A stretch of 64,000 nucleotides of DNA from the NCBI GenBank assembly GCA_965228895.1, contig OZ245842.1, positions 1,824,001 to 1,888,000 of the forward strand, in the 5' to 3' direction. How positions within the stretch are numbered: position 1 is the stretch's first letter; each line of letters opens with the position of its first letter. This document shows, one piece after another, positions 1-64,000 of this stretch. This DNA is from Alphaproteobacteria bacterium. GTDB taxonomy: Bacteria > Pseudomonadota > Alphaproteobacteria > SP197. The translations under genes were made by a program, and so were the position numbers. Below the pieces are notes generated by a model that had not been told where the DNA came from, searched no databases, and saw nothing but the letters and a program-made list of their open reading frames with translations.

Positions 1-294
1 GGTCAGGAAAACAAGTACGCGCACGATCAGGAGTTGCAGTTCAGGATTACCGCCAGACGCAACAAGCTGCTTGGCCTGTGGCTTGCCGAGCAATTCGGCA
101 TGTCCGGGTCCGAGGCGAATGCCTATGCTCAGGAAGTCGTCGAATCCGACTTTGAGAAGCCCGGCGATGACGATGTGGTCGAGAAGGTTCTGGCCGACAT
201 CAAGACCCACGGCCTCGACATCGACGAGCACAAGGTCCGCCGCCACATGGAAACCCTGGCGGCCGAGGCTTCGGAACAAGTCAGGTCAGAGTAA
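1..294 (+). CDS. DUF1476 family protein (alphaproteobacterial F1Fo-ATPase zeta inhibitor subunit), 5'-truncated by window edge
   Basis: Frame open from base 1 (GQENKYAHDQELQFRITARRNKLLGLWLAE...EVVESDFEKPGDDDVVEKV); ARRNKLLGLW and DF..PGD.DV are DUF1476 signatures. Confidence 0.88.
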   Translation, partial: GQENKYAHDQELQFRITARRNKLLGLWLAEQFGMSGSEANAYAQEVVESDFEKPGDDDVVEKVLADIKTHGLDIDEHKVRRHMETLAAEASEQVRSE

Positions 295-300
295 GATCGC

Positions 301-1596
301 TCAGTCTGCCAGCGCCCGGCCGATGATCGCGCCGGCGTGGCGGATGTAGAAGCCGTAGTCGAAGATCTCATCCAAGGCTTCGGCACTGACCTTGGCCGCG
401 ACCTCGGGGTCGGCCTTCAGGCGCTCGAGAAAACCGCCGCCTTCGTTCCAGGTCGCCATCGCGTTGGTCTGTACCAGGCGATAGGCGTCTTCGCGGCTGA
501 CGCCTGCCTGGGTTAGCGCCAGGAGGACGCGCTGGGAAAACACCAGGCCACCCTGCCGATCCAGATTGGCCTTCATGTTTTCGGGATAGACCACCAAGCC
601 CTCGACGACCCGGGTCATGCGAACCAGGGCGAAGTCGAGCCCGATGGTCGCGTCGGGCGCGATGTTGCGTTCGACGGACGAGTGGGAGATATCCCGCTCG
701 TGCCACAGCGCGACGTTTTCGAGCGCTGGGACGACGGCGCTGCGGACGAGACGCGCCAGGCCGGTCAGGTTCTCGGTCAGGATGGGGTTGCGCTTGTGGG
801 GCATGGCCGAGCTGCCTTTCTGCCCAGCCGTGAACTGCTCTTCGGCCTCGCGCAACTCCGTGCGTTGGAGATGGCGGATCTCCGTCGCCAGTCGCTCGAT
901 CGAGGAGGCGACCACGGCGAGCGCGGCAAAAAACGCCGCGTGGCGATCGCGCGGGATGACCTGGGTCGAGACCGGCTCCGGCGTCAGGCCAAGCTTTTCG
1001 GCGACATGGGCTTCGACGGCCGGATCGACGGTGGCGAAGGTGCCGACCGGGCCCGAGATGGCGCAGGTCGCGACTTCCGCCCGCGCGACTTCCAGCCGGC
1101 GCTTGCCGCGGGCGAACTCCGCATAGAACGAGGCAAGTTTGAGCCCGAAACTGGTGGGCTCGGCATGGATGCCGTGGCTGCGGCCGACACAAAGCGTCGC
1201 CTTGTGCTCGAGCGTGCGCGCCTTCAGCGCCGCCAAAAGTTTGTCCATGTCGGCGAGCAGCAGGTCGGCGGCTTCCGTGAGCTGCACGGCGAAGGTCGTG
1301 TCGAGCACGTCCGACGAGGTCATGCCCTGATGCATGTAGCGGCCTTCCTCGCCGACATGCTCCGTGACGTTGGTCAGGAAGGCGATGACATCGTGTTTGG
1401 TCTCGGCCTCGATCTCGTCGATGCGCGCGACGTCGAAACCGCCGCGCTCCCTGAGCGCTTTCGCGACGCCTGCGGGGATCGTGCCCTGGCGTTCCATGGC
1501 TTCGGCGGCCAAGGTCTCGATTTCCAGCATGATGCGGAACTTGTTCTCCGGCTCCCAGATGGCGGCCATCTCGGGGCGGGTATAACGCGAAATCAT
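301..1596 (-). CDS. purB: Adenylosuccinate lyase
   Basis: MISRYTRPEM start, KHDVIAF, GRSHGIHAEP and the fumarate-lyase signature GSSAMPHKRNP. Confidence 0.97.
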   Translation of the reverse strand: MISRYTRPEMAAIWEPENKFRIMLEIETLAAEAMERQGTIPAGVAKALRERGGFDVARIDEIEAETKHDVIAFLTNVTEHVGEEGRYMHQGMTSSDVLDTTFAVQLTEAADLLLADMDKLLAALKARTLEHKATLCVGRSHGIHAEPTSFGLKLASFYAEFARGKRRLEVARAEVATCAISGPVGTFATVDPAVEAHVAEKLGLTPEPVSTQVIPRDRHAAFFAALAVVASSIERLATEIRHLQRTELREAEEQFTAGQKGSSAMPHKRNPILTENLTGLARLVRSAVVPALENVALWHERDISHSSVERNIAPDATIGLDFALVRMTRVVEGLVVYPENMKANLDRQGGLVFSQRVLLALTQAGVSREDAYRLVQTNAMATWNEGGGFLERLKADPEVAAKVSAEALDEIFDYGFYIRHAGAIIGRALAD

Positions 1597-1739
1597 GATC
1601 GTAGGCTCAAAACGAGAAAACGAGCGCTAGACCTATCATGAAAAGTGGTTGAGCGCACGACGGGCGCGTCGCCTGAAAGCTGGCTGACAAGGGGCCCGGT
1701 TTTGCTACGCTGCCAACGACAGTTCAAAGGGAGACCGCC

Positions 1740-2120
1740 ATGTCGGAAAAGCTCAATGCGAAGCGCCACGTGTTCAACATCAAGGATGCGCCGTGGCAAG
1801 TCTACGACCTGCAGGGCAAATCTCAGGAAGACTGCCATTGGGCCAATCTGAGTTACAACGACAAATCCGGCGAGGGCTGCTTCCTGTTCCGGTTCGGCGC
1901 CGGCGCCCACTCAATCCCTCACGAGCACCTGGGCTTCGAGGAGTTCTATGTCCTGGAGGGGACGATCGAGGATAACGATGGTTACGTGTACAACCCCGGA
2001 GACTTTGTGTCTTTGGGTCCGGGCTCACGCCATTGCTCCCACTCCGATGACGGGGCGGTCGTCGCCGTGTTTTTCCGCGGCGGATTCCGCAACGTCGAAT
2101 GGGCTGAGTTGGACGACTGA
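1740..2120 (+). CDS. ChrR-like cupin domain protein
   Basis: PHEHLGFEEFYVLEG...YNPGDFVSLGPGSRH cupin metal motifs; GGGAG RBS upstream. Confidence 0.8.
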   Translation: MSEKLNAKRHVFNIKDAPWQVYDLQGKSQEDCHWANLSYNDKSGEGCFLFRFGAGAHSIPHEHLGFEEFYVLEGTIEDNDGYVYNPGDFVSLGPGSRHCSHSDDGAVVAVFFRGGFRNVEWAELDD

Positions 2121-2363
2121 ACGCCGGCCGAACAGGCCGCTTCTGCAGAACTTCAGAATACAGAGAAATTGCGATTAATATCAATAAGATAAACTAAAAA
2201 CCTTATGTGATATATGAAGCGTCAGGTGGTGGAATGTGTGGGCTGTGGTGCTCGTTTGTGGTGGCGGAATCGTGATGGCGCTGTTGGTTTTGTCGACGGT
2301 TGGGCGTTCCCATACTGACAGGACGGATCGGGCCTTCATAACGTCTCGGGAAAGGCCATACAT

Positions 2364-3347
2364 ATGCAACGACGTCAGGTGCTTCTGGCTGCCGCCGGCG
2401 CGGGTTTTCTCTCGTTTGTGGGAACGGCGCGGGCAGCGCCGAGTTCCGAACTCATCGACGATCATTGGTTGGGTGAAGGCGGCGGCGGGAAGATCGCCCA
2501 CGACCAATGGCAACAGTGGCTGGACCGTTATCTCGTCGTGTCCGATGACGGTATCACGCGGGTCCGGTATGGCGATGTCAGCGAAGAGGACCGCGATCAT
2601 CTTCGCCGCTACCTCGACGCCATGGCGACGATCGACATCACCGCGCACACCCGCGATGAACAGTACGCCTATTGGCTCAATCTCTATAACGCGGTGACCG
2701 CGGACGTCATTTTGACGGACTACCCGGTCTCGAGCATTCGCGATATCAACGATGGCCTCTTCTCCTTCGGTCCATGGAGCCGCGAGCTGATCGAGGTCGA
2801 GGGCAGGGCCTTGTCGCTGGATGATATCGAGCATGGCATCTTGCGGCCGGTCTGGCGCGATCCGCTGATCCACTATGGGGTCAATTGTGCCGCCGTCAGT
2901 TGCCCCAATCTCCTGTTGTCGGCGTTTCGGGGCTCAACGGTGGGCGCCCAGCTGACGGCTGCGGGCCGGGCCTACGTTAACGACCCCCGGGGCGCCGAGA
3001 TTGATGACGATGGTCGCCTGGTCGTCTCCAGCATCTATGTCTGGTTTCAGGAGGATTTCGGCGGCACCGATGCCGGCGTCATCGACCATCTGAGCGCGTA
3101 CGCCGCGGAACCGCTGAAGTCGCGCCTGGCCGAGATGAGCGACATCCATGATGACCGCTACGACTGGTCGCTGAACGATGCGACTGGCGCACCGGCGCCA
3201 GAGCAATCTTACAAGGGTAGCGGCACGCGGAATTCGGGGTCTGCGGTGTCGGAGCAGCCGGGGGCATCGTCGGGTAGCGGATCGGGAAACGTCGGTCGAT
3301 TGGGTAGCGGGACGAAGGTCGTACCGGCGGATCTGGACAATCCCTGA
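2364..3347 (+). CDS. DUF547 domain protein, Tat-exported, with Ser/Gly-rich C-terminal tail
   Basis: MQRRQVLL Tat signal; AYWLNLYNA, LSLDDIEHGILR, DPLIHYGVNCAAVSCP and SSIYVWFQEDF are DUF547 motifs. Confidence 0.88.
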   Translation: MQRRQVLLAAAGAGFLSFVGTARAAPSSELIDDHWLGEGGGGKIAHDQWQQWLDRYLVVSDDGITRVRYGDVSEEDRDHLRRYLDAMATIDITAHTRDEQYAYWLNLYNAVTADVILTDYPVSSIRDINDGLFSFGPWSRELIEVEGRALSLDDIEHGILRPVWRDPLIHYGVNCAAVSCPNLLLSAFRGSTVGAQLTAAGRAYVNDPRGAEIDDDGRLVVSSIYVWFQEDFGGTDAGVIDHLSAYAAEPLKSRLAEMSDIHDDRYDWSLNDATGAPAPEQSYKGSGTRNSGSAVSEQPGASSGSGSGNVGRLGSGTKVVPADLDNP

Positions 3348-3354
3348 ATCGGAC

Positions 3355-4716
3355 ATGTCAGGCGGCGGCTGGTGGTTTATCGGTGGCTGCCTCGTCGCCG
3401 GCTGTGTGGCCTTGCGCCTGCTGGCGCCCTCCTTTGCCTGGGAGGCTAATTCGGCTTGGCCGATGATGGCCGCCGTCGTTGCCGTCCTCATGGTCCTCGG
3501 GGCGATTTACATGGCACTGCCGCCGCTGATCCGCCGCAGTTCGGCGACCAGCCGGCTGATTGTTCTGGTCGTCGGCTTCGGCGTCGTCATGCGGGTTCTC
3601 TTCTTCGGCTCTGATCCGATCCTTGAGGATGACCACTATCGCTATCTGTGGGATGGCGCGGTGACGGCGGAGGGTCATGACCCCTTCCGCTATACGCCTC
3701 AGCAGGCGGCAGCGAACGGCGGCTTGCCGATCCATGATCTGGCGGTTCGGTCCGGCGAGGTTGTCGAGCGGGTCAACCATCCGCACTACCGGACCGTCTA
3801 CCCGACGCTTGCGCAGGCCGGTTTCGCGCTTGCCTACGCCATCGCGCCCTTCAGCCTGGATGCCTGGCGCGGCGTCCTGCTGGCCGCCGAACTGGTCGGC
3901 CTTGGCCTCATTTTGTTGACCCTGAAACAGCTCGGGCTCTCGCCACTATGGGCGGCGCTCTATTGGTGGAACCCCTTGATCGTCAAGGAACTTGCCAATA
4001 GCGCCCACATGGACGGCCTGCTCATACCCTTGTTGGCGGCCATCATGCTGACTGTCGCGTGGCAGCGCCACGTCATCGCCGCGCTGCTGGTCATGCTCGG
4101 CGCCGGCATCAAGCTCTGGCCCCTTCTGTTGCTGCCCGCGGTGCTGCGGCCGCTGCTCGCCCGGCCACGCGTGTTGATGCTCACGCTGGCGCTGGTCGCC
4201 GCCGTCGCCGTGCTGCTGGCGTTGCCGGTTCTGGGTGCGGGGTTACCGCCGAGCTCCGGTTTTGTCGCCTATGGTACGGCCTGGCAGATGAACGATGCCG
4301 GCTTCTCGGTCATGCTTGGCCTTGCCGAGCTGATCTGGACGCCGGATGCGGCGGCAACTGCGGCGCGTCTCGCCGTGATTATGGTCTTGGCGTTGTTGTT
4401 GATCATCGTACTGCGAAAGCCTGCCGCCGACAGCGAGCGCGCGATCGGCACGCTGTTGATTGTGAGCGCCGGTTTGTTCTTGCTCGGCCCGACAGGTTTT
4501 CCCTGGTACATCGCTTGGTTCCTGCCGTTCCTTACAGTTGTACCGGTCATGCCGTTGCTGCTGCTGACGGCGCTTCTGCCGCTTTACTATCTGCGTTTCG
4601 CGTTCGCCGCCGAGGGTATGGATCACCTCTTTGACCGCTACATCGTGTGGATGGAGTTTGGCCCCGTCTGGCTTTGGCTTGGCCTGATCGCCATGCGGCG
4701 CTGGAGGCAAGGCTGA
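3355..4716 (+). CDS. Multi-pass membrane glycosyltransferase, GT-C fold (GT87/DUF2029-like)
   Basis: EDDHYRYLWDG, TVYPTLAQ, WNPLIVKELANSAHMD, IKLWP, FPWY motifs; many hydrophobic segments; start placed at ATG 3355. Confidence 0.8.
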   Translation: MSGGGWWFIGGCLVAGCVALRLLAPSFAWEANSAWPMMAAVVAVLMVLGAIYMALPPLIRRSSATSRLIVLVVGFGVVMRVLFFGSDPILEDDHYRYLWDGAVTAEGHDPFRYTPQQAAANGGLPIHDLAVRSGEVVERVNHPHYRTVYPTLAQAGFALAYAIAPFSLDAWRGVLLAAELVGLGLILLTLKQLGLSPLWAALYWWNPLIVKELANSAHMDGLLIPLLAAIMLTVAWQRHVIAALLVMLGAGIKLWPLLLLPAVLRPLLARPRVLMLTLALVAAVAVLLALPVLGAGLPPSSGFVAYGTAWQMNDAGFSVMLGLAELIWTPDAAATAARLAVIMVLALLLIIVLRKPAADSERAIGTLLIVSAGLFLLGPTGFPWYIAWFLPFLTVVPVMPLLLLTALLPLYYLRFAFAAEGMDHLFDRYIVWMEFGPVWLWLGLIAMRRWRQG

Positions 4717-5417
4717 TGCGCCACGATAGGACCATCGCCGTGATCATCCCGGCGCTCAACGAGGCGGAGACGGTTGGCGACGTCATCGTGCGCATCCCGA
4801 CCTGGATCGACCGCATTGTGGTTGTCGACAACGGATCTGAGGACGGAACGGTCGACCGCGCGGCGCATGCCGGCGCCCATGTCGTCCAGGAACCCCAACG
4901 CGGTTACGGCGCGGCCTGTTTGCGTGGCCTGGCGAGCGCGCCGGACGCTGATATCTATGTCTTCGTCGATGCCGATCTTTCCGACGATCCCCGCCATATG
5001 GCCGATCTCGTCGATCCGATCGTGGAGGAGGGCGTCGATCTTGTCATCGGCGCGAGGTCGGTGGCGGAACCGGGCGCGCTGACCTTTGTGCAGCGTTTCG
5101 GCAACTGGCTTGCCTGTTGCCTGATGTCCGCGTTCTGGCGTTGCAGCTTTACCGACCTCGGCCCGTTTCGAGCGATCGGCGCGCCTGCACTCCGGCGGCT
5201 CGACATGCGCGACCAAACCTGGGGCTGGACCGTCGAGATGCAGGTCAAGGCGGTGCGCCATCGGCTGGTCACGCGGGAAATCCCGGTCACCTATCGCCGG
5301 CGCGCCGCCGGTCGCTCCAAGATCTCCGGCACCATCGTCGGGTCCGTGCGGGCCGGGTCGAAGATCCTCTTCGTCATTCTCTCCCAGGTCTTCGCCGCCA
5401 GACCCGCCGTCAGGTAA
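4716..5417 (+). CDS. Glycosyltransferase family 2 (polyprenol-phosphate glycosyltransferase-like)
   Basis: VIIPALNE, VVDNGSEDGT, RGYGAAC, FVDAD, TDLGPFRAI, GWTVEMQ; TGATG overlap with upstream stop. Confidence 0.9.
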   Translation: MRHDRTIAVIIPALNEAETVGDVIVRIPTWIDRIVVVDNGSEDGTVDRAAHAGAHVVQEPQRGYGAACLRGLASAPDADIYVFVDADLSDDPRHMADLVDPIVEEGVDLVIGARSVAEPGALTFVQRFGNWLACCLMSAFWRCSFTDLGPFRAIGAPALRRLDMRDQTWGWTVEMQVKAVRHRLVTREIPVTYRRRAAGRSKISGTIVGSVRAGSKILFVILSQVFAARPAVR

Positions 5418-6210
5418 GCAGAAGACGGGCTTCGCCGAGCCCGTCGATCGCGCAGATTGTCTGCTCGCCGCGCCCGATCGGCGTTGCGATGACGACACTG
5501 CCGGTCGAGACGATATCGCCCTTCTTCAGATGCTTGCCGCGCGCGGCCAGATGATCGGCGAGCCAGGCCAGTGCGGCGAACGGATGGCCCATGACATCGC
5601 TGCCTTTGCCGCGTCCTCTGGCTTCGCCGGCCACATGGGTCGTACCGATCATGGCCGCCAGGTCCAGCGTGGACCAGTCGGTTCGCTCTGGGCCCAAGAC
5701 CACCGCCTTCTGAAAGAAATCGTCGGCGATGAACTCGGCGGCAGCCCGTTCGGGCCGGTCCTGGTAACGCTCTTCGGTAATTTCCATGGCCGTCATGGCG
5801 GAATAGACAAACGGCGCGATGCTCTCCCGGTCATAGCCGTTGTCGTTGATCGGCGCATCGGCGCCGAGCCGGATGGCGATCTCGCACTCGGCCATGGGTG
5901 AGACGAATTGCTCGAAGGGCCGTGTCAGGGGTGAAGGGTGGATGTCGGCCGCCAAGATGCCGCCGACGCAGGGGCTCGGGATACCCAGCATTTCCTGCAT
6001 CACGGGCGTCGTGCAGCCAAGCTTCCAGCCACCCAGCGCCTGGCCCGCGTCGGCGCGCTTGGCATGAATGCGATCCTGGATGGCGTAAGCATCATCCACG
6101 TCTGACGGCCGCCAGGCGTTGGGCCAGTGGCCCATCAGCCTGTTGGCGTCGCGGTCGGCGATAAGCTGCGCCGCCGCCGTTTCCACCTGTTCAGGGTTCA
6201 TCACCAACAT
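5410..6210 (-). CDS. 2-keto-4-pentenoate hydratase / FAA-hydrolase family protein
   Basis: DAYAIQ, GWKLGCT, ECEIA, MGHPFAALAWLA, GDIVSTGS; exact start uncertain (6201-6219). Confidence 0.85.
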   Translation of the reverse strand: MLVMNPEQVETAAAQLIADRDANRLMGHWPNAWRPSDVDDAYAIQDRIHAKRADAGQALGGWKLGCTTPVMQEMLGIPSPCVGGILAADIHPSPLTRPFEQFVSPMAECEIAIRLGADAPINDNGYDRESIAPFVYSAMTAMEITEERYQDRPERAAAEFIADDFFQKAVVLGPERTDWSTLDLAAMIGTTHVAGEARGRGKGSDVMGHPFAALAWLADHLAARGKHLKKGDIVSTGSVVIATPIGRGEQTICAIDGLGEARLLLT

Positions 6211-6320
6211 CCCTATCAATCGTGCTTCGCGCTACCTGTCATGTTCGCTAGCATGCGCGCCGACCGCCTGTCTCGCGCCGATTGGTCCGCGCGCCGTAGT
6301 TCACGAGAGGATCCCCAAGA

Positions 6321-7574
6321 ATGAAGAACCCCCAAGACGTCAAGCTGGGTGACGGGACACCCGGCGGCTGGCTCAAGGATACGGAGCCGCAGATCGACAT
6401 GAAGCGCATGCGCGGCTATCGACTGCAACGCACCCGCGATGAGCTGGTCCGCCTGGACCTGGACGGTGTCGTGCTCTACGACCCCGTCAACGTGCGCTAC
6501 GCGACGGGCACGCGGAACATGTCGATCCACTGCATGCACACGCCGTCGCGCTTTGTCTTTGTGCCCGCGTCCGGCCCGGTCACGCTCTTCGAATACCGGA
6601 CGGCCCAGCACCTGGTGCATGGCATCGAGACGATCGATGAACTACGGCCCGCCGTCTCGTGGAACTATTTCTCTGCCGGCCCCAACCGCGAGGCCCGCGC
6701 CCAGAAGTGGGCGGCGGAGCTTGCGGATGTCATCCGCGAGACCTGCGGCAAGGACGCCAAGCGCATCGGTTTCGATCATGTCGACCCCTTGGGCACCGAT
6801 CTCATGCGCATGGAAGGTTTTGATGTGTTGGACGGCCAGGAACCGATGGAGTTTGCGCGCGCGGTCAAGTCCGATGACGAAATGGCGGCGATGAAATTCT
6901 CGATTGCGGTTTGCGAAGCCGGCATGTTCGAGATGCAGGAAGCCATGCGCCCGGGTATGACGGAAAACCAACTGTGGGCGATCCTGCATGAGGTCAACAT
7001 CGCCAATGGCGGCGAGTGGATCGAGACGCGTCTGTTGTCGTCGGGTACCCGGACCAATCCGTGGATGCAGGAATGCGGCGACAAGCTGATCCGGCCGGGT
7101 GAACTGGTTGCCTTCGACACCGACCTCGTCGGGCCACTCGGCTACTGCGCGGATATCAGCCGGACCTGGTTCTGTGGTCCCGGCAAGCCGTCGGACGAAC
7201 AGAAGCGGCTCTACACAATTGCCCATGAGCAGGTCGAGCATAACCTGTCGCAGGTGAAGGCGGGCATGACGTTCAAGGAGATGAGCGAGAAGGGCAAGCA
7301 GTTGACCGATGAGTTCGTCGCAAACCGATACGTCTCCATGGCCCATGGCGTGGGCCTTGCCGACGAATACCCGGTCATCGCCTATCCTCAGGACTTCGGT
7401 GGCACCGCCGGCTATGACGGCGTGATCGAAGAGAACATGTGCCTGTGCTTCGAAAGCTATGTTGGCGCCGATGGCGGCGAGGAAGGCGTCAAGCTGGAGC
7501 AGCAGGTGCGCGTCACCAAGGACGGCTGCGAGGTGCTGTCGCGTTATCCCTACGAGGATGAGCTCCTGAACTGA
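6321..7574 (+). CDS. dddP: M24 metallopeptidase-fold protein, DddP (DMSP lyase)-like
   Basis: GGEWIETRLLSSGTRTNPWMQEC, FDTDLVG..GYCADISR, HGVGLADEYP, FESYVG and GVKLEQQV resemble DddP and retain its binuclear metal ligands. Confidence 0.72.
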   Translation: MKNPQDVKLGDGTPGGWLKDTEPQIDMKRMRGYRLQRTRDELVRLDLDGVVLYDPVNVRYATGTRNMSIHCMHTPSRFVFVPASGPVTLFEYRTAQHLVHGIETIDELRPAVSWNYFSAGPNREARAQKWAAELADVIRETCGKDAKRIGFDHVDPLGTDLMRMEGFDVLDGQEPMEFARAVKSDDEMAAMKFSIAVCEAGMFEMQEAMRPGMTENQLWAILHEVNIANGGEWIETRLLSSGTRTNPWMQECGDKLIRPGELVAFDTDLVGPLGYCADISRTWFCGPGKPSDEQKRLYTIAHEQVEHNLSQVKAGMTFKEMSEKGKQLTDEFVANRYVSMAHGVGLADEYPVIAYPQDFGGTAGYDGVIEENMCLCFESYVGADGGEEGVKLEQQVRVTKDGCEVLSRYPYEDELLN

Positions 7575-7583
7575 GCCTGCCGT

Positions 7584-8678
7584 CTAGAATGATGTTCTAA
7601 GCGTTTGTTCGCGCTCGAAGCGTTCGATGGCGAGTTGGATAAGCCGGTCGATGAGGTCGGCGTAGGCGAGGCCGCTTGCTTCCCAAAGTTGCGGATACAT
7701 GCTGATCTTCGTGAAGCCGGGGATGGTGTTGATCTCGTTGACAATCAACTGGCCGTCCGGCCTTAGGAAACAGTCGACGCGGGCCATGCCTTCGCAGGCG
7801 AGTGTTTGAAAGGCGCGAATGGCGAGGGCGCGCATCTCCTCGCTGACGGCTTCGGGAATGTCGGCCGGTATCTCCAACGCCGCGCCATGCTCGTCGATGT
7901 ACTTGGCGTCATAGGAGTAGAACTCGTGGGTAGGAATGATCTCGCCGACAACGGAGACGACGGGGTCGTGGTTGCCCAGGACGGAGCATTCGAGCTCGCG
8001 CCCGTCGACAAACTCCTCGATCAGGATCTTCGTGTCGTAACCGAAGGCGTCCTGAACCGCTCCTTCAAACGTCGTCTCGTCGCTCACCTTGTGAACGCCG
8101 ACCGAGGAGCCGAGATTGGCGGGCTTGACGAAGAAGGGCAGGCCGACCTCGCCAACGACCGTTTCGAAATCGAGGACGTCGTGGTGGCGGTAGACGAGGA
8201 ACTTGGCGATGGGGATGTCGGCGTCACGCATCAGGCGTTTCATGACGTCCTTGTCCATGCCGACCGCCGACCCGAGGATACCGGCGCCGACAAACGGTAC
8301 GCCCGCAAGCTTCAACAAGCCCTGCACGGTGCCGTCTTCGCCAAAGGGGCCGTGCAGAATCGGGAACACGACATCCAGCGCCGCGCGTGTGTCGCCGGCT
8401 GAGAGATCGGTCAGCGCGCCGCCGCTTTGCGGCACCAGCGCGACGTCCGCCTCGTTCTCGCGGTTCAGCTTGATCAGCTTGGGGTCGCTCTCGTTGATCA
8501 GATACCGCGACTGATCGGGAAGCAGCCATCGGCCGGACTTGTCGATGCCGATCAGGGCGACGTCGTACGTCGTCTTGTCGATGGCGTCGGCGACGTTTTT
8601 AGCCGATTGGAGGGAAACCTCGTGTTCCGCCGACTTGCCGCCGAAGAGAATGCCGACCCTGATTTTTCTCTCTGCCAT
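7584..8678 (-). CDS. ddl: D-alanine--D-alanine ligase
   Basis: GGKSAEHEVSLQSA, HGPFGEDGTVQG, FVKPANLGSSVG, FYSYDAKY, NEINTIPGFT. Confidence 0.96.
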   Translation of the reverse strand: MAERKIRVGILFGGKSAEHEVSLQSAKNVADAIDKTTYDVALIGIDKSGRWLLPDQSRYLINESDPKLIKLNRENEADVALVPQSGGALTDLSAGDTRAALDVVFPILHGPFGEDGTVQGLLKLAGVPFVGAGILGSAVGMDKDVMKRLMRDADIPIAKFLVYRHHDVLDFETVVGEVGLPFFVKPANLGSSVGVHKVSDETTFEGAVQDAFGYDTKILIEEFVDGRELECSVLGNHDPVVSVVGEIIPTHEFYSYDAKYIDEHGAALEIPADIPEAVSEEMRALAIRAFQTLACEGMARVDCFLRPDGQLIVNEINTIPGFTKISMYPQLWEASGLAYADLIDRLIQLAIERFEREQTLRTSF

Positions 8679-8728
8679 GGGGTTTTGTCCCTCCGCTCCG
8701 GCCCCTGCACGGTGCACCCGGATGACAG

Positions 8729-9712
8729 CTATGCCGCGCGATTGTGGTTGTAAAGCGGCATGCTCAGATACTTCATGCCGCTATCGCACATGATGGTCAC
8801 GACCGTGGCGCCGGGACCTAGACGCCGTCCCAGATCGATGGCGGCGACGAGGTTGGCGCCGGTCGAGGTGCCGGCGAACAAAGCCTCAGTCTGGGCCAGG
8901 CGGCGGGCCATGGCCATGGCGTCCGACGTCGAGACGGTGGCGATTTGGTCGATCATGTCAGGGCGCCACAATGGCGGCACGAAACCGGGGCCGACACCCT
9001 CGATCTTGTGCACGCCCGATGTCCCGCCTGAGAGTACCGACGACTCCTCGGCTTCAACCGCGACAAGCAGGATATCCGGCTTGTGACAACGCAGCGCTTC
9101 GCCGTTGCCGCGCAGTGATGCGGACGTGCCGGTACTTTGAACGAACGCATCGATCCGGCCGCCGGTCTGGTCCCAGATCTCGTCGCCCATGATGTGATAG
9201 GCGGGCAGTTGGCCGGCGTTGTTGAGCTGGTCCGTCCAAAAGGCGCCCGTGCGGCCGGCGATCTCGTGGGCCGCCTCGATCATCGCGCGGGTCAGTGCCT
9301 CGTTCATGCCACCCGCATCGCTGTGAATCAGGGTCACCTCCGCGCCGAGGGCGGCCATGTGATCGCGTTTCTCCGCACTGAAGGCGTCGGAGGTCACGAT
9401 GTTGAGCGGGTAACCGCGCGCGGCGCAGATCAAAGCCAGCGATACGCCGGTGCTGCCGCCGGTGTACTCGACAACGCGGCCGCCGGGCTCGAGACGGCCC
9501 GAGCGTTCGCCTGCCTCGATCATGGCAAGCGCCATGCGGTCCTTCATGCTGCCGGTCGGGTTTTCGCTCTCGATTTTGAGCAGGATGCGGGCGCAGTCCT
9601 TGGGGACGATGCGCGTGAGTTCGAGCATGGATGTCTTGCCGATGCACCGCAGCACGGGGGCTTCCACACGTACTGGCTGGCCGATAAGGCGAGTGGGCGA
9701 TGGCGTTGTCAT
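8729..9712 (-). CDS. Cysteine synthase-family PLP enzyme (fold type II) with atypical loops
   Basis: ENPTGSMKDR (PLP lysine), HKIEGVG, CDSGMKYLS; YTGGSTG replaces canonical TSGNTG. Confidence 0.85.
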   Translation of the reverse strand: MTTPSPTRLIGQPVRVEAPVLRCIGKTSMLELTRIVPKDCARILLKIESENPTGSMKDRMALAMIEAGERSGRLEPGGRVVEYTGGSTGVSLALICAARGYPLNIVTSDAFSAEKRDHMAALGAEVTLIHSDAGGMNEALTRAMIEAAHEIAGRTGAFWTDQLNNAGQLPAYHIMGDEIWDQTGGRIDAFVQSTGTSASLRGNGEALRCHKPDILLVAVEAEESSVLSGGTSGVHKIEGVGPGFVPPLWRPDMIDQIATVSTSDAMAMARRLAQTEALFAGTSTGANLVAAIDLGRRLGPGATVVTIMCDSGMKYLSMPLYNHNRAA

Positions 9713-9728
9713 GGCGTCTCCTATTGAT

Positions 9729-9753
9729 TGTATCTACATTTAATGTATATACA
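9729..9753. promoter_or_regulatory. Palindromic operator, probable MarR site
   Basis: TGTATCTACATT-T-AATGTATATACA (11/12 inverted repeat) in the short gap between the divergent cysteine-synthase-like and MarR genes. Confidence 0.7.
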
Positions 9754-9760
9754 TATAACT

Positions 9761-10252
9761 GTGAACCGCCAGAAACAACCCGCTCGCAAAACCCTGATCA
9801 CCGACGCGCGCGCGGTCACCGAGACCTGCACGGGTACAAACATCCGCCTTGCCGCGCGCCGCATTACCCGTTTTCTGGAAGCGCGCATGCGGGACTCTGG
9901 GCTGAGTCTCGCGCAGTTCGCCCTGATGAGTCATATCGCGGCGGCCCGGGAGGGTACGGTCGGAGACTTGGCCGAGCGCATGGATCTCGATCAGTCGACG
10001 CTGTCGCGAAACCTGCGCGGCCTTGAGAAGGCCGGGCTCGTCGAACTTGTCCTGGTTGAAAAGGACCTAAGGCGGCGTGCCGTGTGGCTGACCGAGATGG
10101 GCGCGCGACAGCTTGAGGCCGCCATGCCGGCATGGCGCAAGGCGCATGAAGCGTTGTCGGAAGTGATCGATCTAGCTGAGGTCTTGGAACTTACAGCCGA
10201 TAGCGCAAGGCTGACGGAGAACGCCGCCGACAAAATTGCGGTCAATCAATAA
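9761..10252 (+). CDS. MarR family transcriptional regulator
   Basis: CTGTNIRLAARRIT, LAERMDLDQSTLSRNLRGLEKAGLV, DLRRRAVWLT; GTG start at 9761 likely. Confidence 0.9.
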   Translation: MNRQKQPARKTLITDARAVTETCTGTNIRLAARRITRFLEARMRDSGLSLAQFALMSHIAAAREGTVGDLAERMDLDQSTLSRNLRGLEKAGLVELVLVEKDLRRRAVWLTEMGARQLEAAMPAWRKAHEALSEVIDLAEVLELTADSARLTENAADKIAVNQ

Positions 10253-10652
10253 CCGCATAGACGTCGATTTCCATATCCATGTAGGCGCGTGCGAGGCCGG
10301 TGACGATGACTTCGCTGGTGGCGACATGGATGCCCTTCAGATGCTTGCCCAGAACCCGCATGACCGGTTCCAGGTGGGCGCGGTCGGTGACCCAGACCTT
10401 GACCTTGCAGATGTCCTGAAGCGTCGCGCCACCGTCCGCCAGCAGGACTTTGACATTGGCCATGGCCTGTTCGGTCTGCGCGGCGGGATCGCCGAGGCCA
10501 TGGAATTCACCGTCGAAGTCGTGCCCGGTCTGGCCGCGCATGTGCAAGACGTTGCCGGTCTTGACCAGCATGCAGAGTTGAGAGTTCAGCTTCTGCGTAC
10601 CGCGATACCACTGGTTGGTTTCGAATTTGCGGAACCGTTCGTGGACGGTCAT
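10242..10652 (-). CDS. RidA/YjgF family protein
   Basis: RGQTG, QTEQAMANVKVLL, MEIDVYAV; ATGA overlap with HpaB-like gene. Confidence 0.88.
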   Translation of the reverse strand: MTVHERFRKFETNQWYRGTQKLNSQLCMLVKTGNVLHMRGQTGHDFDGEFHGLGDPAAQTEQAMANVKVLLADGGATLQDICKVKVWVTDRAHLEPVMRVLGKHLKGIHVATSEVIVTGLARAYMDMEIDVYAVID

Positions 10653-12103
10653 CGGTTGCCCATGACCCGGTCGGAGAGGTCGGCGGCTTTCTTGACCGCG
10701 CGTTTCGGTCCGTCGAAATCAAAGGTCATGTATTCGGCGTTCAGGTGCGCAAACGGCGGCGATTGGGCGAAGAGCGCGAAGGTCAGCCGGTGGCCGGCGT
10801 GGTCGGAGTTGACGAGGTCGCGCGCGAAGGCGAGCAGCTTGCGCCGGTCCTCGGCATCCCAGCGGTCGTTCACCGTGTAGAACTTGTCCATCCAGGGTTT
10901 GGTCTCGACGCCCTCGAAGGTCTCTGAATCCGGTGTGATGCAGATTTGGCCGCCGGTCAGCTCGCGCGCCAGGTGCATCATGTTGGGCAAGCCGGAACAG
11001 GCGTGGATGCGCCCGGCATAGATCATCGATTGGTGCGGCATCATGAGACCGCCGGCCGACGGCTCAGCGAGCTCGATTGAGGCCAGCACGTGGGCGCGGA
11101 TGCCTTCGCGCCAGGTGCTCAACTGGGCGAGCTTCTCGCGCACCGCCGGCTGCTTGTCGAGGCCGGTTTGCTCGGCGTTGAACTTGGCCGCACCAATCAA
11201 AAGGTCGGCGATATGCAGCACCCGAATGACGAAGGGCAGGGCGCTATAACGGTGCAGCATGCTGCGGATGAAACCGGCCGCTTGGGTGTGCTGATAAAAG
11301 AAGATGTCCTCCCACGGGACCAGCACGTCGTCGAACACCAGCAGCGTGTCGATCTCATCGAACTTGGAGGTGCTTGGATAATCGGCGGCGTTCTTGCCGG
11401 TTGCCAGGCTCGACCGGCAGATGTGCTTCAGACCCGGCGCGCCCATCGGGCACATGAAGCCGAGTGCATAGTCCGACATCTTGGCATCGCCCCAATTGGC
11501 GATGGTCGGCTTGACGAAAGCCTGATGCGCATAGGCGGCGGCGGTTTCGTACTTGGCGCCGCGCACGACAATGCCGGCATCGGTCTCCTTCACCACATGC
11601 AGCAGCATGTCGGGATCCTGGTCCTGGGGCGCTTTCGAACGGTCGCCCTTGGGATCGGTGTTGGCGGAGACGGTGAAGAGGTCGCCGCGATGGGCGGTCT
11701 CGATATGGCGTTCGATGTTGCTGGTGAAGCGCGGGTCAACGTCGTGCAAAACATCTTTGCCGTCGAGCAGCGACCACACCGCGCCAATCGTCTCGTCGCC
11801 GAGGCGATAGACGACGCCGCCGATGTCTTCCATGACGGCGTCAACCCAGCGCCATTTAGCGTGCAGGTCTTCCTTGGTGTGGGGCGGCGTCCAGGAAACC
11901 GAGCAGTCTTCGCCGTCGTCGGTCTGCTGCACCATGACGTCGCGATGTTCGTCCTGGTGCGCCATGTCGTAGACGCGGGCGCGTACATCGACCATGGGCT
12001 TGAACGCCGGGTGTTTGGTGACGTCCTTGACCGGCTCGCCATCGATCCAAACCTGGCGGCCGTCACGGATTGAATCGATGTAGTCGCGGCCGGTCATCAA
12101 CAT
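10649..12103 (-). CDS. 4-hydroxyphenylacetate 3-monooxygenase family oxygenase subunit (HpaB-like)
   Basis: MTGRDYIDSIRDGRQVWIDGE, TDPKGDRS, GIVVRGAK, FDEIDTLLVFDDVLVPWE. Confidence 0.88.
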   Translation of the reverse strand: MLMTGRDYIDSIRDGRQVWIDGEPVKDVTKHPAFKPMVDVRARVYDMAHQDEHRDVMVQQTDDGEDCSVSWTPPHTKEDLHAKWRWVDAVMEDIGGVVYRLGDETIGAVWSLLDGKDVLHDVDPRFTSNIERHIETAHRGDLFTVSANTDPKGDRSKAPQDQDPDMLLHVVKETDAGIVVRGAKYETAAAYAHQAFVKPTIANWGDAKMSDYALGFMCPMGAPGLKHICRSSLATGKNAADYPSTSKFDEIDTLLVFDDVLVPWEDIFFYQHTQAAGFIRSMLHRYSALPFVIRVLHIADLLIGAAKFNAEQTGLDKQPAVREKLAQLSTWREGIRAHVLASIELAEPSAGGLMMPHQSMIYAGRIHACSGLPNMMHLARELTGGQICITPDSETFEGVETKPWMDKFYTVNDRWDAEDRRKLLAFARDLVNSDHAGHRLTFALFAQSPPFAHLNAEYMTFDFDGPKRAVKKAADLSDRVMGNR

Positions 12104-12166
12104 GATGGGAACTCCAGGGTTGGGTGGGGATGGCGGTCGCAGCCTAGGCCCGGCCGAGGTGATGGT

Positions 12167-13159
12167 TCAATACTGGCGGCCGGTTTTGACTCGATTTTTG
12201 AGCGGCCGGCCGTCCAAGAACCGTTCGACGTTTGCAAAAAACATGTCGAGGGTCTTGGGAATGTAGTTGTCGACATCATCGGACGAGCAGTGTGGCGTCA
12301 TGATGAGATTGCGTGTCATCCACAGACGTGACGAGCGGGGCAGCGGTTCGGGATCAAAAACGTCGAGCACGGCGCCTGAGAGATGCTCGTTTTCCAGAAG
12401 GTCCGCCAGGGCATCGTAGTCGACTATGCGCGCGCGACCCATGTTGACGAGACCGGCGCCGGGTTTCATCCGCTCCAGGCGGCGGCGGCTCAACATGTTC
12501 TCTGTCTCTGCGGTCAGTGGTGCGGTCACCACAACGACGTCAGCCTTGGGCAACACGCTGTCCAACTTGGCTGGTGTCACCACCTTGTCGGCGTAGCGGT
12601 GTGGCCGGCCATGCCGTGTCACGCCGATTACGGTCATGCCCAGGCGCTGCTTCAGCCAGCGCGCCGACGCGCCGCCCATGCCGCCGAGCCCGATGATGAC
12701 AGCGGTCTTACCTTCCGCCGTCGTCGTGAACTTTTTTTGCCAACGGCGTTGGCGCTGCTGTGTTGCCAGAAAGGGAATGCCGTGGGCCAGCATCAGAACG
12801 GCGGTGCCAACAAACTCGCTCGCCTTCTCGGCATGCACGCCGCTGTTGTTGACCAGGGCGAGATCGCGCGGCACCCAGTCGAAGGGGTGCAGATGCTCGG
12901 TCCCGGCGCCGGTCAGCTGGATCAGTTTGAGATGTGGCGCTCGCGCGCGAAAGTCATCGCGCGGAAACCGCCAGCCGATCATGATGTCGGCCTTGGCGAT
13001 ACCTTCGTCGAAACGGTCGAGTTCCCAACTCCAGTCGAAGGTCAGGCGGCGCGACACGTCCGGGTGACGCCGCCTCGCGGCGCGTACACGCGCCTCGGTG
13101 ACCCAGAACACCTCAGGCTGAGACGAGAGCGCGGCGACGTGAACGCGCAGTTTCTTCAT
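12167..13159 (-). CDS. D-isomer-specific 2-hydroxyacid dehydrogenase
   Basis: IIGLGGMG Rossmann motif, LVNMGRA, LDVFDPEPL, MTPHCS. Confidence 0.9.
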   Translation of the reverse strand: MKKLRVHVAALSSQPEVFWVTEARVRAARRRHPDVSRRLTFDWSWELDRFDEGIAKADIMIGWRFPRDDFRARAPHLKLIQLTGAGTEHLHPFDWVPRDLALVNNSGVHAEKASEFVGTAVLMLAHGIPFLATQQRQRRWQKKFTTTAEGKTAVIIGLGGMGGASARWLKQRLGMTVIGVTRHGRPHRYADKVVTPAKLDSVLPKADVVVVTAPLTAETENMLSRRRLERMKPGAGLVNMGRARIVDYDALADLLENEHLSGAVLDVFDPEPLPRSSRLWMTRNLIMTPHCSSDDVDNYIPKTLDMFFANVERFLDGRPLKNRVKTGRQY

Positions 13160-13176
13160 ACGTCCAGTTCCGGTTT

Positions 13177-14313
13177 CTATCCGAGCACCCGGTCGAGGAC
13201 CCAGTTGTCAATGGTGTGGACCAACGGCTCCATGTACGAGAAGCGGCCGGGCTTCACGAAGGGTGAGCTGATGCCGATCTGCTGGATATCGGAGATCTCG
13301 TTGTCTTCAACAATCGATTTATTCCAGCGTTCGTAGTAATTGCCCACCAATTCGTCGAAGTCGTCGCGCGCCACCGTCTGTTTCGGAAAACAGGAACCGA
13401 CGATCAGTTTTGTGCGCCCGGCGCTGATCGGATGCAGTTCCAGCCACCACATGCAGTCATAGGTGAGCCCGAACATGGTCGAGGGATTGATCAAGACATA
13501 GTACGTGCCTTGTGCGGCCAAGCCGTCCAATGTCGGGATAAAGGGAAACCCTTTCGCGCCCGGCAACAGCGCCCGGCTTCCTTCATGACGGGTAAAGAGG
13601 CCGCAGTATTCGCCGGCGGTTGGGATCGGCGGATTGTGATCGCGTTTCTGCTTCTGGATCGTCTGCTGATGCACGGTCGGGACGTGATAGGACTCCATCG
13701 CGTTCTCGACATAAATTTTCCAGTTACACGCGAGGTCGTATTCGACGCGGCGCGTCGTCACCATGTCTTCGAGTTTGTAACTCGCCAGGACCTCAGGCAG
13801 GTCGCCCAGCCAGTTTGATAGCGGTTCGGCGTCGTGATCGAAGTTCAGAAACAGGAAACCGGCCCAGGTCTCCAAGCGCAGTTCGATCAGGCCGAAGTTC
13901 TTGCGGTCGAAACCATCGGTTTCGTCCATTTCCATGGCGCCGATCAGGCGGCCGTCAAGCGCATAGGTCCAACTGTGATAGGGGCAGGTCATGACGGTGC
14001 AGTTACCGTCGCCCTGCATCACCTTGGCGCCACGATGGCGGCAGGAGTTGGCGAAGGCGCGAACGGTACCGTCGCGGTCGCGTACGATGACAACGGGAAC
14101 GCCGGCGAATTCGAAGGCCGCATAGTCGCCGGGGTTGGGAACGCGGTCTTCACGGCCGACGAAGTTCCAGACCTTCAGAAAGATCGTTTCGACCTCGCGC
14201 CGATAGAACGCCTCGGAGGTGTAGCATTCCGGCGGCAGCGTATCGGCTTCGAGCAGCGGGCGGCGGACCGCCTCGTAGCGGGTGGGGTCGAACAGGTTGG
14301 TGATCTCATTCAT
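13177..14313 (-). CDS. Rieske non-heme iron oxygenase alpha subunit (choline monooxygenase/betaine demethylase-like)
   Basis: CRHRG...CPYHSW Rieske motif; NWKIYVENAMESYHVPTVH mononuclear iron motif. Confidence 0.9.
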   Translation of the reverse strand: MNEITNLFDPTRYEAVRRPLLEADTLPPECYTSEAFYRREVETIFLKVWNFVGREDRVPNPGDYAAFEFAGVPVVIVRDRDGTVRAFANSCRHRGAKVMQGDGNCTVMTCPYHSWTYALDGRLIGAMEMDETDGFDRKNFGLIELRLETWAGFLFLNFDHDAEPLSNWLGDLPEVLASYKLEDMVTTRRVEYDLACNWKIYVENAMESYHVPTVHQQTIQKQKRDHNPPIPTAGEYCGLFTRHEGSRALLPGAKGFPFIPTLDGLAAQGTYYVLINPSTMFGLTYDCMWWLELHPISAGRTKLIVGSCFPKQTVARDDFDELVGNYYERWNKSIVEDNEISDIQQIGISSPFVKPGRFSYMEPLVHTIDNWVLDRVLG

Positions 14314-15836
14314 GCCCGCTGTTCCTCCTCTTTCTTGCGGCGCGTGACAAAGGCCGTCAGTTCCTCGACGATGGCCGGGTCGAGCGGCGGTGGTTCAAAC
14401 TCGTCCAGCAGGTCCTTGTAGATGACGTTCGCCCGTTCCGTGGCGGTCTTGGATCCCGTCTCTTCCCAGGTTTCGAAATTTCGCCAGTCCGACACCATGG
14501 GATCGTAGAACGCGGTGGCGTAACGTTCCAGTGTGTGCGCGGCGCCGAAGTAATGGCCGCCGGGCTGCACCTCGGCGATGGCATCATAGGCCAGCGTGCC
14601 GTCGTCGATCGCCATAGGCTGCAGGAATTCCGACATCATCTGTAGCATCTCGGCGTCCAGCACCGCCTTTTCAAACGATGCGGTCAGGCCGCCTTCGAGC
14701 CAACCGGCGCCATGATGCAGCAGATTGGCGTGGCCCATGACCGCGCCCCAGATCGACATTTCGGACTCGTAGGTCGCCTGGGCGTCGACCGCGTTGGACG
14801 CGTTGGTGTTGCTGGAGCGGTAGGGCAGGTCATAGCGGCGCGCCAACTGGCCGCCGACCATACAGGCCTTCGTGTATTCCGGCGTGCCGAAGGCCGGCGC
14901 GCCAGACTTCATGTCGACGTTCGAGGTAAAGCCGCCATAGAGGCAGCGCGCGCCGGGTGCGGCGACCTGGGCGAACGCAATGCCCGCCAGCGCCTCGGCA
15001 TTCTGTTGCACCAGCGCGCCGGGGATGGTTGCCGGGCTCATGGCGCCGGAGAGCGTGAACGGCGTCAGCGACACCGCCTGCCCGTTCTCGACCGCCTCCA
15101 TCAGACCGTCCAGCATGGGGCCGTCAATGCGGCGCGGCGAGTTGACGTTGATGGTGGTGAAGATGCCGGGCTCTTTGGTGATCTCGTCGCGGGTCATGCC
15201 CCGCGCGATACACAGCATGTCGAGGGCGTCGGTCACGCGTTGACGGCCCAGGCCGGTCGCGTGCCAGACCTTGTCCGACAGGGTCAGGATGGCGAAGACG
15301 CAGTCCAGATGGCGGGTCTCCGCATCCAGATCGATTGGCGCGACCGGTATGCCGCCGCACAGATGCAACGCATTCAGGCTTTGCATCAGGCGGATGAAAT
15401 TCTTGAAGTCCTTGAAGTTGCCCGGCCGCCTGCCGCCGTCCAGATCGGACGCGTTGGGCGGACCGCCGACGGAATTGAAGCTGATATGGCGGCCGCCTAG
15501 CGTGACGTAGCGATCGGGATTGCGCGGCGTCAACGTGAACTCCGATGGCGCCTTGGCGATCAGTTCCATGATCAAGCCGCGGTCGAACTTGACCAGTTGC
15601 GTGCCCATGTCGACATCGGCGCCAGCGGCCTTCAGCTTCTCCAACGCCGTCTCCGACAGAAACTCGACACCCAATTCCTCCAGCACGCGCAAAGAGGTCT
15701 GATGGATTGCCTCGATATGGTCGGCCGACAGGATCTCGACGGGCTGATAGGGATTTTTGAGCCGCCGCCATGGCAACTGCGTGACCTTGGGACCACTCGG
15801 GCGGCGGCCGCGCCTGGACTCGCTACGGCGCGTCAT
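14310..15836 (-). CDS. Trimethylamine methyltransferase (MttB) superfamily protein, non-pyrrolysine
   Basis: APSEFTLTPRNP, TPFTLSGAMSPAT, VDMKSGAPAFGTPE, HGAGWLEGGL; no in-frame TAG. Confidence 0.9.
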   Translation of the reverse strand: MTRRSESRRGRRPSGPKVTQLPWRRLKNPYQPVEILSADHIEAIHQTSLRVLEELGVEFLSETALEKLKAAGADVDMGTQLVKFDRGLIMELIAKAPSEFTLTPRNPDRYVTLGGRHISFNSVGGPPNASDLDGGRRPGNFKDFKNFIRLMQSLNALHLCGGIPVAPIDLDAETRHLDCVFAILTLSDKVWHATGLGRQRVTDALDMLCIARGMTRDEITKEPGIFTTINVNSPRRIDGPMLDGLMEAVENGQAVSLTPFTLSGAMSPATIPGALVQQNAEALAGIAFAQVAAPGARCLYGGFTSNVDMKSGAPAFGTPEYTKACMVGGQLARRYDLPYRSSNTNASNAVDAQATYESEMSIWGAVMGHANLLHHGAGWLEGGLTASFEKAVLDAEMLQMMSEFLQPMAIDDGTLAYDAIAEVQPGGHYFGAAHTLERYATAFYDPMVSDWRNFETWEETGSKTATERANVIYKDLLDEFEPPPLDPAIVEELTAFVTRRKKEEEQRA

Positions 15837-17905
15837 GGCGTGACTTCCCTGTTCAAAACAACGCGTTCGCGTCGGTAACGCAAGCCATCATCCTCCTGTG
15901 TTTGAAATTCGCGTGCATGGCGGTGGCCCGCGTAAACGGCGTCGACAATCAAACCGGGCGCCAAACAATCGCCAATGGCGGTCAGGCTTTCGATTCCGCC
16001 GCCGAGCGTCTCGCCAGTTGGTGCCTTCAGTGCGTGGTAGAGATCATCGTTCGGTTCGCGCGAGGTCGCCAGAACAAGAGCCGCGCACGGCGTCGACGTG
16101 ACGGTGCCGGGACCAAGGTGAACGGCTTCGACACTGTTGCCATCGAAGGCCGACAGCTTGTGCAGGACCAGTGGCTTGACGCCGGCCTCATAGAGGCGGG
16201 GCACGAGAAGGTGATGTTCGTCGGTCCACTGTGTCCAGACGCTGGGCTCCGGCGCAGGTGTCATCAGCGTGACGTCGTGCCCTTCGCGGGCCAGCTTTTC
16301 GGCGAGCGCGCCTGCCATGTAGTAGTGGTCGTCGTCATAGATCACGACCGGTCCCACGATGTCTGATCCTGCGAGAACGTCGTCCGGTGTCAACACGTTC
16401 GCGGCGTCGGGAAGATCCAATGGTTCGACATGGGTGCGCCCGGTACCGTCGCGACGCCACGTGCAGCCCGTCGCGACAACCACATGCGGGAAACCGAACT
16501 CGCGCACATCGTCGGGCGTCAACTGGCTGTCGCGGTAGATCTCGACATGTGACATGCGCTCCAACTGACCGATGCGCCAGTCGGTGACACGTTTCCAGGC
16601 CGCCAGGCCAGGCAGGCGGGCGACACGGTCGACATGCCCACCCAATTCGGTGCCGGCTTCGGCGAGCGTCACCGGATAGCCGCGCGCGCCGAGCGCCCGC
16701 GCCGCTTCAAGACCAGCCGGACCGGCGCCGACCACAAGCACGCGATCATCAGACGCCGACGGGTTCATCACCTCAGGATGCCAGCCGCTACGCCATTCCT
16801 CGCCCATGGTCGGGTTCTGGGTGCAGCGGATGGAAACGCAGCCCTTGAAGGTCGCGCGGCAGATATTGCAGCCGATGCACTCGCGGATGTCGTCCAGACG
16901 TCCTTCCTCGACCTTCTTGGGCAGGAACGGATCGGCGATCGACGGGCGGGCGGCGCCGATCATGTCGAGCACGCCGCGTTTGATCTGCGAGACCATGGTG
17001 TCGGGGCTGGTGAAGCGGCCGACGCCGACCACGGGCCGCGTGGTCAACGGTTTGACGACCGAGGCGTGGACCTCCTGAAATCCTTCCTCGAAGAAACGCG
17101 AACTGCCGCTGTCGGTGCGGTAGTCCGCGATATTGACGTCCCAGAGATCGGGCAAGTCGGCGAGCAGGGCGACCACGTCCTTGCCTTCGTCCGCGCTCGT
17201 CAGGCCGGGTTCGCCGACAAGCTCGTCGAGGGAAAAACGGACGACGACGGCGCAGGTATCGCCGATCGCCTCCTTCGTCTCCTCGATCATCTCGCGGAAC
17301 AGACGTACGCGGTTTTCCAGGCTGCCGCCGTATTCATCGCTGCGTTTGTTAAAGCGCCGGCTGATGAACTGGGCCGGCAGGTAGGCGTGACCGGCATAGA
17401 CGTAGACGATATCGAAGCCCGCGCGTTTGGCGCGCTTGGCGGCATCGACCTGCCAGCGCCGCAAGTCCTTAATGTCGGCCTTGTCCATGGTGCGCGCGTG
17501 CAGCGGATTCAGATAGCCGATCGGCCTGCCGGATGGCGCCATCGGCACGTCGCGTGTCATCTTGACCGGCGAATAGAGCCCGCCGTGCCATAGCTGTGTT
17601 CCCGCCAGTGCGTCGTGTTCGTGAATCGCATCGGCGGTCACCGCCATGGTGCGGACGTCGTCTTCGTCCCACAGGCTACAGGTCGGAAACGGCGCGTCAT
17701 CGGCGGTCGGATGGATCGAGGTGTATTCGGTGCACACCACGCCCCAGCCACCTTCGGCCTTGATGCCGCGCATGGCGGCAAGCGTCTGCGGCAGGTTGTA
17801 GCCCATGCCGGTGCAGTGCGGCACCTGATAGAATCGGTTCTTGGCCGTGACCGGGCCAATCGGGACGGGTTCGAACAGGATGTCGTAACGGGGATCGCGA
17901 CTCAT
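15833..17905 (-). CDS. Trimethylamine/dimethylamine/histamine dehydrogenase-family flavoprotein
   Basis: MSRDPRYDILFEP...NRFYQVPHC (FMN-linking Cys), YVYAGH, CIGCNIC...CTQNP 4Fe-4S motif, GAGPAGLEAA. Confidence 0.88.
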   Translation of the reverse strand: MSRDPRYDILFEPVPIGPVTAKNRFYQVPHCTGMGYNLPQTLAAMRGIKAEGGWGVVCTEYTSIHPTADDAPFPTCSLWDEDDVRTMAVTADAIHEHDALAGTQLWHGGLYSPVKMTRDVPMAPSGRPIGYLNPLHARTMDKADIKDLRRWQVDAAKRAKRAGFDIVYVYAGHAYLPAQFISRRFNKRSDEYGGSLENRVRLFREMIEETKEAIGDTCAVVVRFSLDELVGEPGLTSADEGKDVVALLADLPDLWDVNIADYRTDSGSSRFFEEGFQEVHASVVKPLTTRPVVGVGRFTSPDTMVSQIKRGVLDMIGAARPSIADPFLPKKVEEGRLDDIRECIGCNICRATFKGCVSIRCTQNPTMGEEWRSGWHPEVMNPSASDDRVLVVGAGPAGLEAARALGARGYPVTLAEAGTELGGHVDRVARLPGLAAWKRVTDWRIGQLERMSHVEIYRDSQLTPDDVREFGFPHVVVATGCTWRRDGTGRTHVEPLDLPDAANVLTPDDVLAGSDIVGPVVIYDDDHYYMAGALAEKLAREGHDVTLMTPAPEPSVWTQWTDEHHLLVPRLYEAGVKPLVLHKLSAFDGNSVEAVHLGPGTVTSTPCAALVLATSREPNDDLYHALKAPTGETLGGGIESLTAIGDCLAPGLIVDAVYAGHRHAREFQTQEDDGLRYRRERVVLNREVTP

Positions 17906-17911
17906 TATGTC

Positions 17912-18177
17912 AGTACCCACTATCACGGAAGGACAGCACGTTTGATCGCCTTTTCGTGCCCTCTGGCCAGGAAGCGCCGCGAAGGCGATGCGGTGCATCG
18001 GTTAGAGGCGATGACGCCGCCAGGGGTCATGAAAAGCGACCCTTCGGGCGGCATAGCGCGCCTCTCGGACGTCGTTGCACGGCCCTTGTGATGTGCCGGT
18101 ATCACGACGGGCCGCGCGCCTAGCCGAGAAACGTGCCAAGCTGTCATACGTGTTGTCCTTCCGTGATAGTGGGTACT
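17912..18177. mobile_element. MITE-like element with 30-bp terminal inverted repeats
   Basis: AGTACCCACTATCACGGAAGGACAGCACGT (17912-17941) versus the reverse complement of 18148-18177, one mismatch; internal hairpins; no transposase. Confidence 0.8.
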
Positions 18178-20200
18178 AGAGATGATCTCGCGGAATGGTC
18201 TCGTCCCAGCGTCGGTTTGCGACAGGTTCGTCGTTCTCGAACGCTTCGAGCGATGCCTTGATGAAAAAATTCTCGGCATCACAGGTCAAGGTCAGGTGTG
18301 TCTCGGTCCTGACCTTCCAGTCACCGCGCTCGGCCGTGATGATGCGCACGCCTTCGGTGCGGGCCGATGCCGGGTCGCCGTCGCGGATCTTGGATGTCTC
18401 GGTCGCGACCTTGGTCATGGTGAGGTCGATATCGTCGAGGCGGTGGCGGCCGTCGTCTTCGATGTGACTCAGCACCGTCTCGCCCGTGCCGACATCATAG
18501 GAGAGGGTGCGCTTGCTGCTGCCGGGTTCGAGGGTTGTCTGTGCCAGTGGCGCGGAACTTTCGGCCGGTTCGAAGGCTGTGGCCACCGCATCGTCGTCGG
18601 ACGCCATTCGCCGCGGCAGGTCGAGTGACGAGCCCGCCGTGTGCAAGGTCATGGTCACGGGTTCGGGCGACGGCCAGGCGAGCGGCCAATAGCTGGTCGA
18701 GACCGCGAGACGAAGACGGCAGCCCGCCGAAAAGCGATAGGCGACCGAGTTCAAACGAAATGAAATCGTCGTTCGCTCGCCCGGCACCATCGGTTTGGGA
18801 TCGCTGTGGCCGTCACGGTGAGAGAGGTTGAGCAAGCCATAGGTGACCCGTGTGCTCAGACCGTCTGGCCTGACTTCGTTCAGGCGAACGGCGATCATCG
18901 CCTGGGGCCGGTCGACCTCAAGCTCAAACGTGACCTCGGGATAACCCAGGATTTCGAGGTCTTCGGTCAGTGGTTCGCTGTCGAAACACAGCGAGAGCGC
19001 ATCGTCCTTGCGCTGGTCTCCCTGATACTCAGGTCCGACGCCGCCGCCATCTCTGGGACACCATTCGCCCGCCGCCATGCCACAGGTGAGGGGGGAACTG
19101 TGGCTCAGCACCGCTTGGCTTGCGGCGGATGCGCCGAGCGTTCCGTCGCCCAAGGCGAACGTTTCGGCCGCAACGCTTGCCGGTGGCCATGCCGTCTCGG
19201 CAATCCATTGCCCGCCGACGTCGAAATCCATGGGGTGGGCGCGCATGTCTTCCTGCATCCAGACCTGACAGGCGGGCTCTTCCTCAATGCCGTTCTCGAC
19301 ACCTTTGAGCCAGCGGTCCCACCACCTGAGCCCTTCCTGAAGGAAACCCATGGCCGGACCCGGCGTGCCGAAATGCGGGTAGACATGGGTCCACGGACCG
19401 ATCAGAGCGCGGCGCGGCCCCTTCAGGTTATCCATCAGGCGCAGGATCGCATCGGTGTAGCCGTCGGTCCAGCCGCCGACCGCATAGACCGCGCAACCGA
19501 TGGCGTCATAGTCCTCACAGACTGAGCCTTGCTGCCAGAAAGCGTCGCGCCGCTGATGCCGTGTCCAGTCGATCAGCGGGCAGCCCGTTTCAGTCAGGCG
19601 CTTGAGCCACATGTCACGCCAACCCTCGCCGACGACGGTGGGGTCGGGCGCGCGCGACACGACGGCAAAGATGCCGGAACCCCAGCTGACGCCGTCGTTC
19701 AACAGGCAGCCGCCCATGTAATGGACATCGTCGGCGTAACGGTCGTCGGTCGAACAGCAGGTGATGATAGCCTTCAAGGCCGGTGGCCGTCGCGCGGCGA
19801 CCTGGAGGCTGTTGAAGCCGCCCCAGGAGATGCCGATCATGCCGACGGAGCCGCTGCACCACGGCTGATCGGCGAGCCAGGCGATCGCGGCGACCAGATC
19901 GTCCTGTTCGCCTTCGAGGTATTCGTCCAGAAGCAGGCCGCCGGAATCGCCGGAACCCCTGAGATCCAACCGGACCGTCGCGTAACCATGGCCGGCCCAC
20001 CACGGATGAGTCAGCACGTCACCGGACGCCGTGCCGTCGCGGCGCCGGTAGGGGATGGCTTCCAGGATGACGGGCACCGGATCGGTCTCGGCGTCTTCGG
20101 GCAGCCACACCCGCGCGGCGAGCTTGGCGCCGTCGGCCATCGGTACCCAAAGGGTCTCGATCTCACGGATCGGGCGGGGAAAGTCGTGGCGTACGTGCAT
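18176..20200 (-). CDS. CocE/NonD family hydrolase (peptidase S15)
   Basis: PYRRRDGT, RGSGDSGG, GISWGG nucleophile elbow, GGWTDGY, GPWTH. Confidence 0.92.
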   Translation of the reverse strand: MHVRHDFPRPIREIETLWVPMADGAKLAARVWLPEDAETDPVPVILEAIPYRRRDGTASGDVLTHPWWAGHGYATVRLDLRGSGDSGGLLLDEYLEGEQDDLVAAIAWLADQPWCSGSVGMIGISWGGFNSLQVAARRPPALKAIITCCSTDDRYADDVHYMGGCLLNDGVSWGSGIFAVVSRAPDPTVVGEGWRDMWLKRLTETGCPLIDWTRHQRRDAFWQQGSVCEDYDAIGCAVYAVGGWTDGYTDAILRLMDNLKGPRRALIGPWTHVYPHFGTPGPAMGFLQEGLRWWDRWLKGVENGIEEEPACQVWMQEDMRAHPMDFDVGGQWIAETAWPPASVAAETFALGDGTLGASAASQAVLSHSSPLTCGMAAGEWCPRDGGGVGPEYQGDQRKDDALSLCFDSEPLTEDLEILGYPEVTFELEVDRPQAMIAVRLNEVRPDGLSTRVTYGLLNLSHRDGHSDPKPMVPGERTTISFRLNSVAYRFSAGCRLRLAVSTSYWPLAWPSPEPVTMTLHTAGSSLDLPRRMASDDDAVATAFEPAESSAPLAQTTLEPGSSKRTLSYDVGTGETVLSHIEDDGRHRLDDIDLTMTKVATETSKIRDGDPASARTEGVRIITAERGDWKVRTETHLTLTCDAENFFIKASLEAFENDEPVANRRWDETIPRDHL

Positions 20201-20227
20201 GGTGGACGTTGGCCTTCCTCGAAGAAA

Positions 20228-20259
20228 GGGACCGGCGCAATCACTGTCGCGCCGGTCCC
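20228..20259 (-). terminator. Stem-loop after SBP gene (terminator or mRNA-stabilising hairpin)
   Basis: GGGACCGGCGC-N10-GCGCCGGTCCC followed on minus strand by TTTCTT. Confidence 0.6.
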
Positions 20260-20281
20260 GATTGGTAGTCAGCCGCTCCGG

Positions 20282-21868
20282 CTAAACGACGCCGAAATCG
20301 CGGAACAGGTAACTCTCGCCCGACGGCGAAAGGGCGGGCGCCAGGTTGTCGCGATAGAGGAACGCGTTGACGCCATGGGTGACAAAAATATAGGCGCCGT
20401 CTTCCTCCATCATGTCCTGCATCTGGACATAGATGTCGTTGCGCTTCTGGGGATCGGTCTCGGCAACGGCGGCCTCGTGCAGCGTCGCATAGTCGGAACT
20501 GTTCCACCGCTCCCAGTTCCATTCGCCGATCTGCTCGGGCACGAACCAGGCGGTCGCCCAGAACGGATCGGGCGCCATGGAGTAGTTGTTGTAGATCATC
20601 TGCAGATCCTTCCAGGCGTCGCCCTCGGCCTCGATACCGAGGGTCCAGAAGGTGCCGGAATCCATGGGCAGAACCTCGACGTTGATGCCGATCTCCGAAA
20701 GGTTGGCCTGGATCACCTGGGCGACGGCCACTTTGTCGGTCGTGCTCTGGACCGAGAGCGTGGTGTCGAAACCATCCGCCAAGCCGGCTTCGGCGAGCAG
20801 CTCGCGCGCCTCATCCAGGTTCCTTTCGTTATAGATGTTGTTGTCACGGTGACCGATCAGGCCGGGCGCGATAATGCCGGTCGAGCGTTCGGCGACACCA
20901 AAGAATGCGGCTTCGATGATTTGATCGACATCGATGGCAAGCTGGATGGCACGTCGAACCCGCGCGTCGTCGAACGGCGCATGGTCGACGTTCATGCGGA
21001 TCCATTCGTAGTTCAGGGGCGGGCGCACCATCATTTTGGTGTCCGGCGGCAGGTTAGCCTCGAACTGGGGCACCGAGCTGATGGCGATCTGGGTCATGTC
21101 CAGATCACCAGCCTCATAACCGACCTCGGCGGTCTTCTCGTCTTCGATCGGGTAGATCTCGATGACGTCGAAATAGGGTTTCTTGCCGGGCCAGCCGTCA
21201 TGGCGCTCCAGCACCAGCTTCTGGCGCTGATCCCAGGATCGGATCTTGTAGGGACCGGACTGCGCCGGCGGCGTTGTCGTGAAGATCTTGTCCGGCAACT
21301 CCTCGACCGCCTTTTTGCACACGATGGAGCCGGAGCCGTAAGGCATGGTGCTGCGGAACAACGGTGCGAACGGGGCGCTAAGATGGATAACGCCGTTGTA
21401 CTTGTCGATGATCTCGACGGTTTCCAGGGTCGACCAGTCAATCGCGGCCCAGGATTCCAACGCCCCAAGACGCTCGAAGGAGTACTTGACGTCTTCGGTC
21501 GTGAGTTCGCCGTAGCCGTCGGTCCACATGATGTTCGGCATCAGGCGGAACTTGATATCAGTCGGCGAGCTGACGTCGATTTCTTCGGCGGCCTCAAGCT
21601 GCCAATCCCACTCGCTGCCCGGCTTGAATCCGACGAGCTTGTTGAAGATCGCCATCATCACGTCCTGGTCGGCGGACGCGGCGGGGCTATAGGGGTCGAT
21701 GCTTTGGATGTCGGAGTTGCTGCGCACACGAAGGACCTTCTCACCTTCAGCGTTGACATATCGAGGTGCTGCCATCGCGGCGGCCCCCGCCAAAGCGCCA
21801 CGCATGACGCCACGGCGTGTCGCCGCAAACCGACGAGCCCAAGAGTTGTCGAACGTTCTAAAACGCAT
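20282..21868 (-). CDS. ABC transporter substrate-binding protein, family 5 (peptide/opine-like), Tat signal
   Basis: TRRGVMRG Tat motif, DIQSIDP, TEDVKYSFER, SGPYKI, RVRRAIQLAID. Confidence 0.9.
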   Translation of the reverse strand: MRFRTFDNSWARRFAATRRGVMRGALAGAAAMAAPRYVNAEGEKVLRVRSNSDIQSIDPYSPAASADQDVMMAIFNKLVGFKPGSEWDWQLEAAEEIDVSSPTDIKFRLMPNIMWTDGYGELTTEDVKYSFERLGALESWAAIDWSTLETVEIIDKYNGVIHLSAPFAPLFRSTMPYGSGSIVCKKAVEELPDKIFTTTPPAQSGPYKIRSWDQRQKLVLERHDGWPGKKPYFDVIEIYPIEDEKTAEVGYEAGDLDMTQIAISSVPQFEANLPPDTKMMVRPPLNYEWIRMNVDHAPFDDARVRRAIQLAIDVDQIIEAAFFGVAERSTGIIAPGLIGHRDNNIYNERNLDEARELLAEAGLADGFDTTLSVQSTTDKVAVAQVIQANLSEIGINVEVLPMDSGTFWTLGIEAEGDAWKDLQMIYNNYSMAPDPFWATAWFVPEQIGEWNWERWNSSDYATLHEAAVAETDPQKRNDIYVQMQDMMEEDGAYIFVTHGVNAFLYRDNLAPALSPSGESYLFRDFGVV

Positions 21869-22042
21869 GGCATATTCTCCGCTGGATTTTTCGAGACGAT
21901 CGCCGCGCGCGACCGGGACTGTGTCATGCTAGGGCTTGTTATGTAGTCTTACAACGAAATGCGATGTCTGCGGACCACGTGTGCCAAGGATCTCGCTGAC
22001 AACCATCCGTTCCCTTTCGCCCCCTTGTTCAAGAGGTCCGCC

Positions 22043-23539
22043 GTGGACGACAGCAGTGCGATTGATGTGTCGCCCGATACCTTTCAACGCCTTGGCCATG
22101 AGGTGGTCGAACGTATTGCCACGCACCTGGCAGCGACTCGCGATCTGCCCGTCGCGCCCGACACCTCGCCCGGGGCGTTACGTGAACAATTGGGTGACGC
22201 CGGCATGCCCGAGGACGGCGGCGATGCCGCGGCTGCCTTGTCCGGCATCGCCGACCTGTTGTTCGCCAACACCTGCCTCAACGGCCACCCGCGCATGTGG
22301 GGCTACATCACCGGATCGCCGTCGCCGATCGGCGCGTTGGGCGACCTTCTTGCCGCCGCCGCCAACCCCAATGTTGCCGGCTGGAACGGCGCGCCACTGG
22401 CGACAGAGGTGGAGAATCAAACTGTTAAGTGGATTGGTGAATTAGTAGATTTTTCAAGCAATTGTGACGGAATTCTAACGTCAGGCGGCAACGCGGCGAA
22501 CTTCGTCGCCTTGTTGGCCGCGCGGCGGGCGAAAGCCGATTGGGATGTGCGTGCGGAGGGCATGGCGGGCCGCCGCATGACGGTCTACGCGACGTCGGAA
22601 ACCCACGCCTGGCTCGACAAGGCGGCCGATCTCTTTGGATTGGGAACCCAGGCGGTTCGACGTGTCGATACGGACGCCGGCCTGCGCATGGATATCGATC
22701 ATTTGGCACGGCTGGTCGGTGGCGACAGGACTGCCGGCGCTACCCCGTTTCTGGTCGTCGGCTCGGCCGGGACGACGGCGACCGGCGCGGTCGATCCGTT
22801 GCCGCAGATCAGCGCATTCTGTCGCGACAACGACCTTTGGTTCCATGTCGACGGTTGTTATGGCGCGCCGGCAATCCTGGATGAGAGCGCGCCGGCGGCG
22901 CTTGCCGGCATGGCGGACGCGGACTCGCTGGCGATCGATGCGCATAAATGGCTTTACGTACCGCTGGAAGCAGGGTGCACGCTGGTACGTGACGAACGTG
23001 TGTTAACCGATACATTCGCCACCAATCCCTCCTACTACGCGATGGCGTCATCGGATGGTGGCGAACCGGTCGTGGACTACTACGCCATGGGTATCCAGAA
23101 CTCCCGCGCCTTTCGTGCGCTCAAGGTTTGGTTGACGTTGAAGCAAATGGGAAGGGCCGGCTATCGCCGGGCGATCTCCCGCAACATCGCGCAGGCGCAA
23201 CTGATGTTCGGGGCGCTTGCGGAAGCTGACGACTTCGAGATCGCCACGTGCCAGTTGAGCATCACGACCTTTCGCTACGTGCCAGGCGATCTGGCGGACC
23301 GGCGGGGTGAACCCGCCGTTGCGGACTATCTGTACGATCTCAACGCCGCGCTCATGGTGCGCGTCCAGCGCAGTGGTGATCTCTATCTCTCCAACGCTGT
23401 GGTCGACGGCAGGCACCCGCTACGTGCCTGCATCGTCAACTTCCGCACGACCGATGACGACGTTCTCAGTGTGCCCCGGCGTGTGCGCGCTATCGCTGAG
23501 CCGCTCGATCAGGATATGCGGCGCGACCGCGCGTTCTAA
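22043..23539 (+). CDS. PLP-dependent group II decarboxylase (aromatic amino acid/glutamate decarboxylase family)
   Basis: HPRMWGYI, TSGGNAAN, GTTATGAVDPL, WFHVDGCYG, DAHKWL (PLP lysine), SRAFRALK; GTG start after AAGAGG. Confidence 0.9.
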   Translation: MDDSSAIDVSPDTFQRLGHEVVERIATHLAATRDLPVAPDTSPGALREQLGDAGMPEDGGDAAAALSGIADLLFANTCLNGHPRMWGYITGSPSPIGALGDLLAAAANPNVAGWNGAPLATEVENQTVKWIGELVDFSSNCDGILTSGGNAANFVALLAARRAKADWDVRAEGMAGRRMTVYATSETHAWLDKAADLFGLGTQAVRRVDTDAGLRMDIDHLARLVGGDRTAGATPFLVVGSAGTTATGAVDPLPQISAFCRDNDLWFHVDGCYGAPAILDESAPAALAGMADADSLAIDAHKWLYVPLEAGCTLVRDERVLTDTFATNPSYYAMASSDGGEPVVDYYAMGIQNSRAFRALKVWLTLKQMGRAGYRRAISRNIAQAQLMFGALAEADDFEIATCQLSITTFRYVPGDLADRRGEPAVADYLYDLNAALMVRVQRSGDLYLSNAVVDGRHPLRACIVNFRTTDDDVLSVPRRVRAIAEPLDQDMRRDRAF

Positions 23540-24762
23540 CGCTTAATCCGGGCGCCGCCATGGACGTGGCTGGTGCTGCCGACTGATAGGATGGCGACCA
23601 GGAAAAGGCCGCCGGTCAGCCAGAACATGGTGGCCGCGCCGAACGTGTCGAGCACCCACCCGAAGACCGGCGGTGCCGTCACATAGGCGGCCTCCATCGC
23701 GACGGTCATAAAGGCAAAGACCTTGCCGGTCTCGCCCGCCGGGGTGACGCGGCGCACGATCAGGTCGCGCGACGGCGGCACGATACCGGTGGTCAGGCCG
23801 ACGGCGCCAACCAGGACCAACAGGCCCGCCGTGCCGACATCAAGTTCAACGACCAGCACGACAAGGACCGCGGCGATGCCGAAACAGAAACTCGCGACGG
23901 CGCCGTGGTGGTGGGTGTGGTCGGCGACCAGGCCGCCGATCAAGATGCCGACCGCGCTGGCGGCAAAGAAAATGCTGAGCGCGAAGTTGGCGGTTGAAAG
24001 CGGTGTGCCGTGGTATTCGTAGAGCGCGGCCGGCAGGAAACTGTCGAAGCCGATATGGGCGATCGAGATGATCAGGAAAAACAGGAAACACATGATCATC
24101 GGCGGCGACAGCAGGAGCGACAGGCCCGACAACAGCGGCGGCTTCTTGCCGTCTGCGCGCGGTTTGACGTGTCCGGCTTCGCGCTCGTCCCTGAGATCGC
24201 GGCCGTTGACCAGATAGAGCAGGCCCATGGCGATGCCGATGACGCCCGAGACGATCATGGCTGAGCGCCAGTCCCACATGACGAGAGCCAGGCCGATGAC
24301 CGCCGGCGCGACGGCAAACCCGACATGGCCGGCGAAGGTATGGACGCTGAAGGCGCGGCCCAGCCAGCGCGGCGGCACGGTCGCGGACAGGATCGAATAG
24401 TTGGCCGGGTGGAACACCGTGTTGCCGAGCGCATTGGCGATCATCAGGAAGGCAAGCTGCCAATAGGTCGTGGCGAAACCCATGCCCAGCACCGACAGGC
24501 CCAGCAGCACCATGCCGGCGACAAGCACGTAACGCGCGGGCACCCGGTCGCACAGCACGCCGACCGGCATCTGCATGACCATGGCGACAACACCGCCAAT
24601 CGCCATCAAGATGCCGAGTTCGGCATAGTTGACGCCAAACTCCGTGGTCCAGACCGGAAACAGCGGCGGCAGCAGCAGAATCAGGTAGTGGTTGATGCCG
24701 TGCCCCAGGCTGACCAGGCCGACCGACCTGACCGGGCGCGTGCTCATGGTGGCGACTGTCAT
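23536..24762 (-). CDS. MFS transporter
   Basis: About 12 hydrophobic segments, GVLCDRV, FHP, LGRAFSVH motifs. Confidence 0.9.
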   Translation of the reverse strand: MTVATMSTRPVRSVGLVSLGHGINHYLILLLPPLFPVWTTEFGVNYAELGILMAIGGVVAMVMQMPVGVLCDRVPARYVLVAGMVLLGLSVLGMGFATTYWQLAFLMIANALGNTVFHPANYSILSATVPPRWLGRAFSVHTFAGHVGFAVAPAVIGLALVMWDWRSAMIVSGVIGIAMGLLYLVNGRDLRDEREAGHVKPRADGKKPPLLSGLSLLLSPPMIMCFLFFLIISIAHIGFDSFLPAALYEYHGTPLSTANFALSIFFAASAVGILIGGLVADHTHHHGAVASFCFGIAAVLVVLVVELDVGTAGLLVLVGAVGLTTGIVPPSRDLIVRRVTPAGETGKVFAFMTVAMEAAYVTAPPVFGWVLDTFGAATMFWLTGGLFLVAILSVGSTSHVHGGARIKR

Positions 24763-25694
24763 CGTGCGAGCCTAAGCCGGCGCGACAGCGTGGGCCAGAG
24801 TTGCGCGATCAAGACGCCGCTGATGATCAGCAAGCCGCCGATCAAGTGGCCGGTCGTCGGCTGGTGGCCTTCCAACATCGAAATCAACACGACCACGATC
24901 GGCACCAGATTGCTGTAGATGGTGGCGATGGTGACGCCGATGCGGCTGACACCCCAATGCCAGGTGAACAGCGCGATCGAGACCGGTCCGGCGCCGAGGT
25001 AGAGGACAAGCAGGATTTCACGCCACGTGAAACCCATGCGGAAGTCAGCCACGCCGGCGAGCGTCAGGAAGGGCAAAGCCACGAGCAACGTCAGCCCGCC
25101 AATGGCGATCGTGATGGCGGTAATGCCGAGCTGACCCACGTTCGGCATCCAACGTTGTGCGCCGGCGGAGTACCACGTGAACATCGCGATGCCGCAGAAC
25201 ACGAGGAGCTCGCCGCCGCGAAACTCCGCGGCATCACTGCCATCGGGCACCGACGCCAAGACACCGCCGGTAACCGCGACCGCCGCGCCGCACAAGACCG
25301 ACGGCAAGAGGGGGATGTGAAAGACAAACCGCGCCATGAAGGCCGCAATGATCGGCGAGGCTGCGGCGATAATGGACGAGGAGACGGCGCCGGAATACTT
25401 GATGCCGATGGTCATCAGGACCGTCGACACGGCGATGCCGAAGACACCCAGAAACAGACTCATTTTGAGCGGCACGCCCCTCAAGATTCGGCCCTTCGTC
25501 TGCACCATGTAGGCGGTCAGCAAGAACAGCGTGCCCGACAGCAAACGGCCGGCCGTCAGGTAGTACGGATCCCACGTCGCCAGCAGCTCGGCGGTCACGA
25601 TGAAGTGGGTTGCCCACACCGACGTGCCCGCGGCGAGGACCAGATTACCGGCTAGTTTTTGGCGCGCGGTATAGGAAACGGCCGCTGAGGACAT
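24759..25694 (-). CDS. DMT/EamA family transporter
   Basis: About 10 hydrophobic segments in two repeats; ATGA overlap with MFS gene. Confidence 0.85.
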   Translation of the reverse strand: MSSAAVSYTARQKLAGNLVLAAGTSVWATHFIVTAELLATWDPYYLTAGRLLSGTLFLLTAYMVQTKGRILRGVPLKMSLFLGVFGIAVSTVLMTIGIKYSGAVSSSIIAAASPIIAAFMARFVFHIPLLPSVLCGAAVAVTGGVLASVPDGSDAAEFRGGELLVFCGIAMFTWYSAGAQRWMPNVGQLGITAITIAIGGLTLLVALPFLTLAGVADFRMGFTWREILLVLYLGAGPVSIALFTWHWGVSRIGVTIATIYSNLVPIVVVLISMLEGHQPTTGHLIGGLLIISGVLIAQLWPTLSRRLRLAR

Positions 25695-25745
25695 GAGGGC
25701 TGCTTACGCCGCGCCATTGGGATTTGGCAAGTCTTTCCTTGCTAT

Positions 25746-26489
25746 TTATGACATCAAACGCTCGCCGCAAGACGCCAGGATATCGGCAACGCCGTCGCCG
25801 ACACCTTCGCCGCGCCGGTCGCTGCGGATGTAGATGCCTTGGGTCTCGTCGGCGTAATTCTTCATGATCCGCTCGACCTCGGCCTCCGGCCACACGGGTG
25901 TTGGCACGTAGACGGCCGATATGCGGATGTTCATGGATGCGGCCTGACGCGCCAGGCTGTCGGCCAGCGCGTCATCGACACCGGGCGTGTAAAGATCGTC
26001 GACGCCGCCGGGCAGCTGGTCGGTGATCAAGATGACGATGCGCACGTCGCCTTCGAAGGTGCCGTTGAAGTCGCCGATTCGGTACTGGCCGTCGGGCGGC
26101 AGGCGGTTGAGCACGGTGGCCAACGCGTCAGCCGACGCTTCGGGAATCTGTTCGCCGCCCGCCGCGCCCAGGCGTGAGAGGTTGTGGGCGACGGATTCTT
26201 TCTTCGTCGATGGGGTCGGGCTGGCGTTGAGGTCGTCGAGAACCTGAATGTACTCGCGAAACACCACCAGGCCGAGACGGTAGTCACCACCCGAGAGCTG
26301 TTCGATGTCATCGAGTAGACCGATCGCCTGGCGCTGAATGCTGAGCAGGGCACCCCACATGCTGCCGGATACATCCAGGACGAAGACGACATCCATGGAG
26401 CCGCACTGGCGTTCCGGCTGCTGAGCTTGGGTCGCCGTCGTGAAGAGGCTCAGCATAACTGCGGCCGCGATGGAGGAAAGCCAGTTCAT
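25746..26489 (-). CDS. Secreted von Willebrand factor A domain protein
   Basis: Signal peptide (..ATQA-QQ), DVVFVLDVSGSM MIDAS motif, RLGLVVFR, ILITD. Confidence 0.82.
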   Translation of the reverse strand: MNWLSSIAAAVMLSLFTTATQAQQPERQCGSMDVVFVLDVSGSMWGALLSIQRQAIGLLDDIEQLSGGDYRLGLVVFREYIQVLDDLNASPTPSTKKESVAHNLSRLGAAGGEQIPEASADALATVLNRLPPDGQYRIGDFNGTFEGDVRIVILITDQLPGGVDDLYTPGVDDALADSLARQAASMNIRISAVYVPTPVWPEAEVERIMKNYADETQGIYIRSDRRGEGVGDGVADILASCGERLMS

Positions 26490-26560
26490 GGTGCCGACCA
26501 TCTTGCCACAGGTCTGGCACACATCCATGACAACCCTGGCAAGCCATTCAGCGGACCGGT

Positions 26561-27640
26561 TCAGGGAGGCGGGGTGTTCCAGGCGCGGAACGGCTTGCCG
26601 CAGGAGGCCTCCAGGCGTGCGGTGTAGTCAGCCAGCATGGCGGTGCCGGGCATGTTCCTGACGTCGAGCTCGAACGCCCAATCGCCCGCGAGATCGGGCA
26701 ACTGATCCGCCCAGAACCGGCGTTCGGAATCGCTCAAGTGATGAAGTTTGGCGCCGCGGTCGACCATTGTCTCGACCGCCGACTGACCGTAATCGGTTTG
26801 CGAGATGGACAGTTCGCGGCCATAGGCTTCGGCCGCCTCGCGTAACGCGATCTGGACACTCGGGCGTTGGCGGTCGAACCACTCGCGGTTAGCGACCAGG
26901 CCGCCCTCGTAGAGGGCGCCCAGGCCGGCGTCGGTCAGGTAGGGCGCGTCGCCATCGAGCGACAGTCGTTCGATATCGGCTGCATGGGTAATGACGCCGT
27001 CGATCTTGCCGGTTGCCAACCCCACTGCAAAGGTTCGGTCATCGCCGGCCAAAGCCGTGGCGCCGGTTCCCTGCAACCATTCAACCGCGAGTTCCGGTGT
27101 CGAGATCACCTTTCCATCCAAGTCATCAAGCCGTTCTACGGGTGAGGTCGTGGCGAGCAGATAAGGGCCTTCAGCATAGCCGCCGCCCAGGTAGACCAAA
27201 CCGTGACTTGCCCATGCCAGGTCGAGGGCGTCGTACTCGTTGTTCATGGCGTCGATCACCGGACCGATGACGGATGGGGCATCACAGGAAAAGGGCGTCG
27301 CATAACTGACGCTGAGCGGATAGAACGACCAGGGATGGCGGGTCAGGGAGACAAGCGCCACCTGGACCTCGCCCGACGTGACGAGGTCAAAGACCGCACT
27401 CGGTTCGTCGGCAGGTGTCACGGTTGTCCGGTGCCAGCGCACCGGCGTGCTCGACTGGTCGAGGGCGGCGGCAACATGCCGCTCAAAGATGGTGGCGAGC
27501 ATTCGCGTCGCAGGTGCATTTTCGTTTTCGGCAACCGCGAGTGTGATCTCAAGGTTGGCGCCCAACGTGTCGCTGCCGGTCACCAAGACGCCAACCAGGA
27601 CGACGGTCGTGAGATATCTGCTTAGCACGCGCGCCAGCAA
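26561..27640 (-). CDS. TRAP transporter substrate-binding protein (DctP-like)
   Basis: N-terminal hydrophobic leader, PVERLDDLDGK, GLATGKIDG, ANREWFD, ALREAA; start uncertain. Confidence 0.72.
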   Translation of the reverse strand: MLARVLSRYLTTVVLVGVLVTGSDTLGANLEITLAVAENENAPATRMLATIFERHVAAALDQSSTPVRWHRTTVTPADEPSAVFDLVTSGEVQVALVSLTRHPWSFYPLSVSYATPFSCDAPSVIGPVIDAMNNEYDALDLAWASHGLVYLGGGYAEGPYLLATTSPVERLDDLDGKVISTPELAVEWLQGTGATALAGDDRTFAVGLATGKIDGVITHAADIERLSLDGDAPYLTDAGLGALYEGGLVANREWFDRQRPSVQIALREAAEAYGRELSISQTDYGQSAVETMVDRGAKLHHLSDSERRFWADQLPDLAGDWAFELDVRNMPGTAMLADYTARLEASCGKPFRAWNTPPP

Positions 27641-27647
27641 AACCGGC

Positions 27648-28340
27648 CTACATCAAGTTCAGTTGGCGAAGGCTGGCATGACCGCTGCGCGCGACGACAA
27701 TATGATCGTGTACGACAATCTCGACCGTCTTCGCGGCAGTGACGATTTCGCCGGTCATGGCAATGTCGGCCCGGCTTGGCGTCGGATCGCCGCTGGGGTG
27801 GTTATGAACCAGGATCAATGCCGTCGCACCCAGTTCGATGGCGCGCTTCACCACTTCGCGCGGATAGACCGGCGTATGGTCGACCGTACCCCGCTGTTGA
27901 ACCTCGTCGGCCACCAGGCGGTTCTTCTTATCCAGGAACAGGATACGAAACTGCTCCTTTGCCTCGAAGGCCATGGCAGCGCGGCAATAGTCGATGACAC
28001 TCTCGAAGCTGCCAAGAATGGGGCGCGCTGCGAGCTCGCCCTTCAGCATTCGTGCGGCGGAGGCTTTGACCGTCATCAGCGCAATGGCTGTGTTCTGCTT
28101 GACGCCTTTGACCTCCATCAGCCGTTCCGGTTCGGCCGCGATGACCTCGGCAAAGCTGCCGAAGCGTTCAATCAGGTTCTTGGCGAGTGGTTTGACGTCG
28201 CTTCTGGGAATGGCGAAGGTCAGAAGCAATTCCAGCAGTTCATAGTCGGGCAGGCCTTCGGCGCCGTCGCGCAGAAAGCGCTGTCTCAACCGTTCGCGAT
28301 GGCCATGGTAGTGCGGCGTTTCCTTGGTGCCATCGGCCAC
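27648..28340 (-). CDS. radC: RadC family JAB-domain protein
   Basis: [41 protein letters not shown]; GTG start 28340. Confidence 0.95.
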
Positions 28341-28351
28341 GAACTTATGGC

Positions 28352-29170
28352 CTAGACGTAAGGGGGCAGCTCGTGACCGGCGGGCGACAAGGTGAACACC
28401 TCGACGCCATCGGATGTCACGCCGATCGTGTGTTCCCACTGCGCCGACAGAGACTTGTCGCGGGTCACTGCGGTCCAACCGTCCTCAAGGATCAGGACAT
28501 CGGGCCGGCCCAGGTTGATCATCGGTTCGATGGTGAAGAACATGCCTTCTTCCAACGCTACGCCGGCGCCCGGTCGGCCATAGTGCAGAACGTTGGGCTG
28601 GTCATGGAAGACCTGACCGATGCCGTGACCGCAGAAGTCGCGGACGACACTGCAGCGCTCGCTTTCGGCAAAGGACTGGATGGCATGGCCGATATCGCCC
28701 AGAGTCGCGCCTGGCTTCACGGTCTTGATGCCGCGCCACATGCACTCAAACGTTATCTCGACCAGACGCTCGGCTTTGCGTTTGACCCCGCCAACCGGGT
28801 ACATGCGGCTGGTGTCGCCATGCCATCCGTCAAGGATGACCGTGACGTCAATGTTGACGACGTCGCCTTCGCGCAGCGTCTTGTCAGCGCTGGGGATGCC
28901 GTGACAGATGACGTGGTTGATCGACGTGCAGATGGATTTCGGGAAACCCCGGTAGTTAAGCGGCGCCGGTATCGCGCCGTGGTCGACGATATAGTCATGA
29001 CACAGCCGGTCCAGATGTTCGGTCGTGACGCCGGGCGCGACATGGCTGGCGATCATGTCGAGCGTCGAGGCGGCCAGGTGGCCGGCCGCACGCATCTTCT
29101 CGAACGCGTCAGGACCGTGAATCCGGATCTGGGATTCCGGGTTTCGTTCCGCCCGCTTTAGCTGTTGCAT
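28352..29170 (-). CDS. map: Methionine aminopeptidase type I
   Basis: [44 protein letters not shown]. Confidence 0.97.
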
Positions 29171-29192
29171 CGCCGGTCTCCGGCCCCGGGGG

Positions 29193-29891
29193 TCATAAGT
29201 GAAGGGGCACCGCTTTATCTAGGACGATTTCGTCCGGGGTCAATCTACACGAATAGGCAAGGGCCTCAACGCCGCGCGCCATGGCGTCGCGCAGAGCGGC
29301 CGCGTAGGTCGGGTCAATGTCTTCGGCGACGGCGAAGCCCGGGCAGTCCATCCGCTGGATCACATAGAAGACGGCTGCGCGATGGCCGGCCTCGACCATA
29401 TTGGCCAATTCGCCCATGTGTTTGGCGCCGCGCGCCGTGACGGCGTCCGGAAACTCGGCCAGCTTGTCACGTTTCAAATGACAGTTCTTGATTTCGACGT
29501 AGCAGGACGGCCGGCCGGCTTGTTCGAGCAGGATATCGATGCGCGAGTTGACGCCATACTTGACCTCACGCCGTAGCGTTTCATAGCCGGTCAGTTCCGG
29601 CACGGCACCGGCCTCGATGGCCTCGGCGACCAGGCCGTTTGGGTGGGACGTGTTGATGCCGACAAGCCCGCCATCGGCATGGGCCAGTTGCCAATCCCAT
29701 TTGAGCTTGCGTTTGGGATTGTTGGCCGGCGACAGCCAGGTCTCCATGCCCGGTTCCTTCAGGCCGATCATGCCGCCTGGATTGGCGCAATGGGCGGTAA
29801 CCGTCTCGCCCGATTCCAACTCGTGATCGGACAGAAAGCGTTTGTAGCGCTTGATCAGCCGGGCTCGCTCGAGAGGGTAGGGGAACTGCAC
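29193..29891 (-). CDS. sfsA: SfsA DNA/RNA nuclease
   Basis: RYKRFLSD, HCANPGGM, SRIDILL, YVEIKNC, FPDAVTARGAKH. Confidence 0.95.
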   Translation of the reverse strand: MQFPYPLERARLIKRYKRFLSDHELESGETVTAHCANPGGMIGLKEPGMETWLSPANNPKRKLKWDWQLAHADGGLVGINTSHPNGLVAEAIEAGAVPELTGYETLRREVKYGVNSRIDILLEQAGRPSCYVEIKNCHLKRDKLAEFPDAVTARGAKHMGELANMVEAGHRAAVFYVIQRMDCPGFAVAEDIDPTYAAALRDAMARGVEALAYSCRLTPDEIVLDKAVPLHL

Positions 29892-29906
29892 CGCAGGTGC
29901 TCCAAA

Positions 29907-30431
29907 CTATGGCGCTGGTTGAACCGAGGGTTGGAAGATCATGCCGGGCTCATCAGGTGGCGGTTTTTCCGGAAGTGCCGGCTGAGGCTCGGCGTAGAAC
30001 ACGAGGCCGGAGCGTTCCTCGATCGTCGCATCTTCTTTGGACAGCCTCACCATGACGTCAGTCGCCATTTCCTGCGCCGTATCTGCGGCTTCCTTAAGCC
30101 TGACAGCGGTGTCGCGGTCCCAGTCCAGCACATAGGCGCGCGGCTCGATCTCGCCCTCGTGGCGCAGCCAGATATAGATTGCCACACCTTCGCGAATATC
30201 GGCGCCGACCAGCACAGCACCCTGATGAAAATCTCTGAACCACTCCATGGTGATTGGCTTGGGCCGGCCCATCAATCCCATGGCATCGATATACAGAAGC
30301 GGCACGAGAACCGCCAGCGCGCCAAGCGCGGCCAGCTTGCGCCACAGCTTGCCGCGCGCACGGATCGCCGACCAGGCCAGTATGGCCATCAGCACAAAGG
30401 TCGCGGCAAAAAGACCGGTCACGAAATCCAT
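29907..30431 (-). CDS. Uncharacterised membrane protein (2 TM, Pro-rich C-terminus)
   Basis: Two N-terminal hydrophobic helices, GRPKP, AIYIWL, EPRAY, tail PQPALPEKPPPDEP; starts 2 bp after upstream stop. Confidence 0.75.
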   Translation of the reverse strand: MDFVTGLFAATFVLMAILAWSAIRARGKLWRKLAALGALAVLVPLLYIDAMGLMGRPKPITMEWFRDFHQGAVLVGADIREGVAIYIWLRHEGEIEPRAYVLDWDRDTAVRLKEAADTAQEMATDVMVRLSKEDATIEERSGLVFYAEPQPALPEKPPPDEPGMIFQPSVQPAP

Positions 30432-30433
30432 GA

Positions 30434-31057
30434 CTACAGCCGTTCGCCTTCGTCCGGTACACGCAGCGGTTTGTAGAGATCGTTGACGGTGAACGGCAGC
30501 AGCCCGCCGGCCTGATTGAGCTCGAACCGGAACACCGTGAGTTCCTGGTCTTCGCGCACCAGCTCGACCTTGGACAGCAGGATCTGTTGCGCCGGTTTGT
30601 CGGGCGAACGTTTGACGCTGACCATCGCCACGACCTCGATTGGCCAATCGGCGGTATGGTTGCGGTACATGTGGACGTTGACGGCGTACTCGCCCTCCGG
30701 AACGCCCCGGCTATAGGCCATTTCGTAGTTCATCGACGTGACGTCGCGAAAATGGCCGAGGTCGTCGCGCAACAGGTCAAAGATGACGCCGCCCCGGTTC
30801 GAGTAGCCCACCGGCACGTCGCCTGGACCCTGGACCCATAGATCGACATCGGCATCGACATGTTCGCGCCAGCGGATCTCGACGATCACGTTGCCGGGCG
30901 CCATCAGGTCGGCCTGCTTTTCCTCCGGCGGATTGACGTGGGGCAGAAGCAGAATGACGAGCGCCACGAACCCGAGCAGGGCGAGCATGATGACGTCGCG
31001 GAAGACCGTGCCGCCGGCATCCTCATCGAGCGGATCAAGCGCTCGCACGAGCCTCAC
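30434..31057 (-). CDS. Uncharacterised single-TM protein with MotB/ExbD-like TM Asp and YfaP/DUF2135-like soluble domain
   Basis: VFRDVIMLALLGFVALVILLLP helix, then W...DADVDLWV.GP, RDDLG, GEYAVNVHMY; start may be GTG 31048. Confidence 0.7.
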   Translation of the reverse strand: MRLVRALDPLDEDAGGTVFRDVIMLALLGFVALVILLLPHVNPPEEKQADLMAPGNVIVEIRWREHVDADVDLWVQGPGDVPVGYSNRGGVIFDLLRDDLGHFRDVTSMNYEMAYSRGVPEGEYAVNVHMYRNHTADWPIEVVAMVSVKRSPDKPAQQILLSKVELVREDQELTVFRFELNQAGGLLPFTVNDLYKPLRVPDEGERL

Positions 31058-31733
31058 CCAATTCGACGACTGCGGCGATCAGGCGAACCGTGCCCGTTGC
31101 CAACAATTGATAGTTGGCCATCAGCCAAATGTTGAACACGGCGCCCACCAAGGTCGTCATGAGGGCCGTCGACATGCCCTGGATCAGCGTCGTCACCATG
31201 GCCGAAATCTTCTCGGTTTCACCGACCGTTTCGGGGTCGACACCGCTCAGCGCAATGATGAAACCAATGACCGTGCCAATCAGCCCCAGAAACACAAGAC
31301 TGTTGCCGATATGGCGTACCAGGGTGATCCGCTGGCTCAGTTTCAGTCGCAAGGACGACCCAAGGATCTGACGGCTCTGCGCGTCCTTGCCCGCGGTCTT
31401 CTCGAGATAGGAGGCGGCAATCGAGCCGGCTACCGGATCGGCTTGGCGGGCCCGGTTGATTTCTCGGCTGGTCTCGAAGACGTGCCAGCAGGCAAGCGCA
31501 AGACCGACCACAAATACACCCGCAATCACCAGGACAAGGTGGGTGCTGTCCGCCTGGACCACCCGTGATACCAGGCCACCGCCCCAAGCCGCGACCAACA
31601 GGGCAAGGGCAATGACGTTGAGCAGGCCAAACCGTAACAAAAGTAGGTAACTATAGGGATCATTGGCGGAATCGAGGCTCTGATCCCCGCTAATCGGGGC
31701 AGAACCCGGCATTTCTTCGGTGGTGGTCGTCAT
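31035..31733 (-). CDS. MotA/TolQ/ExbB proton channel family protein
   Basis: LVFLGLIGTVIGF and GMSTALMTTLVG signature helices; two additional N-terminal TMs. Confidence 0.9.
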   Translation of the reverse strand: MTTTTEEMPGSAPISGDQSLDSANDPYSYLLLLRFGLLNVIALALLVAAWGGGLVSRVVQADSTHLVLVIAGVFVVGLALACWHVFETSREINRARQADPVAGSIAASYLEKTAGKDAQSRQILGSSLRLKLSQRITLVRHIGNSLVFLGLIGTVIGFIIALSGVDPETVGETEKISAMVTTLIQGMSTALMTTLVGAVFNIWLMANYQLLATGTVRLIAAVVELGEARASA

Positions 31734-31864
31734 GGCCGCCCCGGCTATTGGTCATAAAACCACTATAACGGCCGCCCGCAAGCGCACCAATCCAAGCTTT
31801 GTTGATCGCTGCGGGAGCGCGCCCTTGTTGCGCCGGCGCGCCTGCTGGGGCATGAAGCGGCCAT

Positions 31865-31977
31865 CTAGAGCAGATCCCATCAAAGCCGGTGAATCTGCTC
31901 TACTCATAGATAAAGAGCGGATTCACATGGTGAGGTGGAGCCGTCAGCAGGTTCCACCTCACCATGATCCGCTCTAG
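31865..31977. repeat. RIME/Bru-RS/CIR-like intergenic palindromic element (113 bp)
   Basis: Ends CTAGAGCAGATC...GATCCGCTCTAG (11/12 IR); hairpin TAGAGCAGAT/ATCTGCTCTA and a 14-bp perfect stem CATGGTGAGGTGGA/TCCACCTCACCATG. Confidence 0.8.
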
Positions 31978-31990
31978 CGCCGGAGCCAGC

Positions 31991-32752
31991 ATGTCCGACA
32001 CCATTACCGCCGCCGTCCTGATCATCGGCAACGAAATCCTGTCGGGCCGCACCCAGGACGCCAACCTGGCTTATCTGGGCAAAAGCCTGAATGAGATCGG
32101 CATTCAGCTCAAAGAGGCCCGCGTCGTGAGCGACGACGAGGCCGAGATCGTCGACGCGGTCAACGCGTTGCGGGCGCGCTACGACTATGTCTTCACCACG
32201 GGCGGGATCGGGCCGACCCATGACGACATCACGGCCGACAGCGTCGCCAAGGCGTTTGGCGTTGGCATCGATTACCACCCGGAAGTCTATGAGGTCCTGA
32301 AAGCCAACTTTGAAAGCCGTGGCATGGAAGTGAACGAGGCGCGCATGCGTATGGCGCGTGTTCCCGACGGCGCCAAGTTGATCGACAACACGGTGAGCCT
32401 GGCGCCGGGATTCGAGATCGAGAACGTCTTTGTGCTGGCCGGCGTGCCGTCGATCGCACGCGCCATGTTCGATGGCGCCAAGAACCGACTGCGGCGCGGT
32501 GCGACGGTGTTGTCGCGATCGATCCGGGTCCATGTCGGGGAGGGGACGGTGGCGGCCGACTTGGCCGAAGCGCAGGCCGTGTTCCCCGATGTCGATATGG
32601 GCAGCTATCCCTGGTCGGAAGACGGCAAGTACGGCACCAGCCTGGTCCTTCGGTCAATCGACCGGGAACGCCTTGACCTTGCTTTCGATCACGTCTTCAA
32701 GCTGACCGAGGCGCTTGGCGGCAAGCCCCACGAGGAACCGGTCGCCGACTAA
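31991..32752 (+). CDS. CinA-like molybdopterin-binding domain protein
   Basis: IIGNEILSGRTQDAN, TGGIGPTHDDIT, LAGVP, GSYP. Confidence 0.92.
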   Translation: MSDTITAAVLIIGNEILSGRTQDANLAYLGKSLNEIGIQLKEARVVSDDEAEIVDAVNALRARYDYVFTTGGIGPTHDDITADSVAKAFGVGIDYHPEVYEVLKANFESRGMEVNEARMRMARVPDGAKLIDNTVSLAPGFEIENVFVLAGVPSIARAMFDGAKNRLRRGATVLSRSIRVHVGEGTVAADLAEAQAVFPDVDMGSYPWSEDGKYGTSLVLRSIDRERLDLAFDHVFKLTEALGGKPHEEPVAD

Positions 32753-32836
32753 GCACGGTCGGATTATTCTGCGTGTCGGGCGTGTCGGCGCGCATCTCGG
32801 CTTGCCTTGTCGAGGCTGCCACTCTATTCGTTGGTC

Positions 32837-33256
32837 ATGGCCCGTCGATTCACAACCCGGCGTTTTCGCAAGCTAGGCGCGTGGCTCGCCATCGTCGCGA
32901 TGGCCGCTCATGTCGGCCTTGCCGCGATGTCGGGTATTGCCATGGCGGCCATGCCCGACAGCGAGACACCGGACGATTGGCCGTTCGGCGCTTTCGTCAT
33001 CTGTACGCCCGACGGTGTCCAGCTCGGCGGATCGGCTGATGCCGATTCATCGTCGCAGGCAAACCCGGGCGATCATTGCGGCAGCTGCATTACGGCCTGC
33101 TGCGCCGGGATGGGCTGTGAACGTGCCGGTGGTGCGCTGGTGCTGCGCCAACCGCTGGGCCATGCGGTCGCCGGTTGGCCGGCCGTTGGCCGGCATCTCG
33201 CAAAACCCGCCCCGACTGCGATCCTCGGCAGTCGCGGACCGCCGCTCTCCGCTTAA
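32837..33256 (+). CDS. DUF2946 family protein (CruR-like leader)
   Basis: Basic N-terminus plus TM, VICTPDG, HCGSC CxxC motif, C-terminal SRGPP; precedes a copper chaperone gene. Confidence 0.8.
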   Translation: MARRFTTRRFRKLGAWLAIVAMAAHVGLAAMSGIAMAAMPDSETPDDWPFGAFVICTPDGVQLGGSADADSSSQANPGDHCGSCITACCAGMGCERAGGALVLRQPLGHAVAGWPAVGRHLAKPAPTAILGSRGPPLSA

Positions 33257-33336
33257 GAAACCTAGCGACCTTATGTGCGCCGCCGGGCTTTTCAAGGCCA
33301 AGGTGACGGCGCCTGGACTCTCTGCGGAGTTAAGTC

Positions 33337-33855
33337 ATGTACAAGTCTGTTGTGCGAGGCGCAGCCGTCGCCGCACTCATCCTGACGTACACTGGCGGCG
33401 CGCTCGCCATCGTTTTTTTCGCCTTGCCCGCTTCGGCCCACGACTATGAGCATGGCGACCTCACGATCATGCACCCGGTGGCGCGCCCCTCCATGGGGGC
33501 GGCCGCCAACAGCGCAGTCTATCTGACCATCGAGAACGCGGGCGAGGACGATCGCCTGGTTGCCGTGTCGAGCGATGTCGCTGAACGCGTCGAATTGCAC
33601 ACGACGATCATGGAAGACGGCGTTTTAAAGATGCAAGAAGTGGAGGAGGGCATCGCCGTTCCCGCCGATGACAAGGCGATGCTCGAGACCGGCGGCCACC
33701 ACGTCATGCTGATGGGGCTGGCCGAGCCGTTACGGGTCGATGACAGTTTCGTGCTGACGTTGGAGTTCGAGAACGCCGGTCCGATCGAGATCGAGGTGAT
33801 TGTGGTTCACCCCGAGGAACTGGGCGAAACCATGCATATGGAGAGCCATGATTAA
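33337..33855 (+). CDS. Periplasmic copper chaperone PCu(A)C
   Basis: AVYLTIEN, DRLVAV, ELH-x10-M and GGHHVMLMG copper ligands; His/Met tail. Confidence 0.92.
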   Translation: MYKSVVRGAAVAALILTYTGGALAIVFFALPASAHDYEHGDLTIMHPVARPSMGAAANSAVYLTIENAGEDDRLVAVSSDVAERVELHTTIMEDGVLKMQEVEEGIAVPADDKAMLETGGHHVMLMGLAEPLRVDDSFVLTLEFENAGPIEIEVIVVHPEELGETMHMESHD

Positions 33856-34071
33856 CCACGGCGGAGCGGGTTAAGCCCAGGCGCACAATCGTGTCGCTGG
33901 AGTTTGGCGCACTGTTCAAGCCGGGGCAGAGGGGGCTTCTTGATCAGAAAGTGGGCACACGCTGTCGACGCTGACACAACCTAGGCGGACAATGTCGGGC
34001 TGATTGACCAGTATCGTTCCCATGCTGGAGGGCCTACCTTTCGCCGGATGGCGAACAGGAGTTAGGCCAGG

Positions 34072-34881
34072 ATGTCAGTTGCGCACGCCCAGTTCGTTGG
34101 TTCGATCCCAGAAAAGTATGAGGAGAACCTCGGTCCGCTGCTCTTCCACTTTTATGCCGAAGATTTAGCCAGCCGGGTCGCGGTCGGCCAGAACGGCAGG
34201 GTGCTGGAGACAGCCTGCGGCACGGGTATCTCGACCGAGTTCCTGCGTCGAGCGCTGCCGGACAGCGTCAAGATCGTGGCCACTGACCTCAACGAGCCCA
34301 TGCTTGAGGTTGCGCGGGCAAAACGCCGCGAACTGAACAACGTCGTGTTCGAAGAAGCGAATGCGTTGGCGTTACCTTATGACGACGCATCCTTCGATGT
34401 GCTCTTGTGCCAGTTCGGACTCATGTTTTTCCCGGACAAACTGGCCGGGCTTCGGGAAGCCGCCCGCGTCCTTAAGCCGAAAGGTCAGTTGTTGTTTAAT
34501 GTATGGGATTCACTCGATTGGAATCCTATTGCCCAAATCGCCTTCGAGACGATCGCGACGTTCTTTGACGAAGACCCACCGACCTTCATGAAGACCCCGT
34601 TTGGCTGCCACGACATCGACCCCATCAAGGGCATGCTTCACGACGTGGGCTTCGCCGATGTGCAGATCAACGTCATACGGACGGTAAGCGAAACGCCGTC
34701 GGCCAGGCATGCCGCGGAGGGGCTGGTCACTGGCAATCCGAACATTGTGGAAATCCAAGACCGCGCGTCTGCGCCGCTTGAAGAGGTGATCGGCGCGGTC
34801 ACGGATGCGGTGCGGAAAGAGTTCGGCGACGACCCGATGCGCGCGCCGATGCAAGCGATCGTTTTTTCGACGTTTCGATAA
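34072..34881 (+). CDS. Class I SAM-dependent methyltransferase
   Basis: VLETACGTG, TDLNEPML, FDVLLCQFGLMFFPD, RVLKPKG. Confidence 0.92.
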   Translation: MSVAHAQFVGSIPEKYEENLGPLLFHFYAEDLASRVAVGQNGRVLETACGTGISTEFLRRALPDSVKIVATDLNEPMLEVARAKRRELNNVVFEEANALALPYDDASFDVLLCQFGLMFFPDKLAGLREAARVLKPKGQLLFNVWDSLDWNPIAQIAFETIATFFDEDPPTFMKTPFGCHDIDPIKGMLHDVGFADVQINVIRTVSETPSARHAAEGLVTGNPNIVEIQDRASAPLEEVIGAVTDAVRKEFGDDPMRAPMQAIVFSTFR

Positions 34882-35005
34882 GGCTGAGCGGCCCGTGCAT
34901 TTGGCTCCTCTGAGATAACTGTAGCCGTCACCGCAGCGTCCAGACCGGTTTCACGAGCGGATACAGAAAACGCCGGTCCGACCTCGCTGTTCGTGGGTGC
35001 GCCCC

Positions 35006-35473
35006 CTAGAAAATGCCCGCCTCCAGGCCCGCGGCCATCAGCGTGCCGAGCTCTTCGCATTGACCGACGAACGCCTCCTGAAAGTCGCCCTTCAGGACCA
35101 GCGGCTCGTTGACCGCGCGCCATCGCAGGCCGGTCGTGATGGTGTCGATGGCGCGCCTTGTGCCCGTACCGTCGTGGCCGGCGCGGATGTAGGCGGCATA
35201 GGGCAGGCCCTGGGTTTCCTCCAGGCAGGGGTAATAGCAGCGGTCGAAGAAATCCTTCAGGGCGCCGCTCATGTAACCGAGGTTCTCGGTCGTTCCCAGA
35301 ACGATCGCACTGGCCGATTTGACGTCGTCGGGCATGGTTTCGAATGGCGTCTGACCCTTTATCGCGATCCCTTCTGCCTCCAGCGACCGGGCGCCGGCCA
35401 TCACCGCCTCGAACAGCCGTGTCGTGTTGGGCGAGGGGATGTGGGCGATGACCAGCAGCGTCTTGGCGGTCAT
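35006..35473 (-). CDS. Flavodoxin-like NAD(P)H-dependent oxidoreductase
   Basis: [30 protein letters not shown]. Confidence 0.85.
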
Positions 35474-36222
35474 GGCGCCTTGCTCGCGTGCAGGTCGATC
35501 TCCCAGCTTGCGGCATCGCGCAGATAGGCTTCGGGGTCGTGGGCCCTCAATTCATAGACCTCGCGCAGCGGCCGGCAATCGTCCAGCAACTGACGCAGCT
35601 TGCCGACGGCGCTGGCATCGTAGTCGACCCTGAGATCCAGCACGGCCGAACGGCCGCCGCCATAGACGAACGGGTCGGCGTCAGCCCGGAATACACGGAC
35701 AAAGGCCGAGAGTTCGGGTTCATGATGGCCCTCGTTATTGGCCTGGCCGCCGGCATCGCGGCCGCCTTCAAGGGCGCGCACCAACCGTTCGGCGAGCGGT
35801 TCATCGGGTGCGGCGGCAAAACCCGCGGCCATGCCCGCGACCACGTCGGGCCCGGCCAGCATGTTGCCGAAAACCAGAAAACCGTCGCCGGTCACATGCC
35901 CTTTCCAGTCAGACGCCTTGTCGCCGGTGTAAACAAAGCTGCCGCCGTCTTTCGCCAGGACGCCGAGCTGTCGATAGGCGAGGTGCGGGTCAAGCCGGGC
36001 GAGCGCCGGTTCCAGGTCGCTGATCGGCGCGCCGGCGGCCAGCAGATCGCCGGCCTCGAAACCGAGGCCGGGCCTTGCGACGGCCTGGGAGGCGACCATC
36101 CACTCGTTCGCGCCGGCCCGCACCCACTGGCCGAGCCTGGCGCCGACCGCGATCGATACGGTGGCCGATGCGATGCCGATTTCACCGGTCGTTCGGCAGG
36201 TTCCTAAGACAGTGAACGTCAT
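35470..36222 (-). CDS. DUF1028 family (Ntn-hydrolase-like) protein
   Basis: MTFTVLG...[40 protein letters not shown]. Confidence 0.85.
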
Positions 36223-36304
36223 GGCGTCGGGCTCCGCGATCCTGTTCCCAGCCAGCCTATCATGGCCGGCCCAAACATGCGGAAGAGCGCGGCACTTGCC
36301 ACGG

Positions 36305-36382
36305 AAAAGGCCCGGACCCACGGAAATGGGCCCGGGCAAGTGGAGGATTGGTACTCACGCCAACCGCCTCGGTCAGCGCTGT
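36305..36382 (-). ncRNA. Candidate small RNA (5' hairpin, exposed UCCUCC, intrinsic terminator)
   Basis: Minus strand: CGCTGACCG-AGG-CGGTTGGCG hairpin, AATCCTCCAC, then GCCCGGGCCCA-TTTCCG-TGGGTCCGGGC-CTTTT. Confidence 0.45.
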
Positions 36383-36492
36383 CCTTTTTAGCGGGGTTGA
36401 GCTTTGCGGTCGCGGGCAACAAAGCCCAAGGGCTGCACTTTGGAGTTAGCCGAGCTGATCTTTTGAATCCTGTCGTGGGGCCCAGCGGATCC

Positions 36493-36942
36493 TCAGACGC
36501 CGCACTTTTCCTTGATCAGCTTCAAGATGATGCGTTCGACAAAGAGATCCTGTTCGTTCTGTATTTCGCCATTCGCGTAGCGCTCGCGCAGGTCATCGAG
36601 CCGTTCAGAGAAGTGGTAGTAACCGCCGTCGCGGTCGTCGACCGAGCCGGAGAAGTACTCGCCTACGCAGTTGGCCTTCTGGTTGTCGTGTTTGACGTTG
36701 TTGAAATAGTAGATCATCTCGAAAACCGTCGTTGTGACGACCTCGATCTGCTGTTCCGACGACATCTGCTCATATTCCGGCAGGGGCGTCATGAAAAGCG
36801 CCCGCGCCGGCGTTGCCGCGAGGCCCAGCGCCAGGACCAACAGTCCGGCGGTGAGGGCGCGGGGCACCCAGGTGTGGCGGATTGTGCTGGGGTCACCCGA
36901 TGTGGACGCGGGAGGCCCGCTGTCCGGCAGAAAATGGCGCAT
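36493..36942 (-). CDS. Hypothetical secreted protein
   Basis: Hydrophobic signal (..ATPARA) then an acidic helical domain with two Cys; no family recognised. Confidence 0.6.
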   Translation of the reverse strand: MRHFLPDSGPPASTSGDPSTIRHTWVPRALTAGLLVLALGLAATPARALFMTPLPEYEQMSSEQQIEVVTTTVFEMIYYFNNVKHDNQKANCVGEYFSGSVDDRDGGYYHFSERLDDLRERYANGEIQNEQDLFVERIILKLIKEKCGV

Positions 36943-37324
36943 CGTCAGGGATTACCGTCTGGGTTCTGTTGCCTGGATGTGTTGTCGCCGCCTTTTCGGT
37001 GCAAGGCGTCGCGCGAGTTTATCCCAAAGCCAGTCGCGACCAAACAGCTCATGGGTGGATGTTGCCGTTCTCATGAGGTTATGCCGGCATCACTTTTCGT
37101 TCGCGATCAAGAGGTTAGGGCGCGCGCCGCCGCTTTTGGCATAGCTTGCCACAGGCAGCCGCCGCCGCGGCGCTTCCGGGGAACGGAAACAACAGAAACA
37201 ATAATTCTGGATTCCTGTTGTCGCCCAGAAACCTTGGCTGCCTATCTCTTTGCCTTGACGCCCGGGCGTACCCGCCCGGCAACGGTATCCGGCGCCGCCT
37301 GAGCGCCGCGCCAAGGAGGAAACG

Positions 37325-37633
37325 ATGTCGTACATGACCGAGAAGTACGGGACGGATGGACCTGTCTCCGCCGTCTCGGATGCACGGGCCGAGCATGGCT
37401 ATGCCCGTATCGAAGGAACCGTTCATACGTTGGTTGCGGCCTATGCGGTGGTGGCGCGCGTGATCGAACCGGTTATCGGCTGGCTCGATCGCAGCCAGCG
37501 CGCCCGCAAGACGGCCCATGTCCTGCGCGGCCTCTCCGACCACCAGCTTGCCGATATCGGCCTGGCCCGCGACGAGATCAGCCTGGTATCGCGTGATTGC
37601 GCCGCCGAACGCGTCGGCAGCCGCAACACCTGA
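37325..37633 (+). CDS. DUF1127 domain protein
   Basis: RARKTAHVLRGLSDHQLADIGLARDEI; AGGAGG RBS. Confidence 0.9.
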   Translation: MSYMTEKYGTDGPVSAVSDARAEHGYARIEGTVHTLVAAYAVVARVIEPVIGWLDRSQRARKTAHVLRGLSDHQLADIGLARDEISLVSRDCAAERVGSRNT

Positions 37634-37662
37634 CGCCCATTGGGCCTGACGCCCCGATCTTC

Positions 37663-37728
37663 GGGCCGCGTCCCAAGCCCCGATCCCGAGCAGCACCGGG
37701 ACGGGCAGGGTCGCGGCCCTTTTTCTTT
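37663..37728 (+). terminator. Long hairpin plus U-tract after DUF1127 gene
   Basis: GGGCCGCG...CGCGGCCC outer stem with inner TCCCG/CGGGA stem, then TTTTTCTTT. Confidence 0.65.
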
Positions 37729-37790
37729 GCCAGGCGCTCAGAGGAATTGTCTGTTGCGTTCGTCGCCCAAGTGGCCGAAATGAGAGGCGT

Positions 37791-37877
37791 GCCCGCTTGG
37801 CGGAACTGGTAGACGCAACGGACTTAAAATCCGTTGTCCTTCGGGACGTGGGGGTTCAAGTCCCTCAGCGGGCACCA
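37791..37877 (+). tRNA. tRNA-Leu (anticodon TAA)
   Basis: GCCCGCT/AGCGGGC acceptor stem plus ACCA, D-loop TGGTAGAC, anticodon arm ACGGA-CTTAAAA-TCCGT, long variable arm GTCCTTCGGGAC, GGTTCAAGTCC. Confidence 0.96.
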
Positions 37878-37939
37878 TCTCGCGATGACGTACCTGGCAG
37901 ACGCAAGGGGCTTTATGCTCCCAAATTCTCCACCGCTGA

Positions 37940-39277
37940 TCAGTTGAAGGTGAAGCCCCGCGGGATCATCCGGTGCTCATAGGCCTGCCTCTCCAGGCCC
38001 TCGCGGAAATCCGGATGCGCGATGCCGATCAGGGCCCGTGCGCGCTCCGGCACCGACTTGCCCTTCAGGTTCACGATGCCATACTCGGTCACCACATACA
38101 TCATGTCCGCCCGGGTGGTGGTGACGATATTGCCCTCGGTCAGGTTGAACACGATCCGGCTACGCCGGTCGCCCCGCTTGTCGTAGGTCGACGGCAGACA
38201 GATGAACGATTTGCCGCCTTCCGACGCATAGGCACCCCGTACGAACTGTGCCTGCCCGCCCGTGCCGGTCAGATGCCGGTTGCCGTCGGACTCCGAGGCC
38301 GCCTGTCCCGTCAGGTCCACCTGGGTCGTGCTGTTGATCGCCACGGCCCGCGGGTTCTGCATGATCCGGCTGGGCGCGTTCGTGTAGTCGACGGGGTAAC
38401 AAAGCATGTCGCGATTGCGGTCGAGCGTGTCGTAGAGCGCCCGCGAGCCGGCCGCGAAGGTATAGGCGATCTTGCCGGGATCGACCTTCTTGCGCGCGCC
38501 CGTGATCAGCCCGGCGCGATACAGTTCCGCCATCCCGTCCGTCATCATTTCCGTATGCACGCCCAGATCCTTGATGCCTGCGTTCACCAGCATCCCGCAC
38601 ACCGCGTCCGGCATGCCCCCGATGCCGATCTGCAGGCAGGCGCCATCCTCGATCTCGCCAATGATGTGCCGCGCCACCGCGCTGTCGAGTTCCGTCGGCA
38701 CCGGGTTCGGCAATTCGGGGATCGGCGCGTTGTCGCCCTCGATGATGTAGTCGACCTCCGACAGATGGATACCGGTGTCTTGCCCGAACACATGCGGGAG
38801 CGTCGTGTTGGTCTCGACGATCACCATGCGGGCCCGCTCGACCACGGCGCGGAACCACACATTGGTCGGCCCCACATTGAAGAACTCGTCCTCGAGCGGC
38901 CGCGTCTTGATGATCAGGATATCCACCGGATCGATGAACCGGCGGTAATAGTCCGGCCCGTCGCCGAGATTGAGCGGCGTGTAGCTGCACCGCCCGCTGT
39001 CATGCAGCTTGCGGTCATAGCCGCTCAGATGAAGGTTCAACAGGTGGACATGTTTGCCCTCGGGGTCGTTCTCCGCGATCGCGCGCGGCCGCATCGACAG
39101 CGTGCTGCGGACCTTCAGGTCGGACAGCTCGGTAATCCGGTCACCCAGTGCACGGTCGAACACCTCGGGCTGGTTCAGCGTCGCGTAGTAGTCGAGCCAC
39201 ATGCCCGAGCGGACGAGGCCAGCGGCCTCGACGGCCGATATCGTCTTAGCCGGGCTGGCGGCTTGGCGCATTTTCAT
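37940..39277 (-). CDS. Acetyl-CoA hydrolase/transferase family (4-hydroxybutyrate CoA-transferase-like)
   Basis: LQIGIGGMPD, LGVHTEM (catalytic Glu), GTGGQAQF, VVTEYG. Confidence 0.92.
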   Translation of the reverse strand: MKMRQAASPAKTISAVEAAGLVRSGMWLDYYATLNQPEVFDRALGDRITELSDLKVRSTLSMRPRAIAENDPEGKHVHLLNLHLSGYDRKLHDSGRCSYTPLNLGDGPDYYRRFIDPVDILIIKTRPLEDEFFNVGPTNVWFRAVVERARMVIVETNTTLPHVFGQDTGIHLSEVDYIIEGDNAPIPELPNPVPTELDSAVARHIIGEIEDGACLQIGIGGMPDAVCGMLVNAGIKDLGVHTEMMTDGMAELYRAGLITGARKKVDPGKIAYTFAAGSRALYDTLDRNRDMLCYPVDYTNAPSRIMQNPRAVAINSTTQVDLTGQAASESDGNRHLTGTGGQAQFVRGAYASEGGKSFICLPSTYDKRGDRRSRIVFNLTEGNIVTTTRADMMYVVTEYGIVNLKGKSVPERARALIGIAHPDFREGLERQAYEHRMIPRGFTFN

Positions 39278-39559
39278 GGTCGGTTCCTGGCGTCTGTCGA
39301 TCGGGCTCAACCGGGAATTGCCATGTCGGCTCCCGCCAAGCCCGTTGAGCATGGCTCCGGGCCGCTGGACGGTCAACCTGTCCGCGTTCGCGGACCGGCT
39401 CGACGGTCTTTATCGCGATATCGAGTCAGGTTGGTCCGGTTTGCGCAACGGCTTCGCGCGGGATAATTGCCTGGAAGGATCGCTGAACGGCGGTGTGAGG
39501 ATTGAAACACGGCGAGAAACCGGCATTCTTGCCGAACACGTCCACGCGATAGGTGCCTC

Positions 39560-40051
39560 ATGATATCCGAGCAGCAAATTCGGGAAGTGTCCGAAATGTA
39601 CCAGGGCGAGGTCTACGGCGAGGCGTTCTATTGCGCCCTGCTGCCCCTGTTCGACACCCCACTTCAGAAGCACCTGATCGGCTCACTGCTTCAACTCGAA
39701 ACCGAGAACAAGGCGCGACTGCGCCAGATCGTCTTCGAGCACGGCGGCGATATCGTCGAGAGCGACGCAAGCCGCAACGATGCCCGGGACTTCATTCGCC
39801 AGGTCGAGCACATGAGCTGGACCGAAGCAACGGCCTACATGGTGGCGGCCAGCGTGGAGTTCCAGGACCGCTATCGCGAGATCGTCAAGACGGCGCCGGA
39901 TGTGTTCAAACCGGTCCTCAGCGACATGATCGAACACGAGGACCTGATCATCGCCGCCATGAGACTCGCGTCCGAAGGCAAGGACCAAGAGGCCATCGAC
40001 CTGGTGGCCGGCCAGTTAATGTTACCTCTCCCCAAGCCTGCGGCGGCCTAA
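39560..40051 (+). CDS. Hypothetical protein, possible ferritin-like four-helix fold
   Basis: Helical acidic pattern GEVYGE, LQLETE, IEHE; coding-like codon usage. Confidence 0.6.
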   Translation: MISEQQIREVSEMYQGEVYGEAFYCALLPLFDTPLQKHLIGSLLQLETENKARLRQIVFEHGGDIVESDASRNDARDFIRQVEHMSWTEATAYMVAASVEFQDRYREIVKTAPDVFKPVLSDMIEHEDLIIAAMRLASEGKDQEAIDLVAGQLMLPLPKPAAA

Positions 40052-40194
40052 CCTCAGACGGAACTTACGAGCGTGGACGTCGCGCAGCTTCGGTCAGGGC
40101 GTATGTACGACCGTCCGGGTTCTGGTAGGTACGGTTGCCCGAAGCGGAGGCGTGCTTCGAACCTTGGGGGCACAATGCAAACAGGAGCGACGGA

Positions 40195-40611
40195 ATGCTG
40201 AGCTACATCAGGGTTGGTTCCAATGATGTCGCGCTCTCGGGGCGTTTCTACACGGCCATCCTGACCCCGCTCGGTTACAGGAAGAAGGACGTGCCGAACG
40301 GTGTCGAATTCACCTTTCCGGACGTGCCCGGCCGGTCCGGCGGACCCGCCGCGGTTTACGTGGCGAAGCCATTCGACGGGAAGCAGGCGACCGTCGGCAA
40401 CGGCTCTATGACGGCCTTCCAAGCCGAAACGCATGAGATGGTCCGGAACGTTCACGCCGCTGGCCTTCAGGCGGGCGGCGCCGACGAGGGCGCTCCGGGC
40501 TTCCGGGCCGACTACAGCGATCACTTCTATGTCGGCTATCTCCGCGATCCCCTAGGCAACAAGGTCGCGATCTTCTGCGCGAACCCAGCAGAGGGAGCGC
40601 GGGGCCGCTGA
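40195..40611 (+). CDS. VOC/glyoxalase family protein
   Basis: MLSYIRVGSND, PFDGKQATVGNG, GGADEGAPG, YLRDPLGNK. Confidence 0.9.
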   Translation: MLSYIRVGSNDVALSGRFYTAILTPLGYRKKDVPNGVEFTFPDVPGRSGGPAAVYVAKPFDGKQATVGNGSMTAFQAETHEMVRNVHAAGLQAGGADEGAPGFRADYSDHFYVGYLRDPLGNKVAIFCANPAEGARGR

Positions 40612-41036
40612 ACGCAGCCTTGGTACTGCGCCCCGCTGCGTTTGCCGGTGGCGCAGCACACCTCGATCACCCGAGCCAAGTGTGCCATCGCTAACCTGCG
40701 CCAACCCTCAATGCCTGCCGCGGTTCAAATTGAGCGAGAGGCGCAGGAGTGCAAGCCCTTTGCGGTTTCGTTATCTGGGACGATCATCTACTGCGCATAC
40801 GACGGTCGCCCGCAAGAGGGCCGTCTGGCCACAGCCGCGATCACGATGAACTGGGCGCCTTTGGTCGTCTGATCGGCTCTCGCGAGCCTGCGAAGGTGAA
40901 TGGAACAAGACCACCTTATTGACCAGGCACTGTCGCCCCAATCTATACGTTTATCGAGTTGACTCGACTATTGTGTCAGCGCAATGATGTTGCCGCGCGA
41001 TGCGATTGCCCAGCCCTGAACACTCGAAGGTTTGCC

Positions 41037-42059
41037 ATGCCCGGGATCGTCACAGCACCGATCGATCATCCTGTTGCTTGGCGCGCCAGCGATTTTGCTT
41101 CGCCCGACCAGATTGCGGTCGCGTTGACGTCGGTGCAGCGGCGCATCCTGGCCGACTTAGGGCGACGCGTGTGCAGCCAGGGTCGCGGCTGGCGCGACTT
41201 GACCGCGGCAGAAGAGGCACTGCCGGACCTCGCCGAAACGTTGTCCGATGTTCGCCAGCAGGTCTATGGCGGGCGGGGCCTCGTCCTGCTGCGCGGTTTG
41301 CCGATGGGCGAACTCAACGAAGACGAGGCGGCCGTTGCCGCGTGGGCGGTGGGAAGTCATTTTGGACGCCGGGCTACCCAGAGCGCACTCGGCGACATGC
41401 TTGGCCGTGTCGAAATTGACCCCAACCTGCAGCAGACCTGGCGGGGTTATCGCAGCTCTGCGCAATCGAGGTTTCACACCGATCACGTTGACGGCTTGGC
41501 ACTAGCCTGTGTGCGCCCGGCGGGGTCGGGCGGTGCATCGTGCGTCGTCAGTGCGGCCGCCATTCATAACGTGTTGGCCGCCGAACGGCCGGATCTTCTG
41601 CCGGCATTGTACCAGGGCTTTCGCATGCATTGGTTCGGCGAGCCGCCCGCGTCTGGTGAGACAGTGACCGACCTCGACGTGCCGGTCTTTTCCTGGAGCG
41701 AAGACCGCATCGTCTGCGTGATGTTGCCGAGCTACATGGAGGCCGCCGCCAAGGAGCTCGGCGTCGCGATGCCGCCCTTGCTGGCCGAGGGTTGCGCCAT
41801 GATGCACGAGATCGCCGCACGTGACGGTATGGCGCTGAACTTCATGCTCGAAGCCGGTGACATGCTGGTGATCGACAACAAAGCCGTCCTGCACGGCCGG
41901 GCGGCGTTTGAAAGCAGCCCGGCGGAACTCAGCCGCAGATTGCTCTTCCGCTTGCAGTTTGAAGTCCTGCCGCTCAGACCCGCCCATCCCGGCGTGGTAC
42001 ACTACTATGACGGCCTTAAGCGCGCCTATCGCGATCCCGGCGCCAGGGCGTGCGCCTGA
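41037..42059 (+). CDS. TauD/TfdA (clavaminate synthase-like) Fe(II)/2OG dioxygenase
   Basis: GRGLVLLRGLP, FHTD facial-triad motif, IDN...LHGR, RRLLFRL. Confidence 0.85.
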   Translation: MPGIVTAPIDHPVAWRASDFASPDQIAVALTSVQRRILADLGRRVCSQGRGWRDLTAAEEALPDLAETLSDVRQQVYGGRGLVLLRGLPMGELNEDEAAVAAWAVGSHFGRRATQSALGDMLGRVEIDPNLQQTWRGYRSSAQSRFHTDHVDGLALACVRPAGSGGASCVVSAAAIHNVLAAERPDLLPALYQGFRMHWFGEPPASGETVTDLDVPVFSWSEDRIVCVMLPSYMEAAAKELGVAMPPLLAEGCAMMHEIAARDGMALNFMLEAGDMLVIDNKAVLHGRAAFESSPAELSRRLLFRLQFEVLPLRPAHPGVVHYYDGLKRAYRDPGARACA

Positions 42060-42161
42060 CGGACCTTACTTCCAAACACGACCGAGGCCAGTCTTGTTGC
42101 GACGACAAGCGAACTTCATCGCACATAGGACGTACGTGCGATGTTGAACGCAGTCCCGCAG

Positions 42162-42833
42162 TTAGGCGCGGTCGGACTTGCGCGGCAGGGTGTCGGGCAG
42201 GTAGAGGCCCAGATAGGCGATGCCGACCCGGATAGCTTCATCCAGCATGGATTTCACGATCTTGTCGTGTTCGATGACCGACAGAGAGAACATGTAATGG
42301 GTCAATTCGACATAATAGAAAAAGACGTCCTTGGGTCGCGGGATCTTTGGCAGTTCGTACATGTTGTCGAAGACGTCGTACATCACCAATCCCGCGCGCC
42401 GCTCTTTTATGCGGTCCTGTAGCTGGAACACGGGCGGCGTTGTCCCACCGATGAGAAGCCGTCTTGCTGGTGGCGTTTCGTTGTAGAGCGCCGCGATTCT
42501 TTTCATCTGGTAACGCACCAGAGATTGCCAGTCATGGTTCGCTCTGGCCGGAAGAGGTTGCTGTGCGACCTCGACAAACTGACGGCTCAAGTCGTCCGAC
42601 AAAGCCATGAACACGTCATAGCGATTTGCGAAGAAATGATAGGCGGACCCTTCGGGAACGTTTGCTCTGTTGGCGATTTCAATGAAGGTGATCTCCTCCA
42701 GTGGCCGGTCACACAGCAGTTCATAGGCAGCCTTCAGAAGCGCCTCTCGCCGTTGCTTGCCGCGTTTGCGGACTCCTACATTGGTCTTGCGCAAGCCCAT
42801 TTTTTGTCGTTGTGCCATGATGGATTCCGTCAT
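42162..42833 (-). CDS. TetR/AcrR family transcriptional regulator
   Basis: RREALLKAA...IANRANVPEGSAYHFF HTH; start uncertain. Confidence 0.88.
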   Translation of the reverse strand: MTESIMAQRQKMGLRKTNVGVRKRGKQRREALLKAAYELLCDRPLEEITFIEIANRANVPEGSAYHFFANRYDVFMALSDDLSRQFVEVAQQPLPARANHDWQSLVRYQMKRIAALYNETPPARRLLIGGTTPPVFQLQDRIKERRAGLVMYDVFDNMYELPKIPRPKDVFFYYVELTHYMFSLSVIEHDKIVKSMLDEAIRVGIAYLGLYLPDTLPRKSDRA

Positions 42834-43357
42834 CGCGATGACATGGCGATGAACGTACAGCCATTTGGTGTTGAAGGGTAATCGAGTCCTGCTGGGCGAA
42901 TGAACCGGCCACACACAAGGACCGGGGATTACCGTCGATGACGTGACATGAAGCCCCAAGTCCCCCATCGGGCATCATCGACGTTGAATGTCCCCGCAAC
43001 GAGGTAGCGCAGTTCGTTACCCGTTTGGAGCAGGCTGCGCTTCATCCCCGCGTCGACGGTGACTTGCCCGAAGGTGAGAAGGGCGATCTACGCGGCCGGA
43101 TCACGCTGACGTTCATTCATCAAGGTCCCGATCCGAGACGAGATGAGCCAGCCTTCGGATAGCCGGTAACCTCTGCCTTTCGCCCAGGAGAACCCGCATG
43201 GTCCGGCCGGGGCCCAGAAAAACCTATAACTGGCCGTTATGTTTGGCCGTGTCGTTGCATTCTTAAGCGCACGCCGGCCATTCAATCGGCTACACTTGGT
43301 CTTCGATTCTGGTTCTTGAACAAGTGTTGCCTTCAAGCGGCGACCAGGTTGTGCGTT

Positions 43358-43585
43358 ATGGATGACATCGACTACGGCGAGAAAGTGAGGCTGGTCGCTT
43401 CGTGGTTGCCGGACGGCTATGAGGACATCAGTCTGGCCGAAGCGGTAGTCAAGGTGATGGCCCTTGAAGCGTTGAGGGATGACATGAACGTCGGCATCGT
43501 GCGTGCCGGCCGTACGGCATTGACGACGCGTCAGCAGATCAAGGCAATATTCGACCGGCCCGATTTCCCGCACAGCGATAGATGA
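43358..43585 (+). CDS. Small hypothetical protein
   Basis: 75-aa ORF with protein-like composition in a large intergenic gap; no family recognised. Confidence 0.45.
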   Translation: MDDIDYGEKVRLVASWLPDGYEDISLAEAVVKVMALEALRDDMNVGIVRAGRTALTTRQQIKAIFDRPDFPHSDR

Positions 43586-43812
43586 TATCTGCACGCTAAG
43601 TGAGCCCGATACGGGCTGCGTCCTGTGCGATGCACGCGCGAGCCTGGTCAACTCGAACCGGCCGGAGTATTTTGCACACCACCATTGGCGAGTTTTTGAC
43701 GACTTCTACGGGTCGACTTGAGCTAAGATTACATCAGAACTTGGAGTTTTCTTGGTGATCGCCAAGATTTGCTGTAGTGATTAACGACATGTCTCATACT
43801 GGGAGGGGCAAG

Positions 43813-45594
43813 ATGTCCCAGTTTAAGACGTTCAAGGCAGTGTTGATCAAGCCGTCGCACTACGACGATGACGGCTATGTCATCCAATGGCTCAAATCGA
43901 TTATCCCATCGAACACGCTGGCGGCGCTTTATGGCGTCATCGGCGAATGCGCTGCGCGCAAGGTTCTGGGTGACGATGTCAACATCGAGATCGAAGCCTA
44001 TGATGAGACAAACACCGTCATCCCGATCAAGAGGATCGTTCGGTCGCTGAAGGAATGTGACGGCGGTTTCGTCGGACTGGTCGGCGTGCAGTCAAACCAG
44101 TTTCCACGTGCCATCGATCTGGCGCGACAATTCCGCATCCATGACCTCACTGTGATCATCGGCGGTTTCCACGTCGCCGGCAGCCTCGCCATGCTGCCGG
44201 AGGTGCCCAAGGAAATCAGCGATGCCCAGGAGATGGGTGTTTCGTTTTATGCAGGCGAGACCGAAGGGCGCATGGACGAGCTCTTGCACGACGTCTGGAA
44301 CGGCACGGTAAAGCCGCTCTATCGCTACATGGCTGACTTGCCGGAAATGGACGGCGCACCGGTTCCTTACCTGCCGGACGAGCTGGTTGCCAAAGCGGCC
44401 GGCAACTACACGAGTTTCGATTCAGGACGCGGCTGCCCGTTCCAGTGTTCGTTCTGCACGATCATCAACGTGCAGGGAAGAAAGTCACGCTATCGCTCGC
44501 CCGACGATATCGAGCAAATCATTCGGCTCAATGAAGAGCAGGGAATCCGTCGCTATTTCATCACCGACGACAACTTCGCGCGCAACAAGAACTGGGAAGC
44601 GATCTTGGACCGCATGATCTACCTGCGCGAGGAGGAGAAGTTCCGGTTCAAGTTCATTATCCAGGTCGACACGCTGTGCCATCGGACGGCTGGCTTTGTC
44701 GAAAAGGCGGCGCGTGCCGGCTGCAACCGCGTCTTCATCGGATTGGAGAACATCGACCCGGATGCGTTGATGTCGGCCAAGAAGCGGCAGAACAAGATCT
44801 GGGAATACCGCGACATGATGCAGGCCTGGAAACGTGCCGGCGTCATTACCTATGCCGGGTACATTCTGGGTTTTCCCGATGACACGCCGGAGAAGATCAG
44901 GCGCAATATCGAGATTATTCAGCGCGAGCTGCCGCTCGACCTCATCGAGTTCTTCTTTCTGACGCCGCTTCCGGGTTCCGAAGATCATCAGAAGATGCAC
45001 CGCGACGGCGTCTGGATGGATCCCGACCTCAACAAATATGACCTAAACCACCGCGTCTCGCATCATCCGGCAATGTCGGACGAGGCGTGGGACAAGATCT
45101 ACCTGGAAGCATGGAAGCTCTACTACACGCCCAAGCATTTCGAAACGGTGATCCGCCGCCAGGCCTCGCTCGGCCTGAAGACGAAGACCCTGTTCCACGG
45201 TATGGGCGGTTTCTACGCGTCGATCATGTACGCCAACGTGCATCCGCTGGAAGCCGGATTCTGGCGGCGCCGGGTGCGCAGTCAACGCCGGCACGGGCTA
45301 CCGCGCGAGAACCCGTTGATCTTCTATCCCAAGCGAACCTGGGTCGAGTTCTGGTCGCACGCCAAATTCCTGATGCTCTACCTGCGGCTTAAGCTCATTC
45401 ATGACCGTGTCGTCAAGGATCCGACGGTGCGTGCCTATACCGACCTCGCGATGACGCCGACGACTGACGACGAAGACAACGACCTGGACCTCATCAAGGT
45501 ATTCGAAGACCAGATCCCCGATACCTATGGCGCGCCGGTCAAGCGCAAGAAAAAGGACGGCACGGTAGAAGAAAAGATGATCGCCGCCGGGTGA
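43813..45594 (+). CDS. B12-binding-domain radical SAM protein
   Basis: GRGCPFQCSFC (CxxxCxxC), IIGGFH, ITDDNF, FIGLE, YILGFP; GGGAGG RBS. Confidence 0.88.
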   Translation: MSQFKTFKAVLIKPSHYDDDGYVIQWLKSIIPSNTLAALYGVIGECAARKVLGDDVNIEIEAYDETNTVIPIKRIVRSLKECDGGFVGLVGVQSNQFPRAIDLARQFRIHDLTVIIGGFHVAGSLAMLPEVPKEISDAQEMGVSFYAGETEGRMDELLHDVWNGTVKPLYRYMADLPEMDGAPVPYLPDELVAKAAGNYTSFDSGRGCPFQCSFCTIINVQGRKSRYRSPDDIEQIIRLNEEQGIRRYFITDDNFARNKNWEAILDRMIYLREEEKFRFKFIIQVDTLCHRTAGFVEKAARAGCNRVFIGLENIDPDALMSAKKRQNKIWEYRDMMQAWKRAGVITYAGYILGFPDDTPEKIRRNIEIIQRELPLDLIEFFFLTPLPGSEDHQKMHRDGVWMDPDLNKYDLNHRVSHHPAMSDEAWDKIYLEAWKLYYTPKHFETVIRRQASLGLKTKTLFHGMGGFYASIMYANVHPLEAGFWRRRVRSQRRHGLPRENPLIFYPKRTWVEFWSHAKFLMLYLRLKLIHDRVVKDPTVRAYTDLAMTPTTDDEDNDLDLIKVFEDQIPDTYGAPVKRKKKDGTVEEKMIAAG

Positions 45595-45683
45595 ATTCCC
45601 GCGCTTGTTCGACATACCGACGAGAGGTTAAGAAGGGTGGCCGTTTCTCGGTTGCTGGATCCAGCATGGGTTAAGGGAGGGCA

Positions 45684-46430
45684 ATGGCCAAATCGTTCGC
45701 AACACCGGCCAACAACATGCCGGTACAGGCGCCGCTCATCCCTGATCCGTTTGTGCCCTACAAATGCCCGGGAAATCGGTCGGTCTTTGCGGTTTGCCGC
45801 GGTAATGAGGTGGCGCTGCGTACCGTGCTGGAGCCGACACCGTTCGACTTTGTCGACGATCGATTCGTGGTGTCGGTCACCGATTTCAGCAACTGCGACA
45901 AGGTGCCGTTCTTCGATGCGGCGATCGTGATGCCCGTGCGTTTCGGTGACATGGCGGGCGGGCATTATGTGTTTGAGTATGAGGACGACGACCGTGCTAT
46001 CGCCGCCGGTCGCGACTTGTGGGGATACCCCAAAAAGTACGCCGCCATATCGTTGGAGCGGCATCACGATTTGGTGCGCGGCACTGCGGTGCGCCACGGC
46101 GTCACCATCATCGATGTCGAGGTGCCGCTGGAGTACGGCGCCAAAGCACCGAACAAGCCGGTGGTCGTGCCGCACCTCAACATCCGGTCCGTGCCGGCGC
46201 CGGACGGTCCGGGCACGTCGCTGCGTCAGGTCATCGTCAGAGACACGTCGCCGGACTTTGTTTTGAGTGAGGAACTCCACGGTCAGGCCAACGTTACGCT
46301 GAAGGCCATACCCGGTTGCCCCTTGGACGTCTTTCAGCCGGTCGAGGTGCTGGGCGGCGGGTTCACCACCGGCGATTTCTACGCGACCGAGGAAAATGGT
46401 TGGGGCCGCATCGTCGCCACACTCGATTGA
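45684..46430 (+). CDS. Acetoacetate decarboxylase-like superfamily protein
   Basis: AIAAGRDLWGYPKK Schiff-base lysine motif. Confidence 0.88.
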   Translation: MAKSFATPANNMPVQAPLIPDPFVPYKCPGNRSVFAVCRGNEVALRTVLEPTPFDFVDDRFVVSVTDFSNCDKVPFFDAAIVMPVRFGDMAGGHYVFEYEDDDRAIAAGRDLWGYPKKYAAISLERHHDLVRGTAVRHGVTIIDVEVPLEYGAKAPNKPVVVPHLNIRSVPAPDGPGTSLRQVIVRDTSPDFVLSEELHGQANVTLKAIPGCPLDVFQPVEVLGGGFTTGDFYATEENGWGRIVATLD

Positions 46431-46467
46431 CGAAGGCGCATGAGCGCCTGTAGGGCCTGCGCTACGT

Positions 46468-46704
46468 TTAGATTGTCAAGGTAATGCCCCAAGGGGAAGT
46501 TCCGCCTGTGGCTGGTCGCGCGACACGATCGTCCTGTGGCATGGCGACATCGCGAAAGCGCACCGCGGCATCCGCTTCGATGGCCTTGATCTTGTCGTCG
46601 AGTGCTGGCGGGCGCTCATCGGGAATGGCGAGGTCCGTCGCCGTCACGAAGGCGATTCTCAGATCGGAAAAACGGTCGGCGATGGCGGAGATGTCGGCGC
46701 GCAT
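46468..46704 (-). pseudogene. Probable truncated B3/B4 (PheT-editing-like) domain gene
   Basis: N-terminus ISAIADRFSDLRIAFV...PDERPPALD resembles stand-alone B3/4 proteins from memory; similarity ends near 46519, far short of a full domain. Confidence 0.45.
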
Positions 46705-46768
46705 GGTTGATCCGGCGATGCGATTGGCGCGCCTTCGTAACGTCTAACGCACCGATCTCCAAGACATC

Positions 46769-47197
46769 TCATCGCTCGGTGTAGCGGCGCTCCACGGCAA
46801 GGTAGTAGCCCGCCATGCCGGCCAGCATGGCGACGACAAACACGACAACCAGTCCGATCCCCGACGACAGAGCCGCCAATGCAGGGCCTGGACAGAAACC
46901 GGCGATGCCCCAACCCAAGCCGAACAAGACAGCGCCGGCAATCAAGCGGACATCGATGTCGTGCCGGTCGGGCAGGTGAAGCCGGCCCGTCAACAAAGGG
47001 GCGCCGCGACGTCGGACCAAGGCGAAGCCGGGAACCGTGACGATCAGGGCGCCGCCCATGACAAACGCGAGTGTGGGATCCCAGGTGCCCGCAAAATCGA
47101 GAAAGTTGAGGACCTTGGCGGGGTTGATCATGCCTGATACGGCGAGACCCGCACCAAACAACAGACCGCAGATGAGACTGGCGAGAACGCGGCGCAT
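46769..47197 (-). CDS. YeeE/YedE family sulfur-compound transporter subunit
   Basis: GLAVSGM.NPAKVLNFLD, WDPTL, FGLGWGIAGFCPGP. Confidence 0.9.
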   Translation of the reverse strand: MRRVLASLICGLLFGAGLAVSGMINPAKVLNFLDFAGTWDPTLAFVMGGALIVTVPGFALVRRRGAPLLTGRLHLPDRHDIDVRLIAGAVLFGLGWGIAGFCPGPALAALSSGIGLVVVFVVAMLAGMAGYYLAVERRYTER

Positions 47198-47198
47198 G

Positions 47199-47627
47199 TC
47201 AGGATGCGCCGAGCACGTGGCGGGTAACGTAGACGGTCACAATGGCAACCACGAAGAAGAGGGCGGTGGCCAGAATCGACCGGCGCGAACCGCGCGCAAG
47301 GCCGCAGACGCCGTGACCGCTGGTGCACCCCGATCCCATGCGGGTGCCGAAGCCGACCAGCAGTCCGGCGACGATCAACCATGGCCATGGTGTCGCGATA
47401 GTGACAGGCGCCATGGCGCCGGATGCGGCCGCGACCAACAGCGGGCCCATAACCAACCCCGCGACGAAGGCAAGGCGCCAGCCCGTGTCGCCGGTCGCGC
47501 CGTCGATCGCGCCGCCAACGATGCCGCTGATACCGGCGATTCGGCCAATCAATGCCAGGAAGAGCACAGCGGCCAGCCCGATCATCATGCCGCCGATCAA
47601 TCCGGAGATGGGTGTGAATGCTGTCAT
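47199..47627 (-). CDS. YeeE/YedE family sulfur-compound transporter subunit
   Basis: GRIAGISG, GLLVGFGTRMGSGCTSGHGVCG. Confidence 0.92.
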   Translation of the reverse strand: MTAFTPISGLIGGMMIGLAAVLFLALIGRIAGISGIVGGAIDGATGDTGWRLAFVAGLVMGPLLVAAASGAMAPVTIATPWPWLIVAGLLVGFGTRMGSGCTSGHGVCGLARGSRRSILATALFFVVAIVTVYVTRHVLGAS

Positions 47628-47679
47628 GCGCCGCCACCAACGTGAGGACCCAGATGAGCCTAATGTAGCACCTTAGGCG

Positions 47680-47693
47680 TTGACTCAAATCAA
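47680..47693. promoter_or_regulatory. FNR/FixK-type box upstream of the YeeE/YedE pair
   Basis: TTGAC-TCAA-ATCAA, 9/10 match to TTGAT-N4-ATCAA, about 52 bp before the start codon. Confidence 0.6.
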
Positions 47694-47715
47694 AGGTGGC
47701 TGGCGATCGGCGAAC

Positions 47716-48201
47716 CTAGGTCAGTTGTTTTTCCATGCGGAAGTTGATCAGCGTCTCGCCGCCACGCACGACCTCCTGGCGTTCTAGGACGGAAAAACCG
47801 TGCTTTTCAAAGACCGGCCGGGCGGTCAGGCTGGCTTCCGTTGTCAGGCATTTCAAGCCACGGGCAAGGGCCTCTTTCTCGACGTGTTGCAGCAGGGCGG
47901 AGGCGATTCCTCGGCGTTGGTGGCCTTTGGCGACAAACAGCATTTCGACATGGCCCTTCGGCGTCAGTTCCGTGAATCCCACGGTGGTTCCAGCAGTTTC
48001 TACGACAAAACAATCGTTAGCGGCGATCCTCTCGGCCCAGACGGCCTCATCGATCGTATCTGGCGCCCAGGCGCGTACCTGATCTTCGGTGTAGTCGGCC
48101 AAGTTCACGGACCGCACGGTGGAGCGAAAGAGCGCGATCAAGGTCGCGACGTTGCCATTGAAAGGCTGAACGTCGAGCGTTTCGTCGCGCGCCGAACTCA
48201 T
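47716..48201 (-). CDS. GNAT family N-acetyltransferase
   Basis: DYTEDQVRAWA, LFV...HQRRGIASALL, EASLTARPVFEKHGF. Confidence 0.9.
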   Translation of the reverse strand: MSSARDETLDVQPFNGNVATLIALFRSTVRSVNLADYTEDQVRAWAPDTIDEAVWAERIAANDCFVVETAGTTVGFTELTPKGHVEMLFVAKGHQRRGIASALLQHVEKEALARGLKCLTTEASLTARPVFEKHGFSVLERQEVVRGGETLINFRMEKQLT

Positions 48202-48376
48202 GGCTGCCTTGTCGCGCGGCGGTAAAGAAACGGATCAAGCATCAGGCATGCCGAAAAGGTTTCGAGGCCAGGTTCATCGGACGTTACCGCCGGCATGCCG
48301 TCACGTCGATCACAACGACAAACGGCCCCGCCGGTATTGAGCGAGGCCGCATGCCGATTACGAGGTGGAACACCAG

Positions 48377-48931
48377 TTATTGCGGATGGACGATCCCGTG
48401 GGGATTGTAGTCGGGGTAATCGGCGTGGCGCGAAATGTCGGCGCCACCTTCGGCGAGGTCTTCCTTAAGGCCGGGCCAGTTCTCGTGGGCGTTGCCGATC
48501 CGGTCGTCGGCTTCCTCGATGAACGCGACCTTGGTGTCGACGTCCCAATTCAGGTAGAGCTTGCCGTCCTGGATCGACCAGCCGTCGATCACATCGACCT
48601 CGGCAATGTAGTCTTCCGATGCCGCGTAGGAGCACCAGCCGCCATGCTGTGGTGCATAGGCTTCGGGGTCGGCCGTGAACGTGTCGCGGTTCTCGGCGGA
48701 CGCGAAATGCCAGGTCGCGCCTTCCCACTCCGCGCTATAGGCGGCATCGCCCTTGGTCGCGTTGCCGGATGTGAAGTAGGCGACGGTGTCATAGCCGTCG
48801 ATTGCGACGCCGTCCGGCGTCGTGTTGACGTATTGATTCGTCTCGGCATGAGCCGTGACGGAAAATGCGATGACAGTCGCAGCAGTGAGCGCCGCGGCCG
48901 AGCCACGCGCCCAGTTTAGAACACCTAACAT
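48377..48931 (-). CDS. Periplasmic YHS domain protein
   Basis: Signal peptide; AIDGYDTVAYF, WHFASAENRDTF..DPEAYAPQHGGWC, DGKLYLN. Confidence 0.85.
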   Translation of the reverse strand: MLGVLNWARGSAAALTAATVIAFSVTAHAETNQYVNTTPDGVAIDGYDTVAYFTSGNATKGDAAYSAEWEGATWHFASAENRDTFTADPEAYAPQHGGWCSYAASEDYIAEVDVIDGWSIQDGKLYLNWDVDTKVAFIEEADDRIGNAHENWPGLKEDLAEGGADISRHADYPDYNPHGIVHPQ

Positions 48932-49059
48932 GCTTTGCAGTCCCCAATGGCCTGAGTGAAGGTTCAAGCCACCCGATCAGTTTTTAGATAGGGGGGTTGC
49001 GTGGGACCTGCCATCACAAGGTGGCGGAAAGTGCTCACGAAAATGCGAGCGCTGTTGGT

Positions 49060-49554
49060 TCATGGCAAGACGGGCGGCAGTTGATCGCCGGTACACTGCG
49101 CAATTTCGACGCCGTGCCCTGATCCCATGCGTGTGACCTGATAGGTGCACGTTGCGGTGAATCCCTCCCACTTGCCGGTGCCGCCATCATAGGTATAGGT
49201 GCCGGTTCCCGGCGCGGCGGCCTCGTCCTTGCCGCGCGCAACGGTGCTATAGAGTTTGTCGCCGTCGCTGTCGGTTGTGACACAGCTCAGAGTGACGGCG
49301 GTGCCCGCGGCATCGGCTTCGATCATGCCGGCGCATTCGAAACTGCCGCCGGGAACGGTTGTGCCGCCCGCGCTGACGGTGTTGGCGCCGGTCGCATAGT
49401 AGCTCATGACCTGGCGGCCCTCGGCCAATTCCACGGCATTGATATCGCCGACGGTGATAAGAACTTCCTCCCAACTGGCCGCATGTGCGCCGGTTGCCAT
49501 GGCCGATGCAGCCAGCATGGCGACGATCGAGCCGAAAAGCAGGTGTCGTCTCAT
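49060..49554 (-). CDS. Hypothetical secreted beta-rich protein
   Basis: Signal peptide (..GAHA), four Cys, DSDGDK and GGTGKWEG motifs; GAGGGGG RBS. Confidence 0.72.
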   Translation of the reverse strand: MRRHLLFGSIVAMLAASAMATGAHAASWEEVLITVGDINAVELAEGRQVMSYYATGANTVSAGGTTVPGGSFECAGMIEADAAGTAVTLSCVTTDSDGDKLYSTVARGKDEAAAPGTGTYTYDGGTGKWEGFTATCTYQVTRMGSGHGVEIAQCTGDQLPPVLP

Positions 49555-49639
49555 GGTTCTTCCCCCTCATTGGTGTCCCAGGTTAGCGCCAACACAGGCG
49601 TTTGCCATCGCTCGACACGCAGATGTGACGCCGCCGCGG

Positions 49640-49653
49640 TTGATCCACGTCAA
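49640..49653. promoter_or_regulatory. FNR/FixK-type box upstream of hemN
   Basis: TTGAT-CCAC-GTCAA, 34 bp before the hemN ATG; hemN is a classical FNR/FixK target. Confidence 0.75.
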
Positions 49654-49687
49654 CGCGGGAGATGCCCGGATCGGCTAGAAGTCGGCC

Positions 49688-51010
49688 ATGACGAAGGATC
49701 TGATCGCACGCTACGGTCGCCGGCTGCCACGCTATACCAGCTATCCCACGGCACCCCACTTCCACGACGGCGTCGACGGTGCGACGTACGGCGCATGGCT
49801 CGACGATCTGCCGACAGAGGCGCCTTTGTCGCTCTATCTGCATGTACCCTTTTGCGACAGCCTGTGCTGGTACTGTGGTTGCCACACCAAGGTGGTCAAC
49901 CGCTACGATCCTATCGCCGGTTATCTCACCGACCTGATCGCCGAGATCACGCTGGTCGCCGACCGGCTCGATACGCGCCACCCCGTAACCCATCTCCACT
50001 TCGGTGGTGGATCGCCGACCATGTTGCGGCCTGACGACCTGGTCCTCCTGGGCGATGTCTTGCACGAGCGCTTCGACCTTCAAGACAACGCGGAAATCGC
50101 GATTGAGATCGATCCGCGCGGCCTAGCACCAGACACCGTCGCGGCCTTGCGTACGATCGGTGTCAACCGGGTCAGCCTGGGGCTGCAGGACATCAATCTG
50201 GCGGTGCAGACGGCAATCAATCGGTTTCAGCCACCGGCGACGAACTTCGACGCGGTCGGGTTGGTTCGTGACGCCGGCATTGAGGGATTGAATCTCGATC
50301 TGATGTACGGCCTGCCGCATCAAACGGTCGAGCGTGTCTTGGCGACGGTCGATCACGCCCTCGACCTGAAACCCGACCGCATTGCCTTGTTCGGCTACGC
50401 CCATGTACCCGCCATGAAACGGCATCAGCGCTTGATTCCGGAGGTGGCTTTGCCGGATGCCGCCGCGCGTCTTGCCCAGTCTGATGCCGCCGCGCGTCGA
50501 TTGGTTGAGGCGGGCTATCGCCGCATAGGGTTCGATCACTTCGCCCGGCCGGGTGATTCCATGGCCAAGGCAGTGGCGGGGCGTGATCTCTATCGCAACT
50601 TCCAGGGCTACAGCACGGACGCTTCGGAAACGCTGGTCGGTTTCGGCGCATCGGCGATCGGGACCTTGCGGCAAGGTTATGTGCAGAATGCCGCCGATGT
50701 CGGAGCCTGGCGCGATTGTGTCCGACGCGGCGAGCTGCCGACCGCGCGCGGGGTTGCGTTGACCGATGACGACCGGCGCCGGCGCGACGTCATCAATGAC
50801 CTGATGTGCCACCTTTCGGCCGATCTCTCGCCCGGCGAGTTCGAAACAGAACGCCAGATGCTGGCGCCGTTCGTGTCTGACGCATTGGTCAGGCTTGAGG
50901 GCGATGCGGTCGGCGTCACCGAACGCGGACGTCCTTTGGTGCGCAATATCGCGTCGGTCTTCGATGCCTATCTCGACGACTCCGGCACACGGCACGCCCA
51001 AGCCATCTAG
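49688..51010 (+). CDS. hemN: Oxygen-independent coproporphyrinogen III oxidase
   Basis: PRYTSYPTA, LYLHVPFCDSLCWYCGC, GGGSPT, DLMYGLP, RNFQGY. Confidence 0.96.
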   Translation: MTKDLIARYGRRLPRYTSYPTAPHFHDGVDGATYGAWLDDLPTEAPLSLYLHVPFCDSLCWYCGCHTKVVNRYDPIAGYLTDLIAEITLVADRLDTRHPVTHLHFGGGSPTMLRPDDLVLLGDVLHERFDLQDNAEIAIEIDPRGLAPDTVAALRTIGVNRVSLGLQDINLAVQTAINRFQPPATNFDAVGLVRDAGIEGLNLDLMYGLPHQTVERVLATVDHALDLKPDRIALFGYAHVPAMKRHQRLIPEVALPDAAARLAQSDAAARRLVEAGYRRIGFDHFARPGDSMAKAVAGRDLYRNFQGYSTDASETLVGFGASAIGTLRQGYVQNAADVGAWRDCVRRGELPTARGVALTDDDRRRRDVINDLMCHLSADLSPGEFETERQMLAPFVSDALVRLEGDAVGVTERGRPLVRNIASVFDAYLDDSGTRHAQAI

Positions 51011-51099
51011 AACATGAAACTCCGGTCCGGGCTCTGTTTGATCGGGTCCGGTCGAGCGCGTATCCGTGGCTGCGAGAAATCGTTCGGGAGAATACTGTC

Positions 51100-51483
51100 A
51101 TGGAACAACGCAGCATCAACGCACCGGATGCACCGGGCGCCGCCGGCGGCTATGCCCAGGCGCGCGAGGTTAGGGGTGCCAGCCGCACGCTCTATATCAG
51201 CGGCCAGATACCTGTAAGCGCCGACGGCACGACGCCAGACGGCTTTGTCGAACAGGCACGCACCGTCTGGGCCAACATCGAGGCCCAGCTAAGGGCCGCG
51301 GACATGGGCCTGGAGAACATCGTCAAACACACGACATTCCTTGCTCACCGCCGGTACCGTGACGATAATCGCATCGTCAGAAACGAGGTGCTGGGCGATC
51401 TGGACCCCGCCCTGACGGTGATCATCGCCGACATCTTCGATGAAGACTGGCTGCTTGAGATCGAAGCCATCGCCGAAGCATAG
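51100..51483 (+). CDS. RidA/YjgF family protein
   Basis: YAQA, LYISGQIP, WANI, LLEIEAIA. Confidence 0.9.
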   Translation: MEQRSINAPDAPGAAGGYAQAREVRGASRTLYISGQIPVSADGTTPDGFVEQARTVWANIEAQLRAADMGLENIVKHTTFLAHRRYRDDNRIVRNEVLGDLDPALTVIIADIFDEDWLLEIEAIAEA

Positions 51484-51504
51484 TCCGCTGAGCGGGAGGA
51501 AGTC

Positions 51505-52392
51505 GTGACAACGTCCCACGCCGAGCAGCTTCGCGAGGAAGGCTACGCCATCATCCGCGGCTTCGTGCCGCCTGACGAGATCGCTGACATCGAACGGGCC
51601 GTCGATGACGTTTATGCCGAAGGCATGACGCACCCGACGACCTTCCGTCACGGCAACCTGAAGTTCGAGCTGCTGAATGATCCGGCCGCTGGCAAGAAGC
51701 TTGTTTTGCAGGCCTATTGGTTTGCCTGGATCAACCGGGTGCTGGAAGAGCAGCGTCGCCACCCGCGCTACCTCGACGCACTCGAACCGATGCTGGGGCG
51801 TGACATCAAGCACATCTCCAACCAGATCCACTGGAAACATCCGGGCGCCAAATACACGTTCTACCGCTACCACCAGGATGTCCGGTTTCGTGAGAACAAG
51901 GCGGTCTATCTGGGCCTCGACGAACTCGAGTCGTTGTGGATCACCACCGGCCTTGCGGTGAACGCCCAGGATGCCTCAAACGGCGCGCTGCAGGTTTTTC
52001 CTGGCAGCCACAAGCGCGGCTATCTCGGTCTCTCCGAAGGCGGCACCATCATGGCCGGCGAGACGCCCGAGCAGCACCTAATCGATGCCGGCCTGGACCC
52101 CGCCGACATGGTGCAGTGCGAGCTGGAGCCCGGCGACCTCGTGATGTGGACGCTCTATACGGTGCACGGCTCGCCGCCCAACACGTCGGACCGCGAACGC
52201 AAGTTCATCCTGAACGGCTATGCCCGCGCGTCGGCCTCGCCGGAGCGCGGCGAATGGGCGTTCCGCGACGGTGTTTCAACGCCGCTTGGCAACGAACAGC
52301 AGGTCTGCAAATTCGAGCGGCTGCGCGAGGAACCGGACCCCGTCTACATCGACGACACGTGGACGGACGAGGCGCGTCAGGCGCAATCGTAG
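51505..52392 (+). CDS. Phytanoyl-CoA dioxygenase (PhyH) family Fe(II)/2OG enzyme
   Basis: EEGYAIIRG, YHQD, NGALQVFPGSH, VHGSPPNTSDRER. Confidence 0.9.
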   Translation: MTTSHAEQLREEGYAIIRGFVPPDEIADIERAVDDVYAEGMTHPTTFRHGNLKFELLNDPAAGKKLVLQAYWFAWINRVLEEQRRHPRYLDALEPMLGRDIKHISNQIHWKHPGAKYTFYRYHQDVRFRENKAVYLGLDELESLWITTGLAVNAQDASNGALQVFPGSHKRGYLGLSEGGTIMAGETPEQHLIDAGLDPADMVQCELEPGDLVMWTLYTVHGSPPNTSDRERKFILNGYARASASPERGEWAFRDGVSTPLGNEQQVCKFERLREEPDPVYIDDTWTDEARQAQS

Positions 52393-52421
52393 ACGCCGCG
52401 AGTCCAAAGCCCGTTGTGTGA

Positions 52422-52832
52422 TCAGTCTTCCACCTGGTCGTAACCGTCGCCGAGGAACTGCAGCAAACACACGCCATGGCCAAAGGGATCGCGCAGCGTC
52501 GCGAGTTTGCCCCATTGGCGCGTGCTGATGTCGCCACGTTGGGTCGCGCCCGCCTCCAGAGCTTTCTCTAGAGCCACATCCATATCGTCGACCAGGACGT
52601 CGAGATGTACGGGCGTCCAGTGGCTCACATAATCTCGGGCGATCGATGTCCCGTGTACGGCAATCGACCCTTGCTCCTGTTCGATCAGGTAGAGCTTGGT
52701 GTCTGCCGCCAAAAGTTCAGCGACGGTTCCATCGAACAGCATGCGCGAGAACGCGAAACCAAGGCCAGCCTCATAAAAGTGCCTTGCGGCCTTCATGTCC
52801 GGTACATCAATGTTAACGATGACGGACACCAT
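52422..52832 (-). CDS. VOC/glyoxalase family protein
   Basis: NIDVPD, HWTPVHLDV, WGKLATLRDPFGHG. Confidence 0.88.
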   Translation of the reverse strand: MVSVIVNIDVPDMKAARHFYEAGLGFAFSRMLFDGTVAELLAADTKLYLIEQEQGSIAVHGTSIARDYVSHWTPVHLDVLVDDMDVALEKALEAGATQRGDISTRQWGKLATLRDPFGHGVCLLQFLGDGYDQVED

Positions 52833-52874
52833 GATGGCCGGTCTTCCTCAATTCAATGTCCCACAGGAAGCTCT

Positions 52875-54263
52875 CTAGCTCGCCTGCTCCAGGAGCTTTT
52901 CCGCCAACGCCCATTTCTGCTTCGGCGACATCTTCTTGATTTCGTTGTCGATCGTGCGCTGGTTGACCATCTGGTTCCACAGGTCCAGCGCGTCGAAGCC
53001 CAAAAGGCCCGCCTTGCCGATGAAGTTGCGGATCACCTCGTTGGTCGGCGCCATCAGCCAGCCGGCCTTGCCGTCGCGCAGGTAGCGCTCCAGACCCAGG
53101 CCCGCCTTGTAGCCGGTGCCGCCGGAGGCGTGCAGCATCTTGTCGCCGACCTCGGAGACGTTCGCGGCGGCGGTGTACTTGGCCTGCCAGCTCCAGGCGG
53201 CGGTATCGGCGCGCGGGCAGTTTGTGACATCAGCATGGATCGACCAGTCGCAGCCGTTCGTGATGCCGTCCATCAGGCGGCAGACCTCGTAGTTCAGCAT
53301 ACGGCTGGCATTGGTCGCGATGATGGCTTCGCCGACGTAATCCTGGATCGTCGGGTAGTCGCAGACGCGCAAGCCGACATCGACGTGCTTTTTGCGCGTC
53401 GTGTGTTTCTTGACGATGTCGATCATGCCCAAGGCGATGCCGTTCCAGCAGGCCGCCGTGCCGAACAGGAAAAAGGGGTCGGTTGCTTCCTCGTTTGACG
53501 CCGCGCCGTCGCCGACCGGGCCGACCAAGCGATCGGCAGGCAGGGCGACGTTGTCGATTTCGATCGGGCCCGATTGGTTGCCCTTCAACCCCATACCGTC
53601 CCAAGATCCGGGATGAGCCTTGATCTCGTCGCCCATGACGAGCCAGGTCGAAAAGTTCGCGTAGTCGCCGTCGAAATCGGGACTGGTCGTCTGGGCGATG
53701 TACCAGTCGGCGAACCCGCCCGATGTCGTCCACGAGGCTTTCTTCGAGAGCCGCCAGCCGTCGCCGTCCTTCTCGGCCTTTGACGAAATCAGGAACCAGA
53801 CATGGCTACCGGTCGCGGGGTCTGACAGCGACAACGTGCCGACCAGGCACTCCTTGTCGAGCCGGCGCATGAGGTCCTGGATCGCCGCGTTGTCGTGGTG
53901 GCGCAGCATGGCGCCGGCAACCGCCGCGCAGTGCATGACGTAACACATCGCCGTCGAGGCGCAGCCGTAACGCGCGATGGTCTCGACCACCATGGCGGTG
54001 GCGACGTGGTTCTCACCAAGGCCGCCGAGCGCCTTCGGAACGTTGAGGCCGAGCAGGCCCATGCCCGCAAGCGCCTCAAAGTTTTTGCGTGGGAAGATGA
54101 ACCCCTGGTCGCTCTCGATGGCGTTGGCGCGCAAGGTCGTGCGGCATAACTCGATCAGCCTGTCGCGAAGTCCTTTCTGGGCATCGCTCAGCAGCCAGTC
54201 GGGATCGAAATCCGATGTCAGGCCGCGATAGCCATTTTCGTCCCACATCTCGTCGGCGCTCAT
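52875..54263 (-). CDS. Acyl-CoA dehydrogenase family flavoprotein
   Basis: LNVPKALGGLG, MCYVMH, KASWTTSGG, WDGMGLKG, GGTGY...LERYLRD. Confidence 0.9.
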   Translation of the reverse strand: MSADEMWDENGYRGLTSDFDPDWLLSDAQKGLRDRLIELCRTTLRANAIESDQGFIFPRKNFEALAGMGLLGLNVPKALGGLGENHVATAMVVETIARYGCASTAMCYVMHCAAVAGAMLRHHDNAAIQDLMRRLDKECLVGTLSLSDPATGSHVWFLISSKAEKDGDGWRLSKKASWTTSGGFADWYIAQTTSPDFDGDYANFSTWLVMGDEIKAHPGSWDGMGLKGNQSGPIEIDNVALPADRLVGPVGDGAASNEEATDPFFLFGTAACWNGIALGMIDIVKKHTTRKKHVDVGLRVCDYPTIQDYVGEAIIATNASRMLNYEVCRLMDGITNGCDWSIHADVTNCPRADTAAWSWQAKYTAAANVSEVGDKMLHASGGTGYKAGLGLERYLRDGKAGWLMAPTNEVIRNFIGKAGLLGFDALDLWNQMVNQRTIDNEIKKMSPKQKWALAEKLLEQAS

Positions 54264-54329
54264 GGTGTCTCCCCGTTCGATCCGGGCGACAGTTGTAGTG
54301 CCTTACGGGAAGGGCGCAAGAGCCTCGTG

Positions 54330-55208
54330 TCAGGTGCGCAGGATGTGCGGCAGACCCATGGCGACGATGCGGTGCAGCAGGCGGCGGTTTGTCGAATCGT
54401 CGGCCGGGCCGATCGGGGCGGCGCAATGCATGGTCGCGGTGTTATCCCACAGCACGAGGTCACCGGGCCGGTAGCGGTGGCGGTAGACGTAGCGCTCATC
54501 AATTGCGTGGTTCTTCAGGCGGCACATCAGGTCGCTGGTCGCCGGCCGGTCGAGCCCCTCGACCTCGATCCACGAACCGGCGGGCGCATAGAGCACGATC
54601 TCGCCGGTCACGCTGTGCGGCCGGGCGATCGGGTGGCGTCCGGGCGGCGGCAGCTCCTTGGCCTGGTCGTCGCTCATCGGGTGGACGGCGAATTCCCAAT
54701 CCTCACGCTCGCCGGCGCCATAGCGGTGGGCACAGATCAAGCCGTCAACTTCATCCTTGGTTGACGAGTCGAGGTCGGCGTAGGCCGCCACAAGATCGGT
54801 GAACATGGTCTCGCCGCCGGTAGCCGGCGCGTGCACGCAATAGAGCATGGTGACGGCATTGCAGTCGGGCGCGTAGGCACGGTCGGTATGCCAGAAGGCC
54901 GCGCCGTTCCGGAACTCGGCCGTCTCCAGAAGGCCGCCGGTGTTGCCGACGGAGATAATGCCGGGATGCCCTTCGACCGCCAGATTGGTGTAAGGCTCCA
55001 GGAAGAGGTCACCCCATCGCTCGCCGAACCGTTCATAGGCGTCGGCGTCTAGCGCCTGGTCGCGAAAGACCAACAGCCGGCGGCGGTAGAGCGCGTCGGT
55101 CAGCACTCCCATGGTGGCATCGTCGATGTCGTGGTTGAGATCCAGGCCGTGGACGATCGCGCCCAGCGGTCCGTCGGTGTCGTCGATCTGTGCTGTGTCG
55201 TGTGTCAT
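54330..55208 (-). CDS. TauD/TfdA family Fe(II)/2OG dioxygenase
   Basis: LLVFRDQ, WHTD, GGETMF, GDLVLWDNTATMH, RLLHR. Confidence 0.92.
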   Translation of the reverse strand: MTHDTAQIDDTDGPLGAIVHGLDLNHDIDDATMGVLTDALYRRRLLVFRDQALDADAYERFGERWGDLFLEPYTNLAVEGHPGIISVGNTGGLLETAEFRNGAAFWHTDRAYAPDCNAVTMLYCVHAPATGGETMFTDLVAAYADLDSSTKDEVDGLICAHRYGAGEREDWEFAVHPMSDDQAKELPPPGRHPIARPHSVTGEIVLYAPAGSWIEVEGLDRPATSDLMCRLKNHAIDERYVYRHRYRPGDLVLWDNTATMHCAAPIGPADDSTNRRLLHRIVAMGLPHILRT

Positions 55209-55224
55209 GGCCTCTTACGTAGGA

Positions 55225-56271
55225 TCAGCGTGCGGCGGCAGCCGCAGATTCCTCCACATAACCGCGAATGATCTCCTGAAGCCGGGCCGTGTGCGTTTCA
55301 AGTTTGGGCGAGAGCATGCCGGTGTCATAGACGCCGGCCTCCAGGTTTCGCTGCACGGTTTGGCAAATGCCGAGATCTTCGTTAACGATCGTCTCGGCCC
55401 AGGCGAAGGCGTCGGCGCGTGCCTGATCGTCCATGCCGCCGTACCAGGCCCAACTGGTCGATCGAAGGCTACCCGGTCCGACCGGATCGATGCGCTCTGC
55501 CTTGAATCCGGTCGGGCCCGCCACCGCCTGAAACCCCGGCATCCGGTAGTACCAGATGCCCCCGCTACCGCGAACGCCGGTGTCCGGCCCGTGGTAGCCG
55601 ACATGAAAGACGACGAGGTGACCATCCTGATAGGACCTGATGTCGGTCTCCGCCTGGTCGACGATCTTGGTCAGGCGCTGATGAACGAAGGGCAGGTGAT
55701 ACCCTTCGACCGTGTTGTCGCAATAGGTCTTCCAGTTCGCCGGACCTTCGACGGTGAAGCTGCCGTGAAAGTCGAGGTCGCCAGTGTCCGGGTAAGCCAT
55801 GGAGAGTTCGGTGACCTCACCCAACCATGTCATGAGGTCGGGCGCGTCCTCGCTCAGGCAGACGAACACCAGCCCGTTCCAAACCGCGACCCGAACCGGG
55901 AACAACCCGAACCCGGAACGTGTAAACCCGTCGGGCTCGCCGAACTTCGGCGTCAGCTTGAGCGCGCCGTCCAGGTCATAGGTCCAGCCGTGATAGGGGC
56001 AGCGCAACGCTGTGCTCTTTCCGGTCTGACCACAGGGAACAAGCGCAGCAGCGCGGTGGCGGCAGACGTTATGAAACCCTTTCAAGCCGCCATTGGCCTG
56101 ACGGACGACGACCAGGGGCCAGCCGGCGACCGTGTCGGCGCGCCAAGAACCCGGGTCCGGCATATCGTGTTCCGGGCCGAACAGGGCCCAGTTGCGGCGA
56201 AAGATCGTCGCACGCTCGCGCTGCAGGATCGCGGGGTCGGTGTACCAGGCCGCTGGGAGCGTCCGTGTCAT
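55225..56271 (-). CDS. Rieske oxygenase alpha subunit (choline monooxygenase-like)
   Basis: NVCRHR...CPYHGW; NWKTYCDNTVEGYHLPFVH; ED. Confidence 0.9.
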   Translation of the reverse strand: MTRTLPAAWYTDPAILQRERATIFRRNWALFGPEHDMPDPGSWRADTVAGWPLVVVRQANGGLKGFHNVCRHRAAALVPCGQTGKSTALRCPYHGWTYDLDGALKLTPKFGEPDGFTRSGFGLFPVRVAVWNGLVFVCLSEDAPDLMTWLGEVTELSMAYPDTGDLDFHGSFTVEGPANWKTYCDNTVEGYHLPFVHQRLTKIVDQAETDIRSYQDGHLVVFHVGYHGPDTGVRGSGGIWYYRMPGFQAVAGPTGFKAERIDPVGPGSLRSTSWAWYGGMDDQARADAFAWAETIVNEDLGICQTVQRNLEAGVYDTGMLSPKLETHTARLQEIIRGYVEESAAAAAR

Positions 56272-56339
56272 GGTGTTGACCTTGCAGGATAGGGCTTCCC
56301 AGAGCAAGGTGCGGGCGAGGTCACAGGAGAACAAGCGAC

Positions 56340-57302
56340 ATGGCGTCGTCCAACAACTTTCAGCCCGTCGATGCGACGATCACGCCGCGGTTCGGCGATA
56401 TCCCGACCTTCATGCGGCTGCCCCATGTAAGGGATCCCGGCGAGGTCGATATCGCGCTGATCGGCGTGCCGTGGGATGGCGGCACGACCAACCGGGCGGG
56501 CGCGCGCCACGGCCCGCGCGAGATCCGCAATCAGTCGAGTTTTATGCGCAAGGTGCATCATGTCAGCCGCATCGCGCCTTACGACATCGCGCGGGTCGCC
56601 GATCTCGGCGATTGCCCGGTCAACCCGATCAACCTGGATGACACGCTTGCCAGGGTCGAGCGTTTCTTCACAAAGGTCCATGACGCCGGCGCGGTGCCGC
56701 TGTCGGCCGGCGGCGATCACCTGATGACGCTGCCGATCTTCCGCGCCATCGCCAAGGACCGGGCGATCGGCATGGTCCATGTCGACGCCCACTCCGACAC
56801 CAACGATCGTTACTTCGGCGAGAACCTCTATACCCACGGCACGCCGTTCCGCCGCGCGGTCGAGGAGGGGCTGCTGGATCCCAAGCGCACGGTCCAGATC
56901 GGCATCCGCGGCTCGATCTACAGTCCCGACGACATGGCGTTTGCCGAAGAGACGGGCATGCGCGTGATCTTCATGGAGGAGTTCTGCGAGCTCGATGTTG
57001 CCGGCACGGTTGCCGAGGCGCGTCGTGTCGTGGGCGAAGGGCCGACCTATATCAGTTTCGATGTCGACGGGCTCGACCCGGTCTATGCGCCGGGCACCGG
57101 CACACCGGAGATCGGCGGCCTGACGACGCGCGAGGCTCAGCATCTGCTGCGCGGGCTTCAGGGCCTCGACCTGATCGGCGGCGACGTCGTCGAGGTCGCG
57201 CCGCCGTTCGATCCCAGCGGCAACACGGCGCTGGTTGGCGCCACCATGATGTTCGAAATCCTGTGCCTGCTGGCCGATTCCCTGGCACAGCGTCGAGGAT
57301 GA
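56340..57302 (+). CDS. Ureohydrolase (agmatinase family), closest to guanidinopropionase GpuA
   Basis: GGDH, DAHSD, SFDVDGLDP; segments GVPWDGGTTNRAGARHGPRE, MRKVHHVSRIAPYD and DTNDRYFG recall Pseudomonas aeruginosa GpuA. Confidence 0.88.
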   Translation: MASSNNFQPVDATITPRFGDIPTFMRLPHVRDPGEVDIALIGVPWDGGTTNRAGARHGPREIRNQSSFMRKVHHVSRIAPYDIARVADLGDCPVNPINLDDTLARVERFFTKVHDAGAVPLSAGGDHLMTLPIFRAIAKDRAIGMVHVDAHSDTNDRYFGENLYTHGTPFRRAVEEGLLDPKRTVQIGIRGSIYSPDDMAFAEETGMRVIFMEEFCELDVAGTVAEARRVVGEGPTYISFDVDGLDPVYAPGTGTPEIGGLTTREAQHLLRGLQGLDLIGGDVVEVAPPFDPSGNTALVGATMMFEILCLLADSLAQRRG

Positions 57303-57308
57303 TAGGCC

Positions 57309-58262
57309 GTGGCGCCGCGCCGACTGCCGACCTTGAGCGCGCTGCGCGCGTTTGAAGCGGCGGCGCGTCACGGCAGTTTCAAGCTTGCCGCCCACGAACT
57401 GGCGGTCACCCCGACATCGATCAGCCACCAAGTGAAATCGCTGGAGGAGCAGCTCGGCCTGAAACTCTTCGAGCGTTTCAACCGCAGGGTCGAGCTGACA
57501 CAGGCCGGCGAGCACTACGTTGCCGCGCTGACCCGCGCCTTTGACGACATCGACGCGGCCACGCGTCAGTTGGGTGAGCATGGCAAGAGCGACGAGGGCG
57601 GACAGCGCCTCGTCATCGTCTGCAATCCCGGCTTTGTCGATTGTTGGCTGCGGGCGCGGCTCGCCGACTTTCAATCCCGCCATCCCGGTTTGTGGCCCGA
57701 GATCATTTCGTCCGATGCTACCCGTGAAGAACTGGCCGGGGGCGCACACATGGCTATTCACTATGGCCACCCATTGAACGGCCTGCGCTGCGAGCTCCTG
57801 ACGAAGACGAAGTACTTTCCGGTTTGCAGCCCCAAGCTCATGGAGGGCCCGCACGCGCTGACATCGCTTGCCAATTTGCGCCACCATACCTTGCTGCATG
57901 AGGCCGCCCCGCAGCATTGGGGCCAGTGGCTGAAGGACGCCGGTGCGCCTGCCGGCATTGACTGGCGGGCCGGGCCCGTCTTTCACAGTTCCGTCCTTGT
58001 GATCGAGACAGCGGTCGCGGGGCACGGCGTCGCCATGGCCGATGAGCTGATCGCCGGCGACCACTTGAAAGCCGGCCGTCTGGTCAAACCCTTCGGTCTG
58101 ACGCTGGATGCGGCCCAGGCCTGCTACCTCGTTGCGCCAAGAGGCGGTGCGACACCGCAGGGAATTGACGTGTTTCGTGACTGGCTGATCGACCAGATCG
58201 CGCGCTTCAAACCTGTGATGGACGATCTGGCCAGAAACGAACCCTACCGGCGCCCTGCCTGA
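57309..58262 (+). CDS. LysR family regulator (GcvA-like)
   Basis: LPTLSALRAFEAAARHGSFKLAAHELAVT..SISHQVKSLE. Confidence 0.93.
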   Translation: MAPRRLPTLSALRAFEAAARHGSFKLAAHELAVTPTSISHQVKSLEEQLGLKLFERFNRRVELTQAGEHYVAALTRAFDDIDAATRQLGEHGKSDEGGQRLVIVCNPGFVDCWLRARLADFQSRHPGLWPEIISSDATREELAGGAHMAIHYGHPLNGLRCELLTKTKYFPVCSPKLMEGPHALTSLANLRHHTLLHEAAPQHWGQWLKDAGAPAGIDWRAGPVFHSSVLVIETAVAGHGVAMADELIAGDHLKAGRLVKPFGLTLDAAQACYLVAPRGGATPQGIDVFRDWLIDQIARFKPVMDDLARNEPYRRPA

Positions 58263-58276
58263 ACCGCGAATTCGCA

Positions 58277-58289
58277 TGAGTTGAATTCA
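58277..58289. promoter_or_regulatory. Possible LysR T-N11-A box upstream of the desaturase-like gene
   Basis: TGAGTTGAATTCA dyad between the LysR stop and the next start. Confidence 0.4.
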
Positions 58290-58384
58290 CCCGAGCGACT
58301 GCGATATGCTCGTTTGTCGCGGCATGAAGCAAACTCTAGTGTCGGGTCACAAACGGGCCGCCGCGGTTCGCGTTGGAGTACGCC

Positions 58385-59338
58385 ATGCAAGAGAGTTTTG
58401 CCGTTCGCGCCGGTGTCGCGCCCGAGCGCCTTAGAGAACTGACAAAGAAGTCCGATGTTCGCGGCGGGCTACAGCTCGCCAGCCACCTGCTTGCCATGGT
58501 CGCGACCGGCTGGTTGCTGTGGCTGACCTGGGGCACGTGGTGGGGCGTGCCGGTCTTCATGATCCACGGCCTTTTGATCAACTACCTCTATGCTGCCCAG
58601 CATGAATCGAGTCACGAGACCGTCTTTCGCGTCCGCTGGATGAACGAGTGGCTGGGGCGGTTTACGGGCTTTGTGCTGATGTATCCGCGCGACTATGACC
58701 GTTGGCAGCACCTGACCCATCATCGCAACACCCAGGACCCCGAGAAGGACTCGGAGTTGCTCATTACGGGTCTTGGCAGTGGACTGTTCGGTTATCTCTT
58801 GGCGCTCAGCGGCATCAGTCTGTGGCTCGGTCTGGGCAAGACCATGATCCAGCACGCGCTTGGCAAGGCGCCGGCCAACAAGTCGGAATACTATCTGACC
58901 GATCAGCAACAGCGGGCGGTGATCGCCGAGGCGCGCTGGCATCTGGCCGGTTATGCCTTGATCGCGGTCGTCTCGATCCTGTTTGAGACCTGGGCGGCGG
59001 TCATTCTGTGGGTCGCCCCGACCGTGGCGATGGCCTGGACCCATCAACTGCAGAACTACATCGAACACACCGGCCTGCCGACCGGCGGCAAGGACATCTG
59101 GACCAACACGCGGACGGTAAAGACCAATGCCTTCATGCGTTGGCTGTCATGGGGGATGGTCTACCACGCTGCCCACCACACCTATCCGGCCGTGCCGTTT
59201 CATCGGCTCAAGGCGTTGAACGACGCGCTGGTCACCGCGCGCGGCGGGCCCTCGCCGACTGACAGCTATCTCGCGTTTCAGGCCAAGACGATCGCGGCGT
59301 TGGCTCGGGGCACCAAGGACGCCGACGCCTACGTCTAG
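58385..59338 (+). CDS. Membrane fatty-acid-desaturase-fold diiron enzyme (MocD-like)
   Basis: His boxes QHESSH, HLTHH, YHAAHH; DPEKDSE; TM segments. Confidence 0.85.
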   Translation: MQESFAVRAGVAPERLRELTKKSDVRGGLQLASHLLAMVATGWLLWLTWGTWWGVPVFMIHGLLINYLYAAQHESSHETVFRVRWMNEWLGRFTGFVLMYPRDYDRWQHLTHHRNTQDPEKDSELLITGLGSGLFGYLLALSGISLWLGLGKTMIQHALGKAPANKSEYYLTDQQQRAVIAEARWHLAGYALIAVVSILFETWAAVILWVAPTVAMAWTHQLQNYIEHTGLPTGGKDIWTNTRTVKTNAFMRWLSWGMVYHAAHHTYPAVPFHRLKALNDALVTARGGPSPTDSYLAFQAKTIAALARGTKDADAYV

Positions 59339-59352
59339 TGGTGTCGGCGATG

Positions 59353-59799
59353 CTACTGCGTCACGACGTCTTTGATCACGTCCAGGATGTAGCGGGTGCC
59401 GGCGCGAATCAGGACCACATCACTACCGACGATCACGCGCTCGGTGCCCGGAAAGGGCGCTGGTAACTGGTAGACGAGATCGCCGGGCAGGGCACGCATG
59501 GCCAAGCCCGGCGGCAAGGTCCCATTGCGCTGAACCTGCTTGGCAAGACCGGGCGGCAACTGCGCGCGTTTCGCGAGGCCGGGCGGCAGGCCCTTGTTTT
59601 TGTTCTTGTTCTTTCCATGTCCACCTTGGTCGTGCGATTCCAGACCAAAGTACTCTTCGATGATGACTCGCTCGACCTCATCGAAAATGATATCGACCAC
59701 ATCGTCGTTGGAGAGACCGCTGTCCGCTCTGGCCGGATGGGTCAGGCCGGCGAGCAAGGCGCCGCTCGAAAACGATAACAGAAACGACCGCCGGTTCAT
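59353..59799 (-). CDS. Tat-exported CigR/RcnB-like protein
   Basis: MNRRSFLL Tat signal; three LPPGLA repeats; C-terminal IVGSDVVLI...ILDVI. Confidence 0.7.
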   Translation of the reverse strand: MNRRSFLLSFSSGALLAGLTHPARADSGLSNDDVVDIIFDEVERVIIEEYFGLESHDQGGHGKNKNKNKGLPPGLAKRAQLPPGLAKQVQRNGTLPPGLAMRALPGDLVYQLPAPFPGTERVIVGSDVVLIRAGTRYILDVIKDVVTQ

Positions 59800-59977
59800 G
59801 ATTTCGCCTCCTTCGCGCGCCATGGTCCACGTCCTACCACGAGGCCGCAAATTCTCCAGCCAATGACGGTTCCAGGGTGACTTCGATCACACCCATAGGG
59901 CCACCCCGCGGAGGGTCGGCCGCGATTGCGGCGAAACCGAGCGCACAGACTGAAAGGGACAGATTTTGCTACTTAAG

Positions 59978-60541
59978 ATGCTACTTAAGACAGGTATAAG
60001 ACTTGCGACTCTCCTCCTGGGCGTGACGCTCTTGTTCTCGCCCGCTACCGCGGAAGATATGGAAAACATGCTCTATCTTGACCTCAAAGATGGCCGCGTG
60101 GTCATCAAGCTGCGCCCCGATCTGGCGCCCAATCATGTTGAGCGGATCAAGGAACTGACACGCCAGGGTTTTTACGACGGCGTCGTGTTCCATCGCGTCA
60201 TCGACGGTTTCATGGCCCAGACCGGCGATCCGACCGGCACCGGCATGGGTGGGTCCGGTCAAAACCTGGATGCCGAATTCTCCAGCGCGCCCCATGTACG
60301 CGGCGTCCTGTCGATGGCCCGCGCCCAGGACCCGAACAGCGCCGACAGCCAGTTCTTCATCGTGTTTGAGGATTCACGGTTCCTGGATGCCCAGTACACG
60401 GTTTGGGGCGAGGTGGTCGAAGGCATGGAGTTCGTCGACAAGATCAAACGCGGTGATCAGAACAACAACGGCTCGGTGACGGATCCGGACACGATCATCC
60501 GCATGCAAGTCGCCGCCGATGCTGACGCCGAAAGCAGCTAG
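59978..60541 (+). CDS. Cyclophilin-type peptidyl-prolyl isomerase, periplasmic
   Basis: Signal peptide; APNHV, FYDGVVFHRVIDGFMAQTGDP, SMAR, SQFFI. Confidence 0.95.
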   Translation: MLLKTGIRLATLLLGVTLLFSPATAEDMENMLYLDLKDGRVVIKLRPDLAPNHVERIKELTRQGFYDGVVFHRVIDGFMAQTGDPTGTGMGGSGQNLDAEFSSAPHVRGVLSMARAQDPNSADSQFFIVFEDSRFLDAQYTVWGEVVEGMEFVDKIKRGDQNNNGSVTDPDTIIRMQVAADADAESS

Positions 60542-60588
60542 CCGGCTGGCGTTTCGGCGCCTCGTGAACTAGACTTCGTTCAATCGTT

Positions 60589-60630
60589 GGGACCGACTTG
60601 GCGCCAGCCGGGTCGGTCCCTTGTTTTTTT
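60589..60630 (+). terminator. Intrinsic terminator-like hairpin between the two PPIase genes
   Basis: GGGACCGAC...GTCGGTCCC followed by TTGTTTTTTT. Confidence 0.7.
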
Positions 60631-60640
60631 GGAGTATCCC

Positions 60641-61069
60641 ATGAGCCAGGCAAAGAGCGGCGACACCGTAAAGGTCCATTACACGGGCACACTGGACGAT
60701 GGCCGCCAGTTCGACAGTTCTGTGGGTAGCGATCCACTGGAGTTCACGCTGGGCGGCCGCCAGGTTATCGCCGGCTTTGAGAGTGCGGTGACCGGTATGG
60801 CCGTCGGCGACAGCAAGACCGTCACCATCGAAGCCGACGATGCCTATGGCAGCCACAATCCAGCGATGGTGCAGACGGTTGGCCGTGACCGGTTCCCGGC
60901 CAATGTCGAGATTGCGGTCGGCATGCAGTTTCAGGCAAGCGGCGAGGGTGGTCAGCCCATGGCTGTCACCGTGGTCGAGGTGGCCGATGATCAGGTGACC
61001 GTCGATGCCAATCACGCGCTGGCCGGTCAACGCCTGACCTTCGCCTTGGAGCTTGTGGAAATCGTCTAG
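60641..61069 (+). CDS. FKBP-type peptidyl-prolyl isomerase (SlyD/SlpA-like, no His-rich tail)
   Basis: VKVHYTGTLDDG.QFDSS, VIAGFE, AYG, VDANHALAGQRLTF. Confidence 0.93.
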   Translation: MSQAKSGDTVKVHYTGTLDDGRQFDSSVGSDPLEFTLGGRQVIAGFESAVTGMAVGDSKTVTIEADDAYGSHNPAMVQTVGRDRFPANVEIAVGMQFQASGEGGQPMAVTVVEVADDQVTVDANHALAGQRLTFALELVEIV

Positions 61070-61101
61070 GGCGGGTGGGCCGCGCGGAGCGGCGCTGACC
61101 T

Positions 61102-63015
61102 CTAGTCGCTTATGCGTGCCGCGGCCGCTGGCTGGTTGACGTGGCGGACGAGATCTTCGGCCTTGTCCGCAGGCACAGGCCGCCCCAGCAGATAGCCTTG
61201 CGCGAGGTCGCAGCCGAAGGCCTCGGCCAAGACACGTTGGGCGTCGGTTTCGACACCTTCGGCGACAACGGTCATGCCGATCTTGTGGGCGAGGTCGGTG
61301 ATGGCCTGAACGATGACGCGGTTGCCGCGTTTGTTCTCCATGTCGGCGACAAAGCTGCGGTCGATCTTTAAGGCGTCGTAAGGCATGGCATGCAGGTGCC
61401 CGAGCGACGTGTAGCCAGCGCCAAAGTCATCGATCGAGATATGCAGGCCCATGGCGCGCAACGCGTCCAGGGATACAGAGGCCAGCTCAGGGTTCTCGAC
61501 CATGAAGGTCTCGGTAATCTCCAAACGCATTTTCTCAGGCGCGATGTCGTGAGTTTCAATAACGGTTCGGATGTCGTCGACCAGGTCGTTATCGGCGAAC
61601 TGGCGCGGCGAGATGTTGACGGCGACGAACAGGTCGTCGTTGATCTTCGACCATTCGGCAATATGGGCGGCCGCCTGGTTCAGCGCCCATCGGCCTAGCG
61701 GGATGATGAGATCGCTGTCTTCGGCGATCGGGATGAACTGGTCAGGTGGAATCGGGCCAAAGTCGGCGTGATGCCAGCGGGCCAGCGCCTCGAACCCGGC
61801 CAGGCGCCCGCGTCGCAGATCGAGAAGCGGCTGGTAATACAGTTCAAGCTCGTCGTTCTTTAGCGCCAGTCTCAGATCGTTGTCGATCCGCAGGCGGGTC
61901 TCCGTGCGGTCACGCATCTCCGCATCAAAAACCGCGATACCGTCATGGGACTCATAGCGCGCGCATTCCAAGGCCACCCGGGCGCCACGCAGCAATTCGT
62001 CCAGATCGGACGCTTTGCCGCTGCCAAGGATGATGCCGATGGCGGGCTGCAAAACGAACTCGCCGCTGCCAACCTGGAACGGTTCGCGCAACGACGCGTG
62101 AACGCGATCGGCAATCACGCGGCTTTCCTCCGCATCGCTGATGCCATCGAGCAGACAGGCGAAGGTGCAGCCTTGCAAATGGGCCACCGTGTCATCAGGC
62201 CGCAGCAGGTGCTCAAGGCGTCGCGCGGCGGCAATCAGGCCGTCGTCGTCGGGCCCAACCGGCAGACCGCGCTCGCTGCCGGAGCGCCCGGCAAGGTCGA
62301 CCAGGAAGATCGAAAAGAGATGGGAACGGTCGCGCACGCAGTGTCGTAGCGCCTGAAGGGCGCGATCGCGAAACAAGGTGGTGTTGGGCAGGCCGGTCGT
62401 CGGGTCGTGCAGGATGCTGTGTTCCAGCCGGCGCTCGCGCACCTTGCGTTCGGTGATATCGCGGTAGCAGATGATACGGCCGCCGTCGCTGGTCATCCGG
62501 GTCGAGACGTGGAGCCAGCGACCGGTCGGCGCCATCTCTTCGTAGTCGCAAGGTGCTGCTTGATGCAGGGCTATGCGGCGAACGGCGGCGCGCCGGTGCT
62601 CCGGAAGATCGGCCGTACCGGCTTCGGGCATGCGGATGACTTGACGCTGGCCGTCGCGCATGACGATCACGTTTGTCGGCAAAGCGCTGTACTGGGCGCC
62701 GTGGACCGCCAGTTGTTCGACGAGCTCGGTCATGGTCATGCCGATGCGTATGTCGGCGGCGGCGCTGCCAAACAGGCCGGCCAAACGCCGATTGGCGGCA
62801 ACGACCTGATCATCCCTGTCCAAAATCAGCAGACCATCGGGCAGACTGTCGATGACGTCGATCAAGGTCGCTTGCGGTGTTGCCGCCAAGACATCGACCG
62901 AATTGGCGTCGCTCAGGGCAGGGCCTAGCGGGTCGCTCGGTGTTTCGGCGCGGGCGCCGGTTGCTACGTTCTCACGGGGCATACGACTATCGATTTTGCT
63001 GCGGGCATGTCGCAT
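61102..63015 (-). CDS. PAS - degenerate GGDEF - EAL c-di-GMP phosphodiesterase
   Basis: PAS (LPDGLLILD...RDITERK), QGCTF in place of GGDEF, FEALARW, IDDFGAGY, LKIDRSF, VAEGVE, QGY; start may be 62982. Confidence 0.92.
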   Translation of the reverse strand: MRHARSKIDSRMPRENVATGARAETPSDPLGPALSDANSVDVLAATPQATLIDVIDSLPDGLLILDRDDQVVAANRRLAGLFGSAAADIRIGMTMTELVEQLAVHGAQYSALPTNVIVMRDGQRQVIRMPEAGTADLPEHRRAAVRRIALHQAAPCDYEEMAPTGRWLHVSTRMTSDGGRIICYRDITERKVRERRLEHSILHDPTTGLPNTTLFRDRALQALRHCVRDRSHLFSIFLVDLAGRSGSERGLPVGPDDDGLIAAARRLEHLLRPDDTVAHLQGCTFACLLDGISDAEESRVIADRVHASLREPFQVGSGEFVLQPAIGIILGSGKASDLDELLRGARVALECARYESHDGIAVFDAEMRDRTETRLRIDNDLRLALKNDELELYYQPLLDLRRGRLAGFEALARWHHADFGPIPPDQFIPIAEDSDLIIPLGRWALNQAAAHIAEWSKINDDLFVAVNISPRQFADNDLVDDIRTVIETHDIAPEKMRLEITETFMVENPELASVSLDALRAMGLHISIDDFGAGYTSLGHLHAMPYDALKIDRSFVADMENKRGNRVIVQAITDLAHKIGMTVVAEGVETDAQRVLAEAFGCDLAQGYLLGRPVPADKAEDLVRHVNQPAAAARISD

Positions 63016-63404
63016 AGAGAGATCTAAAATGTCTGAGTTCCAACTCGAGATCGAATAGAATATCGCCTATTTATACAATATTTCATATATTTAGGAAAGC
63101 TTCTTAATATTGTCATCAAAGCTGCTGTTTTGGCGACGCTCACAACGACCTCTCACCAACGCAAGACGACTCTACCACTTTCGAGTGGTCGCGCATGGAG
63201 TCGTCCTCATCCACGCGCGCCATACGGCGCGCCGCCTGCGTCATCGGCCTTGGTCGGCCGGCATTGGCGGCATGGCGCGAGGACGCGAGGTGGCGGTTGA
63301 ACGGACACCAACTGCGTGCTGGACATCGGCGGGGGACAGGGATTTCATGCGCTCATGTGCTTCATCATCGGGGTGCAGCCCATGGCCAACGAGAGGACGT
63401 TCCC

Positions 63405-64000
63405 ATGACAGACAAGAAGGGTTTGCCGCTGACACGTCGGCAGTTCGGCAAGGGCGCCGCAGCAGCCGGCGCCGCAGCAGCAGTCGCAAGCGGTGTGCCG
63501 AGCCATGTCGAGGCAGCCGGCGATTCGCTGAGAGTACGCAACTATTCGGATATCCAGGTTCTCGATCCCGGCTACATCCTGTCGGCGCCCGAGTCCGACG
63601 TGAACCTTTGCATGCTGAATGGCCTTGTCACGTTCAAGCCGGGCGAGGATTGGGGTTGGCAGCTCGATGCCGCCGCCGAGATCAATCAGGACGACGATAC
63701 GCATATCTCGTTCACGATGAGGAACGATATCGGTTGGACCAACGGTTTCGGCGAAATGACCGCCGACGACGTCAAGTTCTCCTACGAGCGCATCGCCGAC
63801 CCGGCGATGGAATCGCCCTATTCAGAGGATTGGATTGCGCTGGACCATGTCGAGGTCAAGGACGACCGCTCCGGTGTCATCGTCCTCAAGGAGCCTTATG
63901 CGCCGTTGTGGACGACGACCCTGCCGACCGGGCGCGGCATGATTGTCAGCCGCAAGGCAGTCGAGGCACTGCCCAACCAGCGTTACGAAGCCGAACCGCC
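63405..64000 (+). CDS. ABC transporter family-5 substrate-binding protein, Tat signal, 3'-truncated by window edge
   Basis: Hand translation from ATG 63405: MTDKKGLPLTRRQFGKG...SDIQVLDP...FKPGEDWGWQLDAA...DDVKFSYERI; absent from ORF track because there is no stop. Confidence 0.9.
   Translation, partial: MTDKKGLPLTRRQFGKGAAAAGAAAAVASGVPSHVEAAGDSLRVRNYSDIQVLDPGYILSAPESDVNLCMLNGLVTFKPGEDWGWQLDAAAEINQDDDTHISFTMRNDIGWTNGFGEMTADDVKFSYERIADPAMESPYSEDWIALDHVEVKDDRSGVIVLKEPYAPLWTTTLPTGRGMIVSRKAVEALPNQRYEAEP

Follow-up and report, generated by a model that had tools for sequence, protein, structure and literature searches.

Ion-driven membrane motors of the MotA/ExbB type supply the power for flagella, nutrient import, envelope stability, gliding and one phage defence. 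What defines each of the known motors is the set of contacts made by its B subunit and its partners.

According to a recent study (PMC12204202, section 8), the transducers of the Ton and Tol systems have a single N-terminal helix with a conserved His and an SHLS-type motif. The same section of that study already proposes that TolQ-like pentamers work with Asp-bearing partners that are not ExbD proteins and that carry a vWA domain (Mol Biol Evol 2025, PMC12204202). The locus described here encodes three proteins, referred to below as A, B and C. The trio would form a further branch of the MotA/ExbB motors, in which both the axle protein (B) and the third subunit (C) lie outside curated families. 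The literature search found no paper on the trio, on DUF2135, or on the proteins p038, p040 and p042 of phage 16-3, and no description of a membrane-anchored TerD or DUF2135 protein paired with a MotA-like protein.

Gene Order and Coordinates

The window, that is, the whole stretch of 64,000 nucleotides that was analysed, contains the trio on its minus strand. The features of the locus are as follows.

Gene A, 31035..31733, minus strand: 232 aa, predicted minimal four-helix subunit of the MotA/ExbB superfamily
Gene B, 30434..31057 (longest open reading frame, 207 aa), minus strand: predicted single-pass protein with Asp21 in its membrane helix and a periplasmic TerD-like beta-sandwich
Gene C, 29907..30431, minus strand: 174 aa, predicted two-helix membrane hairpin with a small periplasmic OB-like domain and an FYAxPQPxxPPK tail
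A/B junction, 31035..31057, minus strand: start of B inside the end of A, putative translational coupling as read from the sequence
B/C junction, 30429..30436, minus strand: stop codon TAG of B, 2 nt, then ATG of C, again as read

Because the frames of A and B overlap and the gap between B and C is 2 nt, the three genes form one operon. Gene A terminates in GCT TGA at 31035-31037. The candidate starts of B are GTG 31057 and GTG 31048, the latter preceded by a GGTGAGG stretch. On account of this stretch and of the length of a 98%-identical homologue (204 aa), B probably starts at GTG 31048, which would yield a protein of 204 aa and a 14-nt overlap with the end of A. The open reading frame of C spans 29907-30647, and five homologues of 174 aa, each covering 100% of the query, place its true start at ATG 30431 (MDFVTG..., 174 aa). 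The motifs reported for the two larger proteins are present in the sequence: FLGLIGTVIGF and QGMSTALMTTLVG in A, and TVFRDVIML, DADVDLWVQGPGD, LLRDDLGH and GEYAVNVHMY in B. The scan of 29700-32050 returned no sigma-70-like promoter; the terminator-like matches in the same interval all lie within genes and were disregarded.

Conservation and Genomic Setting

The search for related loci was based on an alignment of 15 B sequences. In 78 of 80 bacterial loci examined by tblastn, the order A-B-C is retained and C adjoins B directly, while the other two loci stop at a contig edge just after B. Profiles applied to 63 phage and viral loci detect B in 63, A in 55 and C in 57, and all three genes in 51. 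The earlier note had proposed to check the conservation of the trio in bacteria and phages; the genes are widely found together in both. There is no conserved fourth gene around the bacterial or the viral loci, and flanking genes are common to close relatives only (21-22 of the 80 loci). This arrangement is far beyond chance, and what bacteria and phages conserve as a unit is the set of three genes and nothing more.

Within the family of the source organism, the trio is present in 22 of 24 genomes and occupies a syntenic position (cinA-like / trio / sfsA / map). Across the class it is patchy, with 44 occurrences in 301 sampled genomes. B proteins from different classes and phyla share 55-60% identity, and the trio also stands among housekeeping genes in genomes of 1.6 and 2.1 Mb. 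Since it is present in cultivable and harmless organisms, such as Azospirillum brasilense Sp7 (on replicon p1) and Sinorhizobium phage 16-3, direct testing is possible.

The source genome contains a single copy of B, as well as one canonical TolQ/ExbB and TolR/ExbD pair located 1.26 Mb from the trio. A Pfam scan of the 62 other open reading frames in the window found no flagellar, TonB, Tol-Pal, TonB-dependent receptor, Zorya or phage genes, which agrees with the earlier statement that genes of the first five kinds are not nearby; the content of the window other than the trio is metabolic and housekeeping. A prophage origin of this copy was considered and ruled out, because its GC content matches the flanks, its neighbours are syntenic housekeeping genes, and the window holds no phage genes.

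Phage-Borne Copies

Carriage of the trio by phages is a new observation. Homologues of B occur in 17 records of cultured Rhizobium and Sinorhizobium phages and in 61 viral contigs; in phage 16-3 the trio corresponds to p038, p040 and p042. Its position in phage genomes varies: it lies between the genes for tail sheath and tail tube in some, next to genes for head closure and terminase in others, or next to SbcCD or protease and exonuclease genes, a variety typical of accessory cassettes. A trypsin-like protease ahead of the trio is confined to the 16-3-like group (13 of 63 loci). The profile of A is silent in eight viral loci, six of which have a protein of 133-152 aa with predicted membrane helices directly before B. 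In one viral clade, the protein at the position of A is unrecognised by the profile.

In the tree of B, viral sequences form deep clades and bacterial sequences the crown. This tree was rooted at its midpoint, its bacterial rows are the 80 sequences most similar to the query, and one row was left out for having fewer than 140 aligned residues; the tree was not used to infer a direction of transfer. Phage carriage was absent from the earlier note and bears on the roles suggested there, namely envelope work, transport and defence.

Subunit A

Residues 116-219 of A match the Pfam family MotA_ExbB (PF01618) at 40 bits (cut-off 22.9, E 3.9e-10), which supports the proposed homology to MotA/ExbB. 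The same family is carried by nearly all listed homologues of A, and the match of A is restricted to its last two helices. A stays far under every NCBIfam cut-off for ExbB, TolQ, PomA and ZorA: it scores 18 bits against 221 for tolQ, 20.5 against 135.35 for exbB2, 10.9 against 341 for PomA, and 22.1 against 100 for the best ZorA model. Among specific family models, those of ZorA are the best for A, all of them far under cut-off, and the match to ZorA in PADLOC is weak (E 2e-6). The matches to sequences of solved structures are weak as well (PomA, E 0.024; ZorA, 0.05-0.13; MotA, 0.47), and that to PomA aligns T154 of A with T158 of PomA. In an hhalign comparison with the TolQ-like protein of the same genome, LGLIGTVIG pairs with VGLFGTVWG and GMSTALMTTLVG pairs with GIAEALFATALG.

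The residues invariant among 42 homologues of A are G150, G153, T154, G157, T193 and T194. T154 is conserved in 78 of 79 bacterial and 45 of 55 viral A proteins, with Asn in its place in nine of the latter. In bacteria T193 and T194 do not vary, and most viral forms have Thr or Ser there. These Thr residues would face the Asp of B. The segment between helices 2 and 3 has about 58 residues here and about 10 in p038 of phage 16-3. Judged by its sequence, A is a divergent protein of the MotA/ExbB superfamily in which both pore helices keep their Gly/Thr signature.

Subunit B

B has no family in Pfam, NCBIfam, PADLOC or PHROG. The group of its homologues is nevertheless large, with 5104 members after clustering at 90% and 1415 clusters at 50% identity. 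The AF2 model (pLDDT 91) consists of a helix at residues 14-41, a linker of about 15 residues and a beta-sandwich at residues 57-180. The conserved Asp lies near the cytoplasmic end of the helix. This residue, Asp21, is present in 80 of 80 bacterial and 59 of 63 viral homologues (the remaining viral sequences have one Glu and three gaps), so that the ion-motor-type Asp noticed earlier in the membrane helix of B holds across the family. An hhalign comparison with the TolR/ExbD-like protein of the same genome places Asp on Asp; the alignment is weak and covers the helix only (E 0.009, 24 columns).

The fold of the soluble domain is recognised from structure. Its best matches are a TerD homologue (2qz7_B, Z 8.5, 131 aligned residues, rmsd 4.0) and TerD itself (2kxt, Z 7.7), about 2 Z units above the next rows, and Foldseek likewise finds a TerD-type fold at E 3e-3. 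The other top fold matches are Ca2+-binding beta-sandwiches. At the level of family models the signal is fainter: just one of 68 members of the B family matches Pfam TerD (E 0.13), nine of 68 match DUF2135 (PF09906) weakly (best E 1.3e-4), and the B protein of the window matches neither of these two families, nor ExbD, at E up to 1; it also has no OmpA match. The nearest named clusters in the ESM Atlas carry DUF2135 (score 0.83). The sequence search of solved structures with B gave no useful match, and the viral structure library returned just uncharacterised and TerD-like phage proteins, none with a functional name. In the confident model, the soluble domain is a TerD-like beta-sandwich that is neither OmpA-like nor ExbD-like. 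That part of the earlier description stands, and the fold search points to TerD rather than to an ordinary ExbD or MotB; the proposed DUF2135 likeness persists in weak form, in the nine members mentioned above.

The invariant acidic residues of B are D70, D72, D98, D99 and E112, and D70 and D72 are conserved in 143 of 143 homologues. Judging from the fold and these acidic residues, the sandwich probably binds Ca2+. Because the linker is short, the sandwich is probably out of reach of the cell wall. B offers no obvious equivalent of the way in which an anchored stator usually works.

Subunit C

C has no family in the four libraries searched (Pfam, NCBIfam, PADLOC and PHROG), and the sequence search of solved structures gave no useful match. 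Its AF2 model (pLDDT 83.7) has helices at residues 2-24 and 29-54, followed by three strands, a helix and two strands. This order of secondary structure fits an OB fold, which has five strands and a helix between strands 3 and 4. Matches to OB folds are weak (eIF5A 1xtd, Foldseek E 0.087; 8qzx_E, Z 5.9, 70 aligned residues), and a fold search with the whole model yields a list filled by helical hairpins that match residues 1-57. Among 44 sequences, P57, P59, E81, I85, P97, R98 and K156 are invariant, and His is absent from the invariant and nearly invariant columns. The tail FYAxPQPxxPPK is conserved in bacteria, and about 40 of the 57 viral C proteins lack it. As modelled, C combines a hairpin of two helices with a small periplasmic domain that is OB-like. 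The part of force transducer, which the earlier note gave to C, is putative: in its pair of membrane helices and its lack of a conserved His, C differs from TonB and TolA.

Proposed Mechanism and Alternatives

The explanation that is favoured, with a probability somewhat above even, is that the trio constitutes an undescribed inner-membrane machine of the MotA/ExbB kind, that is, of the kind of the 5:2 ion-driven motors. In such a machine, five A subunits would surround two B helices, proton flow through Asp21 and the Thr ring would rotate A around B, and the output would pass through the sandwich of B and through C, which would sit at the rim of the A ring. Because A is almost without a cytoplasmic part, the work would be delivered in the membrane or the periplasm. 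The biological task would be an envelope-level process useful both to cells and to infecting phages; the preferred guess, which is the weakest step of the proposal, is that the machine controls either the integrity of the envelope or passage across it. To our knowledge, every characterised member of the MotA/ExbB family is a motor or an energiser. Prediction of a complex with one copy each of A, B and C scored 0.00 in two runs without controls, a result that speaks neither for nor against binding.

A bolder version of this proposal is tentative and falls short of being probable. It holds that the trio represents a class of ion-driven motor new to science, with a TerD-like axle that binds Ca2+ in the place of MotB, ExbD, TolR or ZorB, and that it is the first self-contained motor cassette found to be borne by phages. 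If this is true, phages supply their own proton-powered machine, acting on the host envelope during infection, and many bacteria, some of them with small genomes, retain the machine for a core function of the envelope. A motor cassette carried by phages would then be a new kind of phage accessory function, and two sizeable families of "hypothetical" proteins would gain names.

It is also conceivable, though unlikely, that the trio is a conflict system which mainly excludes phages, for example by blocking genome entry or by sensing a breach of the envelope. It would serve prophages and lytic phages against competitors and bacteria as a defence, in the manner of ZorAB without cytoplasmic effectors. 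This alternative concerns the role and is compatible with the motor mechanism. Carriage by cultured phages and viral contigs agrees with it, as do the varied positions expected of accessory cassettes; however, the bacterial copy in the window has no effector gene beside it and lies in no defence island but among metabolic and housekeeping genes. The patchy distribution in the class would likewise suit a conflict system, but the trio keeps a single syntenic position and is present in 22 of the 24 genomes of the family, small genomes keep it amid housekeeping genes, and the identity of B across classes and phyla is unusually high for a defence gene. The models of ZorA are the best specific ones for A, yet they remain far under cut-off, the PADLOC match of A to ZorA is weak, and B and C have no PADLOC match.

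Improbable to a greater degree is a non-rotary arrangement, in which A and B would form a gated ion pathway or a sensor, B would sense periplasmic Ca2+ or another ligand, and C would serve in regulation or as a scaffold. Against it stand the conserved Asp and the Gly/Thr motifs, which are the signature of the motor family, and the record of characterised members, which as far as is known are all motors or energisers; the computed results themselves are compatible with rotation and with gating. What makes the arrangement worth weighing is the TerD-like fold of B, together with the Ca2+-binding sandwiches among its other top matches and its invariant acidic residues, the short linker that holds the domain at the membrane surface, and the fact that the trio has neither an anchoring domain nor a cytoplasmic output domain.

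The idea that the trio is simply another ExbBD-TonB, TolQRA or MotAB paralogue, with B and C diverged beyond recognition, recalls the gene order (channel, Asp-bearing partner, third membrane protein) and the proline-rich tail of C, but it is very improbable and already contradicted by the fold of B, a periplasmic beta-sandwich without an ExbD or OmpA family match whose alignment to the genome's own TolR/ExbD-like protein covers the membrane helix only, while C spans the membrane with two helices and lacks a conserved His, A lies far under the tolQ, exbB and PomA cut-offs, and the window has no TonB-dependent receptor, Pal or flagellar genes.

Comparison with Known Systems

The motor-like machine favoured above resembles ExbB-ExbD-TonB and TolQ-TolR-TolA in several respects. 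Three inner-membrane proteins are encoded together, A has the GxxGT and A-x-x-T/A-T-x-x-G helices of a MotA/ExbB-superfamily channel, the single helix of B has an Asp at the corresponding position, the periplasm is the expected site of output, and the third protein has a proline-rich stretch. There are also differences. A is predicted to have four helices with its N-terminus inside, as in MotA and PomA, whereas the channel subunits of Ton and Tol have three, and it fails the specific family models; the domain of B is TerD-like and not ExbD/TolR-like; C is a predicted hairpin with an OB-like domain and lacks a single SHLS-type helix; and there are no genes for outer-membrane partners.

With MotAB and PomAB the trio shares a four-helix A, for which PomA chains give the best sequence matches in solved structures, and an Asp in the helix of B. 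In contrast to these stators, A has no large cytoplasmic torque loop, B lacks both an OmpA-like wall-binding domain and a long plug or linker, and the trio has no nearby flagellar genes and a third subunit, C. The likeness to ZorAB of the Zorya system lies in a MotA-like A outside the Ton, Tol and flagellar systems, in the weak ZorA matches and in the link to the phage world. However, A, with 232 aa, ends shortly after helix 4 and lacks the long cytoplasmic tail, a ZorB-type wall-binding domain is missing from B, no ZorC, ZorD or ZorE genes are present, and the trio is carried by phages themselves.

The soluble domain of B is modelled with a TerD-like fold, and some members of its family weakly match DUF2135, the C-terminal domain of YfaP, but B has a membrane anchor and a MotA-like protein as its partner. 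In this respect it comes close to the TolQ/vWA motors proposed in PMC12204202, which likewise have no TolR/ExbD gene and in which an Asp-bearing pore helix is fused to an unrelated periplasmic domain. Those motors use a vWA domain and heterologous gene pairs, whereas the trio has a TerD-like sandwich in a single B protein, accompanied by the hairpin protein C.

Layout of the trio

Three consecutive genes, A, B and C, occupy the minus strand of 29907-31733. They form a coupled unit, which the earlier note had proposed as an ion-motor-like module, and every motif cited there was found in the sequence. No published literature on the trio was found, and none of the curated families covers B or C.

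Genes of the trio
31035-31733, minus strand: A, 232 aa, membrane protein of the MotA/ExbB superfamily
30434-31057, minus strand: B, 207 aa as longest ORF, single-pass protein
within the ORF 29907-30647, minus strand: C, 174 aa from the ATG at 30431 (MDFVTG...), two-helix hairpin protein

The probable start of B is the GTG at 31048, which is preceded by GGTGAGG and is also used by its 98%-identical, 204-aa homologue; with this start, B overlaps the final codons of A. The stop of B lies 2 nt from the start of C, for which the ATG at 30431 is accepted as the true start because five 174-aa homologues cover 100% of the query. The GC content at 30-32 kb (0.608) is in line with that of the flanks, where a cinA-like gene borders the trio on one side and sfsA, map and radC lie on the opposite side. 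The longest RadC-like ORF (27648-28478, minus strand) shares 127 nt with the end of the methionine aminopeptidase gene (28352-29170, minus strand), and the true RadC start is probably further downstream.

Proteins of the trio

Residues 116-219 of A match Pfam MotA_ExbB above threshold (E 3.9e-10, 40 bits against a cut-off of 22.9), which places A in this superfamily. The specific NCBIfam models ZorA (22/100), ExbB (20.5/135), TolQ (18/221) and PomA (10.9/341) all score below their cut-offs, and PADLOC returns weak ZorA matches and nothing else. Among solved structures compared by sequence, the best matches are PomA (E 0.024), ZorA (0.05-0.13) and MotA (0.47). The PomA match aligns T154 of A with T158, a residue with a role in ion binding. 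When A is aligned by hhalign with the TolQ-like protein of its own genome, LGLIGTVIG falls on VGLFGTVWG and GMSTALMTTLVG on GIAEALFATALG. Four hydrophobic helices can be read (about 28-50, 66-86, 145-163 and 180-210); some 58 residues, forming a basic loop, separate helix 2 from helix 3. The topology inferred from this reading resembles that of MotA/PomA, but the cytoplasmic part would be very small.

B has no match in Pfam, NCBIfam, PADLOC or PHROGs, nor by sequence in the PDB. Its homologues number 5104 in a 90%-clustered collection, all unnamed or hypothetical; at 50% identity there are 1415 cluster representatives, 762 of them with E up to 1e-10. At least 90% of 68 diverse sequences keep D21 of the FRD motif, and among them W63, D70, D72, W74, G84, D98, D99, G101, E112, G122 and T174 are invariant; D70 and D72 occur in 143 of 143 sequences. 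In the confident AlphaFold2 model (pLDDT 91), a short linker joins a helix (14-41) to an eight-stranded sandwich (57-180). Fold comparison of the model places TerD proteins nearest to the sandwich (2qz7_B, Z 8.5, 131 residues aligned, rmsd 4.0; 2kxt, Z 7.7), followed at Z <=5.6 mostly by other Ca2+-binding sandwiches, and Foldseek also finds the TerD likeness (E about 3e-3). The suggestion that this domain is DUF2135-like holds weakly: PF09906 is matched by 9 of the 68 members (best E 1.3e-4) and the named Atlas clusters nearest to B also carry DUF2135, but the window's own B gives no match. Against the TolR/ExbD-like protein of the same genome, hhalign aligns the membrane helix only, with FRD on FVD (E 0.009, 24 columns).

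C is without a family match in Pfam, NCBIfam, PADLOC, PHROGs and, by sequence, solved structures. Its model (pLDDT 83.7) has membrane helices at 2-24 and 29-54 with a basic loop between them, and a soluble domain of three strands, a helix and two strands, which is an OB-type strand order. Fold matches are weak (eIF5A, E 0.087; another with Z 5.9 over 70 residues). The tail is indeed Pro-rich, as the earlier note described, and beyond that bacterial homologues share a defined motif, FYAxPQPxxPPK, with K156 invariant in 44 sequences.

Distribution and neighbourhood in bacteria

A pattern scan for B with one genome per species gave 571 relatives, of which the best 80 loci were retained. These belong to Alphaproteobacteria (Rhodospirillales, Geminicoccaceae, Azospirillum, Dongiaceae, Kiloniellales, Hyphomicrobiales), Gammaproteobacteria and one assembly each of Nitrospiraceae and Phycisphaeraceae. 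By tblastn, the order A-B-C is kept in 78 of these best 80, the other two stopping at a contig edge. The window's flanking genes recur in only 21-22 of the same 80 loci, all close relatives; neighbours are unrelated in twelve distant loci, and all-against-all clustering of the 80 bacterial loci yielded no fourth conserved gene.

B is present in 25 of 41 relatives' genomes, including 22 of 24 from the window's own family, and in 44 of 301 genomes sampled evenly across the class. Two of these 44 genomes measure ~1.6 and 2.1 Mb, with the trio amid genes that look like housekeeping genes when judged by eye from their N-termini. The window genome holds a single copy of B, one canonical TolQ/ExbB and TolR/ExbD pair 1.26 Mb off, and a weak third MotA_ExbB match. 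In Azospirillum the trio lies on secondary replicons of 1.75-2.05 Mb (7 records, 2 matching places each). Some genomes have two copies, such as the loci L049 and L052, about 7.5 kb apart on one alphaproteobacterial contig.

Phage-borne copies

The search of phage collections was prompted by an Atlas cluster similar to C, 64% of which was viral. B homologues occur in 17 cultured Rhizobium/Sinorhizobium phage records, and IMG/VR adds 61 viral loci. In Sinorhizobium phage 16-3 the trio corresponds to p038, p040 and p042, with two small ORFs in between. The A-like p038 has 138 aa, four helices, GFVGTLVG and GMATAFCSTITG, and its helices 2 and 3 are set about 10 residues apart; p040 is B-like with the helix Asp, and p042 is C-like. 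The A-like protein of RHph_X2_25 itself exceeds the Pfam MotA_ExbB threshold (23.2 bits).

A profile search of 63 viral loci found B in 63, A in 55, C in 57 and all three in 51. Where the A profile was silent (8 loci), six that belong to one viral clade (L102, L103, L105, L106, L109, L120) have a protein of 133-152 aa with predicted membrane helices directly before B, and the other two are cut by the contig end. In all of the six but L120 this protein carries FTGIGII and ALAI(A/S)PN(I/V)(I/V)GV in place of the usual LGLIGTV and STALMTTLVG. Of the 63 viral B proteins, 59 have Asp21 (the rest being one Glu and three gaps). T154 is present in 45 of the 55 A proteins from viral loci (nine have Asn), and the tail motif is absent from about 40 of the 57 C proteins.

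PHROG annotation shows that the viral loci are real phage genomes with varied insertion sites, and A, B and C are the sole genes common to all viral groups.

Viral insertion sites of the trio
between tail sheath and tail tube genes
adjacent to genes for head closure and terminase
next to SbcCD-like genes
after a protease gene and before a repair exonuclease gene

The first arrangement, seen at L125 (2979-7860) in one myovirus-like contig group, is an unusual location for non-structural genes. A trypsin-like serine protease gene shortly precedes the trio in 16-3-like phages, at 13 of the 63 viral loci, and could be a lineage-specific partner.

Upstream protease genes in viral loci
L150, 3187-4086 (p036 of 16-3)
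L151, 3586-4233
L107, 4543-5271
L119, 4699-5439

The closest counterparts of B from the two small bacterial genomes lie in a deep clade of viral sequences (37-44% identity), which suggests exchange, in a direction that the B tree does not give.

Other features of the window

25746-26528, minus strand: secreted or membrane-tethered vWA protein (Pfam VWA, E 6e-7)
26561-27640, minus strand: DctP-type solute-binding protein
32807-33256, plus strand: 149-aa ORF with the Cys-rich stretch GDHCGSCITACCAGMGC, w/o Pfam family
33337-33855: PCu(A)C copper chaperone
42001-46000: GC down to 0.558-0.579 against about 0.62 elsewhere
10649-17998, minus strand: cluster with an MttB-family methyltransferase (E 3e-199), Rieske oxygenase, FMN/NAD oxidoreductase, HpaB-like hydroxylase and 2-hydroxyacid dehydrogenase

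The adjoining vWA and DctP genes lie four genes downstream of the trio, the vWA gene outside the conserved unit. In other settings, vWA proteins are proposed as motor-driven transducers (PMC12204202). The Cys-rich ORF, just upstream of the chaperone gene, may encode a copper-related membrane protein; among the best 80 of 571 bacterial loci it recurs only in the nearest relative (L009). The low-GC stretch, with a TetR-like regulator, a 605-aa radical SAM protein and an acetoacetate decarboxylase-family gene, may be horizontally acquired. The 10649-17998 cluster resembles a catabolic island directed at methylated amines or aromatic compounds.

Proposed biological role and mechanism

The trio is widespread, phage-carried and open to testing in harmless model organisms. 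The preferred but tentative reading is a core envelope function copied by phages, given the fixed synteny inside one family, the high conservation of B across phyla, the presence in small genomes and the surroundings free of effectors or defence neighbours. A role in conflict, through exclusion or defence, would fit the phage carriage at variable sites and the patchy distribution, and is unlikely beside it.

MotAB, ExbBD, TolQR and ZorAB are A5B2-type motors in which ion flow drives A around B. For the trio, the analysis establishes the family membership of A, the conserved Asp and Thr residues, the modelled folds, the gene coupling and the conservation of the three genes together; the mechanism that follows is a proposal built on these. 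Most likely the trio has a similar A5B2 core, with proton flow through Asp21 turning A around B. Since A is almost devoid of a cytoplasmic domain, above all in its phage forms, the output would have to lie in the membrane or periplasm, delivered via the B sandwich and C. The linker of B is about 15 residues long and would hold the sandwich near the membrane, so cell-wall anchoring is doubtful. Together with the modelled TerD-like fold, the invariant acidic residues suggest that B may bind Ca2+. The analogy of TonB and TolA makes C the likely partner bound at the rim, although C has another topology and does not have their His motif. The nearest published idea, in section 8 of PMC12204202, is a TolQ-like motor with Asp-bearing vWA proteins.
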